A DNA stretch of 64,000 nt from a virus. Below the pieces are notes generated by a model that saw only the letters and a program-made list of their open reading frames with translations, was not told the DNA's origin and made no database searches. Position 1 is the stretch's first letter, and each line of letters begins with the position of its first letter. This document shows positions 1 through 64,000 of this stretch, one piece after another. The position numbers and the translations under genes are program-made. The stretch is taken from IMG/VR virus record IMGVR_UViG_3300031669_005140; one strand, given 5' to 3'.

Positions 1-82
1 AAACAATACATCATTATGATGATACCTATGTATCACATATCGAGATTACCGTAGTTGTTGGTAAAAGACAAAATAATGTAAT

Positions 83-259
83 ATGAGCAAGAATGCTGGA
101 TATTTAGTTATTACTAAATCAGGTAAAGAGGGAAGAACATACCATCGTGAAAGTTTAATTAATAAAAAAACTGTGGTTCATATAACTAATGATGATGGCA
201 AAGAAACTAAAATGCTTTGTGATACTAAAACACTAAAAATTATAGGATATGTAGATTAA
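83..259 (+). CDS. small hypothetical protein (58 aa)
   Basis: ATG at 83, TAA at 257-259, read manually (MSKNAGYLVITKSGKEG...); followed by a hairpin terminator. Confidence 0.6.
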   Translation: MSKNAGYLVITKSGKEGRTYHRESLINKKTVVHITNDDGKETKMLCDTKTLKIIGYVD

Positions 260-284
260 ACATAACCTATTTGACTAATATGAT

Positions 285-312
285 CTGATGATATCAATGT
301 CATCAGGTTTTT
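285..312. terminator. intrinsic terminator between convergent genes
   Basis: CTGATGA-N8-TCATCAG hairpin followed by a T-run. Confidence 0.6.
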
Positions 313-372
313 TATAAAACGGTGCTTAAAACCCATCCCATCAGTTTTGCTGTGGGTGGGTAGTTCACTTAA

Positions 373-642
373 CTACTCGGCAAATATCTGCACAAAATAT
401 ATTTCCCTATCAATTGCCTTAGTTACTGTCATACTTATATCCATACCCCAAATAAACTTATACTTTATAAGTAACCATAGCATTCTATACGTTATTTTAA
501 AAAAATGCCTAGCCGTAGCGTTATTAATCCAAATTCCCATAATTAGTATCGGCTTCTGTACTGGTGCTACAACATACAACTTCTCAATATTCGATTCGAT
601 ATCATCAGTATCTACTACAAATAATTTTTTATCGTTCTTCAT
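373..642 (-). CDS. hypothetical protein
   Basis: ORF track; protein-like composition; same strand as 686..988. Confidence 0.6.
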   Translation of the reverse strand: MKNDKKLFVVDTDDIESNIEKLYVVAPVQKPILIMGIWINNATARHFFKITYRMLWLLIKYKFIWGMDISMTVTKAIDREIYFVQIFAE

Positions 643-685
643 ACATTTAATTTTTTACCTATTATACGAAATTCGAAAAAGATTG

Positions 686-988
686 TTACAATTTTTTAAG
701 CTCAATATCAAAAAATCTTTTATCTATGCATTTATAGTTCAGCTGCTCAACAATCTTTACATCATACCTGCTGTCAATACAGAAAAATAATACGCCAATA
801 CTCTCAGGCAAATTATCTGGATACGTCGTCGATATCTTAAAACACATTCTACCATTCTTAATCGTAGTAGTTTCCAACTCAAAATTATCTTCTGGCATTA
901 ATTCTAACGCCAATATAATATGCTGATACAGCTGAATATCCTGCTGCGCTTTTCTATATAAACTATCATTAATTTGCGTGTCTATCAC
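686..988 (-). CDS. hypothetical protein
   Basis: ORF track; Bacteroidota-like promoter motif upstream on the minus strand. Confidence 0.65.
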   Translation of the reverse strand: MIDTQINDSLYRKAQQDIQLYQHIILALELMPEDNFELETTTIKNGRMCFKISTTYPDNLPESIGVLFFCIDSRYDVKIVEQLNYKCIDKRFFDIELKKL

Positions 989-1032
989 AATCTGTCAATA
1001 TTTATACCATAAATATAAACATAATTTATCTA

Positions 1033-1120
1033 ATTTGCAAGATAAATAAATAATATCTATAACAAAAATTAATGCAGATTTGCAAGATAAATAAATAATA
1101 TCTATAACAAAAATTAATGC
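1033..1120. repeat. 43-bp direct repeat, two copies (45-bp period)
   Basis: ATTTGCAAGATAAATAAATAATATCTATAACAAAAATTAATGC at 1033-1075 and 1078-1120. Confidence 0.9.
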
Positions 1121-1363
1121 CGAACCGTATTAATTTAGTATTCTTTACTATGCAAGGACATATCTTTGAAAATTGTGCCAATTGTTGTTAAAGGTAATGC
1201 CTGACGATAATTTTTTTTTGGGAAATTTTTTAAAAACCTAGATTTTTATATAAGTTTCTATATTTCAGGAATTTAGGTAAATTATTTATGGTGGTAAAAT
1301 TTTTTTGGGAAAATTTTTTAGCACATTTGTAAGTACCTCGTGTAGCACCCCCACCGTATGAGA

Positions 1364-1407
1364 GGGGGGGGCGGGGGTGGTCTATAAGGGGGGGATACGG
1401 TAGGGGG
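1364..1407 (+). other. G-run tract (G8, G5, G7, G5), potential G-quadruplex
   Basis: Four G-runs of at least 5 within 44 nt in an otherwise AT-rich intergenic region. Confidence 0.7.
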
Positions 1408-1499
1408 TGTACTATGGTGCAAAATCGTGGCATTGCTTTAATTAAATGGTTTAGTTGGTGTAATGCTATTACTTTATACTTGGGTGCTTTAAATCAAAG

Positions 1500-1528
1500 A
1501 AAAAAGGGGTAAAATCCACCCCTTTTAA
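1500..1528. terminator. intrinsic terminator of the minus-strand gene 1553..2164
   Basis: A-run, GGGG-N9-CCCC, T-run. Confidence 0.5.
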
Positions 1529-1552
1529 ATTTTTATTCAATTGTAATAAAAG

Positions 1553-2164
1553 TTATGCAACTATGTAGGTCGTTTTTCTGAATTTAATTTTGCGTATGTT
1601 CTCAATTTTGAGTGTGCGGGGTAAAATTTCCCTACCTTCATTTACACCTTGGTTTGTTGGCTTGCTGCTATAAAAGTAGGGGCGTAACAGTTCAACAGGG
1701 ATAAAATTTAACGCAGAATCGAAGTGCAATGCTTTTAGACTTCTTTGGTACTTGTAGGCAATATACATAGCACCAGTTTCAACATGTTCAATTAATCGGC
1801 GGTTAACGTGTACGCCCTTACCGTTCCAAAGTGGTTGGACCTGAAAATTGGCCTCTTTGCCTTCCTTTTTTAGCTCGGTGTTAACTGCTTTTTGGAAATC
1901 AAAATCGATTATGCAGTTAACTGCACCCAATTTTGTTATATTGCCAAATTTTTGTTTGCCTTCCTTATTGATCTTAGGTTCACTTACATACTGAACTGTT
2001 GCAGGTTGCGCTCCAAAATTCCACGTCATAAGCATTTCAACAAGTTGTTGCCTAGAGATTTTTACGGTTGTGTTTGCTTTCATGTTGTTGGTTTTTAGTG
2101 TTAGTTTGTGTTGCGTTTTCTTAATTATACTCAGATATGTATAAAAGGTTTGTTTTTTTATCAT
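1553..2164 (-). CDS. phage hypothetical protein (probable start 2083, MKANTT)
   Basis: ORF track; no motif recognised. Confidence 0.75.
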   Translation of the reverse strand: MIKKQTFYTYLSIIKKTQHKLTLKTNNMKANTTVKISRQQLVEMLMTWNFGAQPATVQYVSEPKINKEGKQKFGNITKLGAVNCIIDFDFQKAVNTELKKEGKEANFQVQPLWNGKGVHVNRRLIEHVETGAMYIAYKYQRSLKALHFDSALNFIPVELLRPYFYSSKPTNQGVNEGREILPRTLKIENIRKIKFRKTTYIVA

Positions 2165-2348
2165 TTATTTTTGTTGGTATTGACGAACACATATAAATTG
2201 GTGATGAATGTAAAAATGGTATTATTGTAAGTAATTGATAATGAATCAAAAGTAAAATAATTTAAAAATAGTTGTAATAAAACGTAACAAAAAAAAATCT
2301 ATTCAGTAAACACAAGAAACGAAACGACAAACCAAAAAAATTACTACC

Positions 2349-3035
2349 ATGAAAGCAAATTACAACAAGTCGGAAATATTAAAAAGAGCGTGGTCCTTTT
2401 ATAAGGCAATTGACAACGAGTTAACATTTGCCGACTGTTTAAGAAAAAGTTGGCATATTGCTAAAAATGGCAATAACACAGAAACGTTCAATGAGATATA
2501 TAATAAATTTAATGGTATTATATATAGGCATATCTTGAATAAGATACATAAGTATGAAATTGCTGAAGAACTAACAACCGAGGTTTTTTTGAGGTTGGAT
2601 AAGCATTTAAAAAATTACGATGTTTACAGGGCAAAAATTAGTACATGGTTGTTTACCATTGCTAATAATATTGTGATTGATTACTATAGGGCAAATCATT
2701 CTAATATGTTTGTGAGTGTAGATAATTTTGTTGATGAAGAAGGTAGGGAATTTTTTCAAATTGCTGCACCAAGTTCATACGAAATTGAAGAAACTATGCA
2801 AACGAATGAAAATGGTAAACGTATTGCTCTGGCATTGGAAAATTTAAAGCCAATGCAAAAAAGAATTGCAGAGCTGTTTTTTCTTGATGACAGGCAATAC
2901 AATGAAATTGCCGAAATTTTAAGTATACCTATTGGAACCGTTAAGGGTAACATTAATAGGATTAGAGAAAAATTACAAGCAGAATTAAAAGAGCTGCATA
3001 CAAGCCGTATGCGTAAGCCAATTACAACCGAGTAA
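2349..3035 (+). CDS. ECF-type sigma-70 factor with an extra ~45-aa N-terminal domain
   Basis: Region 2 (AEELTTEVFLRL...ISTWLFTIANNIVIDYYR) and region 4 HTH (LKPMQKRIAELFFLDDRQYNEIAEILSIPIGTVKGNINRIREKL). Confidence 0.93.
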   Translation: MKANYNKSEILKRAWSFYKAIDNELTFADCLRKSWHIAKNGNNTETFNEIYNKFNGIIYRHILNKIHKYEIAEELTTEVFLRLDKHLKNYDVYRAKISTWLFTIANNIVIDYYRANHSNMFVSVDNFVDEEGREFFQIAAPSSYEIEETMQTNENGKRIALALENLKPMQKRIAELFFLDDRQYNEIAEILSIPIGTVKGNINRIREKLQAELKELHTSRMRKPITTE

Positions 3036-3125
3036 AAAATAATTGGACAATGTTACCATAAAATGTAACATTGTCCCTATTGTTTACGTTATAATAATAT
3101 ACAATGTTCACTAAAAATTATTACC

Positions 3126-3374
3126 ATGACAAGCAAGGAACTAAATAGGGACGTATTAAGGCTAAATAAGCAGCTTAAAGTATATTTAGCAGACAATGAT
3201 AACAATTATACTCAATATATTGAGAACGTGGCAAAAAAAGAGTTTTTTAGGCTATACCTTGCCGATGAAAAGTTTGAGTATATGAGTAAAAAAAGTGTGT
3301 TAATTATGTTAAGGTTGAATCTACGATATAGGTTTATGGCGTTGCATAGCTTTGGCATACATATTCAACTTTAA
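3126..3374 (+). CDS. hypothetical protein
   Basis: ORF track; directly after promoter 3064. Confidence 0.75.
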   Translation: MTSKELNRDVLRLNKQLKVYLADNDNNYTQYIENVAKKEFFRLYLADEKFEYMSKKSVLIMLRLNLRYRFMALHSFGIHIQL

Positions 3375-3432
3375 TCAAATTTGCATTATTTTGGCATAAT
3401 AGTTATACAATGTTCACTAAAAATTACTGACT

Positions 3433-3771
3433 ATGATTATAGGAACCGATATTAGTATAGCCGTTTGTAAAGCAGAAGGCTATTTGATGCTAAAGTTTGA
3501 CGGGCGCAAAAAGTTTACAAAGAAAAGCCGTGTTAATGTTTTTGCATACTACCCACACTATTGTAATTTGCCTAATGAATTAATCTTGGATACAATAGTA
3601 ACCTTTGCAGAATTGGAAGAAATTTACAACGCTAAAAAGGCTGAACTTGATAGATTTGCAGAAACAAACGAGGCAGTAAATTTTGAAAATCCTACAATTT
3701 ACGACTTGCTGAACCTTGCAAGCGATATTAATGCTTATTGCGGATTAGAACAAAACATTAACCTTATCTAA
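3433..3771 (+). CDS. hypothetical protein
   Basis: ORF track; leader TACAATGTTCACTAAAAATTA shared with other genes. Confidence 0.75.
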   Translation: MIIGTDISIAVCKAEGYLMLKFDGRKKFTKKSRVNVFAYYPHYCNLPNELILDTIVTFAELEEIYNAKKAELDRFAETNEAVNFENPTIYDLLNLASDINAYCGLEQNINLI

Positions 3772-3782
3772 AAATTACTACC

Positions 3783-4046
3783 ATGACAGCAACAAAAAAG
3801 AACGTAGCAACAGTAAGGCCACTATTTGAAATTGCAAACGAAATTAGTTTGGATTGGAAAAATGTATATTTTGGGGCGGTTCCTTATTTGGATGCAATGT
3901 TTATGCTAAACAGTATTAACGACAAATATGGTTTTGACAGTGCAAAAAGTATCGTATTATACTTTTTATCTAATGCAATGACTTGGAGGGGTGAAACTGC
4001 CAAAAAAATAAAGTTAGAACTAAAAAGTTTGGCAGGAATAAAGTAA
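3783..4046 (+). CDS. phage hypothetical protein
   Basis: ORF track; in operon context. Confidence 0.75.
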   Translation: MTATKKNVATVRPLFEIANEISLDWKNVYFGAVPYLDAMFMLNSINDKYGFDSAKSIVLYFLSNAMTWRGETAKKIKLELKSLAGIK

Positions 4047-4132
4047 AAATAATTGGACAATGTTGCTATAAAATGTAACATTGTTCTTATTTTTTACGTA
4101 AAATATGTATAAACCAACAAACAATAACCGTC

Positions 4133-4618
4133 ATGAAACTAGAGAGAAAAATACACGCGCTTAACGAGGTTAATAGGACAGCTAAAATCGTTTTAGACAA
4201 TGTTTTGCCTCAACTTGAAAAGTATTTAGGTCAAAAAATTTATTTGGCTGGTGGTGGTCAAGCAAGCAAGTTTACAATTACCTTTCCAGAGGTTGAATTA
4301 AACAAGTTTGAGGGCAAGGACTATGCACAAGTACATAGGTGCTATTTAGAAAAGTCATGGCATAGCATTTACCTGAGTTTTTCAGGATGTTTTAAAAATG
4401 ATGACGTAACATGTTTTTATGAAGACGTTAAAATTTGGTTAGGTGATTTAGACAATACTGGTCAGGTTTTAACAAAGGTTAGGACTGAAGCATACGAATT
4501 TGAAAACTATGAGATAGTTACAGTTCGCAGCCAAATTAAGAAAAAAGCAGAACTTGAAAACCAGTTGAGTAATTTGAAAAGTCAACTCAGAAGTTTTTCA
4601 GACGGCTACTACGAGTAA
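4133..4618 (+). CDS. hypothetical protein
   Basis: ORF track; after promoter 4074; followed by hairpin terminator 4639-4672. Confidence 0.8.
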   Translation: MKLERKIHALNEVNRTAKIVLDNVLPQLEKYLGQKIYLAGGGQASKFTITFPEVELNKFEGKDYAQVHRCYLEKSWHSIYLSFSGCFKNDDVTCFYEDVKIWLGDLDNTGQVLTKVRTEAYEFENYEIVTVRSQIKKKAELENQLSNLKSQLRSFSDGYYE

Positions 4619-4735
4619 TAAAAATGATAATATAATTAAATGCGTTTAGGTTTACTTAAGTGCATTTTTTTATGTTATATAGAACAATTTGGTTTTGGTT
4701 ACGTATTATAGGTATAACCCATTAATTATTTTGCC

Positions 4736-5068
4736 ATGAAATATTATCAAAACAATGTAACGGATGAAATTATTGGTGTTGAAAATATGCGTGAATTAAT
4801 ATCATTTCCCACGGATAGTTCAATAAATGCTGGTTATGTTGGTTATTCATATACCGTTATTTATGATATGATTTGCCCAAATAAAATACTTGGTAATGGT
4901 ATTAAAACCTATTGTATTACTTGGGCGTATTTAAAAAAGTATTATAGGAGAATTAATGCAAAAATTGCATTACAAAAATATCCAGAATTTAAACAATATC
5001 GTTTTGCTGACTTACCAATGGTTCCACAAGAAGAAAGGTTGGAAATAATGGGGCAGCAAACATTTTAA
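4736..5068 (+). CDS. hypothetical protein
   Basis: ORF track. Confidence 0.75.
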   Translation: MKYYQNNVTDEIIGVENMRELISFPTDSSINAGYVGYSYTVIYDMICPNKILGNGIKTYCITWAYLKKYYRRINAKIALQKYPEFKQYRFADLPMVPQEERLEIMGQQTF

Positions 5069-5125
5069 TTAAAATATAAACCAGAATGTAACAATGTCCT
5101 ATTAGTTTCGTATAATAGTTATACA

Positions 5126-5422
5126 ATGTTCACAAATTTTACTGCTATGAAAAATATTGATCTGAGCCAATTATCGTTAGACGAATTAAGAGAACTGAAT
5201 CATCAGGTGATGGAAGTATATTCGCTAAAGGTAAAAATGAACAGTTTGTTTAACAAAAATGCTTTGAATGTTGGCATGACTGTCAGGTATGTCGGCGGCA
5301 AAAATAAAATACAAAATGAAACATTTGTGATTGAAAAAATAATGAATGTTAATGCACGTTGCAAGAGTAATGTAACTGGAGTTAAGTGGAATATTAAATT
5401 AGCGAATCTTGAACCATGCTAA
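5126..5422 (+). CDS. hypothetical protein (probable start 5147)
   Basis: ORF track; after promoter 5087. Confidence 0.7.
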   Translation: MFTNFTAMKNIDLSQLSLDELRELNHQVMEVYSLKVKMNSLFNKNALNVGMTVRYVGGKNKIQNETFVIEKIMNVNARCKSNVTGVKWNIKLANLEPC

Positions 5423-5476
5423 TTGTAACAATGTCCTATTAGTTACGTATAATAAGCATAACCAACACTAATAGCA

Positions 5477-5872
5477 ATGGAAAATATTCGTATTGATGGC
5501 ATTGATGGTGAATTAACGCAGCAGGATATTAATGACCTTATTTCAACAGCGTTGGAAGGTGGCATTAATTATTGGTGTGGAAATGCAGAAATAAAGTATA
5601 ATGCTGATTGCACAATGTTCGGAGTTAGTGCTGAAGATGAGAGTAAAGTTGAGTTTATTTCTGATGTTGTTGGCTATGGTGGTGTGCTGATATTATTTGA
5701 TGGTGAAAGCAATGCCGAATGGGAATTGGATTTGAATAAAATGGTTAATGGAATTACAAAACACTGTAATGAAAATGGTTTAAGTATTGTCGAACTAATG
5801 GATAATTTTGATGCTGATGATGCTGATTGTATTGTACAGTATGCTGTGATGAATGAACTTGTTTTTGGATAG
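5477..5872 (+). CDS. acidic phage hypothetical protein
   Basis: ORF track; after promoter 5424. Confidence 0.8.
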   Translation: MENIRIDGIDGELTQQDINDLISTALEGGINYWCGNAEIKYNADCTMFGVSAEDESKVEFISDVVGYGGVLILFDGESNAEWELDLNKMVNGITKHCNENGLSIVELMDNFDADDADCIVQYAVMNELVFG

Positions 5873-5912
5873 TATGCTATTTAGTATTGTAAGCACATAA
5901 AATTACTGCAAA

Positions 5913-6191
5913 ATGACACAAAAGATATTAATAGTAGGTGCGGGAGATGCAAAAGACGCATTGTTACATGCCAAGTTCAAAGAAGAATATGGTAATGATA
6001 TTATTTTAGTTACCCCTGAACAAGCAAAGGAACAGGGATTGGAATTAAATGATTTTGCAAATATACCTACCATGAAGTTAACAGCACCACCAATTATTCC
6101 TATGGTGGAATTTGATGAGTATGAAACAGGCAAGGAGAAGCGTAGGAAAAGGCGTAAAGAAGAACGAAAAATAAATAAGCGTAGACAATAG
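5913..6191 (+). CDS. hypothetical protein with basic C-terminus
   Basis: ORF track. Confidence 0.7.
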   Translation: MTQKILIVGAGDAKDALLHAKFKEEYGNDIILVTPEQAKEQGLELNDFANIPTMKLTAPPIIPMVEFDEYETGKEKRRKRRKEERKINKRRQ

Positions 6192-6378
6192 TATTGTAAT
6201 AATGTCCTATTAGTTACGTATATATAACTATAATGGTTATTGGGAAAAACCACCTTATGATGAAAAGGGTAAATTAGGTTATGTGAGATAGTTCTCACAT
6301 AACTTTTTTTATTGATAATTGATTGTAACAATGTCCTATTAGTTACGTATAATAGTTATACAATGTTCACTAAAAATT

Positions 6379-6600
6379 ATGGATATGGCAAAGTATTCTA
6401 GCGCAATGAAAAAAATTGTGGATTCCAACATAGGCATTATTAGTAACATGCTAACGGCACAGTGTGAAGATTTCGCAGTAGGCTTAGGTTCTAGCGTAAT
6501 GACTGAAGAGGAGTTTGCTAACGTGGCGATTGCTAAGATAAGGCAAGTAATGCTAAAGAGGCTAATTGAGCTAAACAATTTTGGAAACCATTATGACTGA
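6379..6600 (+). CDS. hypothetical protein; 3' part tandemly duplicated
   Basis: ORF track; after promoter 6324. Confidence 0.6.
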   Translation: MDMAKYSSAMKKIVDSNIGIISNMLTAQCEDFAVGLGSSVMTEEEFANVAIAKIRQVMLKRLIELNNFGNHYD

Positions 6601-6685
6601 AGAGGAGTTTGCTAACGTGGCGATTGCTAAGATAAGGCAAGTAATGCTAAAGAGGCTAATTGAGCTAAACAGTTTTGGAAACTAT
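6499..6685 (+). repeat. 94-bp tandem duplication
   Basis: ATGACTGAAGAGGAGTTTGCTAACG... starts at 6499 and again at 6593; copy 2 has a 1-nt deletion and a few substitutions. Confidence 0.9.
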
Positions 6686-6880
6686 TACATTGAATAGATA
6701 AAGCGAAAATAAATGGACAATGTTACTGTAAAATGTAACATTGTCCCATTAGTTTTCGTTATAATAATATACAATGTTCACTAAAATAGGTTTAATTAAA
6801 ATATTATAAAAACAAAATTTGACAATTAATGTAACAAAACCAAAATAATTACGTATAAGTAAATAGAAATCACAACAGCA

Positions 6881-7093
6881 ATGTTTTATATTTGTTATTA
6901 TAAACTTTTAAAATTAAACGATATGAAACCACAGATGTTATTAAAGATGAGAATTTCCGTTGATTCATCACAGAAACAAAGATATACGGAAGAAGAAATA
7001 AATTTGGAATTTACTAAAGACAACATAGAAATTGAACGGAAATTGGTTATTAGAAAAACTGATGGTGCTGTTATGGGTGAAATCTTAGTTTAA
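6881..7093 (+). CDS. cassette-borne hypothetical protein (probable start 6923)
   Basis: ORF track. Confidence 0.6.
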   Translation: MFYICYYKLLKLNDMKPQMLLKMRISVDSSQKQRYTEEEINLEFTKDNIEIERKLVIRKTDGAVMGEILV

Positions 7094-7126
7094 TTTTATT
7101 GCTTATAACGGTTTGGCTAAAGTGCG

Positions 7127-7459
7127 TTGCCATTAAAATGCACTCAACTATCAAATTATTATGACATGAGTAAAAAGAAAAAGACTTCCGAACAAGCCGA
7201 AACTGGCAATGCAACTTTAGGTGTTGTTACCCACAGTGGTTTTGATAATCCTAAAGAAAAAGCAAAATCAATGGTGAATGACATTCAATTAAAACTTGGA
7301 TTATCGAAGGATGATGCAGTGAATGTTGCCATATACGCAATTCAGACAATGATAACCTACAATCCAATATCCACAACCACTGATGATAGAGAAAGGGAAT
7401 ATCACAAGTATTGGAAAGATGTTGAAATAGAGTTGAACGTTGCTTACCATTGTGGGTAA
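7127..7459 (+). CDS. cassette-borne hypothetical protein; start lies in the attC-like loop
   Basis: ORF track; stop TAA is the TAA of the next TAAC box. Confidence 0.7.
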   Translation: MPLKCTQLSNYYDMSKKKKTSEQAETGNATLGVVTHSGFDNPKEKAKSMVNDIQLKLGLSKDDAVNVAIYAIQTMITYNPISTTTDDREREYHKYWKDVEIELNVAYHCG

Positions 7460-7477
7460 CGGTATTGATAAACGCAG

Positions 7478-7771
7478 TTGAACACTAAATTTAATTATAT
7501 GACAGAACAACAAATAACAGATGAAGCGATAAAATACAGAACTATACAATGGAGTCCAAATAAAGACGATGATATATACTTAGACTGTGAAAACTGTGAA
7601 GAAGATTTTATTGCTGGTGCTAAATGGATGCAAGAACAATTGCGTTTATCTAATGTTAGCCAGCGAAGCGAACTGTTGTTTGCTTTTATCAAAGACTGGA
7701 AAGAGGAATTTAAAGATGAAAACTGGGATTACCTTGATTTTATGGCAGAACGTTTCTTAGGCAAACAATAG
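7478..7771 (+). CDS. cassette-borne hypothetical protein
   Basis: ORF track; spans junction GTTAGC at 7655. Confidence 0.7.
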   Translation: MNTKFNYMTEQQITDEAIKYRTIQWSPNKDDDIYLDCENCEEDFIAGAKWMQEQLRLSNVSQRSELLFAFIKDWKEEFKDENWDYLDFMAERFLGKQ

Positions 7772-7821
7772 TTGCTAACGGTCGCAGATATATTCAGTTG
7801 TTTACTTAAATTGAAACACAA

Positions 7822-8028
7822 ATGATACAAAAAGAAGATTACTTAAAAGCAAAGCAGATTGTTCAAAAATATGAAAAACAATTGAATATATCTGTTGTTA
7901 GCCACCGTTCTTGGGAATGTAATTCATGTGGCTTTAAAGATTATACAGATGCTATTAGCGAAGATGAAATTCATAGCGGATTACTTGCCTGTTCAAACTG
8001 TGGTGGTGATGAATTTCATCTTGTTTGA
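7822..8028 (+). CDS. cassette-borne small Zn-ribbon-like protein
   Basis: CxxC...CxxC (CNSC, CSNC); spans junction 7897. Confidence 0.7.
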   Translation: MIQKEDYLKAKQIVQKYEKQLNISVVSHRSWECNSCGFKDYTDAISEDEIHSGLLACSNCGGDEFHLV

Positions 8029-8147
8029 ATGGTGGCTAACGGTTGGGTATATGTGTTGTACGCCTGACCACAAACTTTAAAATAAAGTACAACACTTCAT
8101 TGGCGTATAACATATATACCTTGTTATATGCAGTTAAATAATACAGT

Positions 8148-8417
8148 ATGAAAGAATTAGTTAAAAAAGTAGATTTATTTGAAAGTATGATGTTGAAATT
8201 TGCACAAGGTAAAATGAATGAAGCAAATGATGCTTTTGCAGAACGACATGGTTACGATTTAAGAGAAACAAAAAATAATGACCATCTTAAATTTTGCCGA
8301 TGGGAAATAGAGGACGAAACTCTAATTCTTTCATACTGTGAAGTAACGCCTCACGATTGTCCTTATGGAATAGACCTTGAATATAAGTTAAGTGATTTGT
8401 CGATTAATTGCATATAA
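8148..8417 (+). CDS. cassette-borne hypothetical protein
   Basis: ORF track; stop lies in the terminal TAAC box. Confidence 0.7.
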   Translation: MKELVKKVDLFESMMLKFAQGKMNEANDAFAERHGYDLRETKNNDHLKFCRWEIEDETLILSYCEVTPHDCPYGIDLEYKLSDLSINCI

Positions 8418-8551
8418 CTCGTTTATATATACACCTTTACTTAGGAACAATGATCTGAGTATCAGTAGATTATGCCATAAAATATTTAATTGTTTTATGG
8501 TAACAATGTTCTATTAGTTTCGTATAATAGGTATAACCAACACAAACTATC

Positions 8552-8827
8552 ATGACAAAAAAGCGGGTTAAAACAGAATCAAACCAGCAAACTTATGTGG
8601 GTTGGAATGGTCATAGGATTAGAATCAATGCATTCTTTTTTGACTATAAGCAAGGGTGTGGCTATAAGTATATGCTTGCTGCAAATGTAAACGATATGAG
8701 CAAAGCAGATTTGTTTAACTTGTTTTACGATTGGGTTAGTGGTAAGACAGAGAAATTGCCTTGGTTTGTTAAAAGTAGAATTGCTGAAACCGATGAAAAG
8801 CGGTTTAAAATTTCACTTAGCATGTAA
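8552..8827 (+). CDS. hypothetical protein
   Basis: ORF track; after promoter 8499. Confidence 0.75.
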   Translation: MTKKRVKTESNQQTYVGWNGHRIRINAFFFDYKQGCGYKYMLAANVNDMSKADLFNLFYDWVSGKTEKLPWFVKSRIAETDEKRFKISLSM

Positions 8828-9092
8828 CAATTAGGTCTAGTTTTCGTATTATAAGTATGTTTAATTAATAGCAATCACGATGTATGAAGTTCATGTAAAT
8901 GGTTTTATCTGGTATGCAGATGTGCGCAACAGAGTTCTTTACGAAGATAGAGAAAAAACCAGAGGCACTCCCTTTTCTTATTTAACAAAAAATGATTTGG
9001 AACAGGTTGAAAATGAACTGAGATTTCCAAGAAGTAAAAAAGAGGATGAAGTCTAAAATAGTAACCCTAGGTCGTAACTAATCTAGGGTTAT

Positions 9093-9166
9093 TTCGTATA
9101 ATGAAATAACTTTTGTCTTATATCGCTGTCGTTGTAGTTAACCAGACTGCCGACAGCGAATTTTTT
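9093..9166 (+). repeat. 74-bp block (promoter -10, short leader, terminator hairpin), copy 1
   Basis: Identical to 10239-10312; hairpin TCGCTGTCG...CGACAGCGA followed by a T-run. Confidence 0.85.
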
Positions 9167-9226
9167 ATTTAGTTGTAACATTTTCCACGTATTTTCGTAT
9201 AATAGGTATAACCAATATTTACTACA

Positions 9227-9427
9227 ATGGGAAATGAATTTAGTGGTGCTGAACTGCAACTCCGTCGTGAAATAATGGAAGCATATACTTTTTTGAGAGA
9301 GAAAAATATGACAATTCCAAGTGAAACGCTTGACTTCATTAAAGATGCTGCACTTGAAAAACTTGAGGTTGCAATTGAAAATCGAAAAAGATGCGAGGAA
9401 TATTTAGAACTTGAAGATAATAATTAA
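9227..9427 (+). CDS. hypothetical protein
   Basis: ORF track; after promoter 9174. Confidence 0.7.
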   Translation: MGNEFSGAELQLRREIMEAYTFLREKNMTIPSETLDFIKDAALEKLEVAIENRKRCEEYLELEDNN

Positions 9428-9689
9428 TACCTTAACTAAATGGAAACCGATTTATTTGACTTAATTAAAAAAAGTTCGGACAAAATTGACACCTACTTGG
9501 GTGATGTATCAACTACGGATTTTGTTGCTGATGTAAAGAGATTAGTAACACAAAACATATCTAAAACTGCCATTGAGGATACGATTAAAAGTTTACAGTC
9601 ACTAATCTCTTAATTTAAAATAACCCTAGGTTGTAACAAATCTAGGGTTATTTCGTATCATAAATATAACCAATAAACACACAACCGTT

Positions 9690-9926
9690 ATGGATGCATA
9701 CTATTATCAAATTGTCGAATTCAATGAACTTTCTCAAAGAGAAGGTGAAATTGTTGATGAAGGTATTATTAGAAGTTCTGAAGATACCATTTATCCTGGG
9801 CAAAATGCCAACAACAGCGATTTGCCTTATGAGTGTGAAGCGCACCATTTTAAGGCTGTCGGATATAGATTAAACCTTTATTCGTTTAGTATTTCGAGAG
9901 AAGAAATTTTAGACAGAGCACTTTAA
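9690..9926 (+). CDS. hypothetical protein
   Basis: ORF track; after promoter 9632. Confidence 0.7.
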   Translation: MDAYYYQIVEFNELSQREGEIVDEGIIRSSEDTIYPGQNANNSDLPYECEAHHFKAVGYRLNLYSFSISREEILDRAL

Positions 9927-10238
9927 ATTGTAACATTTTCCACGTATTTTCGTATAATAAGTATTACAAGAAAAACTTAGAACTTAAACGATTTACAATG
10001 AAAAAAATGGCTAGTATTAGAGGTTCCCCCAAGGAGTAAAACATTTAATTTATAATTTAACTTAGCCGTATATAAAAACTATGAACGCCATGCACAGAAT
10101 TAGAGATCGAACCAACTAAGCAAACTACAAATAAGAACGAAATTTAATATAGACAATTAATAATAAGACTAATCGCCAACCCCAAGATAATTATATAGTG
10201 GGTTGGCGATTAAAGTTTTGTAACAAATTATAATTTTT

Positions 10239-10312
10239 TTCGTATAATGAAATAACTTTTGTCTTATATCGCTGTCGTTGTAGTTAACCAGACTGCCGAC
10301 AGCGAATTTTTT
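10239..10312 (+). repeat. 74-bp block, copy 2
   Basis: Identical to 9093-9166. Confidence 0.85.
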
Positions 10313-10430
10313 TATTTAGTGTAACAAATTCTAATTTTTTTCGTATATTTGTATATCTATTTGTATTATTATTCTAATCGTTGTTGTGGCGTTATGAACC
10401 ACAGCAACGATTTCTTAACACAATTTTATT

Positions 10431-10640
10431 ATGGATATCGAAAGCGAACCCGAATTATCAGAATCTTTAATTGGAAAAAAGGTTAAAATGCTGGATAAGG
10501 AAGGCATTATAGTAATGACTGAAGGACTTAATGTTTATATTCATAAAGATTTTGAACTAGCAAGTAAATCACCTTGGATAACGCATAAATATGTTTATAC
10601 AATATGTGTTAGAATTGAGGATGTGGTTTTTATTGACTAG
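10431..10640 (+). CDS. hypothetical protein
   Basis: ORF track. Confidence 0.7.
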   Translation: MDIESEPELSESLIGKKVKMLDKEGIIVMTEGLNVYIHKDFELASKSPWITHKYVYTICVRIEDVVFID

Positions 10641-10686
10641 TGTAACATTATCCAATACTTTTCGTATAATATAAAAAACATAAGCC

Positions 10687-11076
10687 ATGAGAATTGAAAA
10701 TTCTAAGATAACGCTACGAATTGATTCAGATCAAACAGTAATTGAAATTTTTGATTCTGATGCGTCAACCACAATTGCAAAAGCAATATTAACACCACAG
10801 CAACTATCACAGGTATTGTCTAGGCTTGCCTATGTTGATTGTGAATGTATGGTGGGTGACTTTTCCAGAATTGGTAAGAAAATGGAAAATCAAACGTTTG
10901 AATTTGAAATAACTGGTTCAAAATCGAGCATTGATTTGAATAATGATTGCATTGATGCTTTGTTTCGTGAAGGCATGTCTGACTGGATACCAGATAACTA
11001 CTATCAATCACAGAATTCGTTTTTTAATAAAGACGACAAGCAGTATGCAAGGGTAACAATACGTAGATGGGTTTAA
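10687..11076 (+). CDS. hypothetical protein
   Basis: ORF track; after promoter 10641. Confidence 0.8.
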   Translation: MRIENSKITLRIDSDQTVIEIFDSDASTTIAKAILTPQQLSQVLSRLAYVDCECMVGDFSRIGKKMENQTFEFEITGSKSSIDLNNDCIDALFREGMSDWIPDNYYQSQNSFFNKDDKQYARVTIRRWV

Positions 11077-11091
11077 TTAAAAACTACAGTT

Positions 11092-11280
11092 ATGGCAACG
11101 TTAAGACAATTTATTGCAGAAATTGGCAATACTAAAGAGGAATTGCTTGATAAGGAAATTTTTGTTCGTGCAGAAAACGGATTATTGGTTGAACCAAAAT
11201 TACAATTCCTAGTTAAAGAATTAAGCAATTTTGACTTAGATGCAGATAACGTTGAAAAAATTATTATTGGTTATTTTTAG
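11092..11280 (+). CDS. hypothetical protein
   Basis: ORF track. Confidence 0.65.
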   Translation: MATLRQFIAEIGNTKEELLDKEIFVRAENGLLVEPKLQFLVKELSNFDLDADNVEKIIIGYF

Positions 11281-11319
11281 CGTAACCCTTTTAATTAAGA
11301 TACGTATAATAAGCATAAC

Positions 11320-11495
11320 CAAGTTGGATGCAAAAGCCAAATTTGACGTGTGGATTCTTGTTTTAACCTGCGGACTAATTGAGCAATAGACAAACGAGGA
11401 ATGTAACGAATTAAGAAATGAACGTGGTCTTGGTCTGTTTCCATTACCTCAATATCAAAATCAGAACCATCAGCAATAGATTGAAAAATTTTCAA
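11320..11495 (-). pseudogene. tnpA: internal fragment of an IS200/IS605-family Y1 transposase
   Basis: FDIEVMETDQDHVHFLIRYIPRLSIAQLVRRLKQESTRQIW carries the HUH motif and downstream helix of IS200 TnpA; both ends are missing. Confidence 0.85.
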
Positions 11496-11506
11496 ATTAC
11501 AACAAA

Positions 11507-11722
11507 ATGAAAAACGAAGCAGAAGAGATTGATAACCAACAAGGCAATGGAGTTTTACCGTGTGTTAGCGTGAGTGATGTTCATTCATTTTTAGAATGGT
11601 TAAATAATCAACAACATGATTATATGGGTGGTGAATTTCTATATGATGTGAAAGGATATTACAAACGCTTAAAACAAGGTGAAATGTTTGATTATTGGTT
11701 AGAACGTGTTCATTCACGCTAA
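11507..11722 (+). CDS. cassette-borne hypothetical protein
   Basis: ORF track; stop lies in the TAAC box. Confidence 0.7.
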   Translation: MKNEAEEIDNQQGNGVLPCVSVSDVHSFLEWLNNQQHDYMGGEFLYDVKGYYKRLKQGEMFDYWLERVHSR

Positions 11723-12046
11723 CGGCTGCGGGTTTGTTGTGAAATTTTACGAGTAAATAACTAATAATTTACGATAATGGAAAACTTAAAATATGAAATA
11801 AAAGAGGTGCTTGAGAGCTCAATGATTAAAAGCGAGGTTGCTACAAATTGTGTGCTGCTAACCAAAAGCGTTAATGAAATTGCAGAAGAAATAGTAAAAT
11901 TATGCAATAAACCCGCTGTTAGCAAACGTTTAATCCTCGAAAACTTACTTGAAAGGATGCAAGCAGTTTATCCAGAATATTACTTAGAAATAATACAAGA
12001 TGAGTTAGATGGATTAAATGGATGCTAACTCGTTTATATGTGCACC
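11543..12046 (+). mobile_element. integron-like cassette array 2 (2 cassettes; first site lacks its left arm)
   Basis: Junctions GTTAGCGTGAGTG 11564 / CATTCACGCTAAC 11711-11723 and GTTAGCA 11918 / TGCTAAC 12023-12029; terminal motif 12026-12046. Confidence 0.8.
11777..12028 (+). CDS. cassette-borne hypothetical protein
   Basis: ORF track; start in the hairpin loop, stop in the terminal TAAC box. Confidence 0.7.
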   Translation: MENLKYEIKEVLESSMIKSEVATNCVLLTKSVNEIAEEIVKLCNKPAVSKRLILENLLERMQAVYPEYYLEIIQDELDGLNGC

Positions 12047-12161
12047 TTTACCAAATGTTAACTATCACGTTATCAATTAATAGGCATATTGAAATGATAA
12101 TAGTGTAACAATTTTAAATAAAACTCGTATCATAAGTATAACCAACACAAACACACACACA

Positions 12162-12452
12162 ATGGCAAATTTCTGGTCAATTAAGGAAGAAGAGATTTTA
12201 GCAAGTCTCGTTAGCAGTTCAGCAGATGCGTACGAAGCATTTAGAATTGCATCAAAACAGTTTAACAGAACCTATGTTGCATGTCAAGCACACTGGTCGT
12301 TCATGCTGAAGCGAACAAAAAGAAAGGGTGTAATGATTGTTTGCTATCGTAAGATAATTGCAGACGGCCTCAGCAAAAAAATGATAACGGCCTACAAGTC
12401 AAAAAAACCCACTGGACTTGGAAGTAAAATGGTTCAACTTGCTTTCGGTTAA
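12162..12452 (+). CDS. hypothetical protein (possible Myb/HTH-like N-terminus)
   Basis: WSIKEEEILASLV...IASKQFNRTYVACQAHW resembles a Myb-like helix pattern; after promoter 12104. Confidence 0.6.
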   Translation: MANFWSIKEEEILASLVSSSADAYEAFRIASKQFNRTYVACQAHWSFMLKRTKRKGVMIVCYRKIIADGLSKKMITAYKSKKPTGLGSKMVQLAFG

Positions 12453-12554
12453 AACCTAACAATTAAAATGAAAATCCTGTAAGAAATTACAGGATTTTTT
12501 TGTAACAATACTATTCTAATTTCGTATAATAAGTATAACCAATAAGTATTCAAA

Positions 12555-12815
12555 ATGAAAATACTTGAATTAGATGGACTTATGTACTCTAGGGATAGTT
12601 TTGAAAACTATAGATTTAGAGCCAAGGTAATGATTGAAACATCAAATGACACATTTTTCTTGGACGTGTATACAACAGATACGAATAGAGAAAATGTTGA
12701 AAAGGTGCTGCTGGATAGAAAATCGATTATTGTTAAATCTTTAGCAATTATTTACTGGTCGTCAAAGGAGCAAGATGATGCTACAACAGAATTTATCAAT
12801 GATACTCTAAAATAG
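12555..12815 (+). CDS. hypothetical protein
   Basis: ORF track; after terminator 12471-12500 and promoter 12501. Confidence 0.75.
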   Translation: MKILELDGLMYSRDSFENYRFRAKVMIETSNDTFFLDVYTTDTNRENVEKVLLDRKSIIVKSLAIIYWSSKEQDDATTEFINDTLK

Positions 12816-12818
12816 GAA

Positions 12819-13007
12819 TTGACGATGAAAAACAAATACGATTTACTTGCTGAGATTTCAATTGCAATTTTTCTTTTTGTAATATTTGCTTGTGTAATAA
12901 CAATTACCGTAGCACTAACTCACCAAGATCAATCCGCTTTAGTAATTTTAGGCAGTATTTCATTGGGCGCATATATTGCATTCAGAATAATGAGATATGT
13001 TGAATGA
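12819..13007 (+). CDS. small membrane protein (2 TM)
   Basis: Two hydrophobic stretches; terminator 13041-13070 follows. Confidence 0.7.
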   Translation: MTMKNKYDLLAEISIAIFLFVIFACVITITVALTHQDQSALVILGSISLGAYIAFRIMRYVE

Positions 13008-13166
13008 AAAATAATATTTGGTTGTTGTTTGGTTTGCTTTTACCCCCTGCTGGTTACAGGGGGTTTTTTATTTTAAATTAGTGTAACAAATTTGAAAATT
13101 AAACGTATAATATAATTGAAATACTATAGCAATGTTTTATATTTGTTGTTATAAACAGTTTTTATT

Positions 13167-13379
13167 ATGATGATAATTTCGCAGGGAGCAACTGCTCAAT
13201 ATAATGAAAGTGGTGAAGAAGTATCTTACTGGTGCTATAAAAGAGGTGCGTGGATTACTCACAAAAGATATGAGCAGTTTTATCCATTTACCACTGAACT
13301 GCCACAACCGTATAAAAACAAACAACACCATCAAGAATCAAATCCAAAATGGCAAAATGAAAGGAAGATGTTTCTTTAA
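13167..13379 (+). CDS. cassette-borne hypothetical protein
   Basis: ORF track. Confidence 0.55.
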   Translation: MMIISQGATAQYNESGEEVSYWCYKRGAWITHKRYEQFYPFTTELPQPYKNKQHHQESNPKWQNERKMFL

Positions 13380-13504
13380 TATGTTTGCTAACGTTTTGTG
13401 TATGAGCAGTGGCACTTGTACACACTTTCAAATTAGCTACACCGCTTGTGTGCCATTGCTTATACACGGTGTTAGGCACAGGTTTTTAATTAATAATTCA
13501 AAAT

Positions 13505-13951
13505 ATGAGAAAAATACACATAAACAACGATGACAATTACGCTACACCACCCGAATTTTATAAGGCATTGGATAAGCGTTTTAAATTTGATTTTGACCCA
13601 TGCCCATATTGCGAGGGCGAAGTTATTGATGGGTTAAGCATTGAATGGGGAAGCTCAAACTTTATAAACCCGCCTTACAGCCAAAAACTAAAGGAAGAGT
13701 TTGTAAAGAAAGGAATTGAAGAAATGCAAAAAGGGAAAGTTTGTGTTTTTTTGATACCTGTAAGCACTTCGACAAAACTATTTCATAAATACATTAAGCC
13801 AAATGCAACCGAAATAGAATTTATTGAAGGCAGAATAAAGTTTGGGAAACTGGATGAAAAAGGCAACTTTTATTTACCATTAAACGCAAAAGGTAAAACC
13901 CAAAGCGGAACAAAAGATAGTATGGTAGTAGTTTTCGATGGGCGATCTTAA
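13505..13951 (+). CDS. phage Dam-like DNA N6-adenine methyltransferase (cassette-borne)
   Basis: YATPPEF...FDFDPC...FINPPYS...VFLIPVST...IEFIEGRIKF pattern of small phage N6-MTases. Confidence 0.85.
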   Translation: MRKIHINNDDNYATPPEFYKALDKRFKFDFDPCPYCEGEVIDGLSIEWGSSNFINPPYSQKLKEEFVKKGIEEMQKGKVCVFLIPVSTSTKLFHKYIKPNATEIEFIEGRIKFGKLDEKGNFYLPLNAKGKTQSGTKDSMVVVFDGRS

Positions 13952-14068
13952 ACTTGTGCCTAACGGTCGAGGCTATGAACTGAAAGCCGACACCACAAAA
14001 GATAATTAATAGTAATAACCTTAATAAAGGCTTTTTGTTTATAGCCTTTGTTAGCAACTTTTAAAATT

Positions 14069-14215
14069 ATGGAACGATTAGCAGATAAGACAGTAGAAGA
14101 ATTGAAACAAATTAGAGAAGATTATGTTAAAAAGTACATTGGTGACTTTGATAAACCAATAGATTATGCACGAACTTTATTACACTTGGATAGGTTAATA
14201 ATGGCGAAAGGGTAA
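14069..14215 (+). CDS. cassette-borne 48-aa protein
   Basis: Read manually (MERLADKTVEELKQIRE...); fills the cassette between GTTAGCAAC and GTTGCTAAC. Confidence 0.6.
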   Translation: MERLADKTVEELKQIREDYVKKYIGDFDKPIDYARTLLHLDRLIMAKG

Positions 14216-14290
14216 TAATTTTTATTGTTGCTAACGGTTGCAGGTATATTTTGATTTTTTACGGATTTGAAACACTAAAACTAAATAACA

Positions 14291-14524
14291 ATGATTAGAA
14301 CACCAGAAGAACAACATTTGCACGAACTTATAGAAAGTTACGTTGCTCCATTGCGAAGTGAAATAAAAGAACTACGCAAAGAATTAGCAGAACAGCAAGT
14401 AAAAAATTTGAATATACCTGCTGTTATGGGTGAGTTAACTTGCGATAGTTGCGGTTGCCATCCAAATGTGATATACACAACAGGTAAGGGTAGATTTTGC
14501 GAAAGGTGTATACCAGCAAGTTAA
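14291..14524 (+). CDS. cassette-borne coiled-coil plus Zn-finger protein
   Basis: CDSC...CERC after the junction at 14423. Confidence 0.7.
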   Translation: MIRTPEEQHLHELIESYVAPLRSEIKELRKELAEQQVKNLNIPAVMGELTCDSCGCHPNVIYTTGKGRFCERCIPAS

Positions 14525-14795
14525 TTACCCATAACTCGTTTATATGTGCACCTATTTACTAGGTAAGCATCTGATAATCATTAAATAAATTAGTAATGAC
14601 TATAATCAAAATGTAACAATTCTGGTTATATTTCGTATAATAGGTATAGGCTGGGTAAAACTAGGGTGCAGTAATCCATACCTGCCTTATATTCTGATTA
14701 TTTAGAATCTATTTAGATAATCGTTTTATTTAAAATATTGTAACCTTTTTAATTAAGATACGTATAATAAGTATTATTAACTAACAACAACTATT

Positions 14796-15674
14796 ATGAA
14801 AGCAAAAGTAGGAACAACACTTTGCAGCCTGAATGACCTTACATTTCCTGTTGAATTGCGTGATAACGAGCGCAAAACCAATAGAGAATATTCAAAGGTA
14901 GTTACAGGTGTTATTGATGGTGAAGAAATAGATTTGAACTATTGCTCACCTGTTTATGAACTTGTGCCAAATGCAGATATTTTTCCAAAGGTTGAGCAAA
15001 TTTTCAACCAAAACGGTATTGCATTTAGTTCACAGTACTCGCATACAAACAACGCTCGTTTTTACGGTAATTTTATCGTTGAAGACCCACGTTTTGCCTA
15101 CAAAATGGATGGCACTTCAGATGTGATTAAGTTCATTTGGAACTTTCAGCATTCCTACAATGGCCTGACTAAGTATAAGGGTATTGCTGGTTTTTACCGC
15201 TTGGTTTGCACCAATGGCTTAACCGTACCAGTTCAGGAAATGAAGCAGTACAATCTTGTAATTGAGGGCAAGCATACCAGCACGATAATTCACTCGCTTA
15301 AGGAATTTGGTGCAATACTCGAAAGAGTTGCAAACAATCTTGACGTGGTAAAAACCTCAATTACTGATAAGTATGAACTGCTTGGTGGTCGCATGGTTAC
15401 TAAGGTTGAGGACAGAATTATTGAGGTATTGGGTGCTAGTAAAATAATCGTTGTTGAGAACTCAAAATTCAATACCGTTAACGATATTCTTAACAGGATT
15501 AACAAAGAAGCAAAAGACAGTTCTTTGGGGTATAACGGTAGGGTAAACGACTGGTTAATTTACAACGGTATTAACCAGTACATTCACGATGATCAGCGCA
15601 ATATTGCAGCACCTGAAAAGCGCAGGGAAACCGATTCAAAGGTGCTTGAGTATATGCTAGAGTTTTCTGCATAA
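14796..15674 (+). CDS. DUF932-family protein
   Basis: HSYNG...GFYRLVCTNGL motif typical of DUF932 phage/plasmid proteins. Confidence 0.75.
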   Translation: MKAKVGTTLCSLNDLTFPVELRDNERKTNREYSKVVTGVIDGEEIDLNYCSPVYELVPNADIFPKVEQIFNQNGIAFSSQYSHTNNARFYGNFIVEDPRFAYKMDGTSDVIKFIWNFQHSYNGLTKYKGIAGFYRLVCTNGLTVPVQEMKQYNLVIEGKHTSTIIHSLKEFGAILERVANNLDVVKTSITDKYELLGGRMVTKVEDRIIEVLGASKIIVVENSKFNTVNDILNRINKEAKDSSLGYNGRVNDWLIYNGINQYIHDDQRNIAAPEKRRETDSKVLEYMLEFSA

Positions 15675-15758
15675 TATTAAATAATGACAACCCTAAGATG
15701 TAACATTCTTAGGGTTGTTTTCGTATAATAGGTATAAACCAACACAAACACAACTACC

Positions 15759-16088
15759 ATGAACGAAATGACAATTGAACGCATAACAGAACTGCAAGCC
15801 GATTATGGCTTGACAAAAGCACAGCAAATGCTAAATTCTGGTCAACTTTGGAAATTTGAGGGTTCTATTGGTCGTACAACAATGGATATGCTTGAAGCAG
15901 GTATTTTAGTATTGCCCGAAGAACGTACTGACGATTACTATGGTAATACTATTCCAGCAAGAACCGAATTAAAAGAAGGAACCAAGGGAACATTAGGAAA
16001 CTCTGAGAGGTTTTGGAAACTCGTTGAAAACGGTGATGACGGCGCACAGGAATTCGTTGACCAATACAGAGACTTTATGAACATTTGA
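15759..16088 (+). CDS. phage hypothetical protein
   Basis: ORF track; after promoter 15699. Confidence 0.8.
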   Translation: MNEMTIERITELQADYGLTKAQQMLNSGQLWKFEGSIGRTTMDMLEAGILVLPEERTDDYYGNTIPARTELKEGTKGTLGNSERFWKLVENGDDGAQEFVDQYRDFMNI

Positions 16089-16115
16089 TGTGTTTTAATT
16101 AAAAATAATGTAACA

Positions 16116-16379
16116 TTGTTCTATTGTTTTCGTATATATAGATATAAACCAAACACAACGACAATGAAAACTTACTACTATAAACTAAGAGTTCGCTACA
16201 TAGGTGGGTTCTACTTTGTTGGAGTAATGATTTTAGCATGTATCACTCCAACTGACAATAAAATTCTGTTACATGCCGTCGAATCGAATGTTATTGATTG
16301 CGATGATGCAATGTTAACTGACCAGATAATTTCAATTGATGACAATGAATATCAAGTTTTAATTAAAAATAATTTGTAA
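16116..16379 (+). CDS. hypothetical protein (probable start 16164)
   Basis: ORF track. Confidence 0.65.
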   Translation: MFYCFRIYRYKPNTTTMKTYYYKLRVRYIGGFYFVGVMILACITPTDNKILLHAVESNVIDCDDAMLTDQIISIDDNEYQVLIKNNL

Positions 16380-16426
16380 CATTGTTCATTAACTTTCGTA
16401 TAATTACAAACTAAGATTACAATACT

Positions 16427-16690
16427 ATGGGAAAAATCACAACACCTGAAGAAATGCTTCAAAATACTTCAGAGAAAATTGATAAAGCAATTGAGAGGTT
16501 TGAAAAAACACTTAGTTGTAAGCCAAAAAATCAATTTCATTATGCTGTAATAATTTTTGGTACATGTGAGCCAATGATATGTGAAGGCGTTAAAAATGCA
16601 TATACAAAGGCTGGTTGGATTGATGTTAATTGCTACCAGCAGTCACCAAGTAAAGTTTTACTTACTCTGAAAAGTCCACATCTTTTGTAA
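16427..16690 (+). CDS. hypothetical protein
   Basis: ORF track. Confidence 0.7.
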   Translation: MGKITTPEEMLQNTSEKIDKAIERFEKTLSCKPKNQFHYAVIIFGTCEPMICEGVKNAYTKAGWIDVNCYQQSPSKVLLTLKSPHLL

Positions 16691-16743
16691 CATTGTTCAC
16701 TAATTTTCGTATAACAAGTATTAACTAACAAATCATAAAAACA

Positions 16744-17457
16744 ATGAAAATTACAACAGATTATCTTCTGGCAATTAATGCTTGTGATGAAGCAATTGCT
16801 ATCTTTAATAATACAACAGAACTTCATTCTGTTGATATTACCAACCCATCTGAAATTATTACGGGTGATGAATCACTATTTAGTCATATTGACTGGCTGG
16901 TTAATAAATTAAAAGGTAAATTACCTGTTAGTAAGTTAACTTTTAAGAATTCAAGTGGTTATACTGTGGAGTATACCTATGATGAAAAAGGTAATAGGTT
17001 AACAACTAAGAATTCTAATGGTTATTCAGAAGAATCTACCTATGATGAAAAAGGAAATAAGTTAACTTATATGGATTCAACTGGTTATTCAGAAGAGTAT
17101 ACCTATGATGAAAAAGGAAATATGTTAACCTATAAGAATTCTGATGGTAATTCATATGAGTATACCTATGATGAAAAAGGAAATAGGTTAACTTATATGG
17201 ATTCAAATGGTAATACTAAAGAGTATACCTATGATGAAAAAGGTAATATGTTAACTTTTAAGAATTCAACAGGTTATTCAGAAGAGAGAACCTATGATGA
17301 AAGAGGAAAGGTATTAACTTATAAGGATTCAAGTGGTTATACATATGAGTATACCTATGATGAAAAAGGGAATGAGTTAACTTATAAGAATTCAAATGGT
17401 AATATTACCGATTATACACAAATGAAGTATGATTTAACTAATTTTGAGATAAAGTAG
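16744..17457 (+). CDS. YD-like 21-aa repeat protein, paralog 1 (7 repeats)
   Basis: N-domain MKITTDYL..., units xLTYKxSxGxxxEYTYDEKGN, C-tail MKYDLTNFEIK. Confidence 0.9.
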   Translation: MKITTDYLLAINACDEAIAIFNNTTELHSVDITNPSEIITGDESLFSHIDWLVNKLKGKLPVSKLTFKNSSGYTVEYTYDEKGNRLTTKNSNGYSEESTYDEKGNKLTYMDSTGYSEEYTYDEKGNMLTYKNSDGNSYEYTYDEKGNRLTYMDSNGNTKEYTYDEKGNMLTFKNSTGYSEERTYDERGKVLTYKDSSGYTYEYTYDEKGNELTYKNSNGNITDYTQMKYDLTNFEIK

Positions 17458-17524
17458 TTTGTAACATTGTTCACTAATTTTCGTATAACAAGTATTAACT
17501 AACAAACCATAAAACATTTTAACT

Positions 17525-17749
17525 ATGTTAACAATTTCTTTTGAGTCAGGAAGAGTTCGTGATTGGCATGTTGGTGAAAAATCACCTGTTGAATATGGTG
17601 AAGTAAGTTTTGTTGAAGAAATTCAAATTGATGGTGATGAACTTGAACATGTGAAAAATATCTTTCCCAATTCAGGATTTATACCCAATATTCAAGTTGT
17701 TAGAATTTTTGGTGATATGGCCAAATTAATCATTGCAAACATTTTTTAA
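17525..17749 (+). CDS. hypothetical protein
   Basis: ORF track; after promoter 17460. Confidence 0.7.
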   Translation: MLTISFESGRVRDWHVGEKSPVEYGEVSFVEEIQIDGDELEHVKNIFPNSGFIPNIQVVRIFGDMAKLIIANIF

Positions 17750-17758
17750 AATACTGTC

Positions 17759-18085
17759 ATGGATTTAAAAGCATTCAAATTTCCAAAACTAACCCCTGTT
17801 GACATGGCGATTTCTACGCTTGAAACAGATAAAAAGTTGTTGGCTGAAGCAACTGAAAGGGGTTTTTATAATGGCAATACGCCCTATAATGACTTATTTA
17901 GCCAAGCATTCTTTAGTGGTGGACAAGTTGTGTTCAAAGAAGGTCTTGATGACGAATTTAAGCAGGATGCTTGGAATTACTGTAGGGCATTAATGCGTAG
18001 TTTTCAACCTAAGCATGAAGAAAAGGAAGCAGTTTGCGCAATGTTAATGAGTGAATTGCTTGAACCTAAAATGGCTGGTGAGTAA
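17759..18085 (+). CDS. phage hypothetical protein
   Basis: ORF track. Confidence 0.75.
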   Translation: MDLKAFKFPKLTPVDMAISTLETDKKLLAEATERGFYNGNTPYNDLFSQAFFSGGQVVFKEGLDDEFKQDAWNYCRALMRSFQPKHEEKEAVCAMLMSELLEPKMAGE

Positions 18086-18224
18086 TGTACACTAAATTAA
18101 TCAGAATGAAAAGACTATTTTAATCGTGAGAAATTAAAACAATTACTAACCTAGATTGTAACATATCTAGGTTTTTTTCGTATAATGTACTACAACTAAT
18201 ATCTAATACTTTAAACTAATCAAA

Positions 18225-18464
18225 ATGAAAAAATTTATTATTGCTCAACTTATTATTTACATTGTCGGATTACTGATTTGGTTTTTCAGCATTGTACTAC
18301 CAATTGGAAAACTAATCTTTACTCACATTCAAGATGTGGTAAATAAGCATGTTAATCTTGACATGTTCTACATTGGTAAAGAAATCCTATACCTCATTGG
18401 TTGGAGCATTCTTTTAAGCATATGTATGTTTATAATACAGATAATCGTATTGCCAAAATCTTAA
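18225..18464 (+). CDS. small membrane protein
   Basis: Two hydrophobic segments. Confidence 0.7.
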   Translation: MKKFIIAQLIIYIVGLLIWFFSIVLPIGKLIFTHIQDVVNKHVNLDMFYIGKEILYLIGWSILLSICMFIIQIIVLPKS

Positions 18465-18679
18465 CTAAAAAACACTTTGCTATGAATAAATTTTTGTTTA
18501 TCTTTACATTCATTTTTGGTGTTATTTCTTTAACGACATACACCAAGGTATTTGATAGAAACATTGCTGGATTTTTTGACACGCTATGGCCAACAGATAC
18601 AACACCACTTTTGAAATGGCTTGACCTAATAATTTTTGTGCTATCGTTAGCATATCAAATTAATTACTGGTTACTGTAA
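18401..18679 (+). CDS. small membrane protein (probable start 18482)
   Basis: Hydrophobic segments after MNKFLFIFTFIFG. Confidence 0.6.
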   Translation: MEHSFKHMYVYNTDNRIAKILTKKHFAMNKFLFIFTFIFGVISLTTYTKVFDRNIAGFFDTLWPTDTTPLLKWLDLIIFVLSLAYQINYWLL

Positions 18680-18732
18680 CAAATTAATTATTCTTACGTA
18701 TAATAAGTATAACAACGTTCTTTGAAGATATT

Positions 18733-19493
18733 GTGAGTGGTAAAATAGATAGATGCTACCGAATTTCAAGGGAAACGGAATCTAGGCATAACCCGTTATA
18801 ACATGTCGTGCGACTGACATAAAAGGCCAAAAGTTATGCTACCACTTACTTTTAAAATTGTAGTGAACTCTTCTACTGAATACAGACAGTGATTAAGGAT
18901 TCTCTGGGCGATGCAACTAAACCTTTAGTCTATGTTATTCATAGCCTACATAGGAATATGCCAGATATTGAGGGATAATATCATAATTCTAAGCTAATAG
19001 GATGTTGTTTGGGGTAAGATAACAGAAGTAAAATAGTTATTGCAACTATACAGAAATTAAGGAGTAATTACCTGAAATCGTAGGCTAATTCATATTAGTA
19101 ATATTGAATGTTATTCCACCTTAGCATTGTGGATAGAAGAGTTTCCTTTTAAAATATTGAAACAAGTAATGCAGAGATGAGTTGAAGCAATTAGAAATAT
19201 CAAAGTTTACTATTGGTAAATATTACTCATTAACTACAGTCGAGTAATAAGATTGTTCAAAATTGTGGATCGGAGTATTACTTGTTTCCCTTATTGAAAT
19301 GCTTATAATAGGTGACTCAAGTAGATGTCAGTAAGCACCTCTTATTAATAGTCTGACAAGTAAGTATTTCTTTAATTTGAAAGTGTTTTGGTGATAAATA
19401 TAAGACACTGAGCTTGGGGAGCCGCTATGAAGTGTTCTGGATATGACAGAAGTCCTCGGATTATAAGTAGTCAGATTATCACCAAACACTTTC
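18733..19493 (+). ncRNA. cluster of five stem-closed structured RNA domains (or one large multidomain RNA)
   Basis: No + ORF after promoter 18675; long closing stems 18733/18849, 18866/19143, 19159/19288, 19296/19370, 19379/19493. Confidence 0.65.
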
Positions 19494-19506
19494 TTTAAAA
19501 CATTAA

Positions 19507-19580
19507 GGGCAATGTTACCGTGGTTGTGAAACAGCGATTGCGGGAATGAGGGGAACACGGTTCGAGTCCGTCATTGTCCA
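19507..19580 (+). ncRNA. tRNA-like RNA with Ala identity elements and no canonical anticodon arm
   Basis: Acceptor GGGCAAT/ATTGTCC-A (G3.U70, A73); T arm ACGG-TTCGAGT-CCGT. Confidence 0.6.
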
Positions 19581-19656
19581 CTAATTAACAATTAAAAACA
19601 TTATCGTCGGAAGGCGATAGTAGCAACAGAAATAATTACGTAATAAACCTGTTGCT

Positions 19657-19728
19657 TGCGATATGGAGTAGGGGTTAACTTGCCCTCAGTACAGGGGGGA
19701 GACATTGGTTCGAGTCCAATTATCGCAA
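19657..19728 (+). tRNA. tRNA-Val(TAC)-like with a non-canonical anticodon loop
   Basis: Acceptor TGCGATA/TATCGCA, D stem GAGT/ACTT, anticodon stem CCCTC/GGGGG, loop AGTACAG, T arm ATTGG-TTCGAGT-CCAAT; no encoded CCA. Confidence 0.75.
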
Positions 19729-19753
19729 CTAATATTAATTAAAACCAATTAAC

Positions 19754-20047
19754 ATGAAAAGCAAGGAATACATTGCAGTAAAGAATTTCATTCATAACGA
19801 TTTGAAATTAACTAAAACTGAACTTCATAGTATTATTGTTGAAGCGGTTAAGGATGAAGCAAAGGCACAAGTTAAACTGCATATGCAGCAAGACCCTAAT
19901 TTAAACCAGACTGTAAGAGAACAACTTTTTAAAGAAATTACAAACGCTGTTAGTGGAAGATCGTTCGATAGTAGCAGAAACGAATTCTTTAGAAAAATTG
20001 GCGAAGAACTAGTAAAGCAATTAAACGTATCAATTAAAACTCAGTAA
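19754..20047 (+). CDS. hypothetical protein
   Basis: ORF track. Confidence 0.75.
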   Translation: MKSKEYIAVKNFIHNDLKLTKTELHSIIVEAVKDEAKAQVKLHMQQDPNLNQTVREQLFKEITNAVSGRSFDSSRNEFFRKIGEELVKQLNVSIKTQ

Positions 20048-20049
20048 TT

Positions 20050-20379
20050 ATGCCATATATTATAGTATCAATTGCAGTGATATTGCTATATTTAGCAATA
20101 AGTCCAAAAAAATCAAAATTCATTAATGAGAAAGAATATAATAAATATGGTTATGGAATATCTATTTTATGCGTTACTCTCATGATATTATCATCACTTA
20201 TTTTTAATGATGGGTATAAAAGAGGGCAAATTGACGCAATTAAAGGTAAGTATCAATATCGCTATGTAGTTATCACAACATTTGTAGGTTCTGCTATTAC
20301 TAGCAAAGATACAATCTATGTTAGAAAAAAGCCAAATGCAACATATACTTATCAAGGTATTACTACTAAACTTAATTAA
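20050..20379 (+). CDS. membrane protein
   Basis: Two hydrophobic segments. Confidence 0.7.
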   Translation: MPYIIVSIAVILLYLAISPKKSKFINEKEYNKYGYGISILCVTLMILSSLIFNDGYKRGQIDAIKGKYQYRYVVITTFVGSAITSKDTIYVRKKPNATYTYQGITTKLN

Positions 20380-20707
20380 AAATACTATGAACAGCCTTAG
20401 AGAAGATGCAATTGAGTGGTGGAAAGAATTAGAAGGGTTAGAGCAAAGACATATATTTCTAAAATATTACAACCCTTTTGAAAGAACACAGTCATCACTT
20501 ACTGGCAGTGAAATTGAAAAAATGTTTATAAATGAAGCACTTTGCATACAAAGCATCCAAAAAATTAATCCAATAGCATTAAATCAAAAGCAAAGTGAAA
20601 TAGTTGACTTGCTCAGTAAGTTTGTTAAGGATTTTCCACTTCATCGTGGAATGCAAATAATGGATTTTGATATTAAACGTTGGGTCGAGAAAAATGTTTC
20701 TGAATAG
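20318..20707 (+). CDS. hypothetical protein (probable start 20387)
   Basis: ORF track. Confidence 0.7.
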   Translation: MLEKSQMQHILIKVLLLNLIKNTMNSLREDAIEWWKELEGLEQRHIFLKYYNPFERTQSSLTGSEIEKMFINEALCIQSIQKINPIALNQKQSEIVDLLSKFVKDFPLHRGMQIMDFDIKRWVEKNVSE

Positions 20708-20767
20708 TTATTTGAAACATTTAGGAATTATTTTCGTATATATAGACATAACATAAATTTTACTGCA

Positions 20768-21103
20768 ATGGAAGAAGAATTTTTTGATGACGAAAATATG
20801 TTCAGTATATCTGAAATTGAAAATGTGGTTGGACGTGAATATCACGATCAATACATAAAAGAAATTGGCGACAGAGTTAGCGTTGAGGATTATTCTAGCA
20901 TGACGCATGAAAATGGCATGGAGTTAGATTTTCCAGATTTCGACGAATTATTTGATGTTAAGTATTTTATTGTAATTGCAGTAAGACAAAAAATAGTATT
21001 TACTAGTAAATATGCTGACTATAAGCAAGACCTACTTATTGTTAACTCAAAAACCAACAAGCAATACAGAATAATTTCAGGTCATTGCAAGCATTTTAAT
21101 TAA
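20768..21103 (+). CDS. hypothetical protein
   Basis: ORF track; after TGAAAC-variant promoter 20713. Confidence 0.75.
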   Translation: MEEEFFDDENMFSISEIENVVGREYHDQYIKEIGDRVSVEDYSSMTHENGMELDFPDFDELFDVKYFIVIAVRQKIVFTSKYADYKQDLLIVNSKTNKQYRIISGHCKHFN

Positions 21104-21419
21104 AATTAGTTACAAAATATCATAATTTTTCTAATTTTTCCTAATTTTTGTAACATTACCAATCAATTTACGTATAATATGTATAGAATGCAAGGGTTGG
21201 TTATCTATTGGTAACCGAGAGAGTAGACTCCAGCATGCTTTATACTCTGGTTATTTATAATCTTTTTAAATAATCATTTTATTTAAAAAGTTGTAACTAT
21301 TTTGATTAAGACTCGTATTACATGTAGGTAAAACATTTTTATCTTATCGACAATTTTTACATTATTTGTAACCATTATCGTTTTATTTCGTATTATAACT
21401 ATAACCAACACACACACCT

Positions 21420-22250
21420 ATGGAATTTACAACTATTTCTAACGCAGTAAAAGAAACTGGTTTATCCTATTTAGGTGGTATTACTTTAAGTGCAAAAATG
21501 GAACACAGCAAAAAGTATAGCCATCAATACACCTATCTTATTTACCTTGCACCTGCAAGCGAAAGTGGTTACAACGTTTGCTCACATTCAACTGTTGAAT
21601 GCCGTTTAGGTTGCTTATCTACAAGCGGTCACGCAGGTATGGAAATTAGTGCGGGTAATACATCACGCATTAAAGATAGCAGAATTAAAAAAACTAAATT
21701 GTTTTATGAAAATCCTGCATACTTTATGGCTTGGCTTATTGCTGAAATTAAAAAGTATAGAGCCAAAGCAGAAAAAGATGGTTACTATTTTAGCGTTCGC
21801 TTAAACGGTACTTCAGATATTGATTGGGAAAATGTTAAAATTAACGGTCAAACCATTTTTGAAATTTTTCCAGATGTTCAATTTTACGATTATACAAAAA
21901 ATATGAATAAGTTCTTTTTCTTAGCACCCAACTATCATTTAACCTATTCATATACTGGTCGTAACTGGTCACAATGTGAAGTATTACTTAAACGAGGCCA
22001 CAACGTAGCAATGGTATTTAATGTAAAGAATGAAAAGTCATTGCCTACCATGTATAAGGGGTATAAAGTAATAAATGGTGATTTGACGGATTATAGAATT
22101 GCTGACGGAAAGGGTATTATTGTAGGCTTAAAATTTAAGCATATTGCCAACAAAGTAAATGAAAAGGCTGTATTAAATTCATGCTTTGTCGTTCTGCAAA
22201 ACGATGTTAATTGTTCCTATGTAAATGCAAATGAACTGACTGCAGTATAA
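21420..22250 (+). CDS. Gp88-like phage protein
   Basis: C-x7-CxxxC, VRLNGTSDIDWE, VQFYDYTK, YHLTYS, NGDLTDYR, VGLKFK motifs characteristic of the GP88 family. Confidence 0.75.
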   Translation: MEFTTISNAVKETGLSYLGGITLSAKMEHSKKYSHQYTYLIYLAPASESGYNVCSHSTVECRLGCLSTSGHAGMEISAGNTSRIKDSRIKKTKLFYENPAYFMAWLIAEIKKYRAKAEKDGYYFSVRLNGTSDIDWENVKINGQTIFEIFPDVQFYDYTKNMNKFFFLAPNYHLTYSYTGRNWSQCEVLLKRGHNVAMVFNVKNEKSLPTMYKGYKVINGDLTDYRIADGKGIIVGLKFKHIANKVNEKAVLNSCFVVLQNDVNCSYVNANELTAV

Positions 22251-22360
22251 CAGTTAGTTTATTGTAACAATGTTCACTAATTTTCGTATAATGAATAACA
22301 ACTAATATGCTAATTCTAAATATGCATTGTGATTGTTATCTTAAATAAAAAATAAATGCT

Positions 22361-22582
22361 ATGGAAACAATTAAAACTATTTGGTTAGAAATTCGTAACG
22401 ACTTTGAAATGGATAATTTTATCCATATCGATGGATGGCAAACAGAGGACGATTGTGAAAATGGACAAACAATTGCCAAGGTCAATGTACTAACAAAAGA
22501 GGTGGAATATATAGATGAAAGAGCCAAAACAGATAGTTTGGCACAAACGGCAATACTTGATGCGATAAAAAGTTTATCGTAA
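22361..22582 (+). CDS. hypothetical protein
   Basis: ORF track. Confidence 0.7.
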   Translation: METIKTIWLEIRNDFEMDNFIHIDGWQTEDDCENGQTIAKVNVLTKEVEYIDERAKTDSLAQTAILDAIKSLS

Positions 22583-22631
22583 CAATGTTCACTAATTTTC
22601 GTATAATTAACATAAGTAATAAACACATACC

Positions 22632-23009
22632 ATGAAAAATCTAAAGCGTAAAATAAAGCATTTTATTCATTGGCATATTGCTGGTAAACCAGTATCTGCT
22701 CGAAATATTAATAAATTAAAAACGAGTTTTCGTGGGTATTTTGAAGGTTATTTTGGTACGGACGTACCAGAATGTCCACATAGACTAACCGATTTTGGCA
22801 TTACCAACTTAATGTTTAGAGATAGAAAAACGTTTGTTGAAATTGAGGTTACGCTTGAACGCCCAGGACTATTAATCGGTAAGGGTGGTACAGTTATTGA
22901 TGGTTTACAAGCTTATCTTACATTATTTCATAATAAAACCGTTAAGATACATATTGTAGAATCAAAACTTTGGAGACACACCAAAAAAAATAGTTGGGAT
23001 ATATTTTGA
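22632..23009 (+). CDS. KH-domain protein (ribosomal protein S3-like type II KH)
   Basis: VTLERPGLLIGKGGTVIDGLQAYL...VKIHIVE resembles the S3 KH (GxxG) segment. Confidence 0.75.
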   Translation: MKNLKRKIKHFIHWHIAGKPVSARNINKLKTSFRGYFEGYFGTDVPECPHRLTDFGITNLMFRDRKTFVEIEVTLERPGLLIGKGGTVIDGLQAYLTLFHNKTVKIHIVESKLWRHTKKNSWDIF

Positions 23010-23066
23010 TTGTAACAAAGTACGACTAATTTTCGTATAATAAGTATTAACTAACAAACACATGTA

Positions 23067-23309
23067 ATGGAAAATCCAATAATTAATATTGATTATGCTG
23101 CACTGCAAACGCAGAAACAAAGTTTAATGCTTGCAATTAAATATTTTGAAAAGAATCGTGTGCCTGAAATACCAACACATCTTGAAGGTATTTTAAATCT
23201 AATTGATAGCATACAGGATTATGCAGTTGATGAAATTGGCATAGATCAGAATATTGTATTTAGTTTTGATGGTGACGACGAAGACGCACCTGTTGTTGCA
23301 CCAATTTAA
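23067..23309 (+). CDS. hypothetical protein
   Basis: ORF track. Confidence 0.7.
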   Translation: MENPIINIDYAALQTQKQSLMLAIKYFEKNRVPEIPTHLEGILNLIDSIQDYAVDEIGIDQNIVFSFDGDDEDAPVVAPI

Positions 23310-23372
23310 TTTTTACATTGTTCGATAAAAAACTCAAACGCATTGTATATATAAGTATAATGCGTTTTTGTT

Positions 23373-23738
23373 ATGGAATTAAACCAGAATGTACTTGATG
23401 AATTCACATCTTATTTAAAAAAGAATAAGTATAAAAACAAGATTCAGGAACTTCAACTTGAGTATTGTAATGATAGCGATGGCAACTACATTTATTTGCT
23501 ATCCATAAAAATTAAAAATTCACAGCAAAGAAAAGGCTATGGTAATGCTGTATTAGATGAGATTGTTAACTTAGCAGATAACTACAATGTTCGAGTTAGA
23601 CTATGGGCAACCAATATATTTGGTGTTAACGTAAAAGTATTGTACGAGTTCTACAAGAAGCATGGATTTGTTTTAATTAAAAAAGAAAATGATGGCCATA
23701 TGATTTATTATCCAGATAGACGAAACAAAATAAAATAG
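23373..23738 (+). CDS. GNAT-family acetyltransferase
   Basis: QQRKGYGNAVL (acetyl-CoA loop) and LYEFYKKHGF. Confidence 0.8.
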   Translation: MELNQNVLDEFTSYLKKNKYKNKIQELQLEYCNDSDGNYIYLLSIKIKNSQQRKGYGNAVLDEIVNLADNYNVRVRLWATNIFGVNVKVLYEFYKKHGFVLIKKENDGHMIYYPDRRNKIK

Positions 23739-23792
23739 TTTTCGTATAACAAGTAAATGTTTAGTAGATAATACAATAAAAATTAATTAACT

Positions 23793-24140
23793 ATGGAAAA
23801 ACAATTTGCTACATATTCAATTTCATTAGAACTTAAAGAATTGGGTTTTGATGAAAAGTGTGATGCTGTTTATAATCCACGATTTTTTATTGATGGGTGT
23901 TGGGAAACAAAAAATTCATTAATTACTGAAATGAATATTAATTCAGATATTGTATGTTCAGCACCACTTTGGCAGCAAGCACAGGATTGGTTTTGGAAAA
24001 ATCATAACATACTAATTTCACCATATATTTCACAAGATCAACCCAATACTATTTTGTGGCAAGTAGGTTATGATATTTACCCAAAAAAAGAGGATGCATT
24101 TTTAAAAGCAATTGAAATTGTTAAAGAAAAATTGAAATGA
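23793..24140 (+). CDS. phage hypothetical protein (homolog of 61542..61943)
   Basis: Shared pattern: LELKELGF...SAPLWQQ..WF vs AKLAKEKG...SAPTQS..KWL. Confidence 0.75.
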   Translation: MEKQFATYSISLELKELGFDEKCDAVYNPRFFIDGCWETKNSLITEMNINSDIVCSAPLWQQAQDWFWKNHNILISPYISQDQPNTILWQVGYDIYPKKEDAFLKAIEIVKEKLK

Positions 24141-24409
24141 TTGATTCTGAATATATTCTTTGTGCAGCAATTTGCAATCCTGAAGAAAAAGACTTAGCTG
24201 GATTTCCATTAATTCTCTGCGGTCATAGGCACAATAACATTTTATGGCAAGCAAAGGGAATTTCACAAAGGAGAAACCATCAAGGATTTTTAACCAGCAC
24301 AGGTAGATTTGTTGATCGGGTTGAAGCGTTAAAAATTGCAAAACAAGCTAACCAGTTAATAAGAAAAACTGGAAGTCAAGATGAGTTATATAGTGATGAT
24401 TTATACTAA
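24137..24409 (+). CDS. phage hypothetical protein
   Basis: ILCAAI...GHRH...QGFLTSTGRFVDRVEA. Confidence 0.75.
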   Translation: MIDSEYILCAAICNPEEKDLAGFPLILCGHRHNNILWQAKGISQRRNHQGFLTSTGRFVDRVEALKIAKQANQLIRKTGSQDELYSDDLY

Positions 24410-24480
24410 AAATAATAACGAGTAATCTGTAACATTTACGATAATATTACGTATAATAACTATAATCAAAAACAAATATT

Positions 24481-24684
24481 ATGGCACTAACTTATGACAT
24501 ACACTTCAATGATTCTGAAAACTCTAACAATAAAGGTTTCAAGAAATCATTATTATTTTGTCTTAACTATGTTGAGGAAAATAATGGAACCAATAATAGT
24601 TACTTTGCCGATTATAAAGGTGGCAATGTTTCTGTAGTCTGTAATGAAACTGGAAGGGTTGCATTTACCACAGAAGTAATTTAG
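24481..24684 (+). CDS. hypothetical protein
   Basis: ORF track; after promoter 24428. Confidence 0.7.
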   Translation: MALTYDIHFNDSENSNNKGFKKSLLFCLNYVEENNGTNNSYFADYKGGNVSVVCNETGRVAFTTEVI

Positions 24685-24928
24685 AAACTACTTGTTATGG
24701 AACTTACAGATAGTGAATTGGCAATTAGGTGGTGGAAAAGAAAATCTTCCGAAGAAAAGGTAGAACTTTTAAAACTAGTAAAAATCCAAAACTATAATTT
24801 TGATTCATTAACAAATAATCAAATAGAATGGATTTGGCGCAATCAACCTTACAATAAATTGTAGAAATGCCGTAACAAATTACAATCATTTTCGTATAAC
24901 TAGCATTAACTAAAAAATCATAAAAACA

Positions 24929-25768
24929 ATGAAAATTACAACTGATTATCTAAAAGCAATTAAGGCTTGTGATGAAGCAATTGCTATGTTTAATAATACA
25001 CCTGAACTTCATTTAGTTGATATTACCAACATCTCTGAAATTATTACGGGTGATGAATCACTGTTTAATCATATTAATTGGCTGGTTAATAAGTTAAAAG
25101 GTAAATTACCTGTTAGTAAATTAACTTATAAAGATTTTAAAGGTAATTCATATGAGTATACCTATGATGAAAAAGGGAATAAGTTAACTAATAAAGATTT
25201 TAAAGGTAATTCATATGAGTATACCTATGATGAAAAAGGAAAAGTATTAACTTATAAGAATTCTGATGGTTATTCAGAAGAGTATACCTATGATGAAAGA
25301 GGAAATAGGTTAACTTATAAGAATTCTGATGGTTATTGGTATGAGCATACCTATGATGAAAAAGGAAATGCATTAACTTATAAGGATTCAAATGGTAATA
25401 CTAAAGAGTATACCTATGATGAAAAAGGAAATATGTTAACTTATAAGGATTCAAATGGTTATACTGAAGAGTATACCTATGATGAAAAAGGAAATGCATT
25501 AACTTATAAGGATTCAAATGGTAATACTAAAGAGTATACCTATGATGAAAAAGGAAATGTGTTAACATATAAAGATTCAAAAGGTTATACTAAAGAGTAT
25601 ACCTATGATGAAAAAGGAAATAGGTTAACTGTTAAGGATTCAACTGGTTATTCAGAAGAGAGAACCTATGATGAAAATGGAAATGTATTAACTTATAATG
25701 ATTCTGATGGTAATATTACCGATTATACACAAATGAAATATGATTTAACTCTTTTTGAGATAAAGTAG
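24929..25768 (+). CDS. YD-like 21-aa repeat protein, paralog 2 (9 repeats)
   Basis: Same N-domain and C-tail as 16744; 42 aa longer, equal to 2 units. Confidence 0.9.
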   Translation: MKITTDYLKAIKACDEAIAMFNNTPELHLVDITNISEIITGDESLFNHINWLVNKLKGKLPVSKLTYKDFKGNSYEYTYDEKGNKLTNKDFKGNSYEYTYDEKGKVLTYKNSDGYSEEYTYDERGNRLTYKNSDGYWYEHTYDEKGNALTYKDSNGNTKEYTYDEKGNMLTYKDSNGYTEEYTYDEKGNALTYKDSNGNTKEYTYDEKGNVLTYKDSKGYTKEYTYDEKGNRLTVKDSTGYSEERTYDENGNVLTYNDSDGNITDYTQMKYDLTLFEIK

Positions 25769-26178
25769 TTTGTAACAATGTTCACTAATTTTCGTATAAT
25801 AAGGACTTCTATAATGAAGTAATTAAACCAAATCCACAAATTACCCAAGAAATTATCATTAAGCAGTCCAAATATTAAAAATATTTCCCGCTACGTTAGT
25901 AGCAACATTGTTGTGTTTTTGGTTAGTGCCCCAGAGAGTTGTGACCTCTGGGGTTTTTTGTTTTTATATCTTGTCCTGAGAAGATAATTCATAATATCTA
26001 TTTTAAATAAGATATGTTGTAACAATTATTCTTTACATTCGTATAAGAAATATCTTTTAATTAAAACTGTTACAGAAATAAAAACACAATAATTTTAATT
26101 AAGAAAAAAATGCGTTGTATATTTGTAACAAAATTGTTTTTATCTCGTAATATAGATATAAACCAAAAATTTTAAACA

Positions 26179-28452
26179 ATGGAAATTAATCTAAAGCAAT
26201 TAGGCACACAAGCCGTTGAAGCAAGTACTGGCACAAAGAAAATGCGTTTGTCAGAAAACGCTACCAGCATGGTATTTCAACTTTTTACGAAAAACATATA
26301 CTCCAATCCAATTGGAACAGTTGTTCGTGAAATTACATCAAACTGTTTTGATAGCCATGTTGAAGCAGGAATTAACGCACCTGTGTTAATTAAAAAAATG
26401 GTTGACAACCAAACCAATACAACATACATATCATTTATTGATTATGGTGTTGGTATGTCACCCGATAGGGTTGAAAACATCTATGGTGTTTATTTTGAAA
26501 GCACGAAAAGAACCGACAACACCCAAATCGGTGGTTTTGGCATTGGTGGCAAAACGCCACTTGCATACAAACGCAGCACAGGTCGTGGTGAAGGTGAATA
26601 TGATAATAGTTTTTATCTCATCACAAATTTTGATGGTATGAAATACTTTTATTGCATCTTTGAAGGCACTGAGAGTCCTGTTATTAGCCTACTACATAGC
26701 GAACCAACAAAAGAGCATAATGGTAGTGAAGTTCGCATACCTGTGCTTGAAAAAGACGTGTTTACCTTTGCTAAGGAAATGGTAAGACAACTATACTATT
26801 TCGAAAATATTATCTTTGATGGTTTTGAAGATTCCTCCTTTACTGAAACTCTTTCAAACGAGTATCAAATTCTTAGAGGCAAAACCTTTCTATATCGAGG
26901 CAGTGAGTATGATAATCATATTCATGTCTGCTTAGGTAGGGTTGCATATCCAATCGACTACAATGTACTTGGTTTAAATTCAAGCGATTATCTACTACCA
27001 ATTGCATTAAAACTTGAAGTGGGTGAAATCGGTGTAACTGCAAGTAGGGAAACTTTGGATTATAGCGAAGGCACGATTAAGACTTTGAAGAAAAAGTTGG
27101 AAGAAACGAAGGATGAAATTAAGAAATTGCTTAACAAGCAGTATGAGAATATTGTTACGCTGAAGGATTATTTTAGTGTAAAGAATGAGTTTGGTGTGCT
27201 GAAATTTCCAAATGGAATGTCCATTAAAGCAGTAAACTTAGTTTCTATTAAGGATGTTGACTTTTCAAATTTCAGGTATTCGTTTATGAAAATGCCAAAT
27301 GATAAGCAACTATTCAATTTCTTTTTCGATGCAAAAATGTATGGTAATAAGCGTTACAGCCGTCGTTATAGCAGAGACTACAATTTTACTGGTGGGTATG
27401 ATGAATTGATTGCTAAGAAAAACCTACTGTATGTTGAGAATGATTTTGTGCGCAAAGTAGTAAAGCAAGGGTATTTAAAAGAATTGCACGATACCTACCA
27501 TATTATTACCAGACGTAACTTGACTTCAAGTTTAATGAGGCAGGAAATTTCAGAACTGTTCAATGTCCATATGACTAACATGGTTGATGACAATGGTAAA
27601 CCTGTTGCCTACCTGCAAACATTAATTGATATGCAGGAAGAATATTTCAGCATTGTACGTGAAAATGCTGAAGATTATGATTTGATTGAAATCCCAGCAG
27701 AATTTTTAGTTAGAAGAAAGCGTAATGTATTGTCAGAGGACGTTCGTAACACAACAATACCAATTAGATTTTTTGGCAATTATGGCAAACACAGAGTTAA
27801 GTTAGATTCGCTATTCAAGTTCAAAGAGCCAATTTTTTATGGCACAACTGATGACGAAAACAAGTTACAAAATGCATACAGCATATACAACATGCTGTTT
27901 GATAAAGAAACAGTTGTTAGCAGGTATGCTCAACATGATAATACTTTTAGCAGAACAGGTAAGAAGGGCATAATGTTCATTATGGTGGCAAAGTCATATG
28001 AAAAATACATGAAATTCTGCTCGAATGTATATCATATTGATGGGTTCTATCATAGAATGCTCTATCGTAAGGAAAATAGTGTTCAAGAATATTTTAAGAC
28101 TTACAGCATTATTGACAAATATGATGAACTAAAAAATTTGTTCAGAACCAATGTACTAGAAAAAATTAATCCCAAATATGGTGATATATTAAAGAAGGTC
28201 AAGAAACATATCCACACATTACCTAATAGATCTTCAAGTCTTTGTAGTTATGAAGAAGAGTTAAAGAAATATTTTGACCTATCCAATTTAGAATTAAGTC
28301 CAGAACAAGTAATGTGTGATAAAATGATTGACGAACTGCTTGATTTACAGACAAGAAACGAAAAAATTTTGAAATATATTGATCTACCATATTACATGGA
28401 TGGAATAGATGATGACCTAATTGAGATACTAAAGAAAGTTATGGTTTTTTAA
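26179..28452 (+). CDS. rIIA: rIIA-like protein (GHKL/Hsp90-type ATPase N-domain)
   Basis: YSNPIGTVVREITSNCFDSH, DYGVGM, YFESTK, IGGFGIGGK; adjacent to an rIIB-like gene. Confidence 0.85.
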   Translation: MEINLKQLGTQAVEASTGTKKMRLSENATSMVFQLFTKNIYSNPIGTVVREITSNCFDSHVEAGINAPVLIKKMVDNQTNTTYISFIDYGVGMSPDRVENIYGVYFESTKRTDNTQIGGFGIGGKTPLAYKRSTGRGEGEYDNSFYLITNFDGMKYFYCIFEGTESPVISLLHSEPTKEHNGSEVRIPVLEKDVFTFAKEMVRQLYYFENIIFDGFEDSSFTETLSNEYQILRGKTFLYRGSEYDNHIHVCLGRVAYPIDYNVLGLNSSDYLLPIALKLEVGEIGVTASRETLDYSEGTIKTLKKKLEETKDEIKKLLNKQYENIVTLKDYFSVKNEFGVLKFPNGMSIKAVNLVSIKDVDFSNFRYSFMKMPNDKQLFNFFFDAKMYGNKRYSRRYSRDYNFTGGYDELIAKKNLLYVENDFVRKVVKQGYLKELHDTYHIITRRNLTSSLMRQEISELFNVHMTNMVDDNGKPVAYLQTLIDMQEEYFSIVRENAEDYDLIEIPAEFLVRRKRNVLSEDVRNTTIPIRFFGNYGKHRVKLDSLFKFKEPIFYGTTDDENKLQNAYSIYNMLFDKETVVSRYAQHDNTFSRTGKKGIMFIMVAKSYEKYMKFCSNVYHIDGFYHRMLYRKENSVQEYFKTYSIIDKYDELKNLFRTNVLEKINPKYGDILKKVKKHIHTLPNRSSSLCSYEEELKKYFDLSNLELSPEQVMCDKMIDELLDLQTRNEKILKYIDLPYYMDGIDDDLIEILKKVMVF

Positions 28453-28552
28453 ACCATAACTTTGTAACATTCTTGTTTTTATTTCGTATATTGTACTGTT
28501 AATATAATTTTGTATCATTGCACAAAAACACAAATCTAAAAAATCGTTAAAA

Positions 28553-29743
28553 ATGAAAAACATTCAAGCAATTAAGATTGGAAATACTGTAAATGTTTCT
28601 ATTAATGGCAAACTTCACAAAAAGAATTGTGGTAGTGCAGCAGAAGCAAATGATCTCTATCGTTTGGTGTTGATCGCTAGGGAAAATCCTAGTGATGAAA
28701 ACATTAAAAAAGTACAGGCATACTTAAATGAGAAGATTAGAATTGCTTTGCTTGCAGGTATTGATGCCGATCCAGAAACAGGAAATGCATATATTTCAGG
28801 TTTCAATACTCCAATCCCACAAACACTGTTGGAAGTCATTAAGGAATATCACGAAAATGGTTATCCACTTGATGCAATCATTAACTTTTGGAAACTCCTT
28901 ATGGTTAACCCAGATGTAAGGGTGCGTGACAGTCTTTTTGACTTCATTACCACCCATGACTTTGTGCTAACCGATATGGGTTACATGGTGGTATATAAAG
29001 CAGTATACTACAAGGAAAAACCAAAGACAGATATTTCATTTGAAGAATTTGTTTCCAACATGTACTTGCATGTAAAGAAAAATTGGAAGTGCAGTCCAAA
29101 TAAGTATGTGGTATACAAGAATTTTGAGGACAACACTTTTGCAATCACAAAGATTGAAACTGCTGAAAAGTGGGATGAAAAGGAAATGAATGTTGAAGTA
29201 TTGGGTAAACTTGGAGAACTATATTCTGCCATTGTTGATTCTGAAAATAAGTCAGAAACAAGTGTAGAATATACCGATATGCACAGCAGAACAATGACCA
29301 TCAAACTAGGTGTGCCAACAGTAATGGACCGCAAAGAATGTGATAGTGATCCTGCCGTTGATTGTAGCTATGGCTTGCATGTTGGAGCAACAAAATATGT
29401 TGAGCGTTTTGCAAATAGAAATCGTGTTATTCTCGTATGCCTTGTTAATCCTGCACATGTGGTTGCTGTTCCAGATTATGACCATTCAAAAATGAGAGTA
29501 AGTGAATATTTTCCATATGCAGTTGCTACCTACGATAATGGAAAAATTGATATTGTTGAAGAACCATATTTGGAAGAAGATTATTGCGCATATGAACTTG
29601 CTGAATTGGAAAAACAAATTGCCAAAGTTAAGGCAAATGAAATTCCAATTGAAACTGCAAAACTGGCTGAACCTGAAACTCGTTCAATGTCCGAGTTAAT
29701 GAAAATGCTAGAAGCCAGATTGTTTGACCTAGAACTAGAATAA
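28553..29743 (+). CDS. rIIB: rIIB-like protein
   Basis: INFWKLLMVNP, CSYGLHVG, CLVNPAHVVAVPDYDHSKMRVSEY. Confidence 0.85.
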   Translation: MKNIQAIKIGNTVNVSINGKLHKKNCGSAAEANDLYRLVLIARENPSDENIKKVQAYLNEKIRIALLAGIDADPETGNAYISGFNTPIPQTLLEVIKEYHENGYPLDAIINFWKLLMVNPDVRVRDSLFDFITTHDFVLTDMGYMVVYKAVYYKEKPKTDISFEEFVSNMYLHVKKNWKCSPNKYVVYKNFEDNTFAITKIETAEKWDEKEMNVEVLGKLGELYSAIVDSENKSETSVEYTDMHSRTMTIKLGVPTVMDRKECDSDPAVDCSYGLHVGATKYVERFANRNRVILVCLVNPAHVVAVPDYDHSKMRVSEYFPYAVATYDNGKIDIVEEPYLEEDYCAYELAELEKQIAKVKANEIPIETAKLAEPETRSMSELMKMLEARLFDLELE

Positions 29744-29757
29744 TATATTGTGTGTTA

Positions 29758-29793
29758 AAAAATCCCTTGTATGCAATGTACAAGGGATTTTTT
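29758..29793 (+). terminator. intrinsic terminator after rIIB
   Basis: AATCCCTTGTA-TGCAA-TGTACAAGGGATT followed by a T-run. Confidence 0.8.
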
Positions 29794-29847
29794 GTATCTT
29801 ATTGTAACAAACTAGAATGATTATCGTATAACTAATAAAACATTACT

Positions 29848-30144
29848 ATGGTTAAGAAAACTGCTCAAGAATATAAGAAGGAAATGAATGACCTTCTAAT
29901 CCAAACCGAAAGAATTAATCAACTTGTTAGTGATAGATTGTTCACTCTATGCACACACTATCCAGATGCACCAATTGATAATACTAAAGGTCAATATAAT
30001 ACCATAATTAAGGCACGTTCTCTTTCATATAGTAAATCCTATATGAAAGACCTGTCTTTCGATGATAGAATTATATATATTAGTGCCATTGAAAAATGGA
30101 TTGCAAGTCAAGAAACTTTTGTTCAATCAGAATTCGAATTTTAA
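29848..30144 (+). CDS. hypothetical protein
   Basis: ORF track; after promoter 29803. Confidence 0.75.
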   Translation: MVKKTAQEYKKEMNDLLIQTERINQLVSDRLFTLCTHYPDAPIDNTKGQYNTIIKARSLSYSKSYMKDLSFDDRIIYISAIEKWIASQETFVQSEFEF

Positions 30145-30153
30145 TTAAAAACT

Positions 30154-30348
30154 ATGTATAGAGTATCCAAAAATAAAAGAAAATACAGTCCAACACCAAT
30201 TGTTAAAATTACTATAGATAAAAATGGTAATGAGACCGAAGACATGGTTTGCTGCTGTGTTAATATACCCAAAAATGAAGGGAATAAACTTTCTGAACTT
30301 ATTGTTGAACTCTTAAATAACTACAAACATGTGGAAGAAAATTCTTGA
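30154..30348 (+). CDS. hypothetical protein
   Basis: ORF track. Confidence 0.6.
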   Translation: MYRVSKNKRKYSPTPIVKITIDKNGNETEDMVCCCVNIPKNEGNKLSELIVELLNNYKHVEENS

Positions 30349-30413
30349 AGAACTAGAAGAACAAAGACCAAATTCTGACATTCAACCAAATACTAACTTT
30401 TAATTAAAAACCT

Positions 30414-30776
30414 ATGAAAATTAGACTAACATACGTGGAAAAGGTTGTTCTTGAAAAGAACTGCAATTCATTGCTAATGTCAAGGATTAGGAAAATTTTT
30501 ACCTATACTGATTTGGTGTTTAAAGAAGAAGAAATACCAATAAAAAACTTTTTCGGAATAGCAACAGGTAAAACTAAAAAAATCATATATTTAGTATCTG
30601 GAGCAGTGAATACCTATAGCAAAGCAGGTGAATTTGTAGGCGAACTTACTGATGATGCAGCAGAAAATTTCTTTCGCACATATAATACAAATGCCTTGAG
30701 AAAAAATTGGATTGAATTTAAAACAGAACTTGAGGCATTTGGTTTTACTGTTGAACGCACTAACCCCCCAAACTAA
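30414..30776 (+). CDS. hypothetical protein
   Basis: ORF track. Confidence 0.75.
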   Translation: MKIRLTYVEKVVLEKNCNSLLMSRIRKIFTYTDLVFKEEEIPIKNFFGIATGKTKKIIYLVSGAVNTYSKAGEFVGELTDDAAENFFRTYNTNALRKNWIEFKTELEAFGFTVERTNPPN

Positions 30777-30912
30777 CGATAATCAAGTTTCAGATACTGC
30801 AACTGACTTTGCTAAAGTTGGTGCTGTTGCATTCAATAATATTAAATAATAATGTTAAGTAATAACACTTAACTATCTGTAACATTGTAACATAAATCTT
30901 AATTAAAAACTT

Positions 30913-31275
30913 ATGAGAGTATGTAATCACGTATTACTTCCAAACCATATAGGAATGTCCATCTTAGAAGTGGATGATGCTACTGCTGTAGAGAAATTAA
31001 AGAATAGGTTTTTACTTGTTCTGGAAGTTAATGGTAAAAAAATATTACCAAAAACAAAGAAAAAATTTTATAGTGTCAATACTAATCATTATCTTTACCC
31101 CTTTAAATCCGAAATATCAGATGGATTTATTGTTGTAGATAGACAGACCTATCTTGAACTACAACTCTGTGACAGAAAGTTGGAAGATTGTACGACCGAA
31201 TTAATGGAATATCTTTCCCTAAGTAATAAAGGAGAGAACATAATGAAAATACTTAAAAAGAAATTTAGACTTTAA
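30913..31275 (+). CDS. hypothetical protein
   Basis: ORF track. Confidence 0.7.
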   Translation: MRVCNHVLLPNHIGMSILEVDDATAVEKLKNRFLLVLEVNGKKILPKTKKKFYSVNTNHYLYPFKSEISDGFIVVDRQTYLELQLCDRKLEDCTTELMEYLSLSNKGENIMKILKKKFRL

Positions 31276-31280
31276 TTAAT

Positions 31281-31763
31281 ATGATATTAAACTGTAATAC
31301 CAAACCAGAAATTAAATATGTGGTTGGTGATGCTACATATCCTAAAAGCGATGGTAATGTGATTCTATGCCATATCTGTAACGATATTGGTGCATGGGGT
31401 GCTGGGTTCGTCCTTGCAGTAAGTAAGCGTTGGAAACACCCTGAAATTGCCTATAGAGCAAATATGAAAATAGGATACAACCTAGGTGATGTTGGATTTA
31501 TTAGGGTGGAAAACAATATCATTGTCGCCAATATGATTGCACAGCATGGAATAGGATATGATTCTGCTAATAATAAGCCACTAATTAACTATCCTGCATT
31601 ACGCATCTGCTTGGCTAAAGCAAATGATATGGCTTTTAGAATGCAAGCCGAATTACACATGCCTAGAATTGGATGTGGATTGGCTGGAGGTGATTGGAAC
31701 AAAATCGAAAAAATTATCAAGGAAGTAATGTCCGTTGATGTAGTTGTTTATGATTTTAAATAA
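31281..31763 (+). CDS. macrodomain protein (TARG1/DarG-like ADP-ribosyl hydrolase)
   Basis: YVVGDAT, HICNDIGAWGAGF, HMPRIGCGLAGGDWNKI. Confidence 0.88.
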   Translation: MILNCNTKPEIKYVVGDATYPKSDGNVILCHICNDIGAWGAGFVLAVSKRWKHPEIAYRANMKIGYNLGDVGFIRVENNIIVANMIAQHGIGYDSANNKPLINYPALRICLAKANDMAFRMQAELHMPRIGCGLAGGDWNKIEKIIKEVMSVDVVVYDFK

Positions 31764-31773
31764 AAACTAATAT

Positions 31774-32145
31774 ATGAAAAACGTAATGCAAATTAATGGC
31801 AAGTCCTTTAACGTTGAAGGCAACAATATTGTCGTGAAAAACAATATGCTTATTGTTGATGACAAAATTATTATTGAAAATATTGTGCCTGAAGCAGCTA
31901 ACAATGAAATTAAAATTACTTTTATTGGTAGTTTAGCCAACCTAAAATCAGATAAAAACGTTATTGTTAATGGTGACGTTCAAGGTGATGTAGATTGTAC
32001 TAATCTAACCTGTAATGACATTCATGGCGATGTAGATTGCACTAATTTAAGATGCAATGACATTAAAGGTGATGTAGATTGTACTAATCTAACCTGTAAA
32101 AGTATTGCTGGTGATGTTAATGCTACAACGGTAAACGTAATATAA
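31774..32145 (+). CDS. beta-helical repeat protein (bactofilin-like)
   Basis: Three GDVDCTNLxC repeats. Confidence 0.65.
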   Translation: MKNVMQINGKSFNVEGNNIVVKNNMLIVDDKIIIENIVPEAANNEIKITFIGSLANLKSDKNVIVNGDVQGDVDCTNLTCNDIHGDVDCTNLRCNDIKGDVDCTNLTCKSIAGDVNATTVNVI

Positions 32146-32161
32146 TTTCAATACATACCAT

Positions 32162-32572
32162 ATGACAAAAGAATTCATTCTACATGATTTCAATTTACCT
32201 AACCATAGCAATGAACTTAGCAAGGCTAACGATGTTATTGAAAAACAAAAAAAAGCCGTAGATAAATGCATGAAATTCCAAACAATTGATGACGATACTT
32301 TCATAGCATTGTACGAGGAAATTGTTAGAGCACTTGACTATGTAGGTAGATTGTCCATGCCTGTCTTTGCAATCGAAAACGAAATGGAAGAAATGTATAT
32401 TAAACTACATCCTCACTCCCCTGAACTCGCTAAAAGATTATGGCTTGACAATTATTCGAAAATCCATCACCCGTATTCACTCCTAAAAAATAGATGCTTC
32501 ACCCTTCTCGATAACCTCGATGAACTCTATATCAATATCCATAAGAAAAATCCACCTAACTGGAATATATAA
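32162..32572 (+). CDS. hypothetical protein
   Basis: ORF track. Confidence 0.75.
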   Translation: MTKEFILHDFNLPNHSNELSKANDVIEKQKKAVDKCMKFQTIDDDTFIALYEEIVRALDYVGRLSMPVFAIENEMEEMYIKLHPHSPELAKRLWLDNYSKIHHPYSLLKNRCFTLLDNLDELYINIHKKNPPNWNI

Positions 32573-32686
32573 TGTCCAGATAATGTCCATATTTTATCCA
32601 ACTAATTTATATATAACTAGTTGGCAATGTCCAGATAATGTCCCGATAACTCAGGACATTTTTTTATAATATAATTGTTATAAAAT

Positions 32687-32953
32687 TTAATTAAATCTTT
32701 TATATATATCCTTGAAATGTCCTGTTCTATCCAACTCATCAACATATTCTTCCTTCCCATCATCCATTAACCGTGATAGCACTACCATTATTTCTATCTC
32801 AATACCATTGTCCAATTCTATACAGTTCTGCTTTGAATCCCCTACCATTGTACGCAATTCCAAAACACGATTGTCCAACTCCTCTGCTGTCATGGAATAT
32901 ATCTTTATCCCAATGTCCATAATATTCTGAACTAAATTTTTTTCTCCCAACAT
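32687..32953 (-). CDS. hypothetical protein
   Basis: ORF track; local C-rich + strand supports minus-strand coding. Confidence 0.65.
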   Translation of the reverse strand: MLGEKNLVQNIMDIGIKIYSMTAEELDNRVLELRTMVGDSKQNCIELDNGIEIEIMVVLSRLMDDGKEEYVDELDRTGHFKDIYKRFN

Positions 32954-32997
32954 AATAATCTTATTTAATATACCTTTATCTCAACTTGATTTAAATC

Positions 32998-33213
32998 CTA
33001 AAACAACCCACGTGCTATTCTACTTACCATCCTACCAACAAACCTCTCAGGATTAAACCCCCAGATAATTATCACTGCAAATATTTCTAAATAAAACTTA
33101 TAATGTCCACCATACTTCCTGATAAATACTAGCGCAGCAAACATTAACCCTAACTTAATCCAGTACGCTGGACTTCTAAAATACTTTCTCATTGACATAT
33201 ATTTTTTATTCAT
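32998..33213 (-). CDS. small membrane protein
   Basis: ORF track; hydrophobic segments. Confidence 0.55.
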   Translation of the reverse strand: MNKKYMSMRKYFRSPAYWIKLGLMFAALVFIRKYGGHYKFYLEIFAVIIIWGFNPERFVGRMVSRIARGLF

Positions 33214-33878
33214 TATACGAAATATCTAATATATTGTTACAAATTATAATTTTTTATAAAATCGTATTTGTGAAAAAAATTATTGGGGTCAGAGGATTGA
33301 CGTGTGGGGACACCTTTTTTCATAATTATCTCCCATTTTCCTCCACATCTTCCCACTTTTTCCCACTTAATATATTCACATTATCTTTGTCAGTGTATAA
33401 GTTATTGATTATCAATCATCCATAAATAATTATTTATTACAATATTTTATATAAAAATCGCTAATAATAGTACGTATAAGTATGGTTATGGTACAGTTAA
33501 ATAAGCATAAAAAATATAACTGATTATTGCTCATATTGCTATGGCGTTTATGAAAAGAATTTGTTTAGAATAGAGCAATAAATTATTACCTATTGATAAA
33601 TTATTCGCTACCACTAAAAATAGTTATGTAATTTTGTAACATATTAATCAATGACATCGTATTTGTTATAAGCAATGATAATAATATTGCCAGTACTGAA
33701 AATAAACGGTGTATTTACATTAAAATGATAAACTTATTTATCATTAAACTACCAGACAGCTAATTATGTGCTACATATATTTGCAATGGTTACGGATTTT
33801 GGTGGGAAAGGGAATTAAATACCTTTCATAAAAATAATTTATCTCGAAAGAGATATCAATAATTAAATAACTTATATT

Positions 33879-34229
33879 ATGATACATCATAAAAGTGAGG
33901 TTAATAAAATTAGTTGCATTAATTTAAACGTATACGTTGATTCAACTGATTCAACAAAGAAAGGGCAGATTTTATTTGAAGATCAATGCACATTAACAAT
34001 AACAACTAACTATAGTATTACTGAAACAAAAGATGGTGATGTTAGGTGTGATAATAGTAAATCATTTACTGTAGGGATAAACAACCCAAATGGGAATTTA
34101 TACTTAGAATTAAGTGGTAATATGGTGAATCTTACATTTGAAGATGGTAACAATAAATATTCTGCAAATGCTCTAATGGTAAATCAATATTTATTTCATG
34201 GAACGGGTAAATTAAATATTGAAAGTTAA
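33879..34229 (+). CDS. hypothetical protein
   Basis: ORF track. Confidence 0.65.
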   Translation: MIHHKSEVNKISCINLNVYVDSTDSTKKGQILFEDQCTLTITTNYSITETKDGDVRCDNSKSFTVGINNPNGNLYLELSGNMVNLTFEDGNNKYSANALMVNQYLFHGTGKLNIES

Positions 34230-34573
34230 TTCCGTTATTCTCTTCTTTATAAAAAGATTATATGCTGTTGTTAAAATAGTATATAATTTTTTTTACTATA
34301 GCAAATTTAGGTTATTTTTGTATATTTGCATGCTGGTATAAATAATTAAATATTACAATATTTTGCATAAAATCTGGTGGTAAAATTACATATGGGTTAG
34401 AAATATTTTTTTGAAGGAAGGTGGTAAATAATGTAATCACATATATAATATATACTATGTTATAATTAGCATATTAAAAATTATATTCTGCCCACACCAA
34501 ATTATTTTAGAATAGTTTATTTCAATGTAACAAGTTAGATTTTTTTTCGTATAAGTAATAAAAATATAAATTA

Positions 34574-36517
34574 ATGAAAACTGGAGGAATGACAATGGTA
34601 GAAATGACAAAAGAAACGATTATGAATAAACTTAATGAGTTAGAGGTGGTAAAAATTAAGTTAAAGGAGGATTTTATTGGAATTGATGATGCAATTGATC
34701 AGTTTATTGAAAGCATTAAGGTATGGCATGTAGCACCAGAACTTCAGCTCAGGCCATTAATTGTTAATTTATGGGGAATGACAGGTGTAGGTAAAACAGA
34801 ATTGGTTAGAAAATTTGTAAAGTTGATTAATTTTCAGGAAAATTATGTTGAGGTAGAAATGAATACGCTAAAAAAAGGTATTTTGCCATCTTATTCTGAT
34901 ACTAGACTAGGTGCTGTTGATGGAATACAATTTCAGCTGGAATCTAATTTAAATGGGGATGGCTATGGAATTTTATTATTAGATGAGATACAAAAATTTA
35001 GAACAATAGATGGGTATGGAAATGAAATACCTAGTAATAATTTAAATGGTTATTCTGATATATGGACTTTATTGGGTGATGGTAAATTCACTCCCAATCT
35101 GGCGATTAAAGAAACAATTAATAGCTATCTACATAGTATTAAGAAAAAATTTGATCTGAAGAAAAGAGATAATAGTCCGATTGTTGGTGCTGATTTTTAT
35201 TATGACTATGTTACTGCTAAAAGAATTAAATATGCATTTGGATTAAAATCTAGTATAGATGAAATCATGACACTAGATTCAGAAAAAATTCTTACAGATT
35301 TAATGGATGCGCAAAAAAATCCAAAAACATATGAAAATAAAACATATTCTAAGTTGCTAATCATAATATCTGGAAATCTTGATGAAGCATTTGAAATGTC
35401 AAAAGAAACTGATGATATTGATGTTGATGCGGATATTCTCTATGAGCATTCTAGGAAAATAACATTAATTAATATAAAGAGAGCATTGCGCTCTAGGTTT
35501 AGGCCAGAACAAATTGCCAGATTTGGTAATAATCATATAATATATCCATCATTAAGTAGAGATAGCTATAATAAAATAATAAGGTCTAAGTGTGATACAA
35601 TTGTTAGCAATATTAAAGAAATTACTAATATTAGCATTACATTAGATGATGAAATATATGATATTATTTATCGAAACGGGGTATTTCCTAGTCAAGGTGT
35701 TAGGCCAGTTTTAAGCACAATTTCATCAACCATTGAAACTTCAATGCCATTTTTTATATATAATTGCATGCTCTATAATGTAAACAATATACATATTTCA
35801 TATAAAGATGGTCAACTATGTTCCAATATTTCTGGAAATAAGGTAACATATAAAATAGCAACAGTAATTGATAATATAAAAAATTCAAAAAATATTGACA
35901 TTGAATCATTGGTTGCGATTCACGAGGTAGGGCATACTATTGCATATATTAGTTTAATGAAATTAGTTCCAAAGCAATTGGTTTGTACTACAGCATCATT
36001 GATAACAAATGGATTTATTATGACACACGAAACTTTTGACTCAAAGGAGATGCTAAAAAACAAAATAATTATTGCATTAAGTGGACAGGTCGCAGAAGAA
36101 GTAATATTTGGTGAAAACATGAAAACTACTGGTTCGGCATCGGATATTTCAATTGCCACAAGTTATGCATCCAGCTATGTTAGAAAATATGGAATGGATG
36201 GATTTGTGGGTGACATTATTTGTGGAGCAAACGCAAACAATTTATCTTATGGTATTGTTGACTATGAAAACTCAAATGATTCTATTAATGTAATACTTAA
36301 TGAGTGTAAAATTGAAGCCACAAATATACTCAACAAAAATTTATCGTTAATGAAAAAATTGACAATAAAATTACTTGATAAAAAGGTAATGAAGGATATA
36401 GAAATTGCTGAAATCGTAAAAGAATATTATCCTGACCTAAATACTGGGAAGTTTTCACATACGATTAGTGAAAACTACAATAAAATGCTTAAGGATAAAT
36501 TTCTATCAATTAGTTAG
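34574..36517 (+). CDS. soluble AAA+ ATPase fused to a peptidase M41 (FtsH-type) domain
   Basis: Walker A GMTGVGKT, Walker B LLLDEIQK, HEVGH zinc motif, ALSGQVAEEVIFG..TTGSASDI; no N-terminal TM. Confidence 0.85.
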   Translation: MKTGGMTMVEMTKETIMNKLNELEVVKIKLKEDFIGIDDAIDQFIESIKVWHVAPELQLRPLIVNLWGMTGVGKTELVRKFVKLINFQENYVEVEMNTLKKGILPSYSDTRLGAVDGIQFQLESNLNGDGYGILLLDEIQKFRTIDGYGNEIPSNNLNGYSDIWTLLGDGKFTPNLAIKETINSYLHSIKKKFDLKKRDNSPIVGADFYYDYVTAKRIKYAFGLKSSIDEIMTLDSEKILTDLMDAQKNPKTYENKTYSKLLIIISGNLDEAFEMSKETDDIDVDADILYEHSRKITLINIKRALRSRFRPEQIARFGNNHIIYPSLSRDSYNKIIRSKCDTIVSNIKEITNISITLDDEIYDIIYRNGVFPSQGVRPVLSTISSTIETSMPFFIYNCMLYNVNNIHISYKDGQLCSNISGNKVTYKIATVIDNIKNSKNIDIESLVAIHEVGHTIAYISLMKLVPKQLVCTTASLITNGFIMTHETFDSKEMLKNKIIIALSGQVAEEVIFGENMKTTGSASDISIATSYASSYVRKYGMDGFVGDIICGANANNLSYGIVDYENSNDSINVILNECKIEATNILNKNLSLMKKLTIKLLDKKVMKDIEIAEIVKEYYPDLNTGKFSHTISENYNKMLKDKFLSIS

Positions 36518-36647
36518 TGTTGGAGATGATACTACACATTAATATTATGATATTATTCTATTTTAATATTTTGTTACAATATTATTCTATACGATATGTA
36601 ACAAATTTAAACTATTTTCGTATAGACAATAAACACATAAATTAGTT

Positions 36648-37343
36648 ATGAAAGTATACACGATTAAGTTTTATTTCTTTGGTAGTAAAGAAGTGGTTCC
36701 CATTGACTATTGGGATAAGGTATTAAGTTTTTTGCATGGGGAGATTCTGGGTAAAAATAATGAGTATCACGACAGTATTAGCCAATACTCCATTAGTCCT
36801 TTATTTAATAGTAGGACGGTTGAAAACGGTTTATTATTTGATAGGGGAGCAATTTGGTTGGTTAGGACACCCAGCATTAAAGTATTTAAGGATTTTTATC
36901 TTAGGGGAAAAAATGCAATTACAAAAGAGTTGGGGTATGGGTTGGTATTGAAGTCTGTTGATTTTAGTGTTAAAGAGTTTAGTAATATTACTGAGCTTAG
37001 TGTTGGCACGTCTCCAATATATCTGGGTCAAAATAAGAATTCTAGCAATCCAGATCATATAACCTATAAGCATGGTAATGATATATGTTCTACCTTACTT
37101 AAGCAAACACTATTAACCAAAGCAAGTATGTTAGGTTATGAATTAAATCCTGATAGTATTGATATTGAATTCGACTTAGCACTACCAATAAAAACGAAGA
37201 TGGTAAAGATTAGTAATGTTGCTAATATTGCCACGCAAGGTAGCGTTAAAATTGTGGGTAATTCAGATGCTATTGGTTTATGCTATGGGTTGGGACTTGG
37301 TGTTTCAACAGGTTGTGGTTTTGGTTTTATTTATAATGTTTAA
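36648..37343 (+). CDS. cas6: CRISPR-associated endoribonuclease Cas6
   Basis: C-terminal glycine-rich loop YGLGLGVSTGCGFG; first gene of the cas operon; promoter 36597. Confidence 0.9.
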   Translation: MKVYTIKFYFFGSKEVVPIDYWDKVLSFLHGEILGKNNEYHDSISQYSISPLFNSRTVENGLLFDRGAIWLVRTPSIKVFKDFYLRGKNAITKELGYGLVLKSVDFSVKEFSNITELSVGTSPIYLGQNKNSSNPDHITYKHGNDICSTLLKQTLLTKASMLGYELNPDSIDIEFDLALPIKTKMVKISNVANIATQGSVKIVGNSDAIGLCYGLGLGVSTGCGFGFIYNV

Positions 37344-37352
37344 CTGATTGAT

Positions 37353-39125
37353 ATGGACAGTACGTTTATTAAAATAGGTGAAGTAGTTAGAAAAGAAAGT
37401 TGGTCAAGATGTAAGCATCATCCAATGCTAAGATCGGTAAGTATTCAGAAGAAAAAAAATGATAAAAATGGTAGTGCTAAATATATACAAGATGATAGTA
37501 TTGCCATTCAAGAAATTAATATTGATTTAGATAAGAATATAATTGAATTTGGAGATAGTGATACTGTTTATAGTGAGGTTGAGGAAATTGTATTTAAGTT
37601 GGGAACAACTTCAAATAATGGTTTAATTCATTTAATTGGTAACTATCTTGTCAGTCTTTCTGAGGGAAAAATTAAAAAGGGATTATCGTTATCGCAGGAA
37701 GTTAGTAATCAGTTCTCATTTTCTACTTTCAATAAAAAATATGTAAAGATATATTCCAAAGTTTTAACGCCAACATCGTTTATATATAGGTATCGAAAAC
37801 TGCTAGATGATAATCTTGACCTGGTTATTGAGCAAATAGAAAAGTATGATAAGGACGATAAGATAGCAAAAATTCTATTTGTTATAACCATAACCTATAA
37901 AGGTGAAACCAGTCCTGCTTATGAGCATGCTGAATGTCTTGATGAAATAGATGAGATGTTTTTGCAATCCAACTATGTTGAAGGTAGGGGTTATATCTTT
38001 ATAAATGCATTTTATTCAATGTTTAACTATGGTAAGTACACCACGAATGGGTATAGCATGATGTATGATGATTCAATACCATACTATGATAAGGATGCAT
38101 TTCTTAACCTATACTATGCACGTAAAATTTATTCATGGGAGAGTTTAAATATTGATAATAACTATTCTGTATCAATATTTCCGAACTATAACAATCTAAC
38201 AATGAAAGATATTGAAGACCTTACATTTAAAGATGTGGATATTTTTAACTTTGATTTGGTTTGTAATAGAATTAAAACTTTTATTAACAGTAAAGTTGAG
38301 AGAGATTCTATTGAAAAAAGGTTAATTCCGTTATTGTTAAGATTTGATGTTTACTACAGGTATGAAAGTAAGGCAGGTAATCAGAATATGCTACGGCTTA
38401 GTGGTATAAGGTATATGCAACTACTAAGCATTAGGGATAGGGTAAATAATAAATATTATCCTAAATACTATGATAAGAATAGTAATAGCGAGAAAAAATA
38501 TTCACTTTACAAAGCATTAACCGAATTATACCAAGATTATAACGGTAAATCTGATAAGTATATGACAACTATTATACATACACTTCAGAACATTTATCAG
38601 GAAAAGTATGAAGTGCCTGAGCAAGCATTGTATTGCTTAATTAGTAAAATTGAGTATCTTGCAAGAAATAATAATATTAATGGTAGTGATTTTAAGAATG
38701 ACTGGAATAAACTTTTTAATATATATAAATTTTTAAAAACTATGGAATTGGAAAACTTTGTTTCTGAGTTAACTCGGCATTCATCCTATCGGTTAGGCAT
38801 TGAATTGTCTAAATTTGAATCGGGATGGAAAGATGGTAGAGAAAATCTAAGCAATACTATTAAGAAATTTGCTGGAAATATTAGTAAAACAGTTAATGGT
38901 ATTGATGATATTAGAGAATACTATCAAGACATTATGGAGCGTATGATACGCAATCAAATTGAATATGGCAATCATAATAAATTGCTGGAGTTGCTACATA
39001 CTATTACTGACAACGAATTTGATAAAAGCAAATTTGCTATGGGTTATTTCACTGAAAAATGTGAATACAAGCAATCAAAAGCAGTTGATTCTGCAACTAA
39101 TGAAAACAGTAACAATTTAAACTAA
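37353..39125 (+). CDS. cas8b: type I-B large subunit Cas8b (divergent)
   Basis: 590 aa between cas6 and cas7; helical C-terminus ending FAMGYF; assigned mainly by position. Confidence 0.7.
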   Translation: MDSTFIKIGEVVRKESWSRCKHHPMLRSVSIQKKKNDKNGSAKYIQDDSIAIQEINIDLDKNIIEFGDSDTVYSEVEEIVFKLGTTSNNGLIHLIGNYLVSLSEGKIKKGLSLSQEVSNQFSFSTFNKKYVKIYSKVLTPTSFIYRYRKLLDDNLDLVIEQIEKYDKDDKIAKILFVITITYKGETSPAYEHAECLDEIDEMFLQSNYVEGRGYIFINAFYSMFNYGKYTTNGYSMMYDDSIPYYDKDAFLNLYYARKIYSWESLNIDNNYSVSIFPNYNNLTMKDIEDLTFKDVDIFNFDLVCNRIKTFINSKVERDSIEKRLIPLLLRFDVYYRYESKAGNQNMLRLSGIRYMQLLSIRDRVNNKYYPKYYDKNSNSEKKYSLYKALTELYQDYNGKSDKYMTTIIHTLQNIYQEKYEVPEQALYCLISKIEYLARNNNINGSDFKNDWNKLFNIYKFLKTMELENFVSELTRHSSYRLGIELSKFESGWKDGRENLSNTIKKFAGNISKTVNGIDDIREYYQDIMERMIRNQIEYGNHNKLLELLHTITDNEFDKSKFAMGYFTEKCEYKQSKAVDSATNENSNNLN

Positions 39126-39133
39126 AAATAGCT

Positions 39134-40147
39134 ATGAAAAACAAGAGTGTTTATTTTATTTATGATGCAGTTAATTGCACACCAAATGGCGATCCAGATA
39201 CTGGTGAGCAAAGGTATAATGAAAACAGCAAAAAGGCTGTGGTAAGTGATTTACGTATTAAGCGTTTTGGCAGGGACAAGTTAAACGATATTGGTGAAAA
39301 CGTTTACTACTTTTATGATTGGGATAGGATTTCGTCCAACAAAAAAAGTGCTAGTTCAAAAAAGAGCGATTCGGATGATACTGATTCAAAAACGAAGGAT
39401 AAAAACACTGGTTCTGGTGCAGCAATTAGATTTAACCTATTTTGCAAAGAAAATGGTATTAAGGATAATGACAGTAAGAAAATTTTACTTCAGCATTTTG
39501 TGGATGTTAGGGTTTTTGGTGGTATTTTAACTGCTAAAAATAAGGCACAAGTTACAGGTGCATTACAATTTGATGCAGAAACTGATAGCGTTAATGAAGT
39601 GGTAATAGGTAAAAATTTTATTAATCGTGGAATTACCACTGTTTTTCCTAGCGGTGGTGAAAAAGGTCAGGGTGGCATGGGTAGAGATTCATACTTACGG
39701 TATGGTTTATTTTGTGTTAAGGGTAGGGTTAGTGCTACAACAGCAAAACACAATACCATGACCGATAATGATTTGAAGCTAGTTTTATCTGCAATATGGG
39801 ATGGAATGAAAACAATTAATACTCGTAGTAAGTATGGGCATCAACCAATTGCTTGTATTGTTGTTGAGCATCCAACACAAGAAACAAAAAATGGTTATTT
39901 GGGTAAAACATTTTCTAAATCATTTACTCCCTTTGAAATTAAAACTGATAAGAAAATGTCTGAACTCTATTCCAGAGCAGACTATGAGTTTGATTTTTCT
40001 CCACTTATCAGTAAGTTTGGTGATGCTGATGTAGATAGTGTAACCATTTACTGTGATGACAATAACTTCATTCAGAAGTATTTTGCAAACCTACCCAAGA
40101 ATTGTGAGGTATTGAATCCGTTTGATACGTTAGTTACACTGATTTAA
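39134..40147 (+). CDS. cas7: type I-B Cas7 (Csh2-like)
   Basis: NCTPNGDPDTG, VSDLRIKRFGRD, FVDVRVFGG, YGLF motifs. Confidence 0.92.
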   Translation: MKNKSVYFIYDAVNCTPNGDPDTGEQRYNENSKKAVVSDLRIKRFGRDKLNDIGENVYYFYDWDRISSNKKSASSKKSDSDDTDSKTKDKNTGSGAAIRFNLFCKENGIKDNDSKKILLQHFVDVRVFGGILTAKNKAQVTGALQFDAETDSVNEVVIGKNFINRGITTVFPSGGEKGQGGMGRDSYLRYGLFCVKGRVSATTAKHNTMTDNDLKLVLSAIWDGMKTINTRSKYGHQPIACIVVEHPTQETKNGYLGKTFSKSFTPFEIKTDKKMSELYSRADYEFDFSPLISKFGDADVDSVTIYCDDNNFIQKYFANLPKNCEVLNPFDTLVTLI

Positions 40148-40156
40148 CCAATTAAT

Positions 40157-40870
40157 ATGGAAAAGGTAGTTGCGTTTAACATAAAAAGTGCTTTGGGGTC
40201 ATTTTTACGACCTCAAAGCAATAACAATCCAAGCACTTTTCATATTATACCTAAATCAGCAGTTGTTGGTATTATAGGTGCAGTAATTGGATTGGAAAGA
40301 GATGTTATGAGAGATAATAATATGTATAAATTTTTCACAGAAAAGTTGAAATATTCTGTTATTCCTCGCTCCAACTTTCAAATAAAGTATTGGTCAGAAT
40401 ATAGTTATATTCATGGAAATGTATTTCAGGGTGGTGACATTCCAATACATACGCCAAGAAAATCTGAAAAGTTGGTAAATATATCCTATGATATTTATAT
40501 CAAGTATTCGGATGAGGATGCTGATGTTAAATCATTTTTACAAAATTTTACTAGCAACATAAAGGAAAATAGTTTTGTTTTTCCACCATATATGGGAATG
40601 GCTAATTTTCCTGCCGATATTACCTATATTGGAGAGTATGTTCCTGAAATACGTAATGGTAAGTTTACAACAAATGGTATTTGCACTACGCTAGATATTG
40701 ATGATATGGATAAATTTAGAGATATTGGCATTGATGATATACCAACGCAAAGTATTTCCTATCTTGCTCATCATATCTATAAAACCATATATTTTCATAA
40801 AAATTGTGGTAGCCTTCAAGCCGAAGGCAATTACTATGCAGTTAATGAAGAAGCACTTGAATTTATTTAG
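40157..40870 (+). CDS. cas5: type I-B Cas5
   Basis: GSFLRPQSN..PSTFHIIPKSAVVGIIGAVIG and PYMGMANF. Confidence 0.9.
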   Translation: MEKVVAFNIKSALGSFLRPQSNNNPSTFHIIPKSAVVGIIGAVIGLERDVMRDNNMYKFFTEKLKYSVIPRSNFQIKYWSEYSYIHGNVFQGGDIPIHTPRKSEKLVNISYDIYIKYSDEDADVKSFLQNFTSNIKENSFVFPPYMGMANFPADITYIGEYVPEIRNGKFTTNGICTTLDIDDMDKFRDIGIDDIPTQSISYLAHHIYKTIYFHKNCGSLQAEGNYYAVNEEALEFI

Positions 40871-40977
40871 GATGTTAAAAACAATGCAATTCAATCGTTT
40901 TTTTCTAAATATTTTAGATTTTTTTAATCGTATTTACAATATAATTATTTGTATGTCAATGAGTTTATTGTAGGTAG

Positions 40978-42133
40978 GGTGTTTACTATACTAATACTTA
41001 AGGTAATTACAACGAACTGTTCTGAATTTGGTCTTAACTGATGGGTGTTTACTATACTAATACTTAAGGTAATTACAACAAATACGTTACGAAAGGCAAG
41101 GCTGTTTCTGGTGTTTACTATACTAATACTTAAGGTAATTACAACACCTTGTTTATATATTCAGGCATCAATACTGGTGTTTACTATACTAATACTTAAG
41201 GTAATTACAACAGAGTAAGGTAAATGAGTGGATTAACGATAGGTGTTTACTATACTAATACTTAAGGTAATTACAACCTTCAACCGTATTTGGTGCATTA
41301 ACTGGTGGTGTTTACTATACTAATACTTAAGGTAATTACAACTCTTTTAATTTATCAAATTCAATTAATGCTGGTGTTTACTATACTAATACTTAAGGTA
41401 ATTACAACACTGATTTAGAAAATCCAAAATATAATTATGGTGTTTACTATACTAATACTTAAGGTAATTACAACAGAGTAAGGTAAATGAGTGGATTAAC
41501 GATAGGTGTTTACTATACTAATACTTAAGGTAATTACAACACAATGGGTGAAGTATGTGAGTTGCTCAAGGGTGTTTACTATACTAATACTTAAGGTAAT
41601 TACAACACGTTGTGCGTAATTGTGCTTTTGATTTTGGATGTTTACTATACTAATACTTAAGGTAATTACAACGTTCACCGAATAGTTGGGTATGTGCTTA
41701 TGATGTTTACTATACTAATACTTAAGGTAATTACAACGTTGCAAATTAATAGCGGTGATTTATCACGATGTTTACTATACTAATACTTAAGGTAATTACA
41801 ACCAATTGTTTATAATTGAGATTAATCCAGAAGATGTTTACTATACTAATACTTAAGGTAATTACAACTTTTCAGCTAAAAGAAAAAGGGAGCTCGATGA
41901 TGTTTACTATACTAATACTTAAGGTAATTACAACAAGTAAATACCAATACCACCTACATAGAGGGATGTTTACTATACTAATACTTAAGGTAATTACAAC
42001 CCAGTGCCCTCAAAGGGAGTTCTAAATATCTGATGTTTACTATACTAATACTTAAGGTAATTACAACTTATGTAGCTGCATCAAGTATTGATGATGGGGT
42101 GTTTACTATACTAATACTTAAGGTAATTACAAC
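40978..42133 (+). CRISPR. CRISPR array: 18 repeats of 36 bp, 17 spacers of 29-31 bp
   Basis: Repeat G(G/A)TGTTTACTATACTAATACTTAAGGTAATTACAAC; spacers 13x30, 3x29, 1x31; spacer 4 = spacer 8. Confidence 0.99.
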
Positions 42134-42196
42134 TAAGCACCCCCAAATAATCGGGTATTTACAATGTTAAAATTTAAAGTAGTTAACAATTTTACT

Positions 42197-42227
42197 TGCA
42201 ATGTTAAGGAATAATGCCTAGATTTGT
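42197..42227 (+). promoter_or_regulatory. Bacteroidota housekeeping-type promoter (TTG-N20-TAGATTTG)
   Basis: TTGCAATGTTAAGGAATAATGCCTAGATTTG; near-identical block at ~45833-45857; both precede YD paralogs. Confidence 0.7.
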
Positions 42228-42328
42228 AATCAATTAATTAGCAGCCACTTTTTTATAAATCAAAACATGATGACCCAGAAGCTAGTTAATAACTAAATAA
42301 CAATTAATAACTAATTTAAAATTTTTTT

Positions 42329-42787
42329 ATGAAAATAACAACTGATTATCTCAAATCAATTGATGCATCATCAAGTATGATTGCTCGATTTAGTTATACA
42401 CCCGAACTACACGATATCGATATGTTATCGGAAGTTACAACTGGTGATAAATCATTATTTAACGATATTAATTGGTTGATTAATAAGTTAAAAGGTAAAT
42501 TACCTGTTAGTAAGTTAACTTTTAAGAATTCAAGTGGTTATACTATGGAGTATACCTATGATGAAAGAGGAAATAAGTTAACTTTTAAGAATTCAACTGG
42601 TTATGCTGAAGAATATACCTATGATGAAAGAGGAAATAAGTTAACATTTAAGAATTCAAATGGTTATTCATCTGAATATACTTATGATGAAAGAGGAAAT
42701 AAGTTAACTTATAAGAACTCAGATGGTAATATTATTGCTGATTATACACAAATGAAGTATGATTTAACTGATTTTGAGATAAGATAA
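42329..42787 (+). CDS. YD-like repeat protein, paralog 3 (3 repeats)
   Basis: Same N-domain and C-tail; lies between the array and cas3. Confidence 0.88.
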   Translation: MKITTDYLKSIDASSSMIARFSYTPELHDIDMLSEVTTGDKSLFNDINWLINKLKGKLPVSKLTFKNSSGYTMEYTYDERGNKLTFKNSTGYAEEYTYDERGNKLTFKNSNGYSSEYTYDERGNKLTYKNSDGNIIADYTQMKYDLTDFEIR

Positions 42788-42937
42788 TAATAAAATATAA
42801 TTAAGATAAAGTCATATACACCCATAATGTATATGACTTTATCATTTATAGTAATCCAAGCAATATAATAAAAATTGCTACTATTGCGTAACATATATTA
42901 ATAGTCTGCGTATAATTAAGAAAAAATAGTAAAAAAT

Positions 42938-45304
42938 ATGGCAACCTATAATCCTAAATCCCATCCAACTAAGTTACTTATTGACCATAAGAAAGGCATT
43001 CTAAACCTTTCTGATGTTACGGATTTGCTATTACTGGCAGTTTCATTTCACGATGTTGGAAAGATGAATGATAACTTTCAAAAGTATATTGTTGGTGATT
43101 CATATTCTGGATATAAAAACCATGCATATATTTCGGCGTACTATCTCATAAATGGGTTTGTTAACAATAAAGAAGCAATTAAGAAAAGATTTTCTTTTAT
43201 TACTGAATATAATTTTGAAATGATACTGCTATTGTTAGGAAATGTTGTTATCGGCCATCACGGTTATCTTCGAAATATTGATGAAATATTTAGTAATGAT
43301 AAGGAATGGGATGACATGATTAACTATCTTAAGTCAATAAATATGACTGAGCATGTCAATACTTTCTTTAAGGATAATATTGATCTTTTGGGGTGTGAGT
43401 TAACATTTATTGATGATATTGAAAAATGTGATTACTATCGCACATTCGGTAGAATTTTGGATAAACCTAGTTGGAATGTATCTGCGTTAGATTATTACTT
43501 TGATACTATTATGACGTTTGCTGAACTAGTAACTGGTGATAGGAGAGATGCATCTGGAAATGTTGCATCATATAGGGAAAAAACAAAAAAAAGATATGCC
43601 TATTCATTAGAAAATAATTTGGAGTGGATGTTTAATAGCTTAACAAGTAAAAGTGACTTAAATACTGTTCGTAATAAGATTAGAAAAATGGCAGTTAGTG
43701 AGTTATCAACACAACTTAACAGCAGTAAAGACAAGAGAGTATTTACCTTAACAGCACCAACTGGTAGTGGAAAAACATTAATGATGTTACAACTTGCTAC
43801 TGAAATTTTAAAAAGGAAGGGTTATGATCACGATATAATTTATTCGCTTCCATATCTTTCAATTATTGATCAAACTACGAAGATATTGAATAAAGATTTA
43901 AGAATAGAAACTCTAAACTATACCTCTGCTTCAGATACAAGTATGAAACTTAAAAGTATGATGGAAAAGGAAAGCGGGTCGAAGGATTTGATTGAGTATG
44001 CCTTTTCTGAAAATTGCTTTGATCATTCGTTTATTGTTACAACGTTTAATCAGCTATTTGAAACATTACTTAGTAACAGCACAAGTAAGTTAATAAGGCT
44101 GAAAAATTTCAAAAAGCGCATATTCTTAATTGATGAGTTTCAAGCAGCAAGTCCAATGCAGTATTATACGCTTATGAACCTTCTGAATGAGTTTTGTGTG
44201 AGATATGATAGCTATGCCATTATTAGTACTGCAACAATGCCAAATTTTGGTATAGATTGGAATGCAATGAAAAACAAAAACATTAAAAATCTGTTTAAAA
44301 AGCAGTTTTACAATACAGAATTACTACCAGATAAGGTATTTGAGAATAGCGTTTTTAATCGATATAGAATTAACTTTAGTGGTGAAGTAGATCAAAATTC
44401 TTTGTATAAAATGGTAAATGACGCAGATAAAAGTGCGTTATTGATTGTAAATACAATACGAACTTCACAAATAATGTATTCAAAGTTTGCGGAAGTCAAC
44501 AATGCGAAAGTCAACAATTTTGATAAGTTATATTTATTAAATGCTCATATTAGTCCAGCAGATAGACTAAAATTGATTAGTAATATTTTTGACGATTTAA
44601 AAAATAATATAAAAATTCTTGTAATAAGTACACAGGTAATTGAAGCAGGAGTTGATATTAGTTTTCCTATAGTATATCGGGATGCTGCTCCACCTTCAAG
44701 CGTTGTTCAAGCATGTGGTCGTGGTAATCGCAATGGCGAATTTGGCATAATTGATATTTACCTATTTTTATTTAAAGATGGTGGGAATGCAAATTATGAT
44801 TGCAACATGGTTTATCATGGCACAATGACAAATAACTTTAGAAATGACATAAAAAATAAGATATCATCCCTAACTGAAATTGAATTTCATAAAAGATGCC
44901 AAAAATATTTTGCAGGATTATCCATAAATGCTGAGCATGGCAAGGTGAGTGAAAACCAAAATATTGTTGATGACATTCTTGACGGTAAATTTTATGATAT
45001 TGGTAATTATAGATTCATTCAAGGTGATCCAGATACACACACAATATATGTGGGTAAAGATGATGATACTTGGAACGCATATATTAACTCATTGCAACAA
45101 ATAAAATCAGCAAATAATTATCAGGAACGTGATATTGCAAATATCGAATTTAAGCGTATAAGAGGAGTGGTTCTTCAAAATTGCATAAACATACGCACCA
45201 AGGTTTTTGAATCGATTAGTGTTGAAGAAAATGATGTTTTTGGTGTGTATAGGTTGCTTGATGTTGATAAATATGATTCAAAAATTGGACTGATTGAATT
45301 TTAA
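42938..45304 (+). CDS. cas3: Cas3 (HD nuclease plus SF2 helicase)
   Basis: LIDH, FHDVGK, HHG; TAPTGSGKT, DEFQ, STAT, TQVIEAGVDISF, QACGRGNRNG; own promoter 42887. Confidence 0.95.
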   Translation: MATYNPKSHPTKLLIDHKKGILNLSDVTDLLLLAVSFHDVGKMNDNFQKYIVGDSYSGYKNHAYISAYYLINGFVNNKEAIKKRFSFITEYNFEMILLLLGNVVIGHHGYLRNIDEIFSNDKEWDDMINYLKSINMTEHVNTFFKDNIDLLGCELTFIDDIEKCDYYRTFGRILDKPSWNVSALDYYFDTIMTFAELVTGDRRDASGNVASYREKTKKRYAYSLENNLEWMFNSLTSKSDLNTVRNKIRKMAVSELSTQLNSSKDKRVFTLTAPTGSGKTLMMLQLATEILKRKGYDHDIIYSLPYLSIIDQTTKILNKDLRIETLNYTSASDTSMKLKSMMEKESGSKDLIEYAFSENCFDHSFIVTTFNQLFETLLSNSTSKLIRLKNFKKRIFLIDEFQAASPMQYYTLMNLLNEFCVRYDSYAIISTATMPNFGIDWNAMKNKNIKNLFKKQFYNTELLPDKVFENSVFNRYRINFSGEVDQNSLYKMVNDADKSALLIVNTIRTSQIMYSKFAEVNNAKVNNFDKLYLLNAHISPADRLKLISNIFDDLKNNIKILVISTQVIEAGVDISFPIVYRDAAPPSSVVQACGRGNRNGEFGIIDIYLFLFKDGGNANYDCNMVYHGTMTNNFRNDIKNKISSLTEIEFHKRCQKYFAGLSINAEHGKVSENQNIVDDILDGKFYDIGNYRFIQGDPDTHTIYVGKDDDTWNAYINSLQQIKSANNYQERDIANIEFKRIRGVVLQNCINIRTKVFESISVEENDVFGVYRLLDVDKYDSKIGLIEF

Positions 45305-45406
45305 TATCGTGCATTGATTTTTTACCATTGCAAATTTAAATTATTGTCGTATATTTGCCTATTGATAAAATTGCAATACCGTTTCGTATTGTAAAAGAAT
45401 AGCATT

Positions 45407-45829
45407 ATGAATAATATAGGTATTACATCAAATCAGCAATTAAATATGAATGGTATTGCTAACGCTACCATAAAAAAGGTACGGCAATATTGCGAAGACT
45501 GCTATGGAGTTGGAGAAGTTTCAAGTTGTTGTAATAGCGATTGCGAAAATGGTAGGTGTTTGCTCTGTGGTAGGTATTGTAAGGAAGTGCCATGTGATAA
45601 TTGCTGGGGACAGGGATATATTGACTATGAGGTAGGTGATGAGGTAGAAATATTTGTTTGTGCATATTCTGATGAATATTTATGGAACTCACTACATAAA
45701 CCCAAGCATATTGAAGATAGTAAAACATTTACTGGTAAAATAAAATCATTTATTGATGATAAAAATGCGGTGGTTCGAATAGGAAGAAAAGAAGTAAATA
45801 TAGAGATTAAAGATTTAAGTATAAGGTAG
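45407..45829 (+). CDS. Cys-rich Zn-finger protein (DnaJ-like CxxCxGxG)
   Basis: CEDCYGVG and CDNCWGQG. Confidence 0.7.
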   Translation: MNNIGITSNQQLNMNGIANATIKKVRQYCEDCYGVGEVSSCCNSDCENGRCLLCGRYCKEVPCDNCWGQGYIDYEVGDEVEIFVCAYSDEYLWNSLHKPKHIEDSKTFTGKIKSFIDDKNAVVRIGRKEVNIEIKDLSIR

Positions 45830-45909
45830 CATTGTTAAGGAATAATGCCTAGATTTGTATTGATTAATTACGAGTTAATAACTAAATAACAATTAATAAT
45901 AAATATTTT

Positions 45910-46242
45910 ATGAAAATTACGACAGATTATCTCAAATCAATTAACGCACCAGTAAGAATGATAAAATCATTTGAAAGTATTTCTGAACTACATGGTATTG
46001 ATTTTAACAAATCAACTGAAATCACTGTTGGTGATAGTACGCTATATAACGACATACATTGGCTTATTATTGAATCAAAAGGTATGTTGCTTATAAATAA
46101 TTTAACTTATAAAGATTCTTCAGGTTTTTCAGAAAAAATAACTTATGATGAAAAAGGAAATGCTTTAGCTAAAACTAGAATACGTGCTAATGATAAAGAA
46201 TATACATATGATTTAACTCTTTTTGAAGTAAACCAGTTTTAA
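45910..46242 (+). CDS. YD-like repeat protein, paralog 4 (1 repeat, diverged)
   Basis: MKITTDYLKSI...YDLTLFEV. Confidence 0.82.
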   Translation: MKITTDYLKSINAPVRMIKSFESISELHGIDFNKSTEITVGDSTLYNDIHWLIIESKGMLLINNLTYKDSSGFSEKITYDEKGNALAKTRIRANDKEYTYDLTLFEVNQF

Positions 46243-46255
46243 TAATAAAAATTTT

Positions 46256-46960
46256 ATGAAAATTACGATTCATTATCTCAAGTCAATTAATGCGTCTTCA
46301 GAAATGATTACTAAATTTAAGAACACGCCAGAACTTCATAATATCGATATATTATCGGAAGTTACAACTGGTGATGAATCATTATTTAACGATATTCAAT
46401 GGATAATTGGTAGGTTAAAGGGTGAACTACCAGTTAAAAAATTAACTTTTATTGATGTAGATAAATATTCTGAAGAATATACTTATAATGAAAAGGGTAA
46501 GGTTTTAACCTATACAGATTCTGATAATAATTCTGAAAAATATACTTATGATGAAAAAGGGAATATCCTAACCTATAAAAATTCTGATGGTTATTTTGAA
46601 AAATATGTGTATGATGTAAATGGAAATATGCTAACATATACAAATTCAAGTGGTTATTGGTCAGAAAATACGTATAATGAAAAAAATATGCAATTAACAT
46701 ATAAAGATTCTAATAATAATTCTGAAGAATATACTTACGATGAAAAGGGATGGATTTTAACCTATAAAAATTCTGACAATAGTTCATATGAAAATACCTA
46801 TGATGAGGATGGTAAAATGATAACCCATAAAAATTCTAATGGTTATTTACTTCAATATGTCTACGATGAAAATGGTTATTTAATGATGACTAATGATTTA
46901 AGCGAGAATGCTGATATTCCTATATTAAAATATGATTTAACTCTTTTTGAAACAAAGTAA
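46256..46960 (+). CDS. YD-like repeat protein, paralog 5 (7 diverged repeats)
   Basis: MKITIHYLKSI...LKYDLTLFETK. Confidence 0.88.
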   Translation: MKITIHYLKSINASSEMITKFKNTPELHNIDILSEVTTGDESLFNDIQWIIGRLKGELPVKKLTFIDVDKYSEEYTYNEKGKVLTYTDSDNNSEKYTYDEKGNILTYKNSDGYFEKYVYDVNGNMLTYTNSSGYWSENTYNEKNMQLTYKDSNNNSEEYTYDEKGWILTYKNSDNSSYENTYDEDGKMITHKNSNGYLLQYVYDENGYLMMTNDLSENADIPILKYDLTLFETK

Positions 46961-47072
46961 TTGCAAAATATATTTAAGATAAAGCCATATACATTATAAG
47001 CGTATATGGCTTTATTATTTTTAATTGTGATGATAATAAAAATAGTCATATGATTTTGTAACATATTAATCA

Positions 47073-47534
47073 ATGGCATCGTATATAGGTTATGATAAAA
47101 AATATATACCAACTAATTTTTTAAAATTTAAAACTATGGTAATATTAACGATTTTAAACACATTGGCAATAGCCTATTTGATTATATCAAAAAAATCAAA
47201 ATACTATTTAAGGTTTAAAAGGGAAGATACAAGTTTTAACCATACATTACTCGGTTATAGACTTAGTTTATGGAAAAAATTGAGTGAATATTCTGCAGGT
47301 TCAAATTTTTCTGTTTATTTTAAAATTAGAAATAGAAAGAAAACGGAAATGAAGGAAGATGCGCAGAGGATGATTAAACTATACTCACAACAAAATAAAT
47401 TACAGTCATTAACTGCCAAATTTTCGTGGTTAAAAACTTGGGATGAAGTAAGAGAGTTTCAAAAGTATTATACATGTGTTGATCAAAGGATAGTTGAAAA
47501 TTTGGTGGCAGGATTTATACCGAAAAATTCATAG
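47073..47534 (+). CDS. hypothetical protein with N-terminal TM (probable start 47136)
   Basis: ORF track; promoter 47057. Confidence 0.7.
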   Translation: MASYIGYDKKYIPTNFLKFKTMVILTILNTLAIAYLIISKKSKYYLRFKREDTSFNHTLLGYRLSLWKKLSEYSAGSNFSVYFKIRNRKKTEMKEDAQRMIKLYSQQNKLQSLTAKFSWLKTWDEVREFQKYYTCVDQRIVENLVAGFIPKNS

Positions 47535-47557
47535 AATATTAATTAAAACCAATAAAA

Positions 47558-47917
47558 ATGGTAATGGAAATACAAGAAATTGTTGAAAGGCAAATGTATG
47601 ATGCAAGAGTATTTAATGCAATACAAGACGCAAAAAAGAATGATACTTCATTTACTGATAGAGGACTACTTGGGATGTTCCCCCCGAAATACTCACAAAC
47701 AGAAGTTAGAAAAATTTGGTTTGATGCTATGGGTTTGGGTATGCAAGAAGGATTAAGAATGGCAAGTATTGAAGGACAAATTATTGATCTTACAAACAAC
47801 CGTAATAATCCTAAGCATAGAGAGTTTTTAGATAAATTATATAAACTTATGGGAGAATATAATTGTGCAATTCAATATCATTCGTTATATGGAATGTTGG
47901 TTGTTGATCGTGGCTAG
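47558..47917 (+). CDS. hypothetical protein
   Basis: ORF track. Confidence 0.75.
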   Translation: MVMEIQEIVERQMYDARVFNAIQDAKKNDTSFTDRGLLGMFPPKYSQTEVRKIWFDAMGLGMQEGLRMASIEGQIIDLTNNRNNPKHREFLDKLYKLMGEYNCAIQYHSLYGMLVVDRG

Positions 47918-48095
47918 GCATTATTTTCATTTATTTGTAGTAATGAAATTATTGCTTATATTTGTGGATATATTTTAGTAATTATGTGCTTTAATGATGA
48001 TGTAATTTTAAGAAATTGTTTTCCTATTCTTAATTTAAATGAAAATGAGGTTAAAATTATATATGATTTTCATGAAAGACTAAATCTCATAGAAT

Positions 48096-48290
48096 ATGAA
48101 TAAAATATGGAAAAATAGATTTATTATCATGATTGTAATTGGACAGATTTTAGTGTGGTTTAATATTACAGGCCAATGGCATAATAGCATTAAATTTGTT
48201 TTGTGGGGAATTGGAATGTTAATTTCGTGTATTGGGATATTCTTGCAAATAATTATTGCACCAAGCAATTCTAAAAGTAATATAAAGTGA
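48096..48290 (+). CDS. small membrane protein
   Basis: Two hydrophobic segments. Confidence 0.6.
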   Translation: MNKIWKNRFIIMIVIGQILVWFNITGQWHNSIKFVLWGIGMLISCIGIFLQIIIAPSNSKSNIK

Positions 48291-48321
48291 TCTAATTATT
48301 GTATAAATAAAATTAATTAAC

Positions 48322-48576
48322 ATGAAAACTTACTTAGTGAGAATAAAAGAAAAACGAGTTAATGGTAAAATAATATATCAACCACAATTAAAGAAAAAGA
48401 TATTGTTGTTTTTTTTATTTAATTGGCAACCATTATGTATGCTAATTATTTATGCGGATGAAAATCCACAACGTTCTGAAATAAAATGGTGGACTGAAAA
48501 TAAAAAAGAAGCAGAACTAGAATTAGATAAATTTGCTTTTAATCATAAGGAAGTTAAATTAGAACAACATTTATGA
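48322..48576 (+). CDS. hypothetical protein
   Basis: ORF track. Confidence 0.65.
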   Translation: MKTYLVRIKEKRVNGKIIYQPQLKKKILLFFLFNWQPLCMLIIYADENPQRSEIKWWTENKKEAELELDKFAFNHKEVKLEQHL

Positions 48577-48851
48577 TAAAAAGATTGAAAACAGGAAGAT
48601 TTAGATTCACATTTGTTTTTAGGCACAAATGGGATAGTAGGGACGAATTAATGGATAGTTCTGAATTTAGGGATTATAGAATAGGTTTATGGTTCAAAAT
48701 AAATAAAATTGTTGGAAGTAAAAACTTTAACAATCCTAAAGAGTGGAAAAATAATCTAGTAAATGATTATATGATTGGTGTGAATTTAATTATCTGTAAG
48801 GCTTGGATTACTTTTAATTATGGTGGTAAGTCATTTAATGTTTTATATTAA
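48573..48851 (+). CDS. hypothetical protein
   Basis: ORF track; ATGA overlap with the previous gene. Confidence 0.7.
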   Translation: MIKRLKTGRFRFTFVFRHKWDSRDELMDSSEFRDYRIGLWFKINKIVGSKNFNNPKEWKNNLVNDYMIGVNLIICKAWITFNYGGKSFNVLY

Positions 48852-48950
48852 GTTAATGCTGGGATTACCTAGCAATAATAATGTTATATTGAGTTAATGC
48901 TAGGATTACCCAGCAAAAAAATAACAAGAAAAACTAAATAAAGTTATTGC

Positions 48951-49667
48951 ATGAAAAAATTAAAAAGAAAGTTTGAAAAAATGTTCGACGGTAAAATTGA
49001 AAATATCCGAATTGCCCCCGTATATATTCACGACAATGAATGCGGTGGTGTGAATGAGTTGAGCTGCACAATTACATTTATAACAGATGTGAAGAATGCT
49101 GGGAAATTAATTGAAATGATTGAGCCAGAGGATGAAATGTTAATGGATAAAGAAAGCATTGATAATGTTATTAATGAGTTAGCACAAGATATAGTAAATA
49201 AGGATTTGTCTTTAAATGAGGCTTGGAAAAGATATATTGAAATATATAGAACTGCCTATAATGATGGTGGCACTATAATTAATCCAATATATTTAATTAA
49301 TCTAATTAGGATAAAATATAGAAAAGATTTTTATTGGGGATTATATTCAAATTTTTTTGATTATAATATTGAAAAAAGAAATGATTTCATTTTTACTTAC
49401 ATTAAAAATAGTGTTTCTAGCAAGAAGGTTATTAATAAGCCGATAAATGAATTAAAGGACAATATTGCTTACCTTCAGGAAATAAATGCCAAGGAACAAA
49501 ATAAAATGCCAGAATTTAATGTTAGTACCTGTTATATTATGAAAAGACTTGATGATGGTCATGTATTTGTAACGACTAATGAGCAATATGCGAATAAAAT
49601 ATATGGTAGAGGTGGTTTTGAAATGCTAATTGTCAACCAAATTAATCCTGAAGAGTATGGATACTAA
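48951..49667 (+). CDS. hypothetical protein
   Basis: ORF track. Confidence 0.75.
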   Translation: MKKLKRKFEKMFDGKIENIRIAPVYIHDNECGGVNELSCTITFITDVKNAGKLIEMIEPEDEMLMDKESIDNVINELAQDIVNKDLSLNEAWKRYIEIYRTAYNDGGTIINPIYLINLIRIKYRKDFYWGLYSNFFDYNIEKRNDFIFTYIKNSVSSKKVINKPINELKDNIAYLQEINAKEQNKMPEFNVSTCYIMKRLDDGHVFVTTNEQYANKIYGRGGFEMLIVNQINPEEYGY

Positions 49668-49986
49668 AAATTTAACACCAGCACAAATTGAGGCAGTTGT
49701 TGATTGGATGAATACTTGGGAACAGTTGAAAGATACTGCAATTCCTTTACGTTTCAAGGAAGATTTTACCAAGCATGTTACTAGTTATTATCGTCCAAAA
49801 ACAATTGGTGAACTTTATGATGCGCTACTTCAGAATATAAAGTGTGAAGTTGCAGCAGCTAATATTGAGAATACATTATTTCTATTGCAAGAATTAATTA
49901 ATGTTGATGGTAGGAATTTTGAATTTAAGATATGTCCATCCATTCAAAATGAATGGATAATTTGTGAAGCAATTCATTTAGACTAG
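49630..49986 (+). CDS. hypothetical protein (probable start 49657)
   Basis: ORF track. Confidence 0.7.
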   Translation: MSTKLILKSMDTKNLTPAQIEAVVDWMNTWEQLKDTAIPLRFKEDFTKHVTSYYRPKTIGELYDALLQNIKCEVAAANIENTLFLLQELINVDGRNFEFKICPSIQNEWIICEAIHLD

Positions 49987-50144
49987 TTTTGTTCTTGTGA
50001 TATTACTCATAGGGATTTGTCTGAGTTAAAAAGTGGTAGATGCATGGGTGCAACTGATAACTAATGTAACAAAACTAAGTTATATACGTATAACACAATA
50101 AATATGTAATTTACTCCCAGATTTAAAAATAATTAATTGACTTA

Positions 50145-50549
50145 ATGCCAAAAAACATGGAAAAGGAACAGAATTTACAAACAGCAGAAACACAGTCATT
50201 AAATATACCAGTTACTATGCCACGTATTTCTCATTTTATTGATGAGAATGGCAATAATGTAGATATAAATGCTGGCGGTGTGAATGTGATATTGAAACGA
50301 GATGGAACTCACGAATATTTTATAAGTTATGGGTTTGCAGGTAGAATGCAACTCACTCCAATATATGTTACCAACAAACGTTGTATTGAATTAAAGCGTA
50401 GTGATTTGCAGAAAGACAAAAATAATTTACCAATTGATATGATAACACTATATGATTTTAAGGGAAGTGTGATGAGTAGGAATGAAATAAATATGGCAGA
50501 ACAAATTATTTTTGTTGATGGTGAACAGATAAAAGAACTTAAGAACTAA
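50145..50549 (+). CDS. hypothetical protein with a cassette-junction-like N-terminus
   Basis: ETQSLNIPVTMPR resembles NLNIPAVMG and NLTIPRVVG of the cassette genes. Confidence 0.7.
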   Translation: MPKNMEKEQNLQTAETQSLNIPVTMPRISHFIDENGNNVDINAGGVNVILKRDGTHEYFISYGFAGRMQLTPIYVTNKRCIELKRSDLQKDKNNLPIDMITLYDFKGSVMSRNEINMAEQIIFVDGEQIKELKN

Positions 50550-50682
50550 TATGCTACTTGGTAATATGAAAAAAAGAATGAAATTATAAATGCAACATTA
50601 AAAGCATATCAATCATAAATTAATTGTAACACATTATTATAATTTTCGTATAATATGTATTAGTAACATAAAAATTAATGTC

Positions 50683-51054
50683 ATGTCAAAACTCAAAGAA
50701 TATTTAGAGCAGAAAAGAATTCGTGAATTGGAATTGCCTAAATTATACGTAGTTAAATCTACAAAAGAAGGCGTTGAAAAACCAATGGAAATGCAAGTCA
50801 TTCAAATTAAAAAGAATGTAGGTATTTCACATACTCAAGAAGGCAAAGTTAGCATTCATAGATATTTTGTCAATAACTCGCCTTTTGAAATTGATATTTT
50901 AGAAGGAAAAACAAATGCAATTGATATGCAATATGGTAGTGGGTGTGGTGATTTATGGGGATATACATACTTTTCTTCTTTATTACCGAATGAAGCGGAT
51001 GAGTTTTATGACAAGGAATTGGAGAGAGTTAATCAAAAATATAAAACTAAATAA
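50683..51054 (+). CDS. hypothetical protein
   Basis: ORF track; promoter 50625. Confidence 0.75.
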   Translation: MSKLKEYLEQKRIRELELPKLYVVKSTKEGVEKPMEMQVIQIKKNVGISHTQEGKVSIHRYFVNNSPFEIDILEGKTNAIDMQYGSGCGDLWGYTYFSSLLPNEADEFYDKELERVNQKYKTK

Positions 51055-51056
51055 AT

Positions 51057-51266
51057 ATGAGTTTAAATTCTGGTTCAAAACATTATGATGCTTACTATGA
51101 CCACGTTTTAGATAAGCAAAAAGCAACAGGTAATATTGCAAAAGTATATAATTTAATCTCTGATATATCTGATAGGCGTGGTCTAAGACAAGAATGGGAA
51201 GAAATTGATGGTGATATTCAAGATGAAATCATAGAAAAGTGGATTAAAATTATAGAAGGTTCTTAA
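51057..51266 (+). CDS. hypothetical protein
   Basis: ORF track. Confidence 0.7.
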   Translation: MSLNSGSKHYDAYYDHVLDKQKATGNIAKVYNLISDISDRRGLRQEWEEIDGDIQDEIIEKWIKIIEGS

Positions 51267-51283
51267 TTAAAAATAAATTAACT

Positions 51284-51697
51284 ATGGAAATGTTTAGTAG
51301 TTGTGCTGGTAGGTGTGATGATTGCGTAATTAGCTATATCGGAGGATGTATTGCTGGTCATGGTGATGATGATTTCTCACCTATCACTGAAGAAATTGCA
51401 AAGAAATTGGTTAAGGAAAATAGTGTAAAAGACTATAGGCTCAAAGCGTTGAAAAATAAATTTCCGTCATTAAATGATGTGGCAAAAGAATCACAAACAT
51501 CTGACATTAATATTACAAATTGCACTCAATGCAATTTTCATAAAATATTACCAGACCCTGATCCAGATGATTGGTTTTGTGATGATGATGTAAAGGTAAT
51601 GTGTACAAAAGAAAATAGAAATATTACTGTTGCATGTAGACCTCATCACGTAAAAAGGGAATGTAATGTGCCTAAATGGTGTCCACTCACTAAGTAA
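51284..51697 (+). CDS. Cys-rich hypothetical protein
   Basis: Several CxxC motifs; ends CPL. Confidence 0.75.
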   Translation: MEMFSSCAGRCDDCVISYIGGCIAGHGDDDFSPITEEIAKKLVKENSVKDYRLKALKNKFPSLNDVAKESQTSDINITNCTQCNFHKILPDPDPDDWFCDDDVKVMCTKENRNITVACRPHHVKRECNVPKWCPLTK

Positions 51698-51918
51698 TTA
51701 GAAAACATGTATGTAGAAAAAACCGATAAAGAGATTATTGAAGCACTTGAATTTGCTGACAACTATGAGGCAGCATCATTAATCAAATACCAAAAAAAAC
51801 TGATTGCTAATTTGAGGCGAGAACTTACAAAGTTAAAGAAAAAAAATAAGTCCAAGTAACAAATTTAAATTAATTTCGTATAATAAGTATTATTAGTTTT
51901 TTAAAGCATTAATTAGTT

Positions 51919-52146
51919 ATGGAAAAACTTTATTTTAAAACAACGGGAAGTGAACCAGATGTTTGTTGTGTTGAACCTTGTATCTATGAAGATAGACCAA
52001 GTGAAGGCACAATGATTGGAAGTTCAAATTGCCAAGATTGTAGAGCATGTTATGGTTGGGATAGTGAAGAAAATTGGATTAAATGTCTAAATCATTCCTT
52101 GGAAAAACAAGGTTTTCCTGTACGACTAGCCGATATTGAAAAATAA
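51919..52146 (+). CDS. Cys-rich hypothetical protein
   Basis: ORF track; promoter 51855. Confidence 0.7.
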   Translation: MEKLYFKTTGSEPDVCCVEPCIYEDRPSEGTMIGSSNCQDCRACYGWDSEENWIKCLNHSLEKQGFPVRLADIEK

Positions 52147-52170
52147 TTAATAGCAATTATATCATAGAAA

Positions 52171-52380
52171 ATGGAATATTTTTTAGGAAAAATAAGATTC
52201 TTGCTGAAAATTGAATATGATTTTGGGATGGAAGAAAATATTGAAGGCGAATTGTCTCACCTTGTAAAAGCGAGTGATAAAGACCTTGCAAGAATCGCAT
52301 TATTGGAGTATTGGGAAAAAGAAAATAATGGTGCGGTTTTACTTGAAGCACGAATATACGATACAATATTTGGTAAATAA
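52171..52380 (+). CDS. hypothetical protein
   Basis: ORF track. Confidence 0.65.
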   Translation: MEYFLGKIRFLLKIEYDFGMEENIEGELSHLVKASDKDLARIALLEYWEKENNGAVLLEARIYDTIFGK

Positions 52381-52426
52381 TACACATGTAACAAATTTAA
52401 ATTAATTTCGTATAACATAAAAAACT

Positions 52427-52612
52427 ATGGAAACATTTAGCGGTATATTTGAATTTCAAATTGATGAAAAATCAAATGGAATTGTTTTACGTCTTAATGA
52501 CGAGAGAGGTATTTGTGCACTAAGAATATGCAAAATACCTAAAGAATTGGTCTTTAATCAAGACGGTACAATAAAAGAATTTATTGATATTGCATACCCC
52601 AATAATCAATAA
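52427..52612 (+). CDS. hypothetical protein
   Basis: ORF track; promoter 52387. Confidence 0.65.
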   Translation: METFSGIFEFQIDEKSNGIVLRLNDERGICALRICKIPKELVFNQDGTIKEFIDIAYPNNQ

Positions 52613-52656
52613 CATAAGCAATTAAGTGTTACAAAAAATAAATTAAAATTAACTTC

Positions 52657-53061
52657 ATGAAACTATCTATAGAAAATATTATTGAGTTATTTATAAATGA
52701 TACGTATATATGTGCAGTACAGGCATTACAATTGATGAAATATCAAATGGAAAAATATGGCTGGACAAAGGAGCAATGGAATGAGTATTATTTTACATAT
52801 TATTCTAATAACATTTCTATCGTGCCAGTGATTACCCACAATCCGCTTGAAATAAATACTGTTTTACATACAAAAGATGGAAGATACATTGGTAACGCCA
52901 TAATTGTAGGTAAAGATGGCAATTACAATATTATTAAAACTGATTATGGTAATATATGTAAATTTACTGATAGTGAAATTAGAACACATTTTTATATTGC
53001 ATATGCCGATTTAACTGATGAGGAAAAGCAATTCATAAAAAAACATAAATATTCAGTATAA
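52657..53061 (+). CDS. hypothetical protein
   Basis: ORF track. Confidence 0.7.
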   Translation: MKLSIENIIELFINDTYICAVQALQLMKYQMEKYGWTKEQWNEYYFTYYSNNISIVPVITHNPLEINTVLHTKDGRYIGNAIIVGKDGNYNIIKTDYGNICKFTDSEIRTHFYIAYADLTDEEKQFIKKHKYSV

Positions 53062-53065
53062 AAAT

Positions 53066-53488
53066 ATGATATATCCAGTAATTACACTTTATCAACCGTG
53101 GGCAACATGGATTATGAGAGGATGGAAAACAATTGAAACCAGAACTCATGATAGATTTGCATGTCTTGAAAATCAGAGAATATTAATTCATGCTGGGCAA
53201 ATAACAGACATGTCAGCATTTAATAATCCTTATCTTACAAATGAGCAACTTCAATATAAACCTAAAGAAATCATTAATGGATTTATATTGGGCAGTGCAT
53301 TTGTAAGCGATTTTAAAGAACTAACTACCAATGCTGCACAACATGCATTGATTGAATGTGAAACAAAAAGATATGGTTTATTTCTTGAAAAAATAGAGCA
53401 TTGGAGTGTTCCTATACAAGCCAAAGGAAGTATGGGAATTTGGTATTTTGATACTGAAACAATGAGTAAAATTAAAAAACCAATATAA
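53066..53488 (+). CDS. ASCH-domain protein
   Basis: ITLYQPWATWIMRGWKTIETR...ILIHAG. Confidence 0.88.
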   Translation: MIYPVITLYQPWATWIMRGWKTIETRTHDRFACLENQRILIHAGQITDMSAFNNPYLTNEQLQYKPKEIINGFILGSAFVSDFKELTTNAAQHALIECETKRYGLFLEKIEHWSVPIQAKGSMGIWYFDTETMSKIKKPI

Positions 53489-53499
53489 AATCTACTGAT

Positions 53500-53739
53500 A
53501 TGATACTTAATGATTTACTTAAGGGAAAATTGGTCAACATTATGACTGATGCAAAAGTAATGGTGCAACTAGAGATTGAAACTGTAACAGAAACTCATCA
53601 CAGTGAAGATTTAGCACCTGCAACAAGAGAAAATGATTGGTGGCCACCTTCAAGAGATTGGACGACCATAGATATTAAATTTACTAACGGATTTCATAAA
53701 TCATATCATAGTTTTTACGATATTGATATTGTTTCATAA
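53500..53739 (+). CDS. hypothetical protein
   Basis: ORF track. Confidence 0.7.
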   Translation: MILNDLLKGKLVNIMTDAKVMVQLEIETVTETHHSEDLAPATRENDWWPPSRDWTTIDIKFTNGFHKSYHSFYDIDIVS

Positions 53740-53747
53740 AATAAATT

Positions 53748-54242
53748 ATGATAAAAGTTTATCAAACAATCGTTGATAAAGGTAAAGGTAATTGTGCACA
53801 AGCAGCAATTGCTTCTTTACTTGAATTAGATTTAATGGATGTTCCCAACTTTATCATGCATGAAAATCGTGGATATGAATATACAATATTTGGATTTCTT
53901 AGGAGTCGGGGATATGATGTAACCTACATAGATAAAGGAAAAAATTCTACTGAGTTTTTAAAAAAGGTTGCAAAATTTGATAATGGCTTAAATGGTTATT
54001 TTTATGCCAGTGTAAACAGTCAAACATTTGAAGATACTACCCATGCAGTTATTGTTGATAGTGATTTAAATATTGTTCATGATCCCAATCCTAACCAACT
54101 TGCACTAAACCTTACGCCCAATGATATATTAAGCATAATTGCTATGCATGATATGATAATTGGAAAAACTGGTAAATTATTCACTTTGCAAGATTGGCAA
54201 GAAGCTGGCGATGAAGAAAAGAACTTAAATACTTATAGGTAG
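53748..54242 (+). CDS. hypothetical protein (possible papain-like C..H..D fold)
   Basis: GNCAQAAIASLL...HAVIV...HDPNP. Confidence 0.65.
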   Translation: MIKVYQTIVDKGKGNCAQAAIASLLELDLMDVPNFIMHENRGYEYTIFGFLRSRGYDVTYIDKGKNSTEFLKKVAKFDNGLNGYFYASVNSQTFEDTTHAVIVDSDLNIVHDPNPNQLALNLTPNDILSIIAMHDMIIGKTGKLFTLQDWQEAGDEEKNLNTYR

Positions 54243-54350
54243 TGATATAATTATAGGTAATTAGGTAATAATTGTTTATATTTGCTGCAATAATAAATAT
54301 TTGTAACATTTACACATTAATCTCGTATAATCAATTAAACGTTCTATAAT

Positions 54351-54665
54351 ATGAAGACAGGTTTAAAAAAATTCAATATATTCAGAAAAAAACACGATGT
54401 ATTAACTGCTAATGAAATTTATTCATATATTGATGAATTTATACCCATCTATAAAAATTACAATAAGGTTAATCCAATACCTGAAAGAATTAAAGTTACT
54501 GTCTGGTGTGAATCAGCATTAACAAATGGTTTTGTATGTAATGTTACTGCAGAAGAGATGCGTAGTGAAGTCAATCTTTTTCCAGTGAGTTGGATTTATG
54601 AAAGTAAACTTCAACGGCTTTATCGAAAAAATAATCAAAAATTATACAAAACACATAGAACATAA
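54351..54665 (+). CDS. hypothetical protein
   Basis: ORF track; promoter 54302. Confidence 0.7.
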   Translation: MKTGLKKFNIFRKKHDVLTANEIYSYIDEFIPIYKNYNKVNPIPERIKVTVWCESALTNGFVCNVTAEEMRSEVNLFPVSWIYESKLQRLYRKNNQKLYKTHRT

Positions 54666-54703
54666 CGAAAGAACAATCAATTAAACATTTAAATTTATAT
54701 TGT

Positions 54704-55042
54704 ATGAATGCAATTATTTTTGACCTATTGAAAAACAACTTTTCTGTTGAAATGTCATATGACAATGAAAAATCATTAATTGAATATAGGTTAACTGGTT
54801 TTTATAAAAGTAGTGGAGTGGTATTGACCGAATCAGGCGAGAAACTAATTGCTATTGCTAGGTATGATGAAACAACCGAAATAAATGACATTCGTGACTT
54901 AGTTGCATTAAATTATGAATGGTGGATTAGTAGTCGAGATAGAAGTGAAAGCTGGAAAAACCCTGAACAGGCTTGGATTCCATTATTGGAAAAATATGGT
55001 TTTATTAAGAAAAAAACTGAAACAATTACCACATATATTTAA
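54704..55042 (+). CDS. hypothetical protein
   Basis: ORF track. Confidence 0.75.
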   Translation: MNAIIFDLLKNNFSVEMSYDNEKSLIEYRLTGFYKSSGVVLTESGEKLIAIARYDETTEINDIRDLVALNYEWWISSRDRSESWKNPEQAWIPLLEKYGFIKKKTETITTYI

Positions 55043-55277
55043 ATCACATAAACTGAAATATCTTATGAAAATCGATGAACTACGTGCATATGCAGAAGAA
55101 AATGGATTTGATGACTTGGAATTCGAATTTACAAATCTATTGGGCGAAGTAAAGAAATGTAAATGGCTAGATGCCTATTTGGGTTTTTTTAAAATTGATG
55201 GTGGTACTGGATTTATTACAGTAGACCAATGGAAAAAAATTACTGGTGATGTATTTGAATTTAAATTAATATCTTAA
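54915..55277 (+). CDS. hypothetical protein (probable start 55066)
   Basis: ORF track. Confidence 0.65.
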   Translation: MNGGLVVEIEVKAGKTLNRLGFHYWKNMVLLRKKLKQLPHIFKSHKLKYLMKIDELRAYAEENGFDDLEFEFTNLLGEVKKCKWLDAYLGFFKIDGGTGFITVDQWKKITGDVFEFKLIS

Positions 55278-55390
55278 TTAATATATATGATTTATTCGAT
55301 TTTGTGTGCGTATGCAACTGGATATGTTATTTATCTTATGAGCATTTATAAATTGTATGGAAAGAAAGAAAAATATAAACCAATATTGGC

Positions 55391-55714
55391 TTGTATTTTT
55401 TGGCCTATCTTACTTATACTTTCAATATTATGAAAAACGGAAATATAGTTTACAAGAACTACGTGCTGGAGCCAGATTCTCCAACGTTCTACAACCTATA
55501 CAAAAATAGGATAATGACTAACCGCATGAAGGATGGCCACAAGTTACCCGATAAGGAGGTAAAAGACCTGCTTGGTTATTCCATGTCGGTTAGCCGAGCC
55601 ATACGGTTTATCATCTTGGACATGGCGCAGGATGGGTTAGCACCAGATACGCAGCTGTCTTCCTTCAGGAATGACATTCTTAGGATAGAGAAAGAGGTAA
55701 CATCCATTCTGTAA
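55391..55714 (+). CDS. hypothetical protein (probable start 55427)
   Basis: ORF track; start of the GC-richer block. Confidence 0.65.
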   Translation: MYFLAYLTYTFNIMKNGNIVYKNYVLEPDSPTFYNLYKNRIMTNRMKDGHKLPDKEVKDLLGYSMSVSRAIRFIILDMAQDGLAPDTQLSSFRNDILRIEKEVTSIL

Positions 55715-56613
55715 TGGCCATAAATATCTCTTCTTCTTTGATGGCTCACCTCTTCTTCAAGGGGGAGCCTTTACCTGTTTGCCCTCGCAACCTAAAGCGT
55801 ATATGGATAGATAAGGAGCAGCTGTCTGCACCTACCTTACCCATGCTTTATGGCCAGTATGGGGAGACGCTATGCCTGGGTGCTACGGCCTACAGCACCG
55901 TAGACGATTTGCCTAGGAAGGCACTATCTCCCAATCAGGAAAAGGAGAACAGGTATCGGCAAATAAAAGGACTTCCGCTTATACAGGGGGATAAGAGCCT
56001 AACACACCGAAGGATAGATGAGCAGGCCATGAGGTTCAAGCAGCTGGAGAAGGATGGCGTATTTGAGGTATACGGAACGCAGGTTAAGCTTCGGATGGAT
56101 ATGGGGGACGGCTTTGTCCTAGGGGGAGTGCTGGATATGTTTCCTTTCACCTATAACGATACGGCTGACGGAGAAAGCTACTTCGGGGTAGGAGACCTAA
56201 AGTTTAGCGAGACGCTAGATCAGTCCTACGTGATGGTCAAATACCCTTGGGGCGACTTTGGGGCCATGGATAAAACCCAAGCCTTCGTATACCTAAAGCT
56301 GGTTGAGAACATAGACAACGAGCTAAATGAAAGCGTGGTTAGCGGATTACCCGCTAGGATGATGGATATGCTAGGCGCTACGGTATTCGTGTATACGGTA
56401 TTCGAGTGGGGAAGCAAGATGCGCTGGAGACCTTACGTGGTTAAGCGAACGGACTCGGACGGTAAGGAGGTTATGGAGACCATCAGGCGAACTAAGGGCA
56501 TTTTAAGCCATTACAGGGATCAAGATTGGCCAGCCATGCCAGACGTTAGGTTGTGCGAGAGATGCCCCCTAACGGACTGTAATGAGCGTTTAACCACGGT
56601 TGTTTGGGAATAG
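55714..56613 (+). CDS. PD-(D/E)XK nuclease (RecB/Cas4-like)
   Basis: GGVLD...GDLKFS...QAFVY and C-terminal CERCPLTDC cysteine cluster. Confidence 0.75.
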   Translation: MAINISSSLMAHLFFKGEPLPVCPRNLKRIWIDKEQLSAPTLPMLYGQYGETLCLGATAYSTVDDLPRKALSPNQEKENRYRQIKGLPLIQGDKSLTHRRIDEQAMRFKQLEKDGVFEVYGTQVKLRMDMGDGFVLGGVLDMFPFTYNDTADGESYFGVGDLKFSETLDQSYVMVKYPWGDFGAMDKTQAFVYLKLVENIDNELNESVVSGLPARMMDMLGATVFVYTVFEWGSKMRWRPYVVKRTDSDGKEVMETIRRTKGILSHYRDQDWPAMPDVRLCERCPLTDCNERLTTVVWE

Positions 56614-56642
56614 AGAACTGAACTGTTTTACAATAATGGATT

Positions 56643-56906
56643 ATGATTGAATATATTGATAGATATAGTAGTACAGATTTACCTGATGACATAGGTAGAT
56701 GGGCAAGAGCTGCCGTTTATAAAAACATTAGAATTGCTTGGATTAGTAGACTTGAAGTAAAAGGTAAATTTATCTTTAGTGTTTCTTGCCATTTTCCTAC
56801 TATGCAAAATGATACAGCAAATGAACATAAAGTATGCTTTAGTTTAGAAGAAGCAAAAGACTTTGTAAAAGAGCGTTGGGAATGGTTTTTAACGGCCGTT
56901 TCTTAA
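56643..56906 (+). CDS. hypothetical protein
   Basis: ORF track. Confidence 0.7.
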   Translation: MIEYIDRYSSTDLPDDIGRWARAAVYKNIRIAWISRLEVKGKFIFSVSCHFPTMQNDTANEHKVCFSLEEAKDFVKERWEWFLTAVS

Positions 56907-56949
56907 ATGGCTGATAATGGATATTATAAACAACTAAAACTTAAACATT

Positions 56950-57150
56950 ATGATAAAAGTAAAGTTTCCAAAAGAGCAAGTAGCCATATTTAATAGTATG
57001 GGCACAATTGTAAATACGGCAAGTGGTAACGTATACAGATACTTCCCATATTGGGTTAGAGAAACCGAAGAAGAAGGTGTATTCGAGTTGTTTCTTCTTG
57101 GAAAATTGCCTGATGAATTGGTAAACATCATCATAGCTATGAGAGAGTAG
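56950..57150 (+). CDS. hypothetical protein
   Basis: ORF track. Confidence 0.65.
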   Translation: MIKVKFPKEQVAIFNSMGTIVNTASGNVYRYFPYWVRETEEEGVFELFLLGKLPDELVNIIIAMRE

Positions 57151-57181
57151 CCTTGTTGCTTACGTTAATAACTTCCAAAAA

Positions 57182-57595
57182 GTGATAACCATGGAGAATA
57201 ACTTGATACGGCCACCGTATATGTTGCTAGATGAAGACGGATACCCTACGGATGAATGGCTTGCATTTCTTAGAAACTATGATCCAGAAACATGCATACC
57301 TGTTCAAGAATTGGTCGTAGATTACCTACCTAATGGATGGAATCATAGGGACTGGGGATATAAGTTACACCGAAGGTATCGAGAAAAAAGAAGGCTAGAG
57401 TTGCATACCGGAGGCTGGAGCGGAAACGAGGAGGTAATAAGGGCTATTTTAGATAATTTCTGGCTTACTGATTTTAAGTTACGGTACGTTATGTGGAAGA
57501 CTGGAGGACACTACTACTTCGAGCTAGCTTGGTTAGACGATGAGTTGTTTGTTCACAATATATTAGCGTTCATTTTAAATGCACAGCGCGATTAA
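57182..57595 (+). CDS. phage hypothetical protein
   Basis: DEDGYPT...LHTGGWSGNEEVIRAI...GGHYYFE. Confidence 0.75.
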   Translation: MITMENNLIRPPYMLLDEDGYPTDEWLAFLRNYDPETCIPVQELVVDYLPNGWNHRDWGYKLHRRYREKRRLELHTGGWSGNEEVIRAILDNFWLTDFKLRYVMWKTGGHYYFELAWLDDELFVHNILAFILNAQRD

Positions 57596-57631
57596 CGGAA
57601 CAAGAAATATACAACTTGAAAATGAATAACT

Positions 57632-58165
57632 ATGGGAAGACCGCTAAAGATAAGGCCATATAAGGCAGAGGACGTGCTCACGCTTGTCTTCAACTTGGAC
57701 AAGATTACTATGGAGCATCACATCACCCGAAGGGATTTACGCCTACTGTTGGCCATAAAGACCGTAGAGTCTCATGGGCTTAGGGCTTCGTCGATTACGT
57801 TGGCCTACCTAGGAACCTACACACGTCCCCAGATATACAAGATTATTCGGATCATGTCATATAGGGGATATGTATACAGAACCGACATGGGGCACAACAA
57901 CGTAAACTACTTTCTAACTGAGAAGGGTGAAGACTTGCTATCACTCTTTGCTACCGAATACAAGAATGAGCAAACAAGAATTAGAGGAGTTGTCCGGAAA
58001 ACCGGAAAGTTCGGAACGTCTGAGAAAAATAGTTCACTACAACGCCTATACAAGGGGCTACAAGGCAGGACTATTAAAACTCCTAAGCATGGAGGTGTGT
58101 CCATACGGGTTAAGACCAAACGAAGGAAGGGACGTAAGAAGGTGGTTGTGGATCAAGGGATATAA
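57632..58165 (+). CDS. winged-helix (MarR-like) DNA-binding protein
   Basis: TRPQIYKIIRIMSYRGYVYR...YFLTEKGEDLL. Confidence 0.7.
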   Translation: MGRPLKIRPYKAEDVLTLVFNLDKITMEHHITRRDLRLLLAIKTVESHGLRASSITLAYLGTYTRPQIYKIIRIMSYRGYVYRTDMGHNNVNYFLTEKGEDLLSLFATEYKNEQTRIRGVVRKTGKFGTSEKNSSLQRLYKGLQGRTIKTPKHGGVSIRVKTKRRKGRKKVVVDQGI

Positions 58166-58179
58166 AGACGGAGAGGAAT

Positions 58180-58551
58180 ATGGAACGAGAAGAAAAGATG
58201 CAGCGGATAGCGCATCACTTGACGATGATTGGGTTGCTGGCGGAGATGGAGATTAAGTCTATTGGAGACCGGCTGGTGTTTATTAAGGACGGAGAGCACT
58301 TCGTTGTAGGGAGATATGGGCTAGAGCCATCGGTTAGGATAAACCTACAGCAAAGGGTAAAGGACTTGGAGGGCTCTCTCTTTAGGGCCAACGCCTCACT
58401 CAGCTCTGCCCAGCGAAGGCTAAGGGGCATGGTGGAGTCCAGGATGCTAGGAAAGAAGGAAACCCATAAGCTGATGTCCATACTCGATAGCAGCGAGTCC
58501 GACAGGGAAAAGGTTATTGAGATGAAGCGATACCTAAAGGCCAATGTATGA
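58180..58551 (+). CDS. coiled-coil hypothetical protein
   Basis: ORF track; ATGA overlap with the methyltransferase. Confidence 0.7.
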   Translation: MEREEKMQRIAHHLTMIGLLAEMEIKSIGDRLVFIKDGEHFVVGRYGLEPSVRINLQQRVKDLEGSLFRANASLSSAQRRLRGMVESRMLGKKETHKLMSILDSSESDREKVIEMKRYLKANV

Positions 58552-59597
58552 TTCATATAGGACTATTTGAAGGTACAGGAGGCTTCTCATTGGCCGCAGA
58601 ATGGGCAGGATGGGAGACACTTGCTACCTGCGAGATCAACCCATTCGGTCAGCGAGTATTGAAGCATTACTGGCCTAACGCATACCATCACGGAGACATA
58701 CATACACTTACCTATGAAACAATTAACGCTGAACTTACAAACAGATTTGGAACCCACTGGAGAGATGAAGATGTTATCATCACAGGAGGGTTTCCTTGCC
58801 AGCCATATTCTGTCGCGGGGAAAAGACTCGGAAAAGAGGATGAACGCCACCTCTGGCCAGAAATGCTGCGAGTCATACAGGAGGTTCAGCCAACCTACGT
58901 TGTGGGCGAAAACGTTCGTGGGCTACTTAGTTGGGATGGAGGGTTGGTATTCGACGAGGTGCAGGCTGACCTGGAGGCTGCTGGGTACGAAGTCATCCCG
59001 TTTATACTTCCAGCTGCGGGTGTTAACGCTCCCCACCGAAGGGATAGAATCTGGTTTATTGCCCACTCCAACAACTATGGATTACATGGACCCAAAAACA
59101 GACAAGGCAATACTGAAGGAGATGACAATAACTCGTCCTGGAAGAACGCAGCTGTCGAATTTTCGGGACGTGGTGGTAAGGCAACCAATGAGGTTACTGA
59201 AAACTCCATCAGCAATGGATGCATACAGCGAGAACCTATCCAAGAAGGAGCAGAAGTTTGGGAACAGCGGAACGTTGGCGCAGGAGGTGCAGAGCGGGTT
59301 CATATACCAGAGGGGGCTGCTTCCAACACCAACAGCCGACGACAATCCAGAAAAGAATACAGGCAAGAGAAACCAGAATGGATTGCAGAATATGGCATCC
59401 CAGGAAACTGGGACTACTTCCCAACTCAATCCCCTGTTCGTAACGGAGATGCAGGGTTATCCAATAGATTGGTTGGAATTACCTTTCCTAAGTGGAGAAA
59501 CGAAAGCATAAAGGCGATGGGTAACGCTATTGTTCCTCAGGTAGCCTTTCAGATATTTAAGGCCATTAACTTAATGATACACAGTGAAAGCAACTAG
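58548..59597 (+). CDS. C5-cytosine DNA methyltransferase (alpha-type polypeptide)
   Basis: Motif I LFEGTGG, motif IV GGFPCQPYS, motif VI ENVRG, motif VIII PHRRDRIWF, motif X MGNAIVPQV. Confidence 0.93.
   Translation: MIHIGLFEGTGGFSLAAEWAGWETLATCEINPFGQRVLKHYWPNAYHHGDIHTLTYETINAELTNRFGTHWRDEDVIITGGFPCQPYSVAGKRLGKEDERHLWPEMLRVIQEVQPTYVVGENVRGLLSWDGGLVFDEVQADLEAAGYEVIPFILPAAGVNAPHRRDRIWFIAHSNNYGLHGPKNRQGNTEGDDNNSSWKNAAVEFSGRGGKATNEVTENSISNGCIQREPIQEGAEVWEQRNVGAGGAERVHIPEGAASNTNSRRQSRKEYRQEKPEWIAEYGIPGNWDYFPTQSPVRNGDAGLSNRLVGITFPKWRNESIKAMGNAIVPQVAFQIFKAINLMIHSESN
58714..59511 (+). CDS. nested alternative-frame ORF, probable beta subunit of the C5 methyltransferase
   Basis: 265-codon stop-free frame inside the MTase gene; LLPTP repeats; ends LNPLFVTEMQGYPIDW (motif IX-like). 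Confidence 0.6.
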   Translation: MKQLTLNLQTDLEPTGEMKMLSSQEGFLASHILSRGKDSEKRMNATSGQKCCESYRRFSQPTLWAKTFVGYLVGMEGWYSTRCRLTWRLLGTKSSRLYFQLRVLTLPTEGIESGLLPTPTTMDYMDPKTDKAILKEMTITRPGRTQLSNFRDVVVRQPMRLLKTPSAMDAYSENLSKKEQKFGNSGTLAQEVQSGFIYQRGLLPTPTADDNPEKNTGKRNQNGLQNMASQETGTTSQLNPLFVTEMQGYPIDWLELPFLSGETKA

Positions 59598-59618
59598 TGA
59601 CTAAAAACAGTAAAGACA

Positions 59619-60215
59619 ATGACACAAATTCACAAAGATCAGGTAATGTTGGCTCACAGGATTAGGGCCAAGAAGAAACCTATTAAGTCCGACATGGTAA
59701 CTGGTGTATTCCCCAACGACTGCAAGTGGTTTGTAGGAATAGACCCAGGGGTAAGCAACGGCTGTATGGCTAGGCTATGCATCGAGGGTGGGGACATACT
59801 AGACCTAAAGATTATCCCCTTAAAGTTAAAGAATATGTCCTACGGGGATGTATACGATAAGGTATTTACGGCCTCCTACATATCCTACAATGCAATAACT
59901 TCCATAGAGGAGGTTAACCTACAGGGTAAGGCATCCCACAGCATCGATAAGCTAATGAAGCACGCAGGGGCCTGTTTGGCTGCGCTAGACAATACCAGAG
60001 CCACCTATCTTACTGCTGTACCATCTCACTGGAGATCGGTGATACACCTAACCGTAAAGGGATTTACTCCGGCAGAGAAGGCCGTCTATCTCTATGAACG
60101 TGCTAAGCTTTTAACTCAAAATAAATGGAAGTTTCCAAAATACGCCAGCGATGCAGTTCTACTGGCATTATACAGCAATTCGATCTGGTGGAAGTTGAGG
60201 ACAGTGGAAGAGTAG
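59619..60215 (+). CDS. RuvC-like Holliday junction resolvase
   Basis: VGIDPG, SIEEV, SDAVLLALY acidic triad pattern. Confidence 0.75.
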   Translation: MTQIHKDQVMLAHRIRAKKKPIKSDMVTGVFPNDCKWFVGIDPGVSNGCMARLCIEGGDILDLKIIPLKLKNMSYGDVYDKVFTASYISYNAITSIEEVNLQGKASHSIDKLMKHAGACLAALDNTRATYLTAVPSHWRSVIHLTVKGFTPAEKAVYLYERAKLLTQNKWKFPKYASDAVLLALYSNSIWWKLRTVEE

Positions 60216-60454
60216 TAGACACCCTGCCAGAAGAGGTTATGGCTGTTAGAGATTTCTACGACTTTATTATCTTTCCAGGCAACGACGTGCTCTATGAGTT
60301 ACAGAATGTAACGGTTTGGGTTATGCTTAAGAACGGAAGCTACTATGGTAAGGATGTGCTGAACGACTGCGGTAAGCCGAACATGGACTATGAGTCGCTG
60401 GAGCCGTTTATAAAGGAAGGGAAGTGCTGGATACAGAAAAAGGCAGGGGTTTAA
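60125..60454 (+). CDS. hypothetical protein (real start probably later)
   Basis: ORF track. Confidence 0.55.
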   Translation: MEVSKIRQRCSSTGIIQQFDLVEVEDSGRVVDTLPEEVMAVRDFYDFIIFPGNDVLYELQNVTVWVMLKNGSYYGKDVLNDCGKPNMDYESLEPFIKEGKCWIQKKAGV

Positions 60455-60470
60455 TTCCTGCCTTTTTTAT
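60437..60470. terminator. bidirectional terminator at the + to - strand switch
   Basis: AAAAAGGCAGG-GGTTTAATT-CCTGCCTTTTTT. Confidence 0.85.
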
Positions 60471-60484
60471 TTACTTAAACTATT

Positions 60485-61228
60485 TTATTGCTGCCTTATA
60501 AGCGTCAATATCTTTGTTAATAGGTCTCTCTTGTTCCAGCTACCAATAACACTTTCGTTTGGAATGACACTCTTTATCTGTTCAATTATTTCTTGGTATT
60601 TCTTCAGTTTGTCATTCTCTTCTGTTAACCCTTCATTTTCTTTAGCCAAGGAATCAAGTTCTTTCCTCAAGAAAGAATTGTCCCTTGAGAATGAGTTAAC
60701 TGTTTTTTGAAGAGATTTTATCTGTTCGCTGTCGGCTGCTTGTCTAGCCATTGCCGTATCGGCAAACTCCAGCTTCTTTATTGTAGTTTCATCTAGCTCT
60801 TTTTTTAGGGTAGCGGTTATTTCTGCCTTCACCTCATCTAATCCTTTCATCGTTACATTGCTATCCTCCTCTATCGTCTCAACACTTACCTTGTCAAAAA
60901 TCTGATTGATGTAATATTCAACTGCATCTACGTCTCTGTTTTCCCTGTATAGGCCCCTCATTGATTCTATCCTTTTCGCATATTCAATTAGCTGGTTTAT
61001 TAATTCACGAGCCATATCGGTCTTTGATGCCACATATCGTTGGGTAACCATACGCTTATTCTTTATAGTCACCTTCATTTTGTTGTTTTCTAGCAGGTCT
61101 ATTTTCTCCTGTTGTAGGCTATCCACCTTTCGGCTTAATTCCTTTTCTCTGCTTAAAGATTCTTCCAGATTAGCCTGCACCTTTAGTAGTGCATTGTATT
61201 CTGTAACGTCCATTCTAATTTGTGCCAT
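60485..61228 (-). CDS. coiled-coil hypothetical protein
   Basis: ORF track. Confidence 0.8.
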   Translation of the reverse strand: MAQIRMDVTEYNALLKVQANLEESLSREKELSRKVDSLQQEKIDLLENNKMKVTIKNKRMVTQRYVASKTDMARELINQLIEYAKRIESMRGLYRENRDVDAVEYYINQIFDKVSVETIEEDSNVTMKGLDEVKAEITATLKKELDETTIKKLEFADTAMARQAADSEQIKSLQKTVNSFSRDNSFLRKELDSLAKENEGLTEENDKLKKYQEIIEQIKSVIPNESVIGSWNKRDLLTKILTLIRQQ

Positions 61229-61245
61229 AGTCGTAGTTATTAATG

Positions 61246-61545
61246 TTAAAGTTCGTAAAAGTTTAATACATCTCGTGCGTTGAGGGAAAGTTTACCGAGT
61301 TCCCTATCTCTTTTAATACGTTTCCACCCCTTAAAGGCTGAGCTATCGCTGGAGTTAACGTGCTGGCCTATCTTGTTTAGCGTGTCCATCTCTAGCTCGT
61401 AGGCCACGTAGTAGAACATCTGCTTGGCATCCCGCACCCTATTCATGGTGAAGTTCTTAAACATGGTCGCCAGCGTTACATCCATCTTGACGGATATTTC
61501 GAAAAGCATCTCGTCTAGGTCGTGCTTGGTCTTGGTTCTTTTCAT
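61246..61545 (-). CDS. DnaA C-terminal-like HTH protein
   Basis: RVRDAKQMFYYVAYEL...LNKIGQHVN resembles DnaA domain IV. Confidence 0.6.
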   Translation of the reverse strand: MKRTKTKHDLDEMLFEISVKMDVTLATMFKNFTMNRVRDAKQMFYYVAYELEMDTLNKIGQHVNSSDSSAFKGWKRIKRDRELGKLSLNARDVLNFYEL

Positions 61546-61943
61546 TTTACGGTGTTAGATTTATCCTCAATTAGTAGTAATGCTTGATATAAACCCTCTT
61601 CAAGGGCTTCTTCGTATGTATCAAAGTTTCTAAATGTAAAGTTTTGCAATACGCCACCATCTCCTTCTTGATACTTCCCTGTTATTGTAAAAGAATATGC
61701 TTGAGACCAAGGCTTATGCTTTATATTTACATTAATACCATGTTCTTCTCTAAGCCATTTAGCTAGTAGGGATTGAGTAGGTGCACTGTATATAGAATCT
61801 AAAGATTTATTCCAGTTAATTTTGTTTATTCTATTACTGCTCCCTACACTTCCAGAGAAGTCATAGTAATAAGTAGTTGCAATAGATAATCCTTTCTCTT
61901 TAGCCAACTTGGCTGTTCTAAATGTGATTAATTGTTCATTCAT
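61542..61943 (-). CDS. phage hypothetical protein (homolog of 23793..24140)
   Basis: SAPTQSLLAKWLREEHGI. Confidence 0.75.
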   Translation of the reverse strand: MNEQLITFRTAKLAKEKGLSIATTYYYDFSGSVGSSNRINKINWNKSLDSIYSAPTQSLLAKWLREEHGINVNIKHKPWSQAYSFTITGKYQEGDGGVLQNFTFRNFDTYEEALEEGLYQALLLIEDKSNTVK

Positions 61944-61952
61944 GGTCTTCTA

Positions 61953-62147
61953 TTAGTTAGTTCCTTTTTTCGTGTAATTAATTTTTGATGCTCCAATTTC
62001 CTTATTCAGTTTTGTTTGCTCACGGGCTTTAAGTTTTGCTGCACTGACTACCCATACATCACCGTGTTCGTCTTGTATTTGTATTTTTTGTGTTCTCATC
62101 CATTCTGCAATATCTGCTAGAGCTATCGCCTTTACATTCCTTGCCAT
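61953..62147 (-). CDS. hypothetical protein
   Basis: ORF track. Confidence 0.6.
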   Translation of the reverse strand: MARNVKAIALADIAEWMRTQKIQIQDEHGDVWVVSAAKLKAREQTKLNKEIGASKINYTKKGTN

Positions 62148-62166
62148 TTGGTTTGTTGTTAGTTGG

Positions 62167-62403
62167 TTACTTTTCGTTTTTCAATCTGATAAATTCTACC
62201 AATCCAATCAAGACCTTTTCAGTCTTTTCGTCTAACTTGTCAGCAATGTAACACAGCTGCATATCTAAATCACTTTTCTGTGGTATAGAGTTGCTTAGTC
62301 CTTTACACAGTCCGTTTATCAAGTTAGCTTGTGTTACGTCATCGCTTGTGCCAATATCAAATCCTATTGTATCGGCAAGTTTTTCAATACTCCTTTTAAT
62401 CAT
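62167..62403 (-). CDS. hypothetical protein
   Basis: ORF track. Confidence 0.7.
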   Translation of the reverse strand: MIKRSIEKLADTIGFDIGTSDDVTQANLINGLCKGLSNSIPQKSDLDMQLCYIADKLDEKTEKVLIGLVEFIRLKNEK

Positions 62404-62422
62404 AATATTATATTTTTAAATG

Positions 62423-62809
62423 TTACCAAAACTTTAGTACTCCTTCTTCTGGTTTCCTTAGATTACAAAGTTCCTTTATTTCTCCTTTCTTCCACCTAGA
62501 AACTCTACGTTCTGCGGTCTCCCATTTAAGGGATTGGAAAAAGTAACATCTAGGATCAACTACAGACTTCTCCATTTCATAATCCACAGGGGTCAATACA
62601 CCACCCATCGGTACAATGTGAATGGTTTTACCCCTTCTTATTTCTACAGCCTCAATACGGTCAGTCATTGGGTTATAGCAGAATAGATTTAAGCCACGAG
62701 TTCTCAAGTAGGAGGTGAGATACTTATATTCCTGCTTTTCTTTTTCGACGTGCTCCTGCTTTGTTTTTTCAGTGGCTCTGTCGAGTGAATTTAATCCTGA
62801 TAAGTCCAT
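62423..62809 (-). CDS. hypothetical protein
   Basis: ORF track. Confidence 0.75.
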   Translation of the reverse strand: MDLSGLNSLDRATEKTKQEHVEKEKQEYKYLTSYLRTRGLNLFCYNPMTDRIEAVEIRRGKTIHIVPMGGVLTPVDYEMEKSVVDPRCYFFQSLKWETAERRVSRWKKGEIKELCNLRKPEEGVLKFW

Positions 62810-62832
62810 AACGTCTAAGATTTTTTGTTATA

Positions 62833-63267
62833 CTAACTCTTTAAATGTTTCTTCACCTTACGCCAGTATTTGGCCGTGCTCTTCTTGTCCATGCCCTTAT
62901 AGCCTCCGTTCCATACCCTAGCCCCATACTCTTGGTTCATGCCTGGGTTTATCTTCTGCTGAAGAAGAACGAACATCTGGATAGACTTTTTCTCATCAAA
63001 CCTATCCTCTAGCTTAAAGGATGTCCCGCATATGCGGTTAATCTCTGCCAGCATAATAGGCCGTATCTGAAGTATTCCGGCAGCGTTCTCCTTCCTGTTG
63101 AAGGCCAATGGATCACCTGCGCTTTCCACCTTTGCCACTGCGGCTGCCAGTGCGTAGATTCTTCCCATAGGCGATTGAACGAAATGGGTAGACGGTAAGG
63201 TACCCTCTCCGTTGCCCGTCTGCTGATGGACTAACAGAACTAGGAATACCATTATCAACTTTCTCAT
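62833..63267 (-). CDS. lytic transglycosylase (SLT-like) with N-terminal signal/TM
   Basis: AVAKVES...GILQI...WNGG. Confidence 0.8.
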   Translation of the reverse strand: MRKLIMVFLVLLVHQQTGNGEGTLPSTHFVQSPMGRIYALAAAVAKVESAGDPLAFNRKENAAGILQIRPIMLAEINRICGTSFKLEDRFDEKKSIQMFVLLQQKINPGMNQEYGARVWNGGYKGMDKKSTAKYWRKVKKHLKS

Positions 63268-63338
63268 CTGTTTCTATTTTTGGTTTACACTCTTGCATTT
63301 TGCTTAGACATTAAAAATGACAATTACTCTAGTTTAGT

Positions 63339-63689
63339 TCAGTTGCTATTGCATAATGGTTTAATTTTAGTCCACTCATTATCTACAAAATAATACTTAT
63401 AATATCTTCCTAGTTTCCATTCTGAAGGGACTCTTTTCCTTTTTAAGTCACATCTTTTACAGTAACAAATATTATCTATCTCCTCTCCCCAAAGATGATT
63501 TTCATAGATGTTATCTATTTTTTCTTTATACTTTGTTTTGGCTCTATTGTTGACACATTCTTTACACCAACCTTGATATCCACTAGGATCATATTCACTA
63601 ACAGAAAAAGCAATACTTAAGACTAATTTTCTTTTACAATGCGGACATATTTTTGTTTTCTGATTGGTTAAAGGGATTAAAGTTTTCAT
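63339..63689 (-). CDS. Zn-finger hypothetical protein
   Basis: CPHC...WCKEC...CKRC. Confidence 0.65.
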   Translation of the reverse strand: MKTLIPLTNQKTKICPHCKRKLVLSIAFSVSEYDPSGYQGWCKECVNNRAKTKYKEKIDNIYENHLWGEEIDNICYCKRCDLKRKRVPSEWKLGRYYKYYFVDNEWTKIKPLCNSN

Positions 63690-63760
63690 GGCTCAACTAT
63701 TTAGCGTTTTCAAAAAATGATAGCTTGGCTCCGTAGTATTTCATTGGTTCAATTTTTTGA

Positions 63761-64000
63761 AGTGTATATATAAACGAGTTGTAGGCAATTACCGCCTGAA
63801 ACGGTTGCTGTTATCTTTGGGGTAAAGTACTTTCATTAAGTTTTTGTGTTCTTTGTCAGTTATCGGATTAGGCGGTAACTGTTCGCTTCGCCCTACAACA
63901 CGTGGTATAGTTAAATTTTTAACCTTACTTTCTACGTGTTTTTCAAAATCCAATATCATTTCCATAATATTCATCGGAACTTCTGTTGTGCTGTATCCGT
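63761..64000 (-). mobile_element. 3' end of integron-like cassette array 4 (continues past the window end)
   Basis: Minus strand: junction GTTGTAGGG at 63899, cassette end GCCTACAAC, then terminal motif AACTCGTTTATATATACAC (63786 to 63761). Confidence 0.75.
63789..63974 (-). CDS. cassette-borne hypothetical protein
   Basis: VKNLTIPRV|VGRSEQL junction. Confidence 0.65.
   Translation of the reverse strand: MNIMEMILDFEKHVESKVKNLTIPRVVGRSEQLPPNPITDKEHKNLMKVLYPKDNSNRFRR

What the first reader, a model, noticed from the sequence alone, without database searches (positions are those of the whole stretch)
19507..19580. 74-nt tRNA mimic with alanine identity (G3.U70, A73) but no anticodon arm
SEEN: acceptor GGGCAAT/ATTGTCC-A and T arm ..GGTTCGAGTCC.. 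. Between them is a single irregular arm (CCGT..GCGG enclosing a GTTGT-GAA-ACAGC hairpin) in place of the D and anticodon arms. KNOWN: G3.U70 plus A73 is sufficient for AlaRS charging, as in the tmRNA tRNA-like domain. INFERRED: a chargeable mini-tmRNA or tRNA decoy with no tag reading frame. It might titrate SmpB, EF-Tu or tRNA-targeting defence nucleases.
Basis: partly seen in the sequence, partly recalled or inferred. Interest (0 to 1): 0.6.

Follow-up and report, generated by a model that had tools for sequence, protein, structure and literature searches.

The report
Anticodon-less tRNA-shaped RNA in phage
A large uncultured phage carries a 74-base gene for an RNA with the top half of a tRNA, including the alanine mark, but no credible anticodon loop; it looks like a stripped-down relative of an unannotated class of non-cloverleaf phage tRNAs, and its function is unproven.

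Summary
Window 19507-19580 (+) has an 8-bp acceptor helix (G3.U70, A73, no encoded CCA), stacked on a 4-bp T stem with a canonical UUCGAGU loop (8/4 geometry). It also has one 10-bp arm and a 13-nt purine-rich joiner. ARAGORN and the Rfam tRNA and tmRNA models do not call it (best: tRNA-Sec, 13.5 bits).

It sits 76 nt upstream of a genuine tRNA-Val(UAC), in a promoter-driven, ORF-free RNA operon of an rIIA/rIIB jumbo phage.

Its scaffold matches "nested-arm" non-cloverleaf phage tRNAs. This scan had flagged such tRNAs before on other DNA. I confirmed two families here by covariation: an 8/4 Arg(UCU) family in 360 cultured-phage records, all sampled members unannotated as tRNA, and a 7/5 family.

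Unlike those families, this element has no credible 7-nt anticodon loop.

Both of its ends are copies of the phage's own promoter/terminator palindrome, so G3.U70 is one transition from the palindrome consensus.

I found no homologue other than identical copies, and could obtain no RNA reads.

Best reading: a non-decoding tRNA-shaped RNA handled by RNase P and the CCA-adding enzyme, and possibly alanylated. A functionless chimera is the main rival. The tmRNA link is unsupported.

The parts
19507..19514 (+). Acceptor helix, 5' strand (GGGCAAUG). G3 forms the G.U wobble. Positions 19507-19519 are also an inverted copy of the phage's -35 promoter block.
   Evidence: Fold. GGACAATGTTACC with up to 2 mismatches gives 18 hits against 1.3 expected. 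Only 4 are in + orientation: 3045, 4055, 6715 and 19507.
19515..19517 (+). 3-nt linker UUA
   Evidence: The type A family has a 2-nt linker at this place.
19518..19543 (+). Single long arm: 10 bp (5 Watson-Crick, 5 G.U) with loop GAAACA. The alternative nested fold is CCGU/GCGG around a small hairpin.
   Evidence: Pair probabilities above 0.96. Shuffle p of 0.002-0.004. The G.U pairs make it specific to the + strand.
19544..19556 (+). 13-nt purine-rich joiner GAAUGAGGGGAAC. It sits where nested-arm tRNAs carry their D-loop-like GG segment.
   Evidence: Unpaired in the minimum-energy fold. Aligned to the family joiner by model R2.
19557..19571 (+). T arm: 4-bp stem ACGG/CCGU and loop UUCGAGU
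   Evidence: The same 11-mer GGTTCGAGTCC occurs in the neighbouring tRNA-Val.
19572..19580 (+). Acceptor helix, 3' strand CAUUGUCC, plus discriminator A. No CCA is encoded (next bases are CTA). With the trailer to 19586 it copies the promoter spacer block.
   Evidence: CATTGTTCACTAATT with up to 2 mismatches gives 8 hits against 0.69 expected. Seven of the eight lie in similar -35/spacer-like blocks (three confirmed as promoter blocks); the eighth is 19572-19586.
18676..18704 (+). Promoter-like site that probably drives the ORF-free RNA operon holding the element
   Evidence: GTAACA-17-TATAAT, 10 of 12 matches. The same block recurs in relative L001. No terminator-like site lies between 18300 and 20000.
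19657..19729 (+). Bona fide tRNA-Val(UAC), 76 nt downstream on the same strand
   Evidence: ARAGORN. Rfam RF00005 at 44.9 bits.

Best explanation
This is a real, strand-specific gene for a tRNA-shaped RNA that does not decode.

Shown:
- An 8-bp acceptor helix stacked on a 4-bp T stem with a canonical T loop. Together these form the 12-bp branch that tRNA-handling enzymes read.
- One 10-bp arm and a 13-nt joiner.
- A location inside a promoter-driven string of non-coding RNAs that ends in tRNA-Val.
- A scaffold like that of the 8/4 nested-arm phage tRNAs. In those, an outer stem encloses the anticodon arm and a D-loop-like segment follows it.
- No credible anticodon loop here.

Inferred mechanism:
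- RNase P cuts at 19506/19507, which also frees the 3' end of the upstream RNA.
- A 3' nuclease trims after A73, and the host CCA-adding enzyme adds CCA. The product is a stable RNA of about 77 nt.
- Host AlaRS can probably charge it through G3.U70/A73.
- It cannot read a codon. It would therefore serve as a processing and stability module of the operon, or as a non-decoding tRNA mimic.

Origin (inferred): a nested-arm 8/4 tRNA-type core joined to the two arms of the phage's own promoter/terminator palindrome.
For: - Helices are present and non-random. The T loop is canonical and the T stem is flush with the acceptor.
- Five G.U pairs in the arm fit an RNA on the + strand only.
- Operon context: a promoter-like site, no ORF called, no terminator, and tRNA-Val downstream.
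- The nested-arm class is real. Type A: 11 sequences, 96.8% of cells paired, 17 of 23 pairs with compensatory change, 0 of 500 shuffles as good. Type B: 16 of 20 pairs.
- That class is missed by ARAGORN and by GenBank annotation.
- The type A model R2, built without the element, makes it the top hit of the 64-kb window: 23.6 bits, E about 2e-4, against 8.2 bits for tRNA-Val. In tRNA-rich loci, the only hits at or above 23.6 bits are themselves non-standard RNAs.
- L202 has the same 8/4 layout and the same acceptor stem.
- Acceptor plus T-arm hairpins are RNase P substrates (PMC11143913).
- G3.U70 drives alanylation, also in 8/4 tRNAs (PMC9976931; PMC5389517).
Against: - No homologue beyond 100%-identical copies was found. 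So there is no covariation or conservation evidence for this element itself.
- No RNA data could be obtained, so transcription, processing, CCA addition and charging are all unshown.
- The R2 score is only suggestive, and the inner arm is skipped in that alignment. The type B model gives 10.9 bits, below tRNA-Val.
- Minimum-energy folds mislead in these families, so 'no anticodon loop' rests partly on the atypical G32/C38 and the 3-bp stem.
- The ends are promoter-block copies, which also fits an accidental chimera.
- Pair 4-69 is C-G, not the G-C of the bacterial alanine set.
Confidence: 0.45

Rival explanations
1. Functionless chimera or relic. Recombination between the phage's promoter/terminator palindrome and a tRNA gene fragment (or decay of a nested-arm tRNA) left a tRNA-like shape. 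It may be transcribed, and even cut by RNase P, but does nothing for the phage.
For: - Both ends are copies of the repeated promoter block, and the downstream -10 is missing.
- It is an orphan in every collection searched.
- Rfam scores it far below working nested-arm tRNAs: 13.5 bits against about 28-32 bits.
- MAFFT places a partly broken stem around a His-like loop UUGUGAA when it is aligned with type B.
Against: - The acceptor (8 of 8 pairs), T stem and T loop are flawless. The T arm is exactly flush with the acceptor, giving the 12-bp branch.
- The interior forms a 10-bp helix that tolerates only Watson-Crick to G.U changes, unlikely by chance (p about 0.003).
- It is identical in three independent assemblies.
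Confidence: 0.3
2. It is a working decoder: a nested-arm tRNA that presents GUGAAAC as an anticodon loop (GAA, Phe), or uses an 8-nt loop, in a fold that nearest-neighbour energies do not favour.
For: - The GUGAAAC loop has U33 and A37.
- The layout (2-bp CC/GG outer stem, 3-nt 3' bulge, 13-nt joiner) parallels type B tRNAs.
- Family folds of genuine members lie 2-14 kcal/mol above their predicted minimum-energy folds.
Against: - The stem has only 3 bp beside a G-G mismatch. G32 and C38 could pair and collapse the loop.
- The arm would be 2-4 layers shorter than in either family.
- This fold costs about 10 kcal/mol over the minimum.
- The type B model does not align the arm.
- Relatives G001 and G002 carry canonical tRNA-Phe(GAA).
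Confidence: 0.08
3. It is a mini-tmRNA, or a tmRNA tRNA-like-domain mimic, that binds SmpB.
For: G3.U70, A73 and a T arm are shared with the tmRNA tRNA-like domain (sequence).
Against: - ARAGORN's tmRNA search finds nothing.
- The only Rfam tmRNA match is permuted tmRNA at 7.7 bits against a threshold of 47.
- From my own knowledge, tmRNA carries its D-loop analogue 5' of helix P2. Here the long single strand lies 3' of the arm, as in nested-arm tRNAs.
Confidence: 0.03
4. It acts at the DNA level only: a terminator/promoter hairpin, or a phage attachment site carrying the 3' end of a host tRNA gene.
For: - The ends equal the palindrome found at 3045, 4055 and 6715.
- The 3' 24 nt resemble tRNA 3' ends.
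Against: - The arm's five G.U pairs would be mismatches on the other strand.
- There is no U-tract terminator and no -10 box downstream.
- In GTDB representative genomes the exact 3' 22-mer occurs only in two Christensenellales tRNA-Val genes. None is in Bacteroidota, the host phylum named in earlier scan notes.
- An attachment site would not need the matching 5' acceptor strand.
Confidence: 0.05

Closest known systems
Nested-arm (non-cloverleaf) 8/4 phage tRNA-Arg(UCU) family ('type A'): Escherichia phage Av-05, Aeromonas AhSzw-1, Salmonella Arash, Acinetobacter Abraxas and KARL-1, many Vibrio phages, and IMG/VR loci L202 and L242. I did not find it described in the papers I searched. This scan has flagged it before.
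   Same: - 8-bp acceptor ending in U7-G8, and a 4-bp T stem.
- A 2-3-nt linker.
- An outer stem starting with CC that encloses an inner hairpin.
- A purine-rich joiner with GG leading straight into the T stem.
- G3.U70 is frequent in the family.
- Missed by ARAGORN and by GenBank annotation.
   Different: - Family members have a 6-bp inner stem, an invariant CUUCUAA anticodon loop and a 9-11-nt A-rich bulge. The element has none of these.
- Its arm is 11 nt shorter and refolds into one continuous helix.
- Rfam scores are 28-30 bits for the family against 13.5 for the element.
8/4 and 9/3 tRNAs and allo-tRNAs (Mukai et al. 2017, PMC5389517)
   Same: - A 12-bp acceptor/T branch split 8/4.
- Found in phages and in polycistrons of irregular tRNAs.
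- Some carry G3:U70 and are charged by AlaRS in E. coli.
- Some appear to be charged but not used in translation.
   Different: As described in that paper, allo-tRNAs remain cloverleaf-type tRNAs with anticodons. The element has a single arm and no anticodon loop.
tRNA acceptor/T-arm minihelices, and tRNA-like small RNAs such as mascRNA and the phage T4 stable RNAs species 1 and 2 (the comparison with these RNAs is from my own knowledge)
   Same: The acceptor plus T-arm module alone suffices for RNase P (PMC11143913). From my own knowledge it also suffices for CCA addition, and with G3.U70 for AlaRS. These RNAs are released from longer transcripts by tRNA enzymes and do not decode.
   Different: There is no sequence relation. 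The element's strand order and 8/4 geometry are those of nested-arm phage tRNAs.
tmRNA tRNA-like domain
   Same: G3.U70, A73, a T arm, and no anticodon.
   Different: No match to tmRNA models, no tag reading frame, no pseudoknots, and a different position of the single-stranded D-loop analogue.

Membership tests
Canonical tRNA (Rfam RF00005 / ARAGORN cloverleaf) | Scores above the covariance-model threshold, with D arm and anticodon arm | tested here: not met
   No RF00005 hit at E<=10. ARAGORN at default settings does not call it. The canonical D-stem and anticodon-stem positions do not pair.
Canonical tRNA (Rfam RF00005 / ARAGORN cloverleaf) | 12-bp acceptor/T branch with a T loop of UUCRANY type and a discriminator base | tested here: met
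   8 + 4 bp, loop UUCGAGU, A73.
Nested-arm 8/4 phage tRNA (type A) | 8/4 branch, short linker, outer stem enclosing an inner hairpin, joiner with GG before the T stem | tested here: met
   Fold. Model R2 gives 23.6 bits with these parts aligned.
Nested-arm 8/4 phage tRNA (type A) | Inner 5-6-bp stem with a 7-nt anticodon loop (Y32 U33 NNN R37 A38), followed by an A-rich bulge | tested here: not met
   R2 skips the inner arm. The only 7-nt loop candidate has a 3-bp stem and G32/C38.
Nested-arm 7/5 phage tRNA (type B) | Match to the family covariance model | tested here: not met
   R3 gives 10.9 bits, below the canonical tRNA-Val at 16.3 bits.
tmRNA / tmRNA tRNA-like domain | Match to tmRNA models; tag reading frame | tested here: not met
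   ARAGORN in tmRNA mode finds none. Rfam permuted tmRNA scores 7.7 bits against a threshold of 47. A 74-nt RNA has no room for a tag frame.
Alanine-accepting RNA (bacterial AlaRS substrate) | G3.U70, A73, G2-C71 and G4-C69 in the acceptor stem | tested here: inconclusive
   G3.U70, A73, G2-C71 and G1-C72 are present. Pair 4-69 is C-G (determinant set from PMC9976931). Charging itself cannot be tested with these tools.
RNase P substrate | Acceptor stem stacked on a T stem-loop | tested here: met
   Structure. Requirement from PMC11143913. Cleavage itself was not tested.

The most novel reading that the evidence does not exclude
The phage deliberately makes an anticodon-less, alanine-chargeable tRNA mimic: an 8/4 nested-arm scaffold with the decoding loop removed. 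After RNase P and CCA processing it would do one of two things. It could soak up or divert a host factor that reads only the acceptor/T branch, such as AlaRS, EF-Tu, the CCA-adding enzyme or acceptor-targeting defence nucleases. Or it could deliver alanine to a non-ribosomal acceptor.
Probability: 0.1. Interest if true: 0.8.

Novelty: new variant of a known kind. Interest (0 to 1): 0.45.

Why it matters
If functional, this would be a natural tRNA reduced to the half that processing enzymes, AlaRS and EF-Tu read. That would make it a phage-made, non-decoding tRNA mimic, something so far known mainly from engineered minihelices.

Even if it is a relic, it has two uses:
- It shows a tRNA-like acceptor stem built from a phage's own promoter/terminator palindrome.
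- It led to independent confirmation, by covariation, that cultured phages carry unannotated non-cloverleaf tRNA genes that standard finders miss. These include phages of E. coli, Salmonella, Acinetobacter, Vibrio, Streptomyces and Microbacterium.

That class matters for phage tRNA counts, codon-usage arguments and the rules of tRNA architecture. It can be tested in laboratory phage-host pairs.

Tried and rejected
**Homologue searches that found nothing useful**
- megablast and blastn of the region and of the element against 50,697 phage records.
- Exact or degenerate patterns in IMG/VR, in JGI metagenomes (which found only a near-copy of L202) and in GTDB genomes.
- Neighbour-protein routes. 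Relatives of the downstream ORF either carry identical DNA (L168-L170) or lack the RNA region (L163-L167). The upstream ORF had no relatives.

**Expression**
So no reads were laid and there is no expression evidence.

**Ideas rejected**
- The GTGAAAC-loop pattern mostly returned canonical tRNAs in which that motif lies in the D arm.
- I first took the hidden element in relative G002 (L039 4197-4272) for a second anticodon-less RNA. Alignment with Microbacterium and Streptomyces phage homologues showed it is a nested-arm tRNA-Arg(ACG) that minimum-energy folding mispredicts.
- Type B homology of the inner arm (His-like loop UUGUGAA in the MAFFT alignment): the flanks do not pair, and model R3 does not support it.
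- Attachment-site idea: no Bacteroidota tRNA carries the 3' 22-mer in GTDB representatives.
- The identity of the acceptor stem with L202 was largely forced by my search pattern, so I do not count it as evidence of common descent.

Full report
**Observation**

- G1-G8 pair with C66-C73. The third pair is G.U, and A74 is the discriminator.
- The next bases are CTA, so no CCA is encoded.
- ACGG-UUCGAGU-CCGU is a 4-bp T stem with a canonical T loop, and it abuts the acceptor 3' strand directly.
- The acceptor/T branch is therefore 8+4 = 12 bp.

Between these parts the minimum-energy fold is a 3-nt linker, a continuous 10-bp arm and a 13-nt joiner GAAUGAGGGGAAC.
- The arm is 12-21/28-37, with five Watson-Crick and five G.U pairs and loop GAAACA.
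- The interior hairpin is unlikely by chance (p = 0.002-0.004 against 5000 dinucleotide shuffles).

Standard detectors do not call it.
- ARAGORN fails in every standard mode. It reports a poor 'tRNA-?(ggga)' only at an 80% threshold.
- Rfam gives no tRNA or tmRNA hit at E<=10.
- On the 98-nt stretch alone the best hits are tRNA-Sec at 13.5 bits and permuted tmRNA at 7.7 bits.

The stated refutation, 'it folds as a normal tRNA under a covariance model', is not met.

**Context**

The window is a low-GC (about 30%) phage with rIIA/rIIB. It is distant from all cultured phages. It is related, at about 62-65% amino-acid identity in a GP88 protein, to IMG/VR contigs G001 and G002. CheckV rates these about 30% complete at 90-100 kb, which implies jumbo genomes. 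They carry more than 25 tRNAs each, including a CUA suppressor.

The element lies in an ORF-free stretch.
- A promoter-like site sits at 18676-18704, and its block recurs in the relative L001.
- No terminator-like site lies between 18300 and 20000.
- A genuine tRNA-Val(UAC) lies 76 nt downstream (44.9 bits).
- Gene callers on identical public contigs call nothing between 18086 and 19753.

An earlier agent of this scan described the upstream 760 nt as a string of modular structured RNAs. I did not re-test that.

**Homologues of the element itself**

I found none beyond 100%-identical copies in two ENA assemblies (a third, Logan contig reaches only its last 14 nt).
- Searches of IMG/VR, JGI metagenomes, GTDB genomes and INPHARED by pattern and by BLAST were negative.
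- Relatives that share the downstream ORF lack the RNA region.

So there is no covariation or conservation evidence for this particular RNA. I could obtain no RNA reads either.

**What it resembles**

A model built from the element (R1) picked out L202, in an unrelated IMG/VR phage. L202 has the same 8/4 branch and the same acceptor sequence. It has a 2-nt linker and an outer stem CCCAC/GUGGG. That stem encloses a 6-bp hairpin with loop CUUCUAA (anticodon UCU) and an A-rich bulge. An 11-nt joiner then leads to the T arm. A metagenomic near-copy, L242, carries a compensatory change in the inner stem.

BLAST of L202 found 360 cultured-phage records, none annotated there as tRNA ('none', 'hypothetical protein' or unannotated records). 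They include Av-05, AhSzw-1, Arash, Acinetobacter T4-like phages and many Vibrio phages.

Eleven diverse members align cleanly and support the nested structure:
- 96.8% of cells are paired.
- 17 of 23 pairs show compensatory changes.
- 0 of 500 shuffles reach these values.
- Controls with the partner slid by 1-3 columns pair at 40-54%.

ARAGORN misses all of them. For the two members scanned against Rfam (Av-05, AhSzw-1), the best hit is tRNA-Sec at about 28-30 bits, below threshold.

A second family has 7/5 geometry and anticodons ACG, CCU, UCG and GAU. It occurs in Streptomyces, Microbacterium and Mesorhizobium phages and in relative G002. It is equally supported (16 of 20 pairs).

These results independently confirm earlier notes of this scan on 'rewired D-arm' phage tRNAs. 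I found no description of this layout in the papers I searched. The nearest published work is on 8/4 and allo-tRNAs, which as described there keep a cloverleaf (PMC5389517).

**Does the element belong?**

The type A model R2 was built without the element. It ranks the element first in the 64-kb window: 23.6 bits, E about 2e-4, against 8.2 bits for tRNA-Val. Acceptor, linker, outer stem, joiner and T arm are aligned, but the inner arm is skipped.

In tRNA-rich loci the only hits at or above 23.6 bits are themselves non-standard RNAs, and ordinary tRNAs reach up to 22.8 bits. The score is therefore suggestive, not decisive. The type B model gives 10.9 bits.

The only anticodon-like loop is GUGAAAC.
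- It has a 3-bp stem next to a G-G mismatch.
- G32 and C38 could pair and collapse the loop.
- It costs about 10 kcal/mol over the minimum-energy fold.

One caution applies. In genuine family members the family fold also lies 2-14 kcal/mol above the predicted minimum. Energy alone therefore does not exclude decoding. The short stem, the shortened arm and the atypical positions 32 and 38 do argue against it.

I conclude that the scaffold is of the nested-arm 8/4 kind and that the decoding part is absent.

**An unexpected twist**

The element's 5' 13 nt (GGGCAATGTTACC) are an inverted copy of the phage's repeated -35 promoter block.
- There are 18 hits with up to 2 mismatches, against 1.3 expected.
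- Only four are in this orientation. The other three form the 5' arms of terminator/promoter palindromes at 3045, 4055 and 6715.

Its 3' strand plus trailer (CATTGTCCACTAATT) is a copy of the promoter spacer block (8 hits against 0.69 expected). It lacks both the TGTAAC -35 box and the CGTATAAT -10 box.

The acceptor stem is thus the phage's own palindrome. G3.U70 differs from the palindrome's A-T pair by one transition. The direction of descent is unresolved.

This weakens the idea that alanine identity was selected. So does the finding that G3.U70 occurs in 7 of 11 sampled Arg(UCU) nested-arm tRNAs.

**Mechanism**

Established knowledge:
- Acceptor/T-arm hairpins are cleaved by RNase P (PMC11143913).
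- G3.U70 with A73 and G2-C71 directs AlaRS (PMC9976931).
- 8/4 and 9/3 tRNAs with G3:U70 are alanylated in E. coli, and some irregular tRNAs are charged but not used in translation (PMC5389517).

From this I infer three steps: RNase P cleavage at 19506/19507, 3' trimming and CCA addition, and possible alanylation. I infer no decoding.

My estimates:
- 0.45: a non-decoding tRNA-shaped module, serving processing and stability or acting as a mimic.
- 0.30: a functionless chimera or relic.
- 0.08: a working decoder.
- 0.05: a DNA-level site only.
- 0.03: a tmRNA-like SmpB ligand.

**Verdict**

The element is best filed as a new, anticodon-less variant of non-canonical (8/4, nested-arm) phage tRNA-like genes. 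Its interest is moderate. It is an orphan with no expression data. It does connect to a widespread, unannotated tRNA architecture, and it shows a tRNA-like acceptor stem made from a promoter palindrome.

Noticed in passing
L248:401-482 (Av-05), L254:401-482, L255:401-484, L251:395-478, L253:381-464, L256:395-479, L249:396-477, L250:395-477, L252:383-467, L202:3777-3861(-): An 8/4 nested-arm tRNA-Arg(UCU)-like gene family occurs in 360 cultured-phage records. All sampled members lack a tRNA annotation and ARAGORN misses them. G3.U70 is present in 7 of 11 sampled members, which raises the question of whether they carry Arg or Ala.
   Followed up: partly
L257:294-369, L258:283-359, L259:114-190, L260:117-193, L261:114-189, L262:114-190, L263:90-166, L039:4197-4272(-): A 7/5 nested-arm tRNA family with anticodons ACG, CCU, UCG and GAU. 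Several members lie directly downstream of an HNH or endonuclease VII gene (G002, A3Wally, TunaTartare; in Zooman with one tRNA between). This hints that an endonuclease and a variant tRNA gene travel together.
   Followed up: partly
L037:1515-1587(-), L039:941-1015(-): Relatives G001 and G002 of this phage carry a tRNA with anticodon CUA (an amber suppressor). TAG may be recoded in this jumbo-phage clade.
   Followed up: no
window 18846-18871 versus L168:1125-1234: An otherwise near-identical copy of the phage from another sample has an extra unit of about 110 nt inserted in the upstream non-coding RNA array. This fits a modular, unit-by-unit build of that array.
   Followed up: no
window 3045-3076, 4055-4086, 6715-6746: The terminator/promoter palindromes have a 12-bp stem (GGACAATGTTAC/GTAACATTGTCC) and a 7-8-nt loop. 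These are the dimensions of a tRNA acceptor/T minihelix. Whether they are RNase P substrates is unknown.
   Followed up: no
L100:178-256: A 79-nt RNA gene that starts like a tmRNA (GGGGTTGGACGGTATCGACG...), has G3.U70 and a T arm, but has no room for a tag reading frame. It is a better candidate for a 'mini-tmRNA' than the finding itself.
   Followed up: no
L004:2393-2640 (= L043:2216-2460): A 134-nt tRNA-like gene with a long insert. It is followed by a T-arm/3'-acceptor piece whose 3' strand (ATTATCC) is complementary to the 5' strand (GGATAAT) of the tRNA-like sequence that comes after it. This may be a permuted or split arrangement.
   Followed up: no
L036:2115-2870: Relative G001 has four consecutive tRNA-like genes of 96-161 nt, with acceptor and T arms but odd interiors. 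ARAGORN calls none of them.
   Followed up: partly
window 32560-32660: Direct repeats of AATGTCCAGATAATGTCC lie in an intergenic stretch at a strand switch. They look like operator sites.
   Followed up: no
window 1-64000: The Rfam scan at gathering thresholds over the whole window missed the genuine tRNA-Val, which scores 44.9 bits when less sequence is given. A negative whole-window scan is therefore not reliable for phage tRNAs.
   Followed up: yes

What the first reader, a model, noticed from the sequence alone, without database searches (positions are those of the whole stretch)
36648..45304. Type I-B Cascade/Cas3 paired with an array that has class 2 geometry (36-bp repeat, 30-bp spacers) and no cas1/2
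SEEN: cas6-cas8b-cas7-cas5-array-(YD gene)-cas3, with no cas1/2/4 in the locus. The repeat is 36 nt and spacers are tightly 29-31 nt. KNOWN: type I-B arrays usually have ~30-nt repeats (some 36-37) with ~34-38-nt spacers, whereas 36/30 is typical of type II and VI-B arrays, which are common in Bacteroidota. The repeat's 3' end, GGTAATTACAAC, resembles Cas13b repeats as I recall them (..GGTAATCACAAC). It could also supply an 8-nt Cas6 handle (ATTACAAC vs the usual ATTGAAAC). Huge phages often carry interference-only CRISPR modules. INFERRED: the phage may use a repeat that the host's II-C Cas1-Cas2 can extend, while its own Cas6/Cascade processes and uses short 30-nt guides.
Basis: partly seen in the sequence, partly recalled or inferred. 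Interest (0 to 1): 0.78.

Follow-up and report, generated by a model that had tools for sequence, protein, structure and literature searches.

The report
Phage Cascade using Cas13b-style CRISPR array
A large phage carries a DNA-cutting type I CRISPR system with no spacer-acquisition genes, and its array has the dimensions and repeat end of Bacteroidota Cas9/Cas13b arrays, so it probably depends on a host enzyme to load new spacers, one of which targets a rival phage in the same samples.

Summary
Window 36648-45304 encodes cas6, a Cas8-like large subunit, cas7 (Csh2-like), cas5 (Cas5h-like), an 18-repeat array, a small YD-repeat ORF, and an intact HD-helicase cas3. Repeats are 36 nt. Spacers are 29-31 nt.

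No Cas1, Cas2 or Cas4 is detectable in any frame of the 64-kb window. A 229-kb relative lacks Cas1 and Cas2.

The module belongs to a metagenomic, phage-borne Cascade clade (Cas7 44-66% identical within it, 34% or less to cellular Cas7). Every array recovered for the clade has the 36/30 geometry. The nearest cellular I-B loci have 30/37 or 37/36 arrays ending in ATTGAAAC, and those checked carry their own cas1/2/4.

The last 12-14 nt of the repeat (AAGGTAATTACAAC) are identical in arrays next to Cas13b and next to phage Cas-lambda. Bacteroidota Cas9 (II-C) arrays have 30-nt spacers and repeats ending in CACAAC.

Spacer 2 matches (29/30) a tail-fibre-like gene of another phage present in the same samples.

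Best reading: an interference-only phage Cascade-Cas3 whose array is filled in trans by a host II-C-type Cas1-Cas2. That step is inferred, not shown.

This is a new variant of a known kind, since phage CRISPR without adaptation genes and adaptation in trans are both documented.

The parts
36598..36622 (+). GTAAC-N16-CGTA promoter-like motif upstream of cas6
Evidence: Read directly. The same motif precedes cas3.
36648..37343 (+). cas6 (crRNA endoribonuclease), 231 aa
   Evidence: PF01881 E 8e-7 and TIGR01877 E 4e-10, the latter below its cut-off. 51-72% identical orthologues hold the same position in L112 and L113.
37353..39125 (+). Cas8-like large subunit, 590 aa. The helical C-terminal third may also be made separately as Cas11 from the invariant Met464 (nt 38742).
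   Evidence: No Pfam or NCBIfam hit. The AlphaFold model (pLDDT 76.4) matches type I-C Cas8c chains 8dfs_I and 8g9t_K (probability 1.0, TM 0.40-0.45). M464 is invariant in 7 homologues. The internal start is an inference.
39134..40147 (+). cas7 backbone subunit, 337 aa
   Evidence: PF05107 E 5e-39. Best NCBIfam model is I-B Csh2 (112 bits, below its 171.55 cut-off), ahead of I-C Csd2 (81 bits).
40157..40870 (+). cas5, 237 aa
   Evidence: TIGR02592 Cas5h (I-B), E 1e-16, below cut-off; Cas5 N-terminal domain TIGR02593 above cut-off.
40871..40977 (+). A+T-rich leader with poly-T tracts
   Evidence: Sequence. Leaders of relatives also carry poly-T/poly-A tracts. No GTAAC-N16-CGTA motif here.
40978..42133 (+). 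CRISPR array: 18 repeats of 36 nt and 17 spacers of 29-31 nt. Repeats 1-10 and 18 start GG; repeats 11-17 start GA.
   Evidence: The variant repeats form one contiguous block.
41080..41109 (+). Spacer 2, matching another phage
   Evidence: 29/30 match to G409:24031-24060 (IMG/VR contig, 38.9 kb) inside a 1432-aa Laminin_G_3 protein. The target contig is present in the same three samples.
41146..41175 (+). Spacer 3, with a 30/30 match on an unidentified 314-nt contig of the same sample
   Evidence: tables 7 and 8.
42134..42189 (+). Truncated 20-nt spacer plus degenerate terminal repeat (25/36), marking the trailer end
   Evidence: Read. Its likeness to the repeat is visible in the alignment.
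42329..42787 (+). Small YD/RHS-repeat ORF (152 aa) inserted between array and cas3; not part of the conserved module
   Evidence: PF05593 E 1e-4. Absent at this position in L001, L006 and L184. Its upstream sequence recurs after cas3 (families D6, D7, D9).
42888..42912 (+). GTAAC-N16-CGTA promoter-like motif upstream of cas3
   Evidence: Read.
42938..45304 (+). cas3, fused HD nuclease and SF2 helicase, 788 aa, motifs intact
   Evidence: TIGR01587 130 bits and TIGR01596 53 bits, both above cut-off. HD, GSGKT, DEFQ and QACGRGNR motifs are visible in the translation.

Best explanation
This is an interference-only CRISPR module derived from type I-B and carried by a large phage. SHOWN: cas6-cas8-cas7-cas5, an array and an intact cas3 are present. 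No adaptation genes are detectable in the window or in its relatives. The module belongs to a conserved phage clade whose arrays all have 36-nt repeats and about 30-nt spacers. The repeat's 3' end is shared with Cas13b and Cas-lambda arrays. 30-nt spacers are the rule in Bacteroidota Cas9 arrays. One spacer matches a tail-fibre-like gene of a co-occurring phage. INFERRED: the array is transcribed from the cas5-side leader. Cas6 cuts 8 nt before the repeat's end, giving a crRNA with an AUUACAAC 5' handle, a 30-nt guide and a 28-nt 3' handle. The guide is one 6-nt Cas7 step shorter than in cellular I-B relatives. Cascade finds rival-phage DNA and recruits Cas3 to degrade it. New spacers are inserted at the leader end in trans by a Cas1-Cas2 integrase with a 30-nt ruler that recognises this repeat class. 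The most likely donor is the host's type II-C module, which is already known to serve Cas13b arrays that lack cas1/2. II-C-loaded spacers have their PAM end facing the leader. A leader-driven transcript therefore places that flank 5' of the protospacer, which is where Cascade reads a PAM.
For: Gene identities.

Adaptation genes: none found in six frames of the window and 14 related loci, none in 82 loci (489 kb) of the repeat family, and none in the 229-kb relative or four other phage contigs.

Clade: Cas7 homologues at 44-66% identity, then a drop to 34% or less. The same gene order sits in phage-like contexts.

Geometry: 65 spacers in six arrays measure 28-32 nt, and 49 of them are 30 nt. 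Arrays reached through Cas7 alone (window, L001, L006, L181, L184) are all 36/30.

Cellular I-B and I-C relatives are 30/37, 37/36 or 32/34 and end in ATTGAAA(C/T). Where checked, they have their own Cas1, Cas2 and Cas4.

The same 12-14-nt repeat end lies next to Cas13b (NF038190, E 1e-241, 1e-206 and 1e-111) and next to Cas-lambda (PDB 9izp, E 3e-145). A Bacteroidota genome's Cas13b repeat differs by 1 nt in the last 14.

Bacteroidota Cas9 arrays: spacers of 29-31 nt in all eight genomes where an array was found, three with 36-nt repeats; seven end in CACAAC as read and the eighth in CACAGC on the other strand.

Published precedents: VI-B acquires spacers through II-C Cas1 in trans, and the two repeat types share the leader-distal end (PMC8092290). 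Nearly all phage CRISPR systems lack Cas1, Cas2 and Cas4 (PMC7162821).

Growth of the array: the repeat variants form one contiguous block (repeats 11-17). I calculate about 4e-4 for that contiguity under random placement. There is also a degenerate trailer repeat.

Target: spacer 2 matches 29/30, the only mismatch is at position 12, a position Cascade does not pair, and the match is to the coding strand, so the crRNA cannot pair with the mRNA.
Against: No acquisition event and no host were observed. The Bacteroidota link rests on repeat likeness and on earlier, untested notes.

Only 64 kb of the 152.8-kb contig could be read, and the 229-kb relative is estimated 82% complete, so a distant cas1 cannot be excluded.

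My Cas1 profile was built from type I sequences and could miss a very divergent integrase.

The window repeat starts GGTG or GATG rather than GTTG and lacks the Cas13b hairpin (fold -4 kcal/mol, z about 0). What an integrase would recognise in it is therefore unclear.

For II-C repeats of 44-47 nt, the published work itself notes that the ruler problem is unsolved.

The two protospacer flanks (TTTAT and TTTTG) define no PAM.

Identical spacers 4 and 8 point to some internal recombination.
Confidence: 0.55

Rival explanations
1. The array is filled in trans, but by a donor other than host II-C. Candidates are an RT-Cas1/Cas2 module of the kind found with some VI-B loci, a type III adaptation module, or a Cas1-Cas2 carried by a co-infecting element.
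For: Some Bacteroidota VI-B loci have recruited RT-Cas1/Cas2 and carry 35-nt GUUG...CAAC repeats (PMC11662929). The one Cas13b-bearing genome I examined (G131) has no detectable Cas1 at all. Nothing here identifies the donor.
Against: 30-nt spacers were found in every Cas9 array examined, and II-C is the only module for which adaptation in trans into this repeat class has been shown experimentally. Cas9 was found in 12 of 61 sampled Bacteroidota, Cas13b in 1 of 151.
Confidence: 0.15
2. The array was captured once, by recombination, from a Cas13b- or Cas-lambda-type array and is now essentially static. The Cascade adapted to it and no spacers are being added.
For: No adaptation genes anywhere. 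Duplicated spacer 4/8. Degenerate repeats in the L001 and L184 arrays. In L182, neither an array nor cas3 follows cas5.
Against: Each clade member has a different spacer set with the same tight length. Window repeats are near-identical and the variants form one contiguous block, as expected from stepwise growth. Spacers 2 and 3 match sequences present in the same samples (29/30 and 30/30), which suggests recent acquisition. Two near-identical phage arrays of the same repeat family (L101 and L108) differ by a spacer at the leader end.
Confidence: 0.12
3. The phage encodes its own adaptation genes in the unread 89 kb of the contig, or uses an unrecognised integrase.
For: Only 42% of the contig was visible. 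Some phages, such as Vibrio phage ICP1, carry complete systems (PMC11656645).
Against: The 229-kb relative (82% complete) has the same module and no Cas1 or Cas2. In cellular I-B loci, cas4-cas1-cas2 follow cas3 directly. Here phage genes follow cas3.
Confidence: 0.1
4. This is an ordinary divergent I-B lineage with its own preferred geometry, and the likeness to class 2 arrays is coincidence or convergence.
For: The 8-nt handle ATTACAAC differs from the canonical ATTGAAAC at only two positions. 36-37-nt repeats do occur in cellular I-B.
Against: 12-14 consecutive identical nucleotides shared with Cas13b and Cas-lambda repeats, together with identical repeat and spacer lengths, is far beyond chance (4^-12 per pair). 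No cellular counterpart of this lineage was found among 80 Cas7-bearing loci.
Confidence: 0.05

Closest known systems
Cellular type I-B CRISPR-Cas (Cas6-Cas8b-Cas7/Csh2-Cas5-Cas3-Cas4-Cas1-Cas2), e.g. the Bacteroidota loci L039 and L048 and the Clostridium locus L020
   Same: The effector genes have the same families, and a fused HD-helicase Cas3 is present. cas8-cas7-cas5-cas3 run in the same order. Cas7 and Cas5 score best against the I-B models. The handle is of the ATTnnAAC type.
   Different: Cas7 is 34% identical or less. There is no cas4, cas1 or cas2. The array sits between cas5 and cas3. Spacers are 30 nt, not 36-37 nt. The repeat end is GGTAATTACAAC, not AAGGATTGAAAC. Cas6 matches the general Cas6 family, not the Cas6b family found in L039 and L048. 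Every context is phage-like.
Type VI-B (Cas13b) arrays of Bacteroidota, which lack cas1/2 and acquire spacers through II-C Cas1 in trans (PMC8092290; preprint 10.1101/092577)
   Same: 36-nt repeat, 30-nt spacers, leader-to-array transcription with the ...ACAAC end leader-distal, identical last 12-14 nt, and no adjacent adaptation genes.
   Different: The effector is a DNA-targeting Cascade-Cas3, not an RNA-targeting Cas13b. The window repeat lacks the GUUG start and the U-rich hairpin. The crRNA is expected to carry the repeat end as a 5' handle rather than a full 3' repeat.
Interference-only CRISPR systems of large phages (PMC7162821), including Cas-lambda phages
   Same: Carried by a phage, no Cas1, Cas2 or Cas4, a compact array, and spacers against other phages. 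Cas-lambda arrays (L104, L130) share the 36/30 geometry and the same repeat end.
   Different: The type I example in that paper is a I-C variant without Cas6 and with a helicase in place of Cas3. This module keeps Cas6 and a complete Cas3. I found no description of a class 1 effector sharing a repeat class with class 2 effectors, but the 2022 survey of virus-encoded systems (doi 10.1016/j.cell.2022.10.020) could not be read.
Plasmid type IV-A3 systems that acquire spacers through a host I-E adaptation module (Benz et al. 2024, as cited in PMC11656645)
   Same: A class 1 system on a mobile element, without adaptation genes, whose repeats resemble the host's and which is used in conflicts between mobile elements.
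   Different: That cross-talk stays within class 1. Here the inferred donor is a class 2 (II-C) module, the element is a phage, and the effector has a nuclease.

Membership tests
Type I-B CRISPR-Cas | Cas7 of the Csh2 group and Cas5 of the Cas5h group | tested here: inconclusive
   The best NCBIfam models are I-B Csh2 (112 bits against a 171.55 cut-off) and Cas5h (61 against 97). These are top hits but fall below the curated cut-offs. Pfam Cas7 is above its cut-off.
Type I-B CRISPR-Cas | Cas8b large subunit | tested here: inconclusive
   No sequence-family hit. The predicted fold matches the Cas8c large subunit of I-C Cascade (probability 1.0, TM 0.40-0.45). This shows a Cas8-type large subunit but not Cas8b specifically.
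Type I-B CRISPR-Cas | A separate Cas6 for crRNA processing (absent in I-C) | tested here: met
   PF01881 and TIGR01877 hits at 36648-37343, conserved across the clade.
Type I-B CRISPR-Cas | Cas3 with fused HD nuclease and helicase | tested here: met
   cas3_core and cas3_HD are above cut-off and the motifs are intact.
Type I-B CRISPR-Cas | Own adaptation module (cas4-cas1-cas2) | tested here: not met
   Absent from the window and from all relatives. Present in the cellular comparators L039, L048 and L020.
Type I-B CRISPR-Cas | Array with about 30- or 37-nt repeats ending in ATTGAAAC and 34-38-nt spacers | tested here: not met
   36-nt repeat ending in ATTACAAC with 29-31-nt spacers, against the cellular arrays.
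Type VI-B (Cas13b) array | 36-nt repeat and 30-nt spacers | tested here: met
   compared.
Type VI-B (Cas13b) array | Complementary GUUG...CAAC ends and a U-rich hairpin | tested here: not met
   The window repeat starts GGUG or GAUG. Its fold is -4 kcal/mol with z -0.09, against -9.4 kcal/mol and z -3.0 for a Cas13b repeat. The relative L001 does have GTTG...CAAC ends.
Type VI-B (Cas13b) array | Adjacent cas13b | tested here: not met
   No Cas13b in five related phage records. The window's large ORFs were scanned and none resembles Cas13b.
Mobile-element CRISPR that acquires spacers in trans | No adaptation genes, but varying spacer content among relatives | tested here: met
   for absence. 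for distinct spacer sets. for the block structure of repeat variants.
Mobile-element CRISPR that acquires spacers in trans | Repeat, leader and PAM resemble those of a co-resident adaptation-competent system | tested here: inconclusive
   Geometry and the ...ACAAC end match Bacteroidota II-C arrays in general. The actual host and its arrays are unknown, and only two protospacer flanks are available.
Mobile-element CRISPR that acquires spacers in trans | Demonstrated insertion by the donor integrase | not testable with these tools
   Needs an acquisition assay.

The most novel reading that the evidence does not exclude
Bacteroidota and their phages share one 'adaptation commons'. A single II-C-type Cas1-Cas2 with a 30-nt ruler would service arrays read by at least four unrelated effectors: Cas9, Cas13b, phage Cas-lambda and TnpB-like nucleases, and a phage Cascade-Cas3. 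This phage Cascade lineage would have reshaped its crRNA handle and guide length to exploit host adaptation during infection. That would be class 1 / class 2 cross-talk in which the II-C spacer polarity happens to place the PAM on the side that Cascade and Cas12-type enzymes read.
Probability: 0.35. Interest if true: 0.82.

Novelty: new variant of a known kind. Interest (0 to 1): 0.62.

Why it matters
If the reading holds, spacer-acquisition machinery acts as a shared resource across CRISPR classes and across the host-virus boundary. A DNA-shredding class 1 effector on a phage would be armed by a class 2 host integrase. That would explain how phage CRISPR systems without adaptation genes stay current.

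It also offers a natural Cascade with a 30-nt guide for structural comparison. And it suggests a simple rule for recognising which orphan arrays depend on which integrase: spacer length plus the leader-distal repeat end.

The match of spacer 2 to a tail-fibre-like gene of a co-occurring phage gives a concrete phage-against-phage pair to test.

Tried and rejected
Protospacer searches
- The whole window array, and the L181 and L001 arrays, against 50,697 deposited phage genomes gave nothing credible. The only hits were an Enterococcus phage at E 0.3 and Lak phages at E 0.09, at 74-81% identity over 43-83 nt.
- Spacers 1, 4 and 9 against IMG/VR, as patterns with every sixth base free, gave no match.
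- All collected spacers against all held loci matched only themselves.
- Only the laying of sample contigs revealed targets.

Other searches that gave nothing
- The exact repeat and close Cas7 relatives in IMG/VR gave nothing for this phage, and the locus has no near match among deposited phages.
- The repeat-end pattern was not found in 401 sampled Bacteroidota genomes. This is a sample and an exact pattern, so it is not evidence of absence.
- No whole genome is held for the window, so the rest of the contig could not be scanned.
- Rfam found nothing in the window.

Checks that resolved a doubt
- The Logan contig L005 seemed to lack the array, but this is an assembly collapse from repeat 1 to the last spacer.

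Ideas rejected
- That the array serves a Cas13b encoded nearby: none was found.
- That host Cas13b uses the phage array: the hairpin is missing.
- That the YD ORF is part of the module: it is absent in relatives.

Left undone
- A Cas7 phylogeny to place the clade. At 30% identity or less to all cellular sequences it would not be reliable.
- The 2022 Cell survey of virus-encoded CRISPR systems could not be read, so prior description there cannot be excluded.
Full report
**1. What is in the window**

The region 36648-45304 holds, all on the + strand:
- cas6 (36648-37343)
- a 590-aa gene with no family hit (37353-39125)
- cas7 (39134-40147)
- cas5 (40157-40870)
- a CRISPR array
- a 152-aa YD/RHS-repeat ORF (42329-42787)
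- cas3 (42938-45304)

Cas7 and Cas5 score best against the type I-B models Csh2 and Cas5h, but below NCBI's cut-offs. Cas3 passes the cut-offs for both the helicase core and the HD domain, and its HD, Walker A, DExQ and motif VI residues are intact.

I folded the unassigned 590-aa protein using an alignment of seven homologues (mean pLDDT 76). It matches the Cas8c large subunit of type I-C Cascade (8dfs_I, 8g9t_K; probability 1.0, TM 0.40-0.45). It is therefore a Cas8-type large subunit. Its last third is helical and begins near a methionine (M464) that is invariant in all seven homologues. This could be an internal start for a separate small subunit, as known for I-B, I-C and I-D. That is an inference.

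**2. The array**

The array runs from 40978 to 42133. It has 18 repeats of 36 nt (G[G/A]TGTTTACTATACTAATACTTAAGGTAATTACAAC) and 17 spacers: 13 of 30 nt, 3 of 29 nt and 1 of 31 nt.

After the last full repeat come a 20-nt spacer remnant and a degenerate repeat (42154-42189, 25/36 matches). The trailer is therefore on the cas3 side, and the A+T-rich leader (40871-40977) is on the cas5 side.

Repeats 1-10 and 18 begin GG, and repeats 11-17 begin GA. If the seven variants were placed at random, I calculate a probability of about 4e-4 that they would all be contiguous. A contiguous block is what stepwise growth at one end, copying the first repeat, would produce. Joining of two arrays would also produce it. 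Spacers 4 and 8 are identical.

A GTAAC-N16-CGTA motif precedes cas6 (36598-36622) and cas3 (42888-42912) but not the array.

**3. No adaptation genes**

None of the window's large ORFs is Cas1. I built HMMs from 66 Cas1, 12 Cas2 and 22 Cas4 sequences taken from cellular relatives and verified by Pfam. Run over all six frames of the window and 14 related phage loci, they gave nothing significant (best E-values 0.31, 0.019 and 1.1). They also gave nothing in 82 loci (489 kb) carrying this repeat family or this Cascade.

The window is 64 kb of a 152.8-kb contig, and no whole genome is held. A 229-kb relative with the same module, estimated 82% complete, has no Cas1 or Cas2. Four other phage contigs with the same repeat family have no Cas1.

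**4. It is a clade, not a one-off**

Cas7 has about 27 metagenomic homologues at 44-66% identity. The next hits drop to 34% or less. Contexts are phage-like: small same-strand ORFs, T5orf172, Phage_endo_I, anti-defence families such as Acb3 and Tad3, and IMG/VR membership. The order cas6-cas8-cas7-cas5-(array)-cas3 recurs, with no cas1/2/4 within 10 kb. The window itself carries an rIIA homologue.

Arrays reached through Cas7 homology alone are all 36-nt repeat with about 30-nt spacer: window, L001, L006, L181 and L184. Four of the five end in TAATTACAAC. L184 ends in TAGTTCTAAC. Adding L112, L131 and L169, 65 spacers measure 28-32 nt and 49 of them are exactly 30 nt.

L001 shows progressive repeat decay toward cas3, which confirms the polarity.

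**5. Cellular relatives differ**

Among 80 genome loci with the nearest cellular Cas7 (30% identity or less), array geometries were as follows:

| Group | Repeat (nt) | Spacer (nt) | Repeat end |
|---|---|---|---|
| Clostridia-type I-B | 30 | 37 | ATTGAAAC |
| Bacteroidota, Ignavibacteria, Balneolales I-B | 37 | 36 | AAGGATTGAAAC |
| I-C | 32 | 33-34 | ATTGAAAT |

The loci I checked (L039, L048, L020) carry Cas1 and Cas4, two of them also Cas2, next to cas3. None has the 36/30 geometry.

**6. The repeat class is shared with class 2 systems**

I searched IMG/VR and the metagenome collection for two copies of the 11-nt repeat end spaced as in the array. Besides coding tandem repeats, this returned genuine arrays, all 36/30. 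They lie next to:
- the phage Cascade (L112, L113, L131, L169)
- Cas13b (L158, L119, L122; NF038190 E 1e-241, 1e-206 and 1e-111)
- a 764-aa RuvC protein that is Cas-lambda (E 3e-145 to PDB 9izp) on 106-113-kb contigs, one of them an IMG/VR viral record (L104, L130)
- 377-414-aa TnpB-like proteins (L101, L125, L135, L118)

A Cas13b locus found independently in a Bacteroidota genome (1 of 151 sampled) has a 36-nt repeat that differs from the window's last 14 nt at one position. It has 29-30-nt spacers, and that genome has no Cas1. Published work describes Cas13b repeats as 36 nt with GUUG...CAAC ends, 30-nt protospacers and no cas1/2 (10.1101/092577).

The Cascade-associated repeats keep only the 3' 12-14 nt. 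They have lost the Cas13b hairpin (-4 kcal/mol with z about 0, against -9.4 kcal/mol with z -3).

**7. Where 30-nt spacers come from**

Twelve of 61 sampled Bacteroidota genomes have Cas9. In the eight where I found the adjoining array, spacers are 29-31 nt (median 30). Repeats are 36 nt in three genomes and 44-47 nt in five. Seven end in CACAAC as read and the eighth in CACAGC on the other strand.

In Flavobacterium columnare the VI-B array acquires spacers through the II-C Cas1 in trans. The two repeat types share the leader-distal end, and spacers enter with the PAM end facing the leader (PMC8092290).

The phage arrays have the same layout: leader, then a repeat ending in ...ACAAC, then the spacer. 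A transcript started at the leader then carries the PAM-proximal end of each spacer next to the ACAAC handle. That puts the PAM 5' of the protospacer, which is the side read by Cascade and by Cas12-type enzymes. This is my inference. It would explain why effectors that read a 5' flank can use this array class.

**8. What the spacers hit**

Deposited phages and IMG/VR pattern scans gave nothing.

Laying the contigs of the three samples that hold this phage showed two targets:
- Spacer 2 lies on a different contig in all three samples. In the best sample that contig has depth 116, against 81 for the phage.
- Spacer 3 has a 30/30 match on a 314-nt contig.

The flank of the spacer-2 target led to an IMG/VR contig of 38.9 kb and 45.6% G+C, with a tape-measure protein and a primase. 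The protospacer (24031-24060) matches 29/30. It lies on the coding strand of a 1432-aa Laminin_G_3 protein downstream of the tail genes, so it is tail-fibre-like. A crRNA of spacer sense cannot pair with that mRNA, so the target must be DNA.

The single mismatch is at spacer position 12, one of the every-sixth positions that Cascade does not pair. The chance expectation for this is 1 in 6, so it is only consistent, not proof. The 5' flanks are TTTAT and TTTTG. With two cases, no PAM can be called.

**9. Verdict**

Every comparative claim held and neither stated refutation was met. Loading by host II-C remains an inference (confidence about 0.55 for II-C, about 0.7 for any donor acting in trans).

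Phage CRISPR without adaptation genes (PMC7162821) and adaptation in trans (PMC8092290; type IV-A3 via I-E, cited in PMC11656645) are both known. The new elements are:
- a class 1 Cascade-Cas3 lineage tied to a class 2 array class
- a guide one Cas7 step shorter than in its I-B relatives
- one repeat end shared by Cascade, Cas13b and Cas-lambda arrays

I could not read the 2022 survey of virus-encoded systems, so prior description there is possible.

Noticed in passing
window 42198-42381 and 45829-45962: cas3 is bracketed by two directly repeated segments. Each holds a 31-nt block (97% identical) followed by the upstream region and first codons of a YD-repeat gene (74% over 86 nt). So YD-gene units sit on both sides of cas3, and the one at 42329-42787 splits the array from cas3. 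Relatives have no gene there.
   Followed up: partly
L104:6196-8490 (-) and L130:464-2758 (-): A 764-aa Cas-lambda homologue (E 3e-145 to PDB 9izp) on 106-113-kb contigs (L104 is an IMG/VR viral record). It sits directly upstream of a 36/30 array whose repeat ends in the same AAAGGTAATTACAAC. The IMG/VR record holding L104 has no Cas1.
   Followed up: partly
L101:13746-14044 versus L108:12759-12927: Two near-identical phage contigs carry a small array of the same repeat family next to a 377-aa TnpB-like gene. They share one spacer (1 mismatch). L108 has a different extra spacer at the leader end and lacks three others. This looks like polarised gain and loss in contigs with no detectable Cas1 (L101's record is 91% complete).
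   Followed up: partly
L001:5815-7008, L006:4335-5555, L007:6186-7406, L008:155-1375: An IS605-type TnpB gene (397-406 aa) lies immediately upstream of cas6 in several members of the phage Cascade clade. A 514-aa TnpB-like gene lies downstream of cas3 in the P0021 contig. Whether these are plain insertion sequences or guide-using nucleases was not examined.
   Followed up: no
L113:4714-5408 (+): A second, degenerate array of the same family (repeats ending in GTAATTATAAT, spacers of 28-30 nt) lies upstream of cas6 and is oriented away from it. This is in addition to the array after cas5.
   Followed up: no
L182:908-3138: In one clade member, cas7-cas5 are followed by unrelated genes (HSP20, an N6/N4 methylase, a Tad3 family protein). 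I found no array after cas5, and no cas3 is among the called genes. This may be a decaying module.
   Followed up: no
window 34574-36517: A 647-aa protein just upstream of cas6 combines an AAA+ (ClpB D2-like) domain with an FtsH-type M41 peptidase domain. It is conserved next to the module in the Logan contig L005.
   Followed up: no
window 56000-60000: G+C rises from about 30% to 42-48%. The region includes a C-5 cytosine DNA methylase (58548-59597). It may be a recently acquired segment.
   Followed up: no
L158 and L127 (Cas13b contigs): One spacer recurs several times across separate small arrays downstream of cas13b. The arrays carry two slightly different repeat variants.
   Followed up: no
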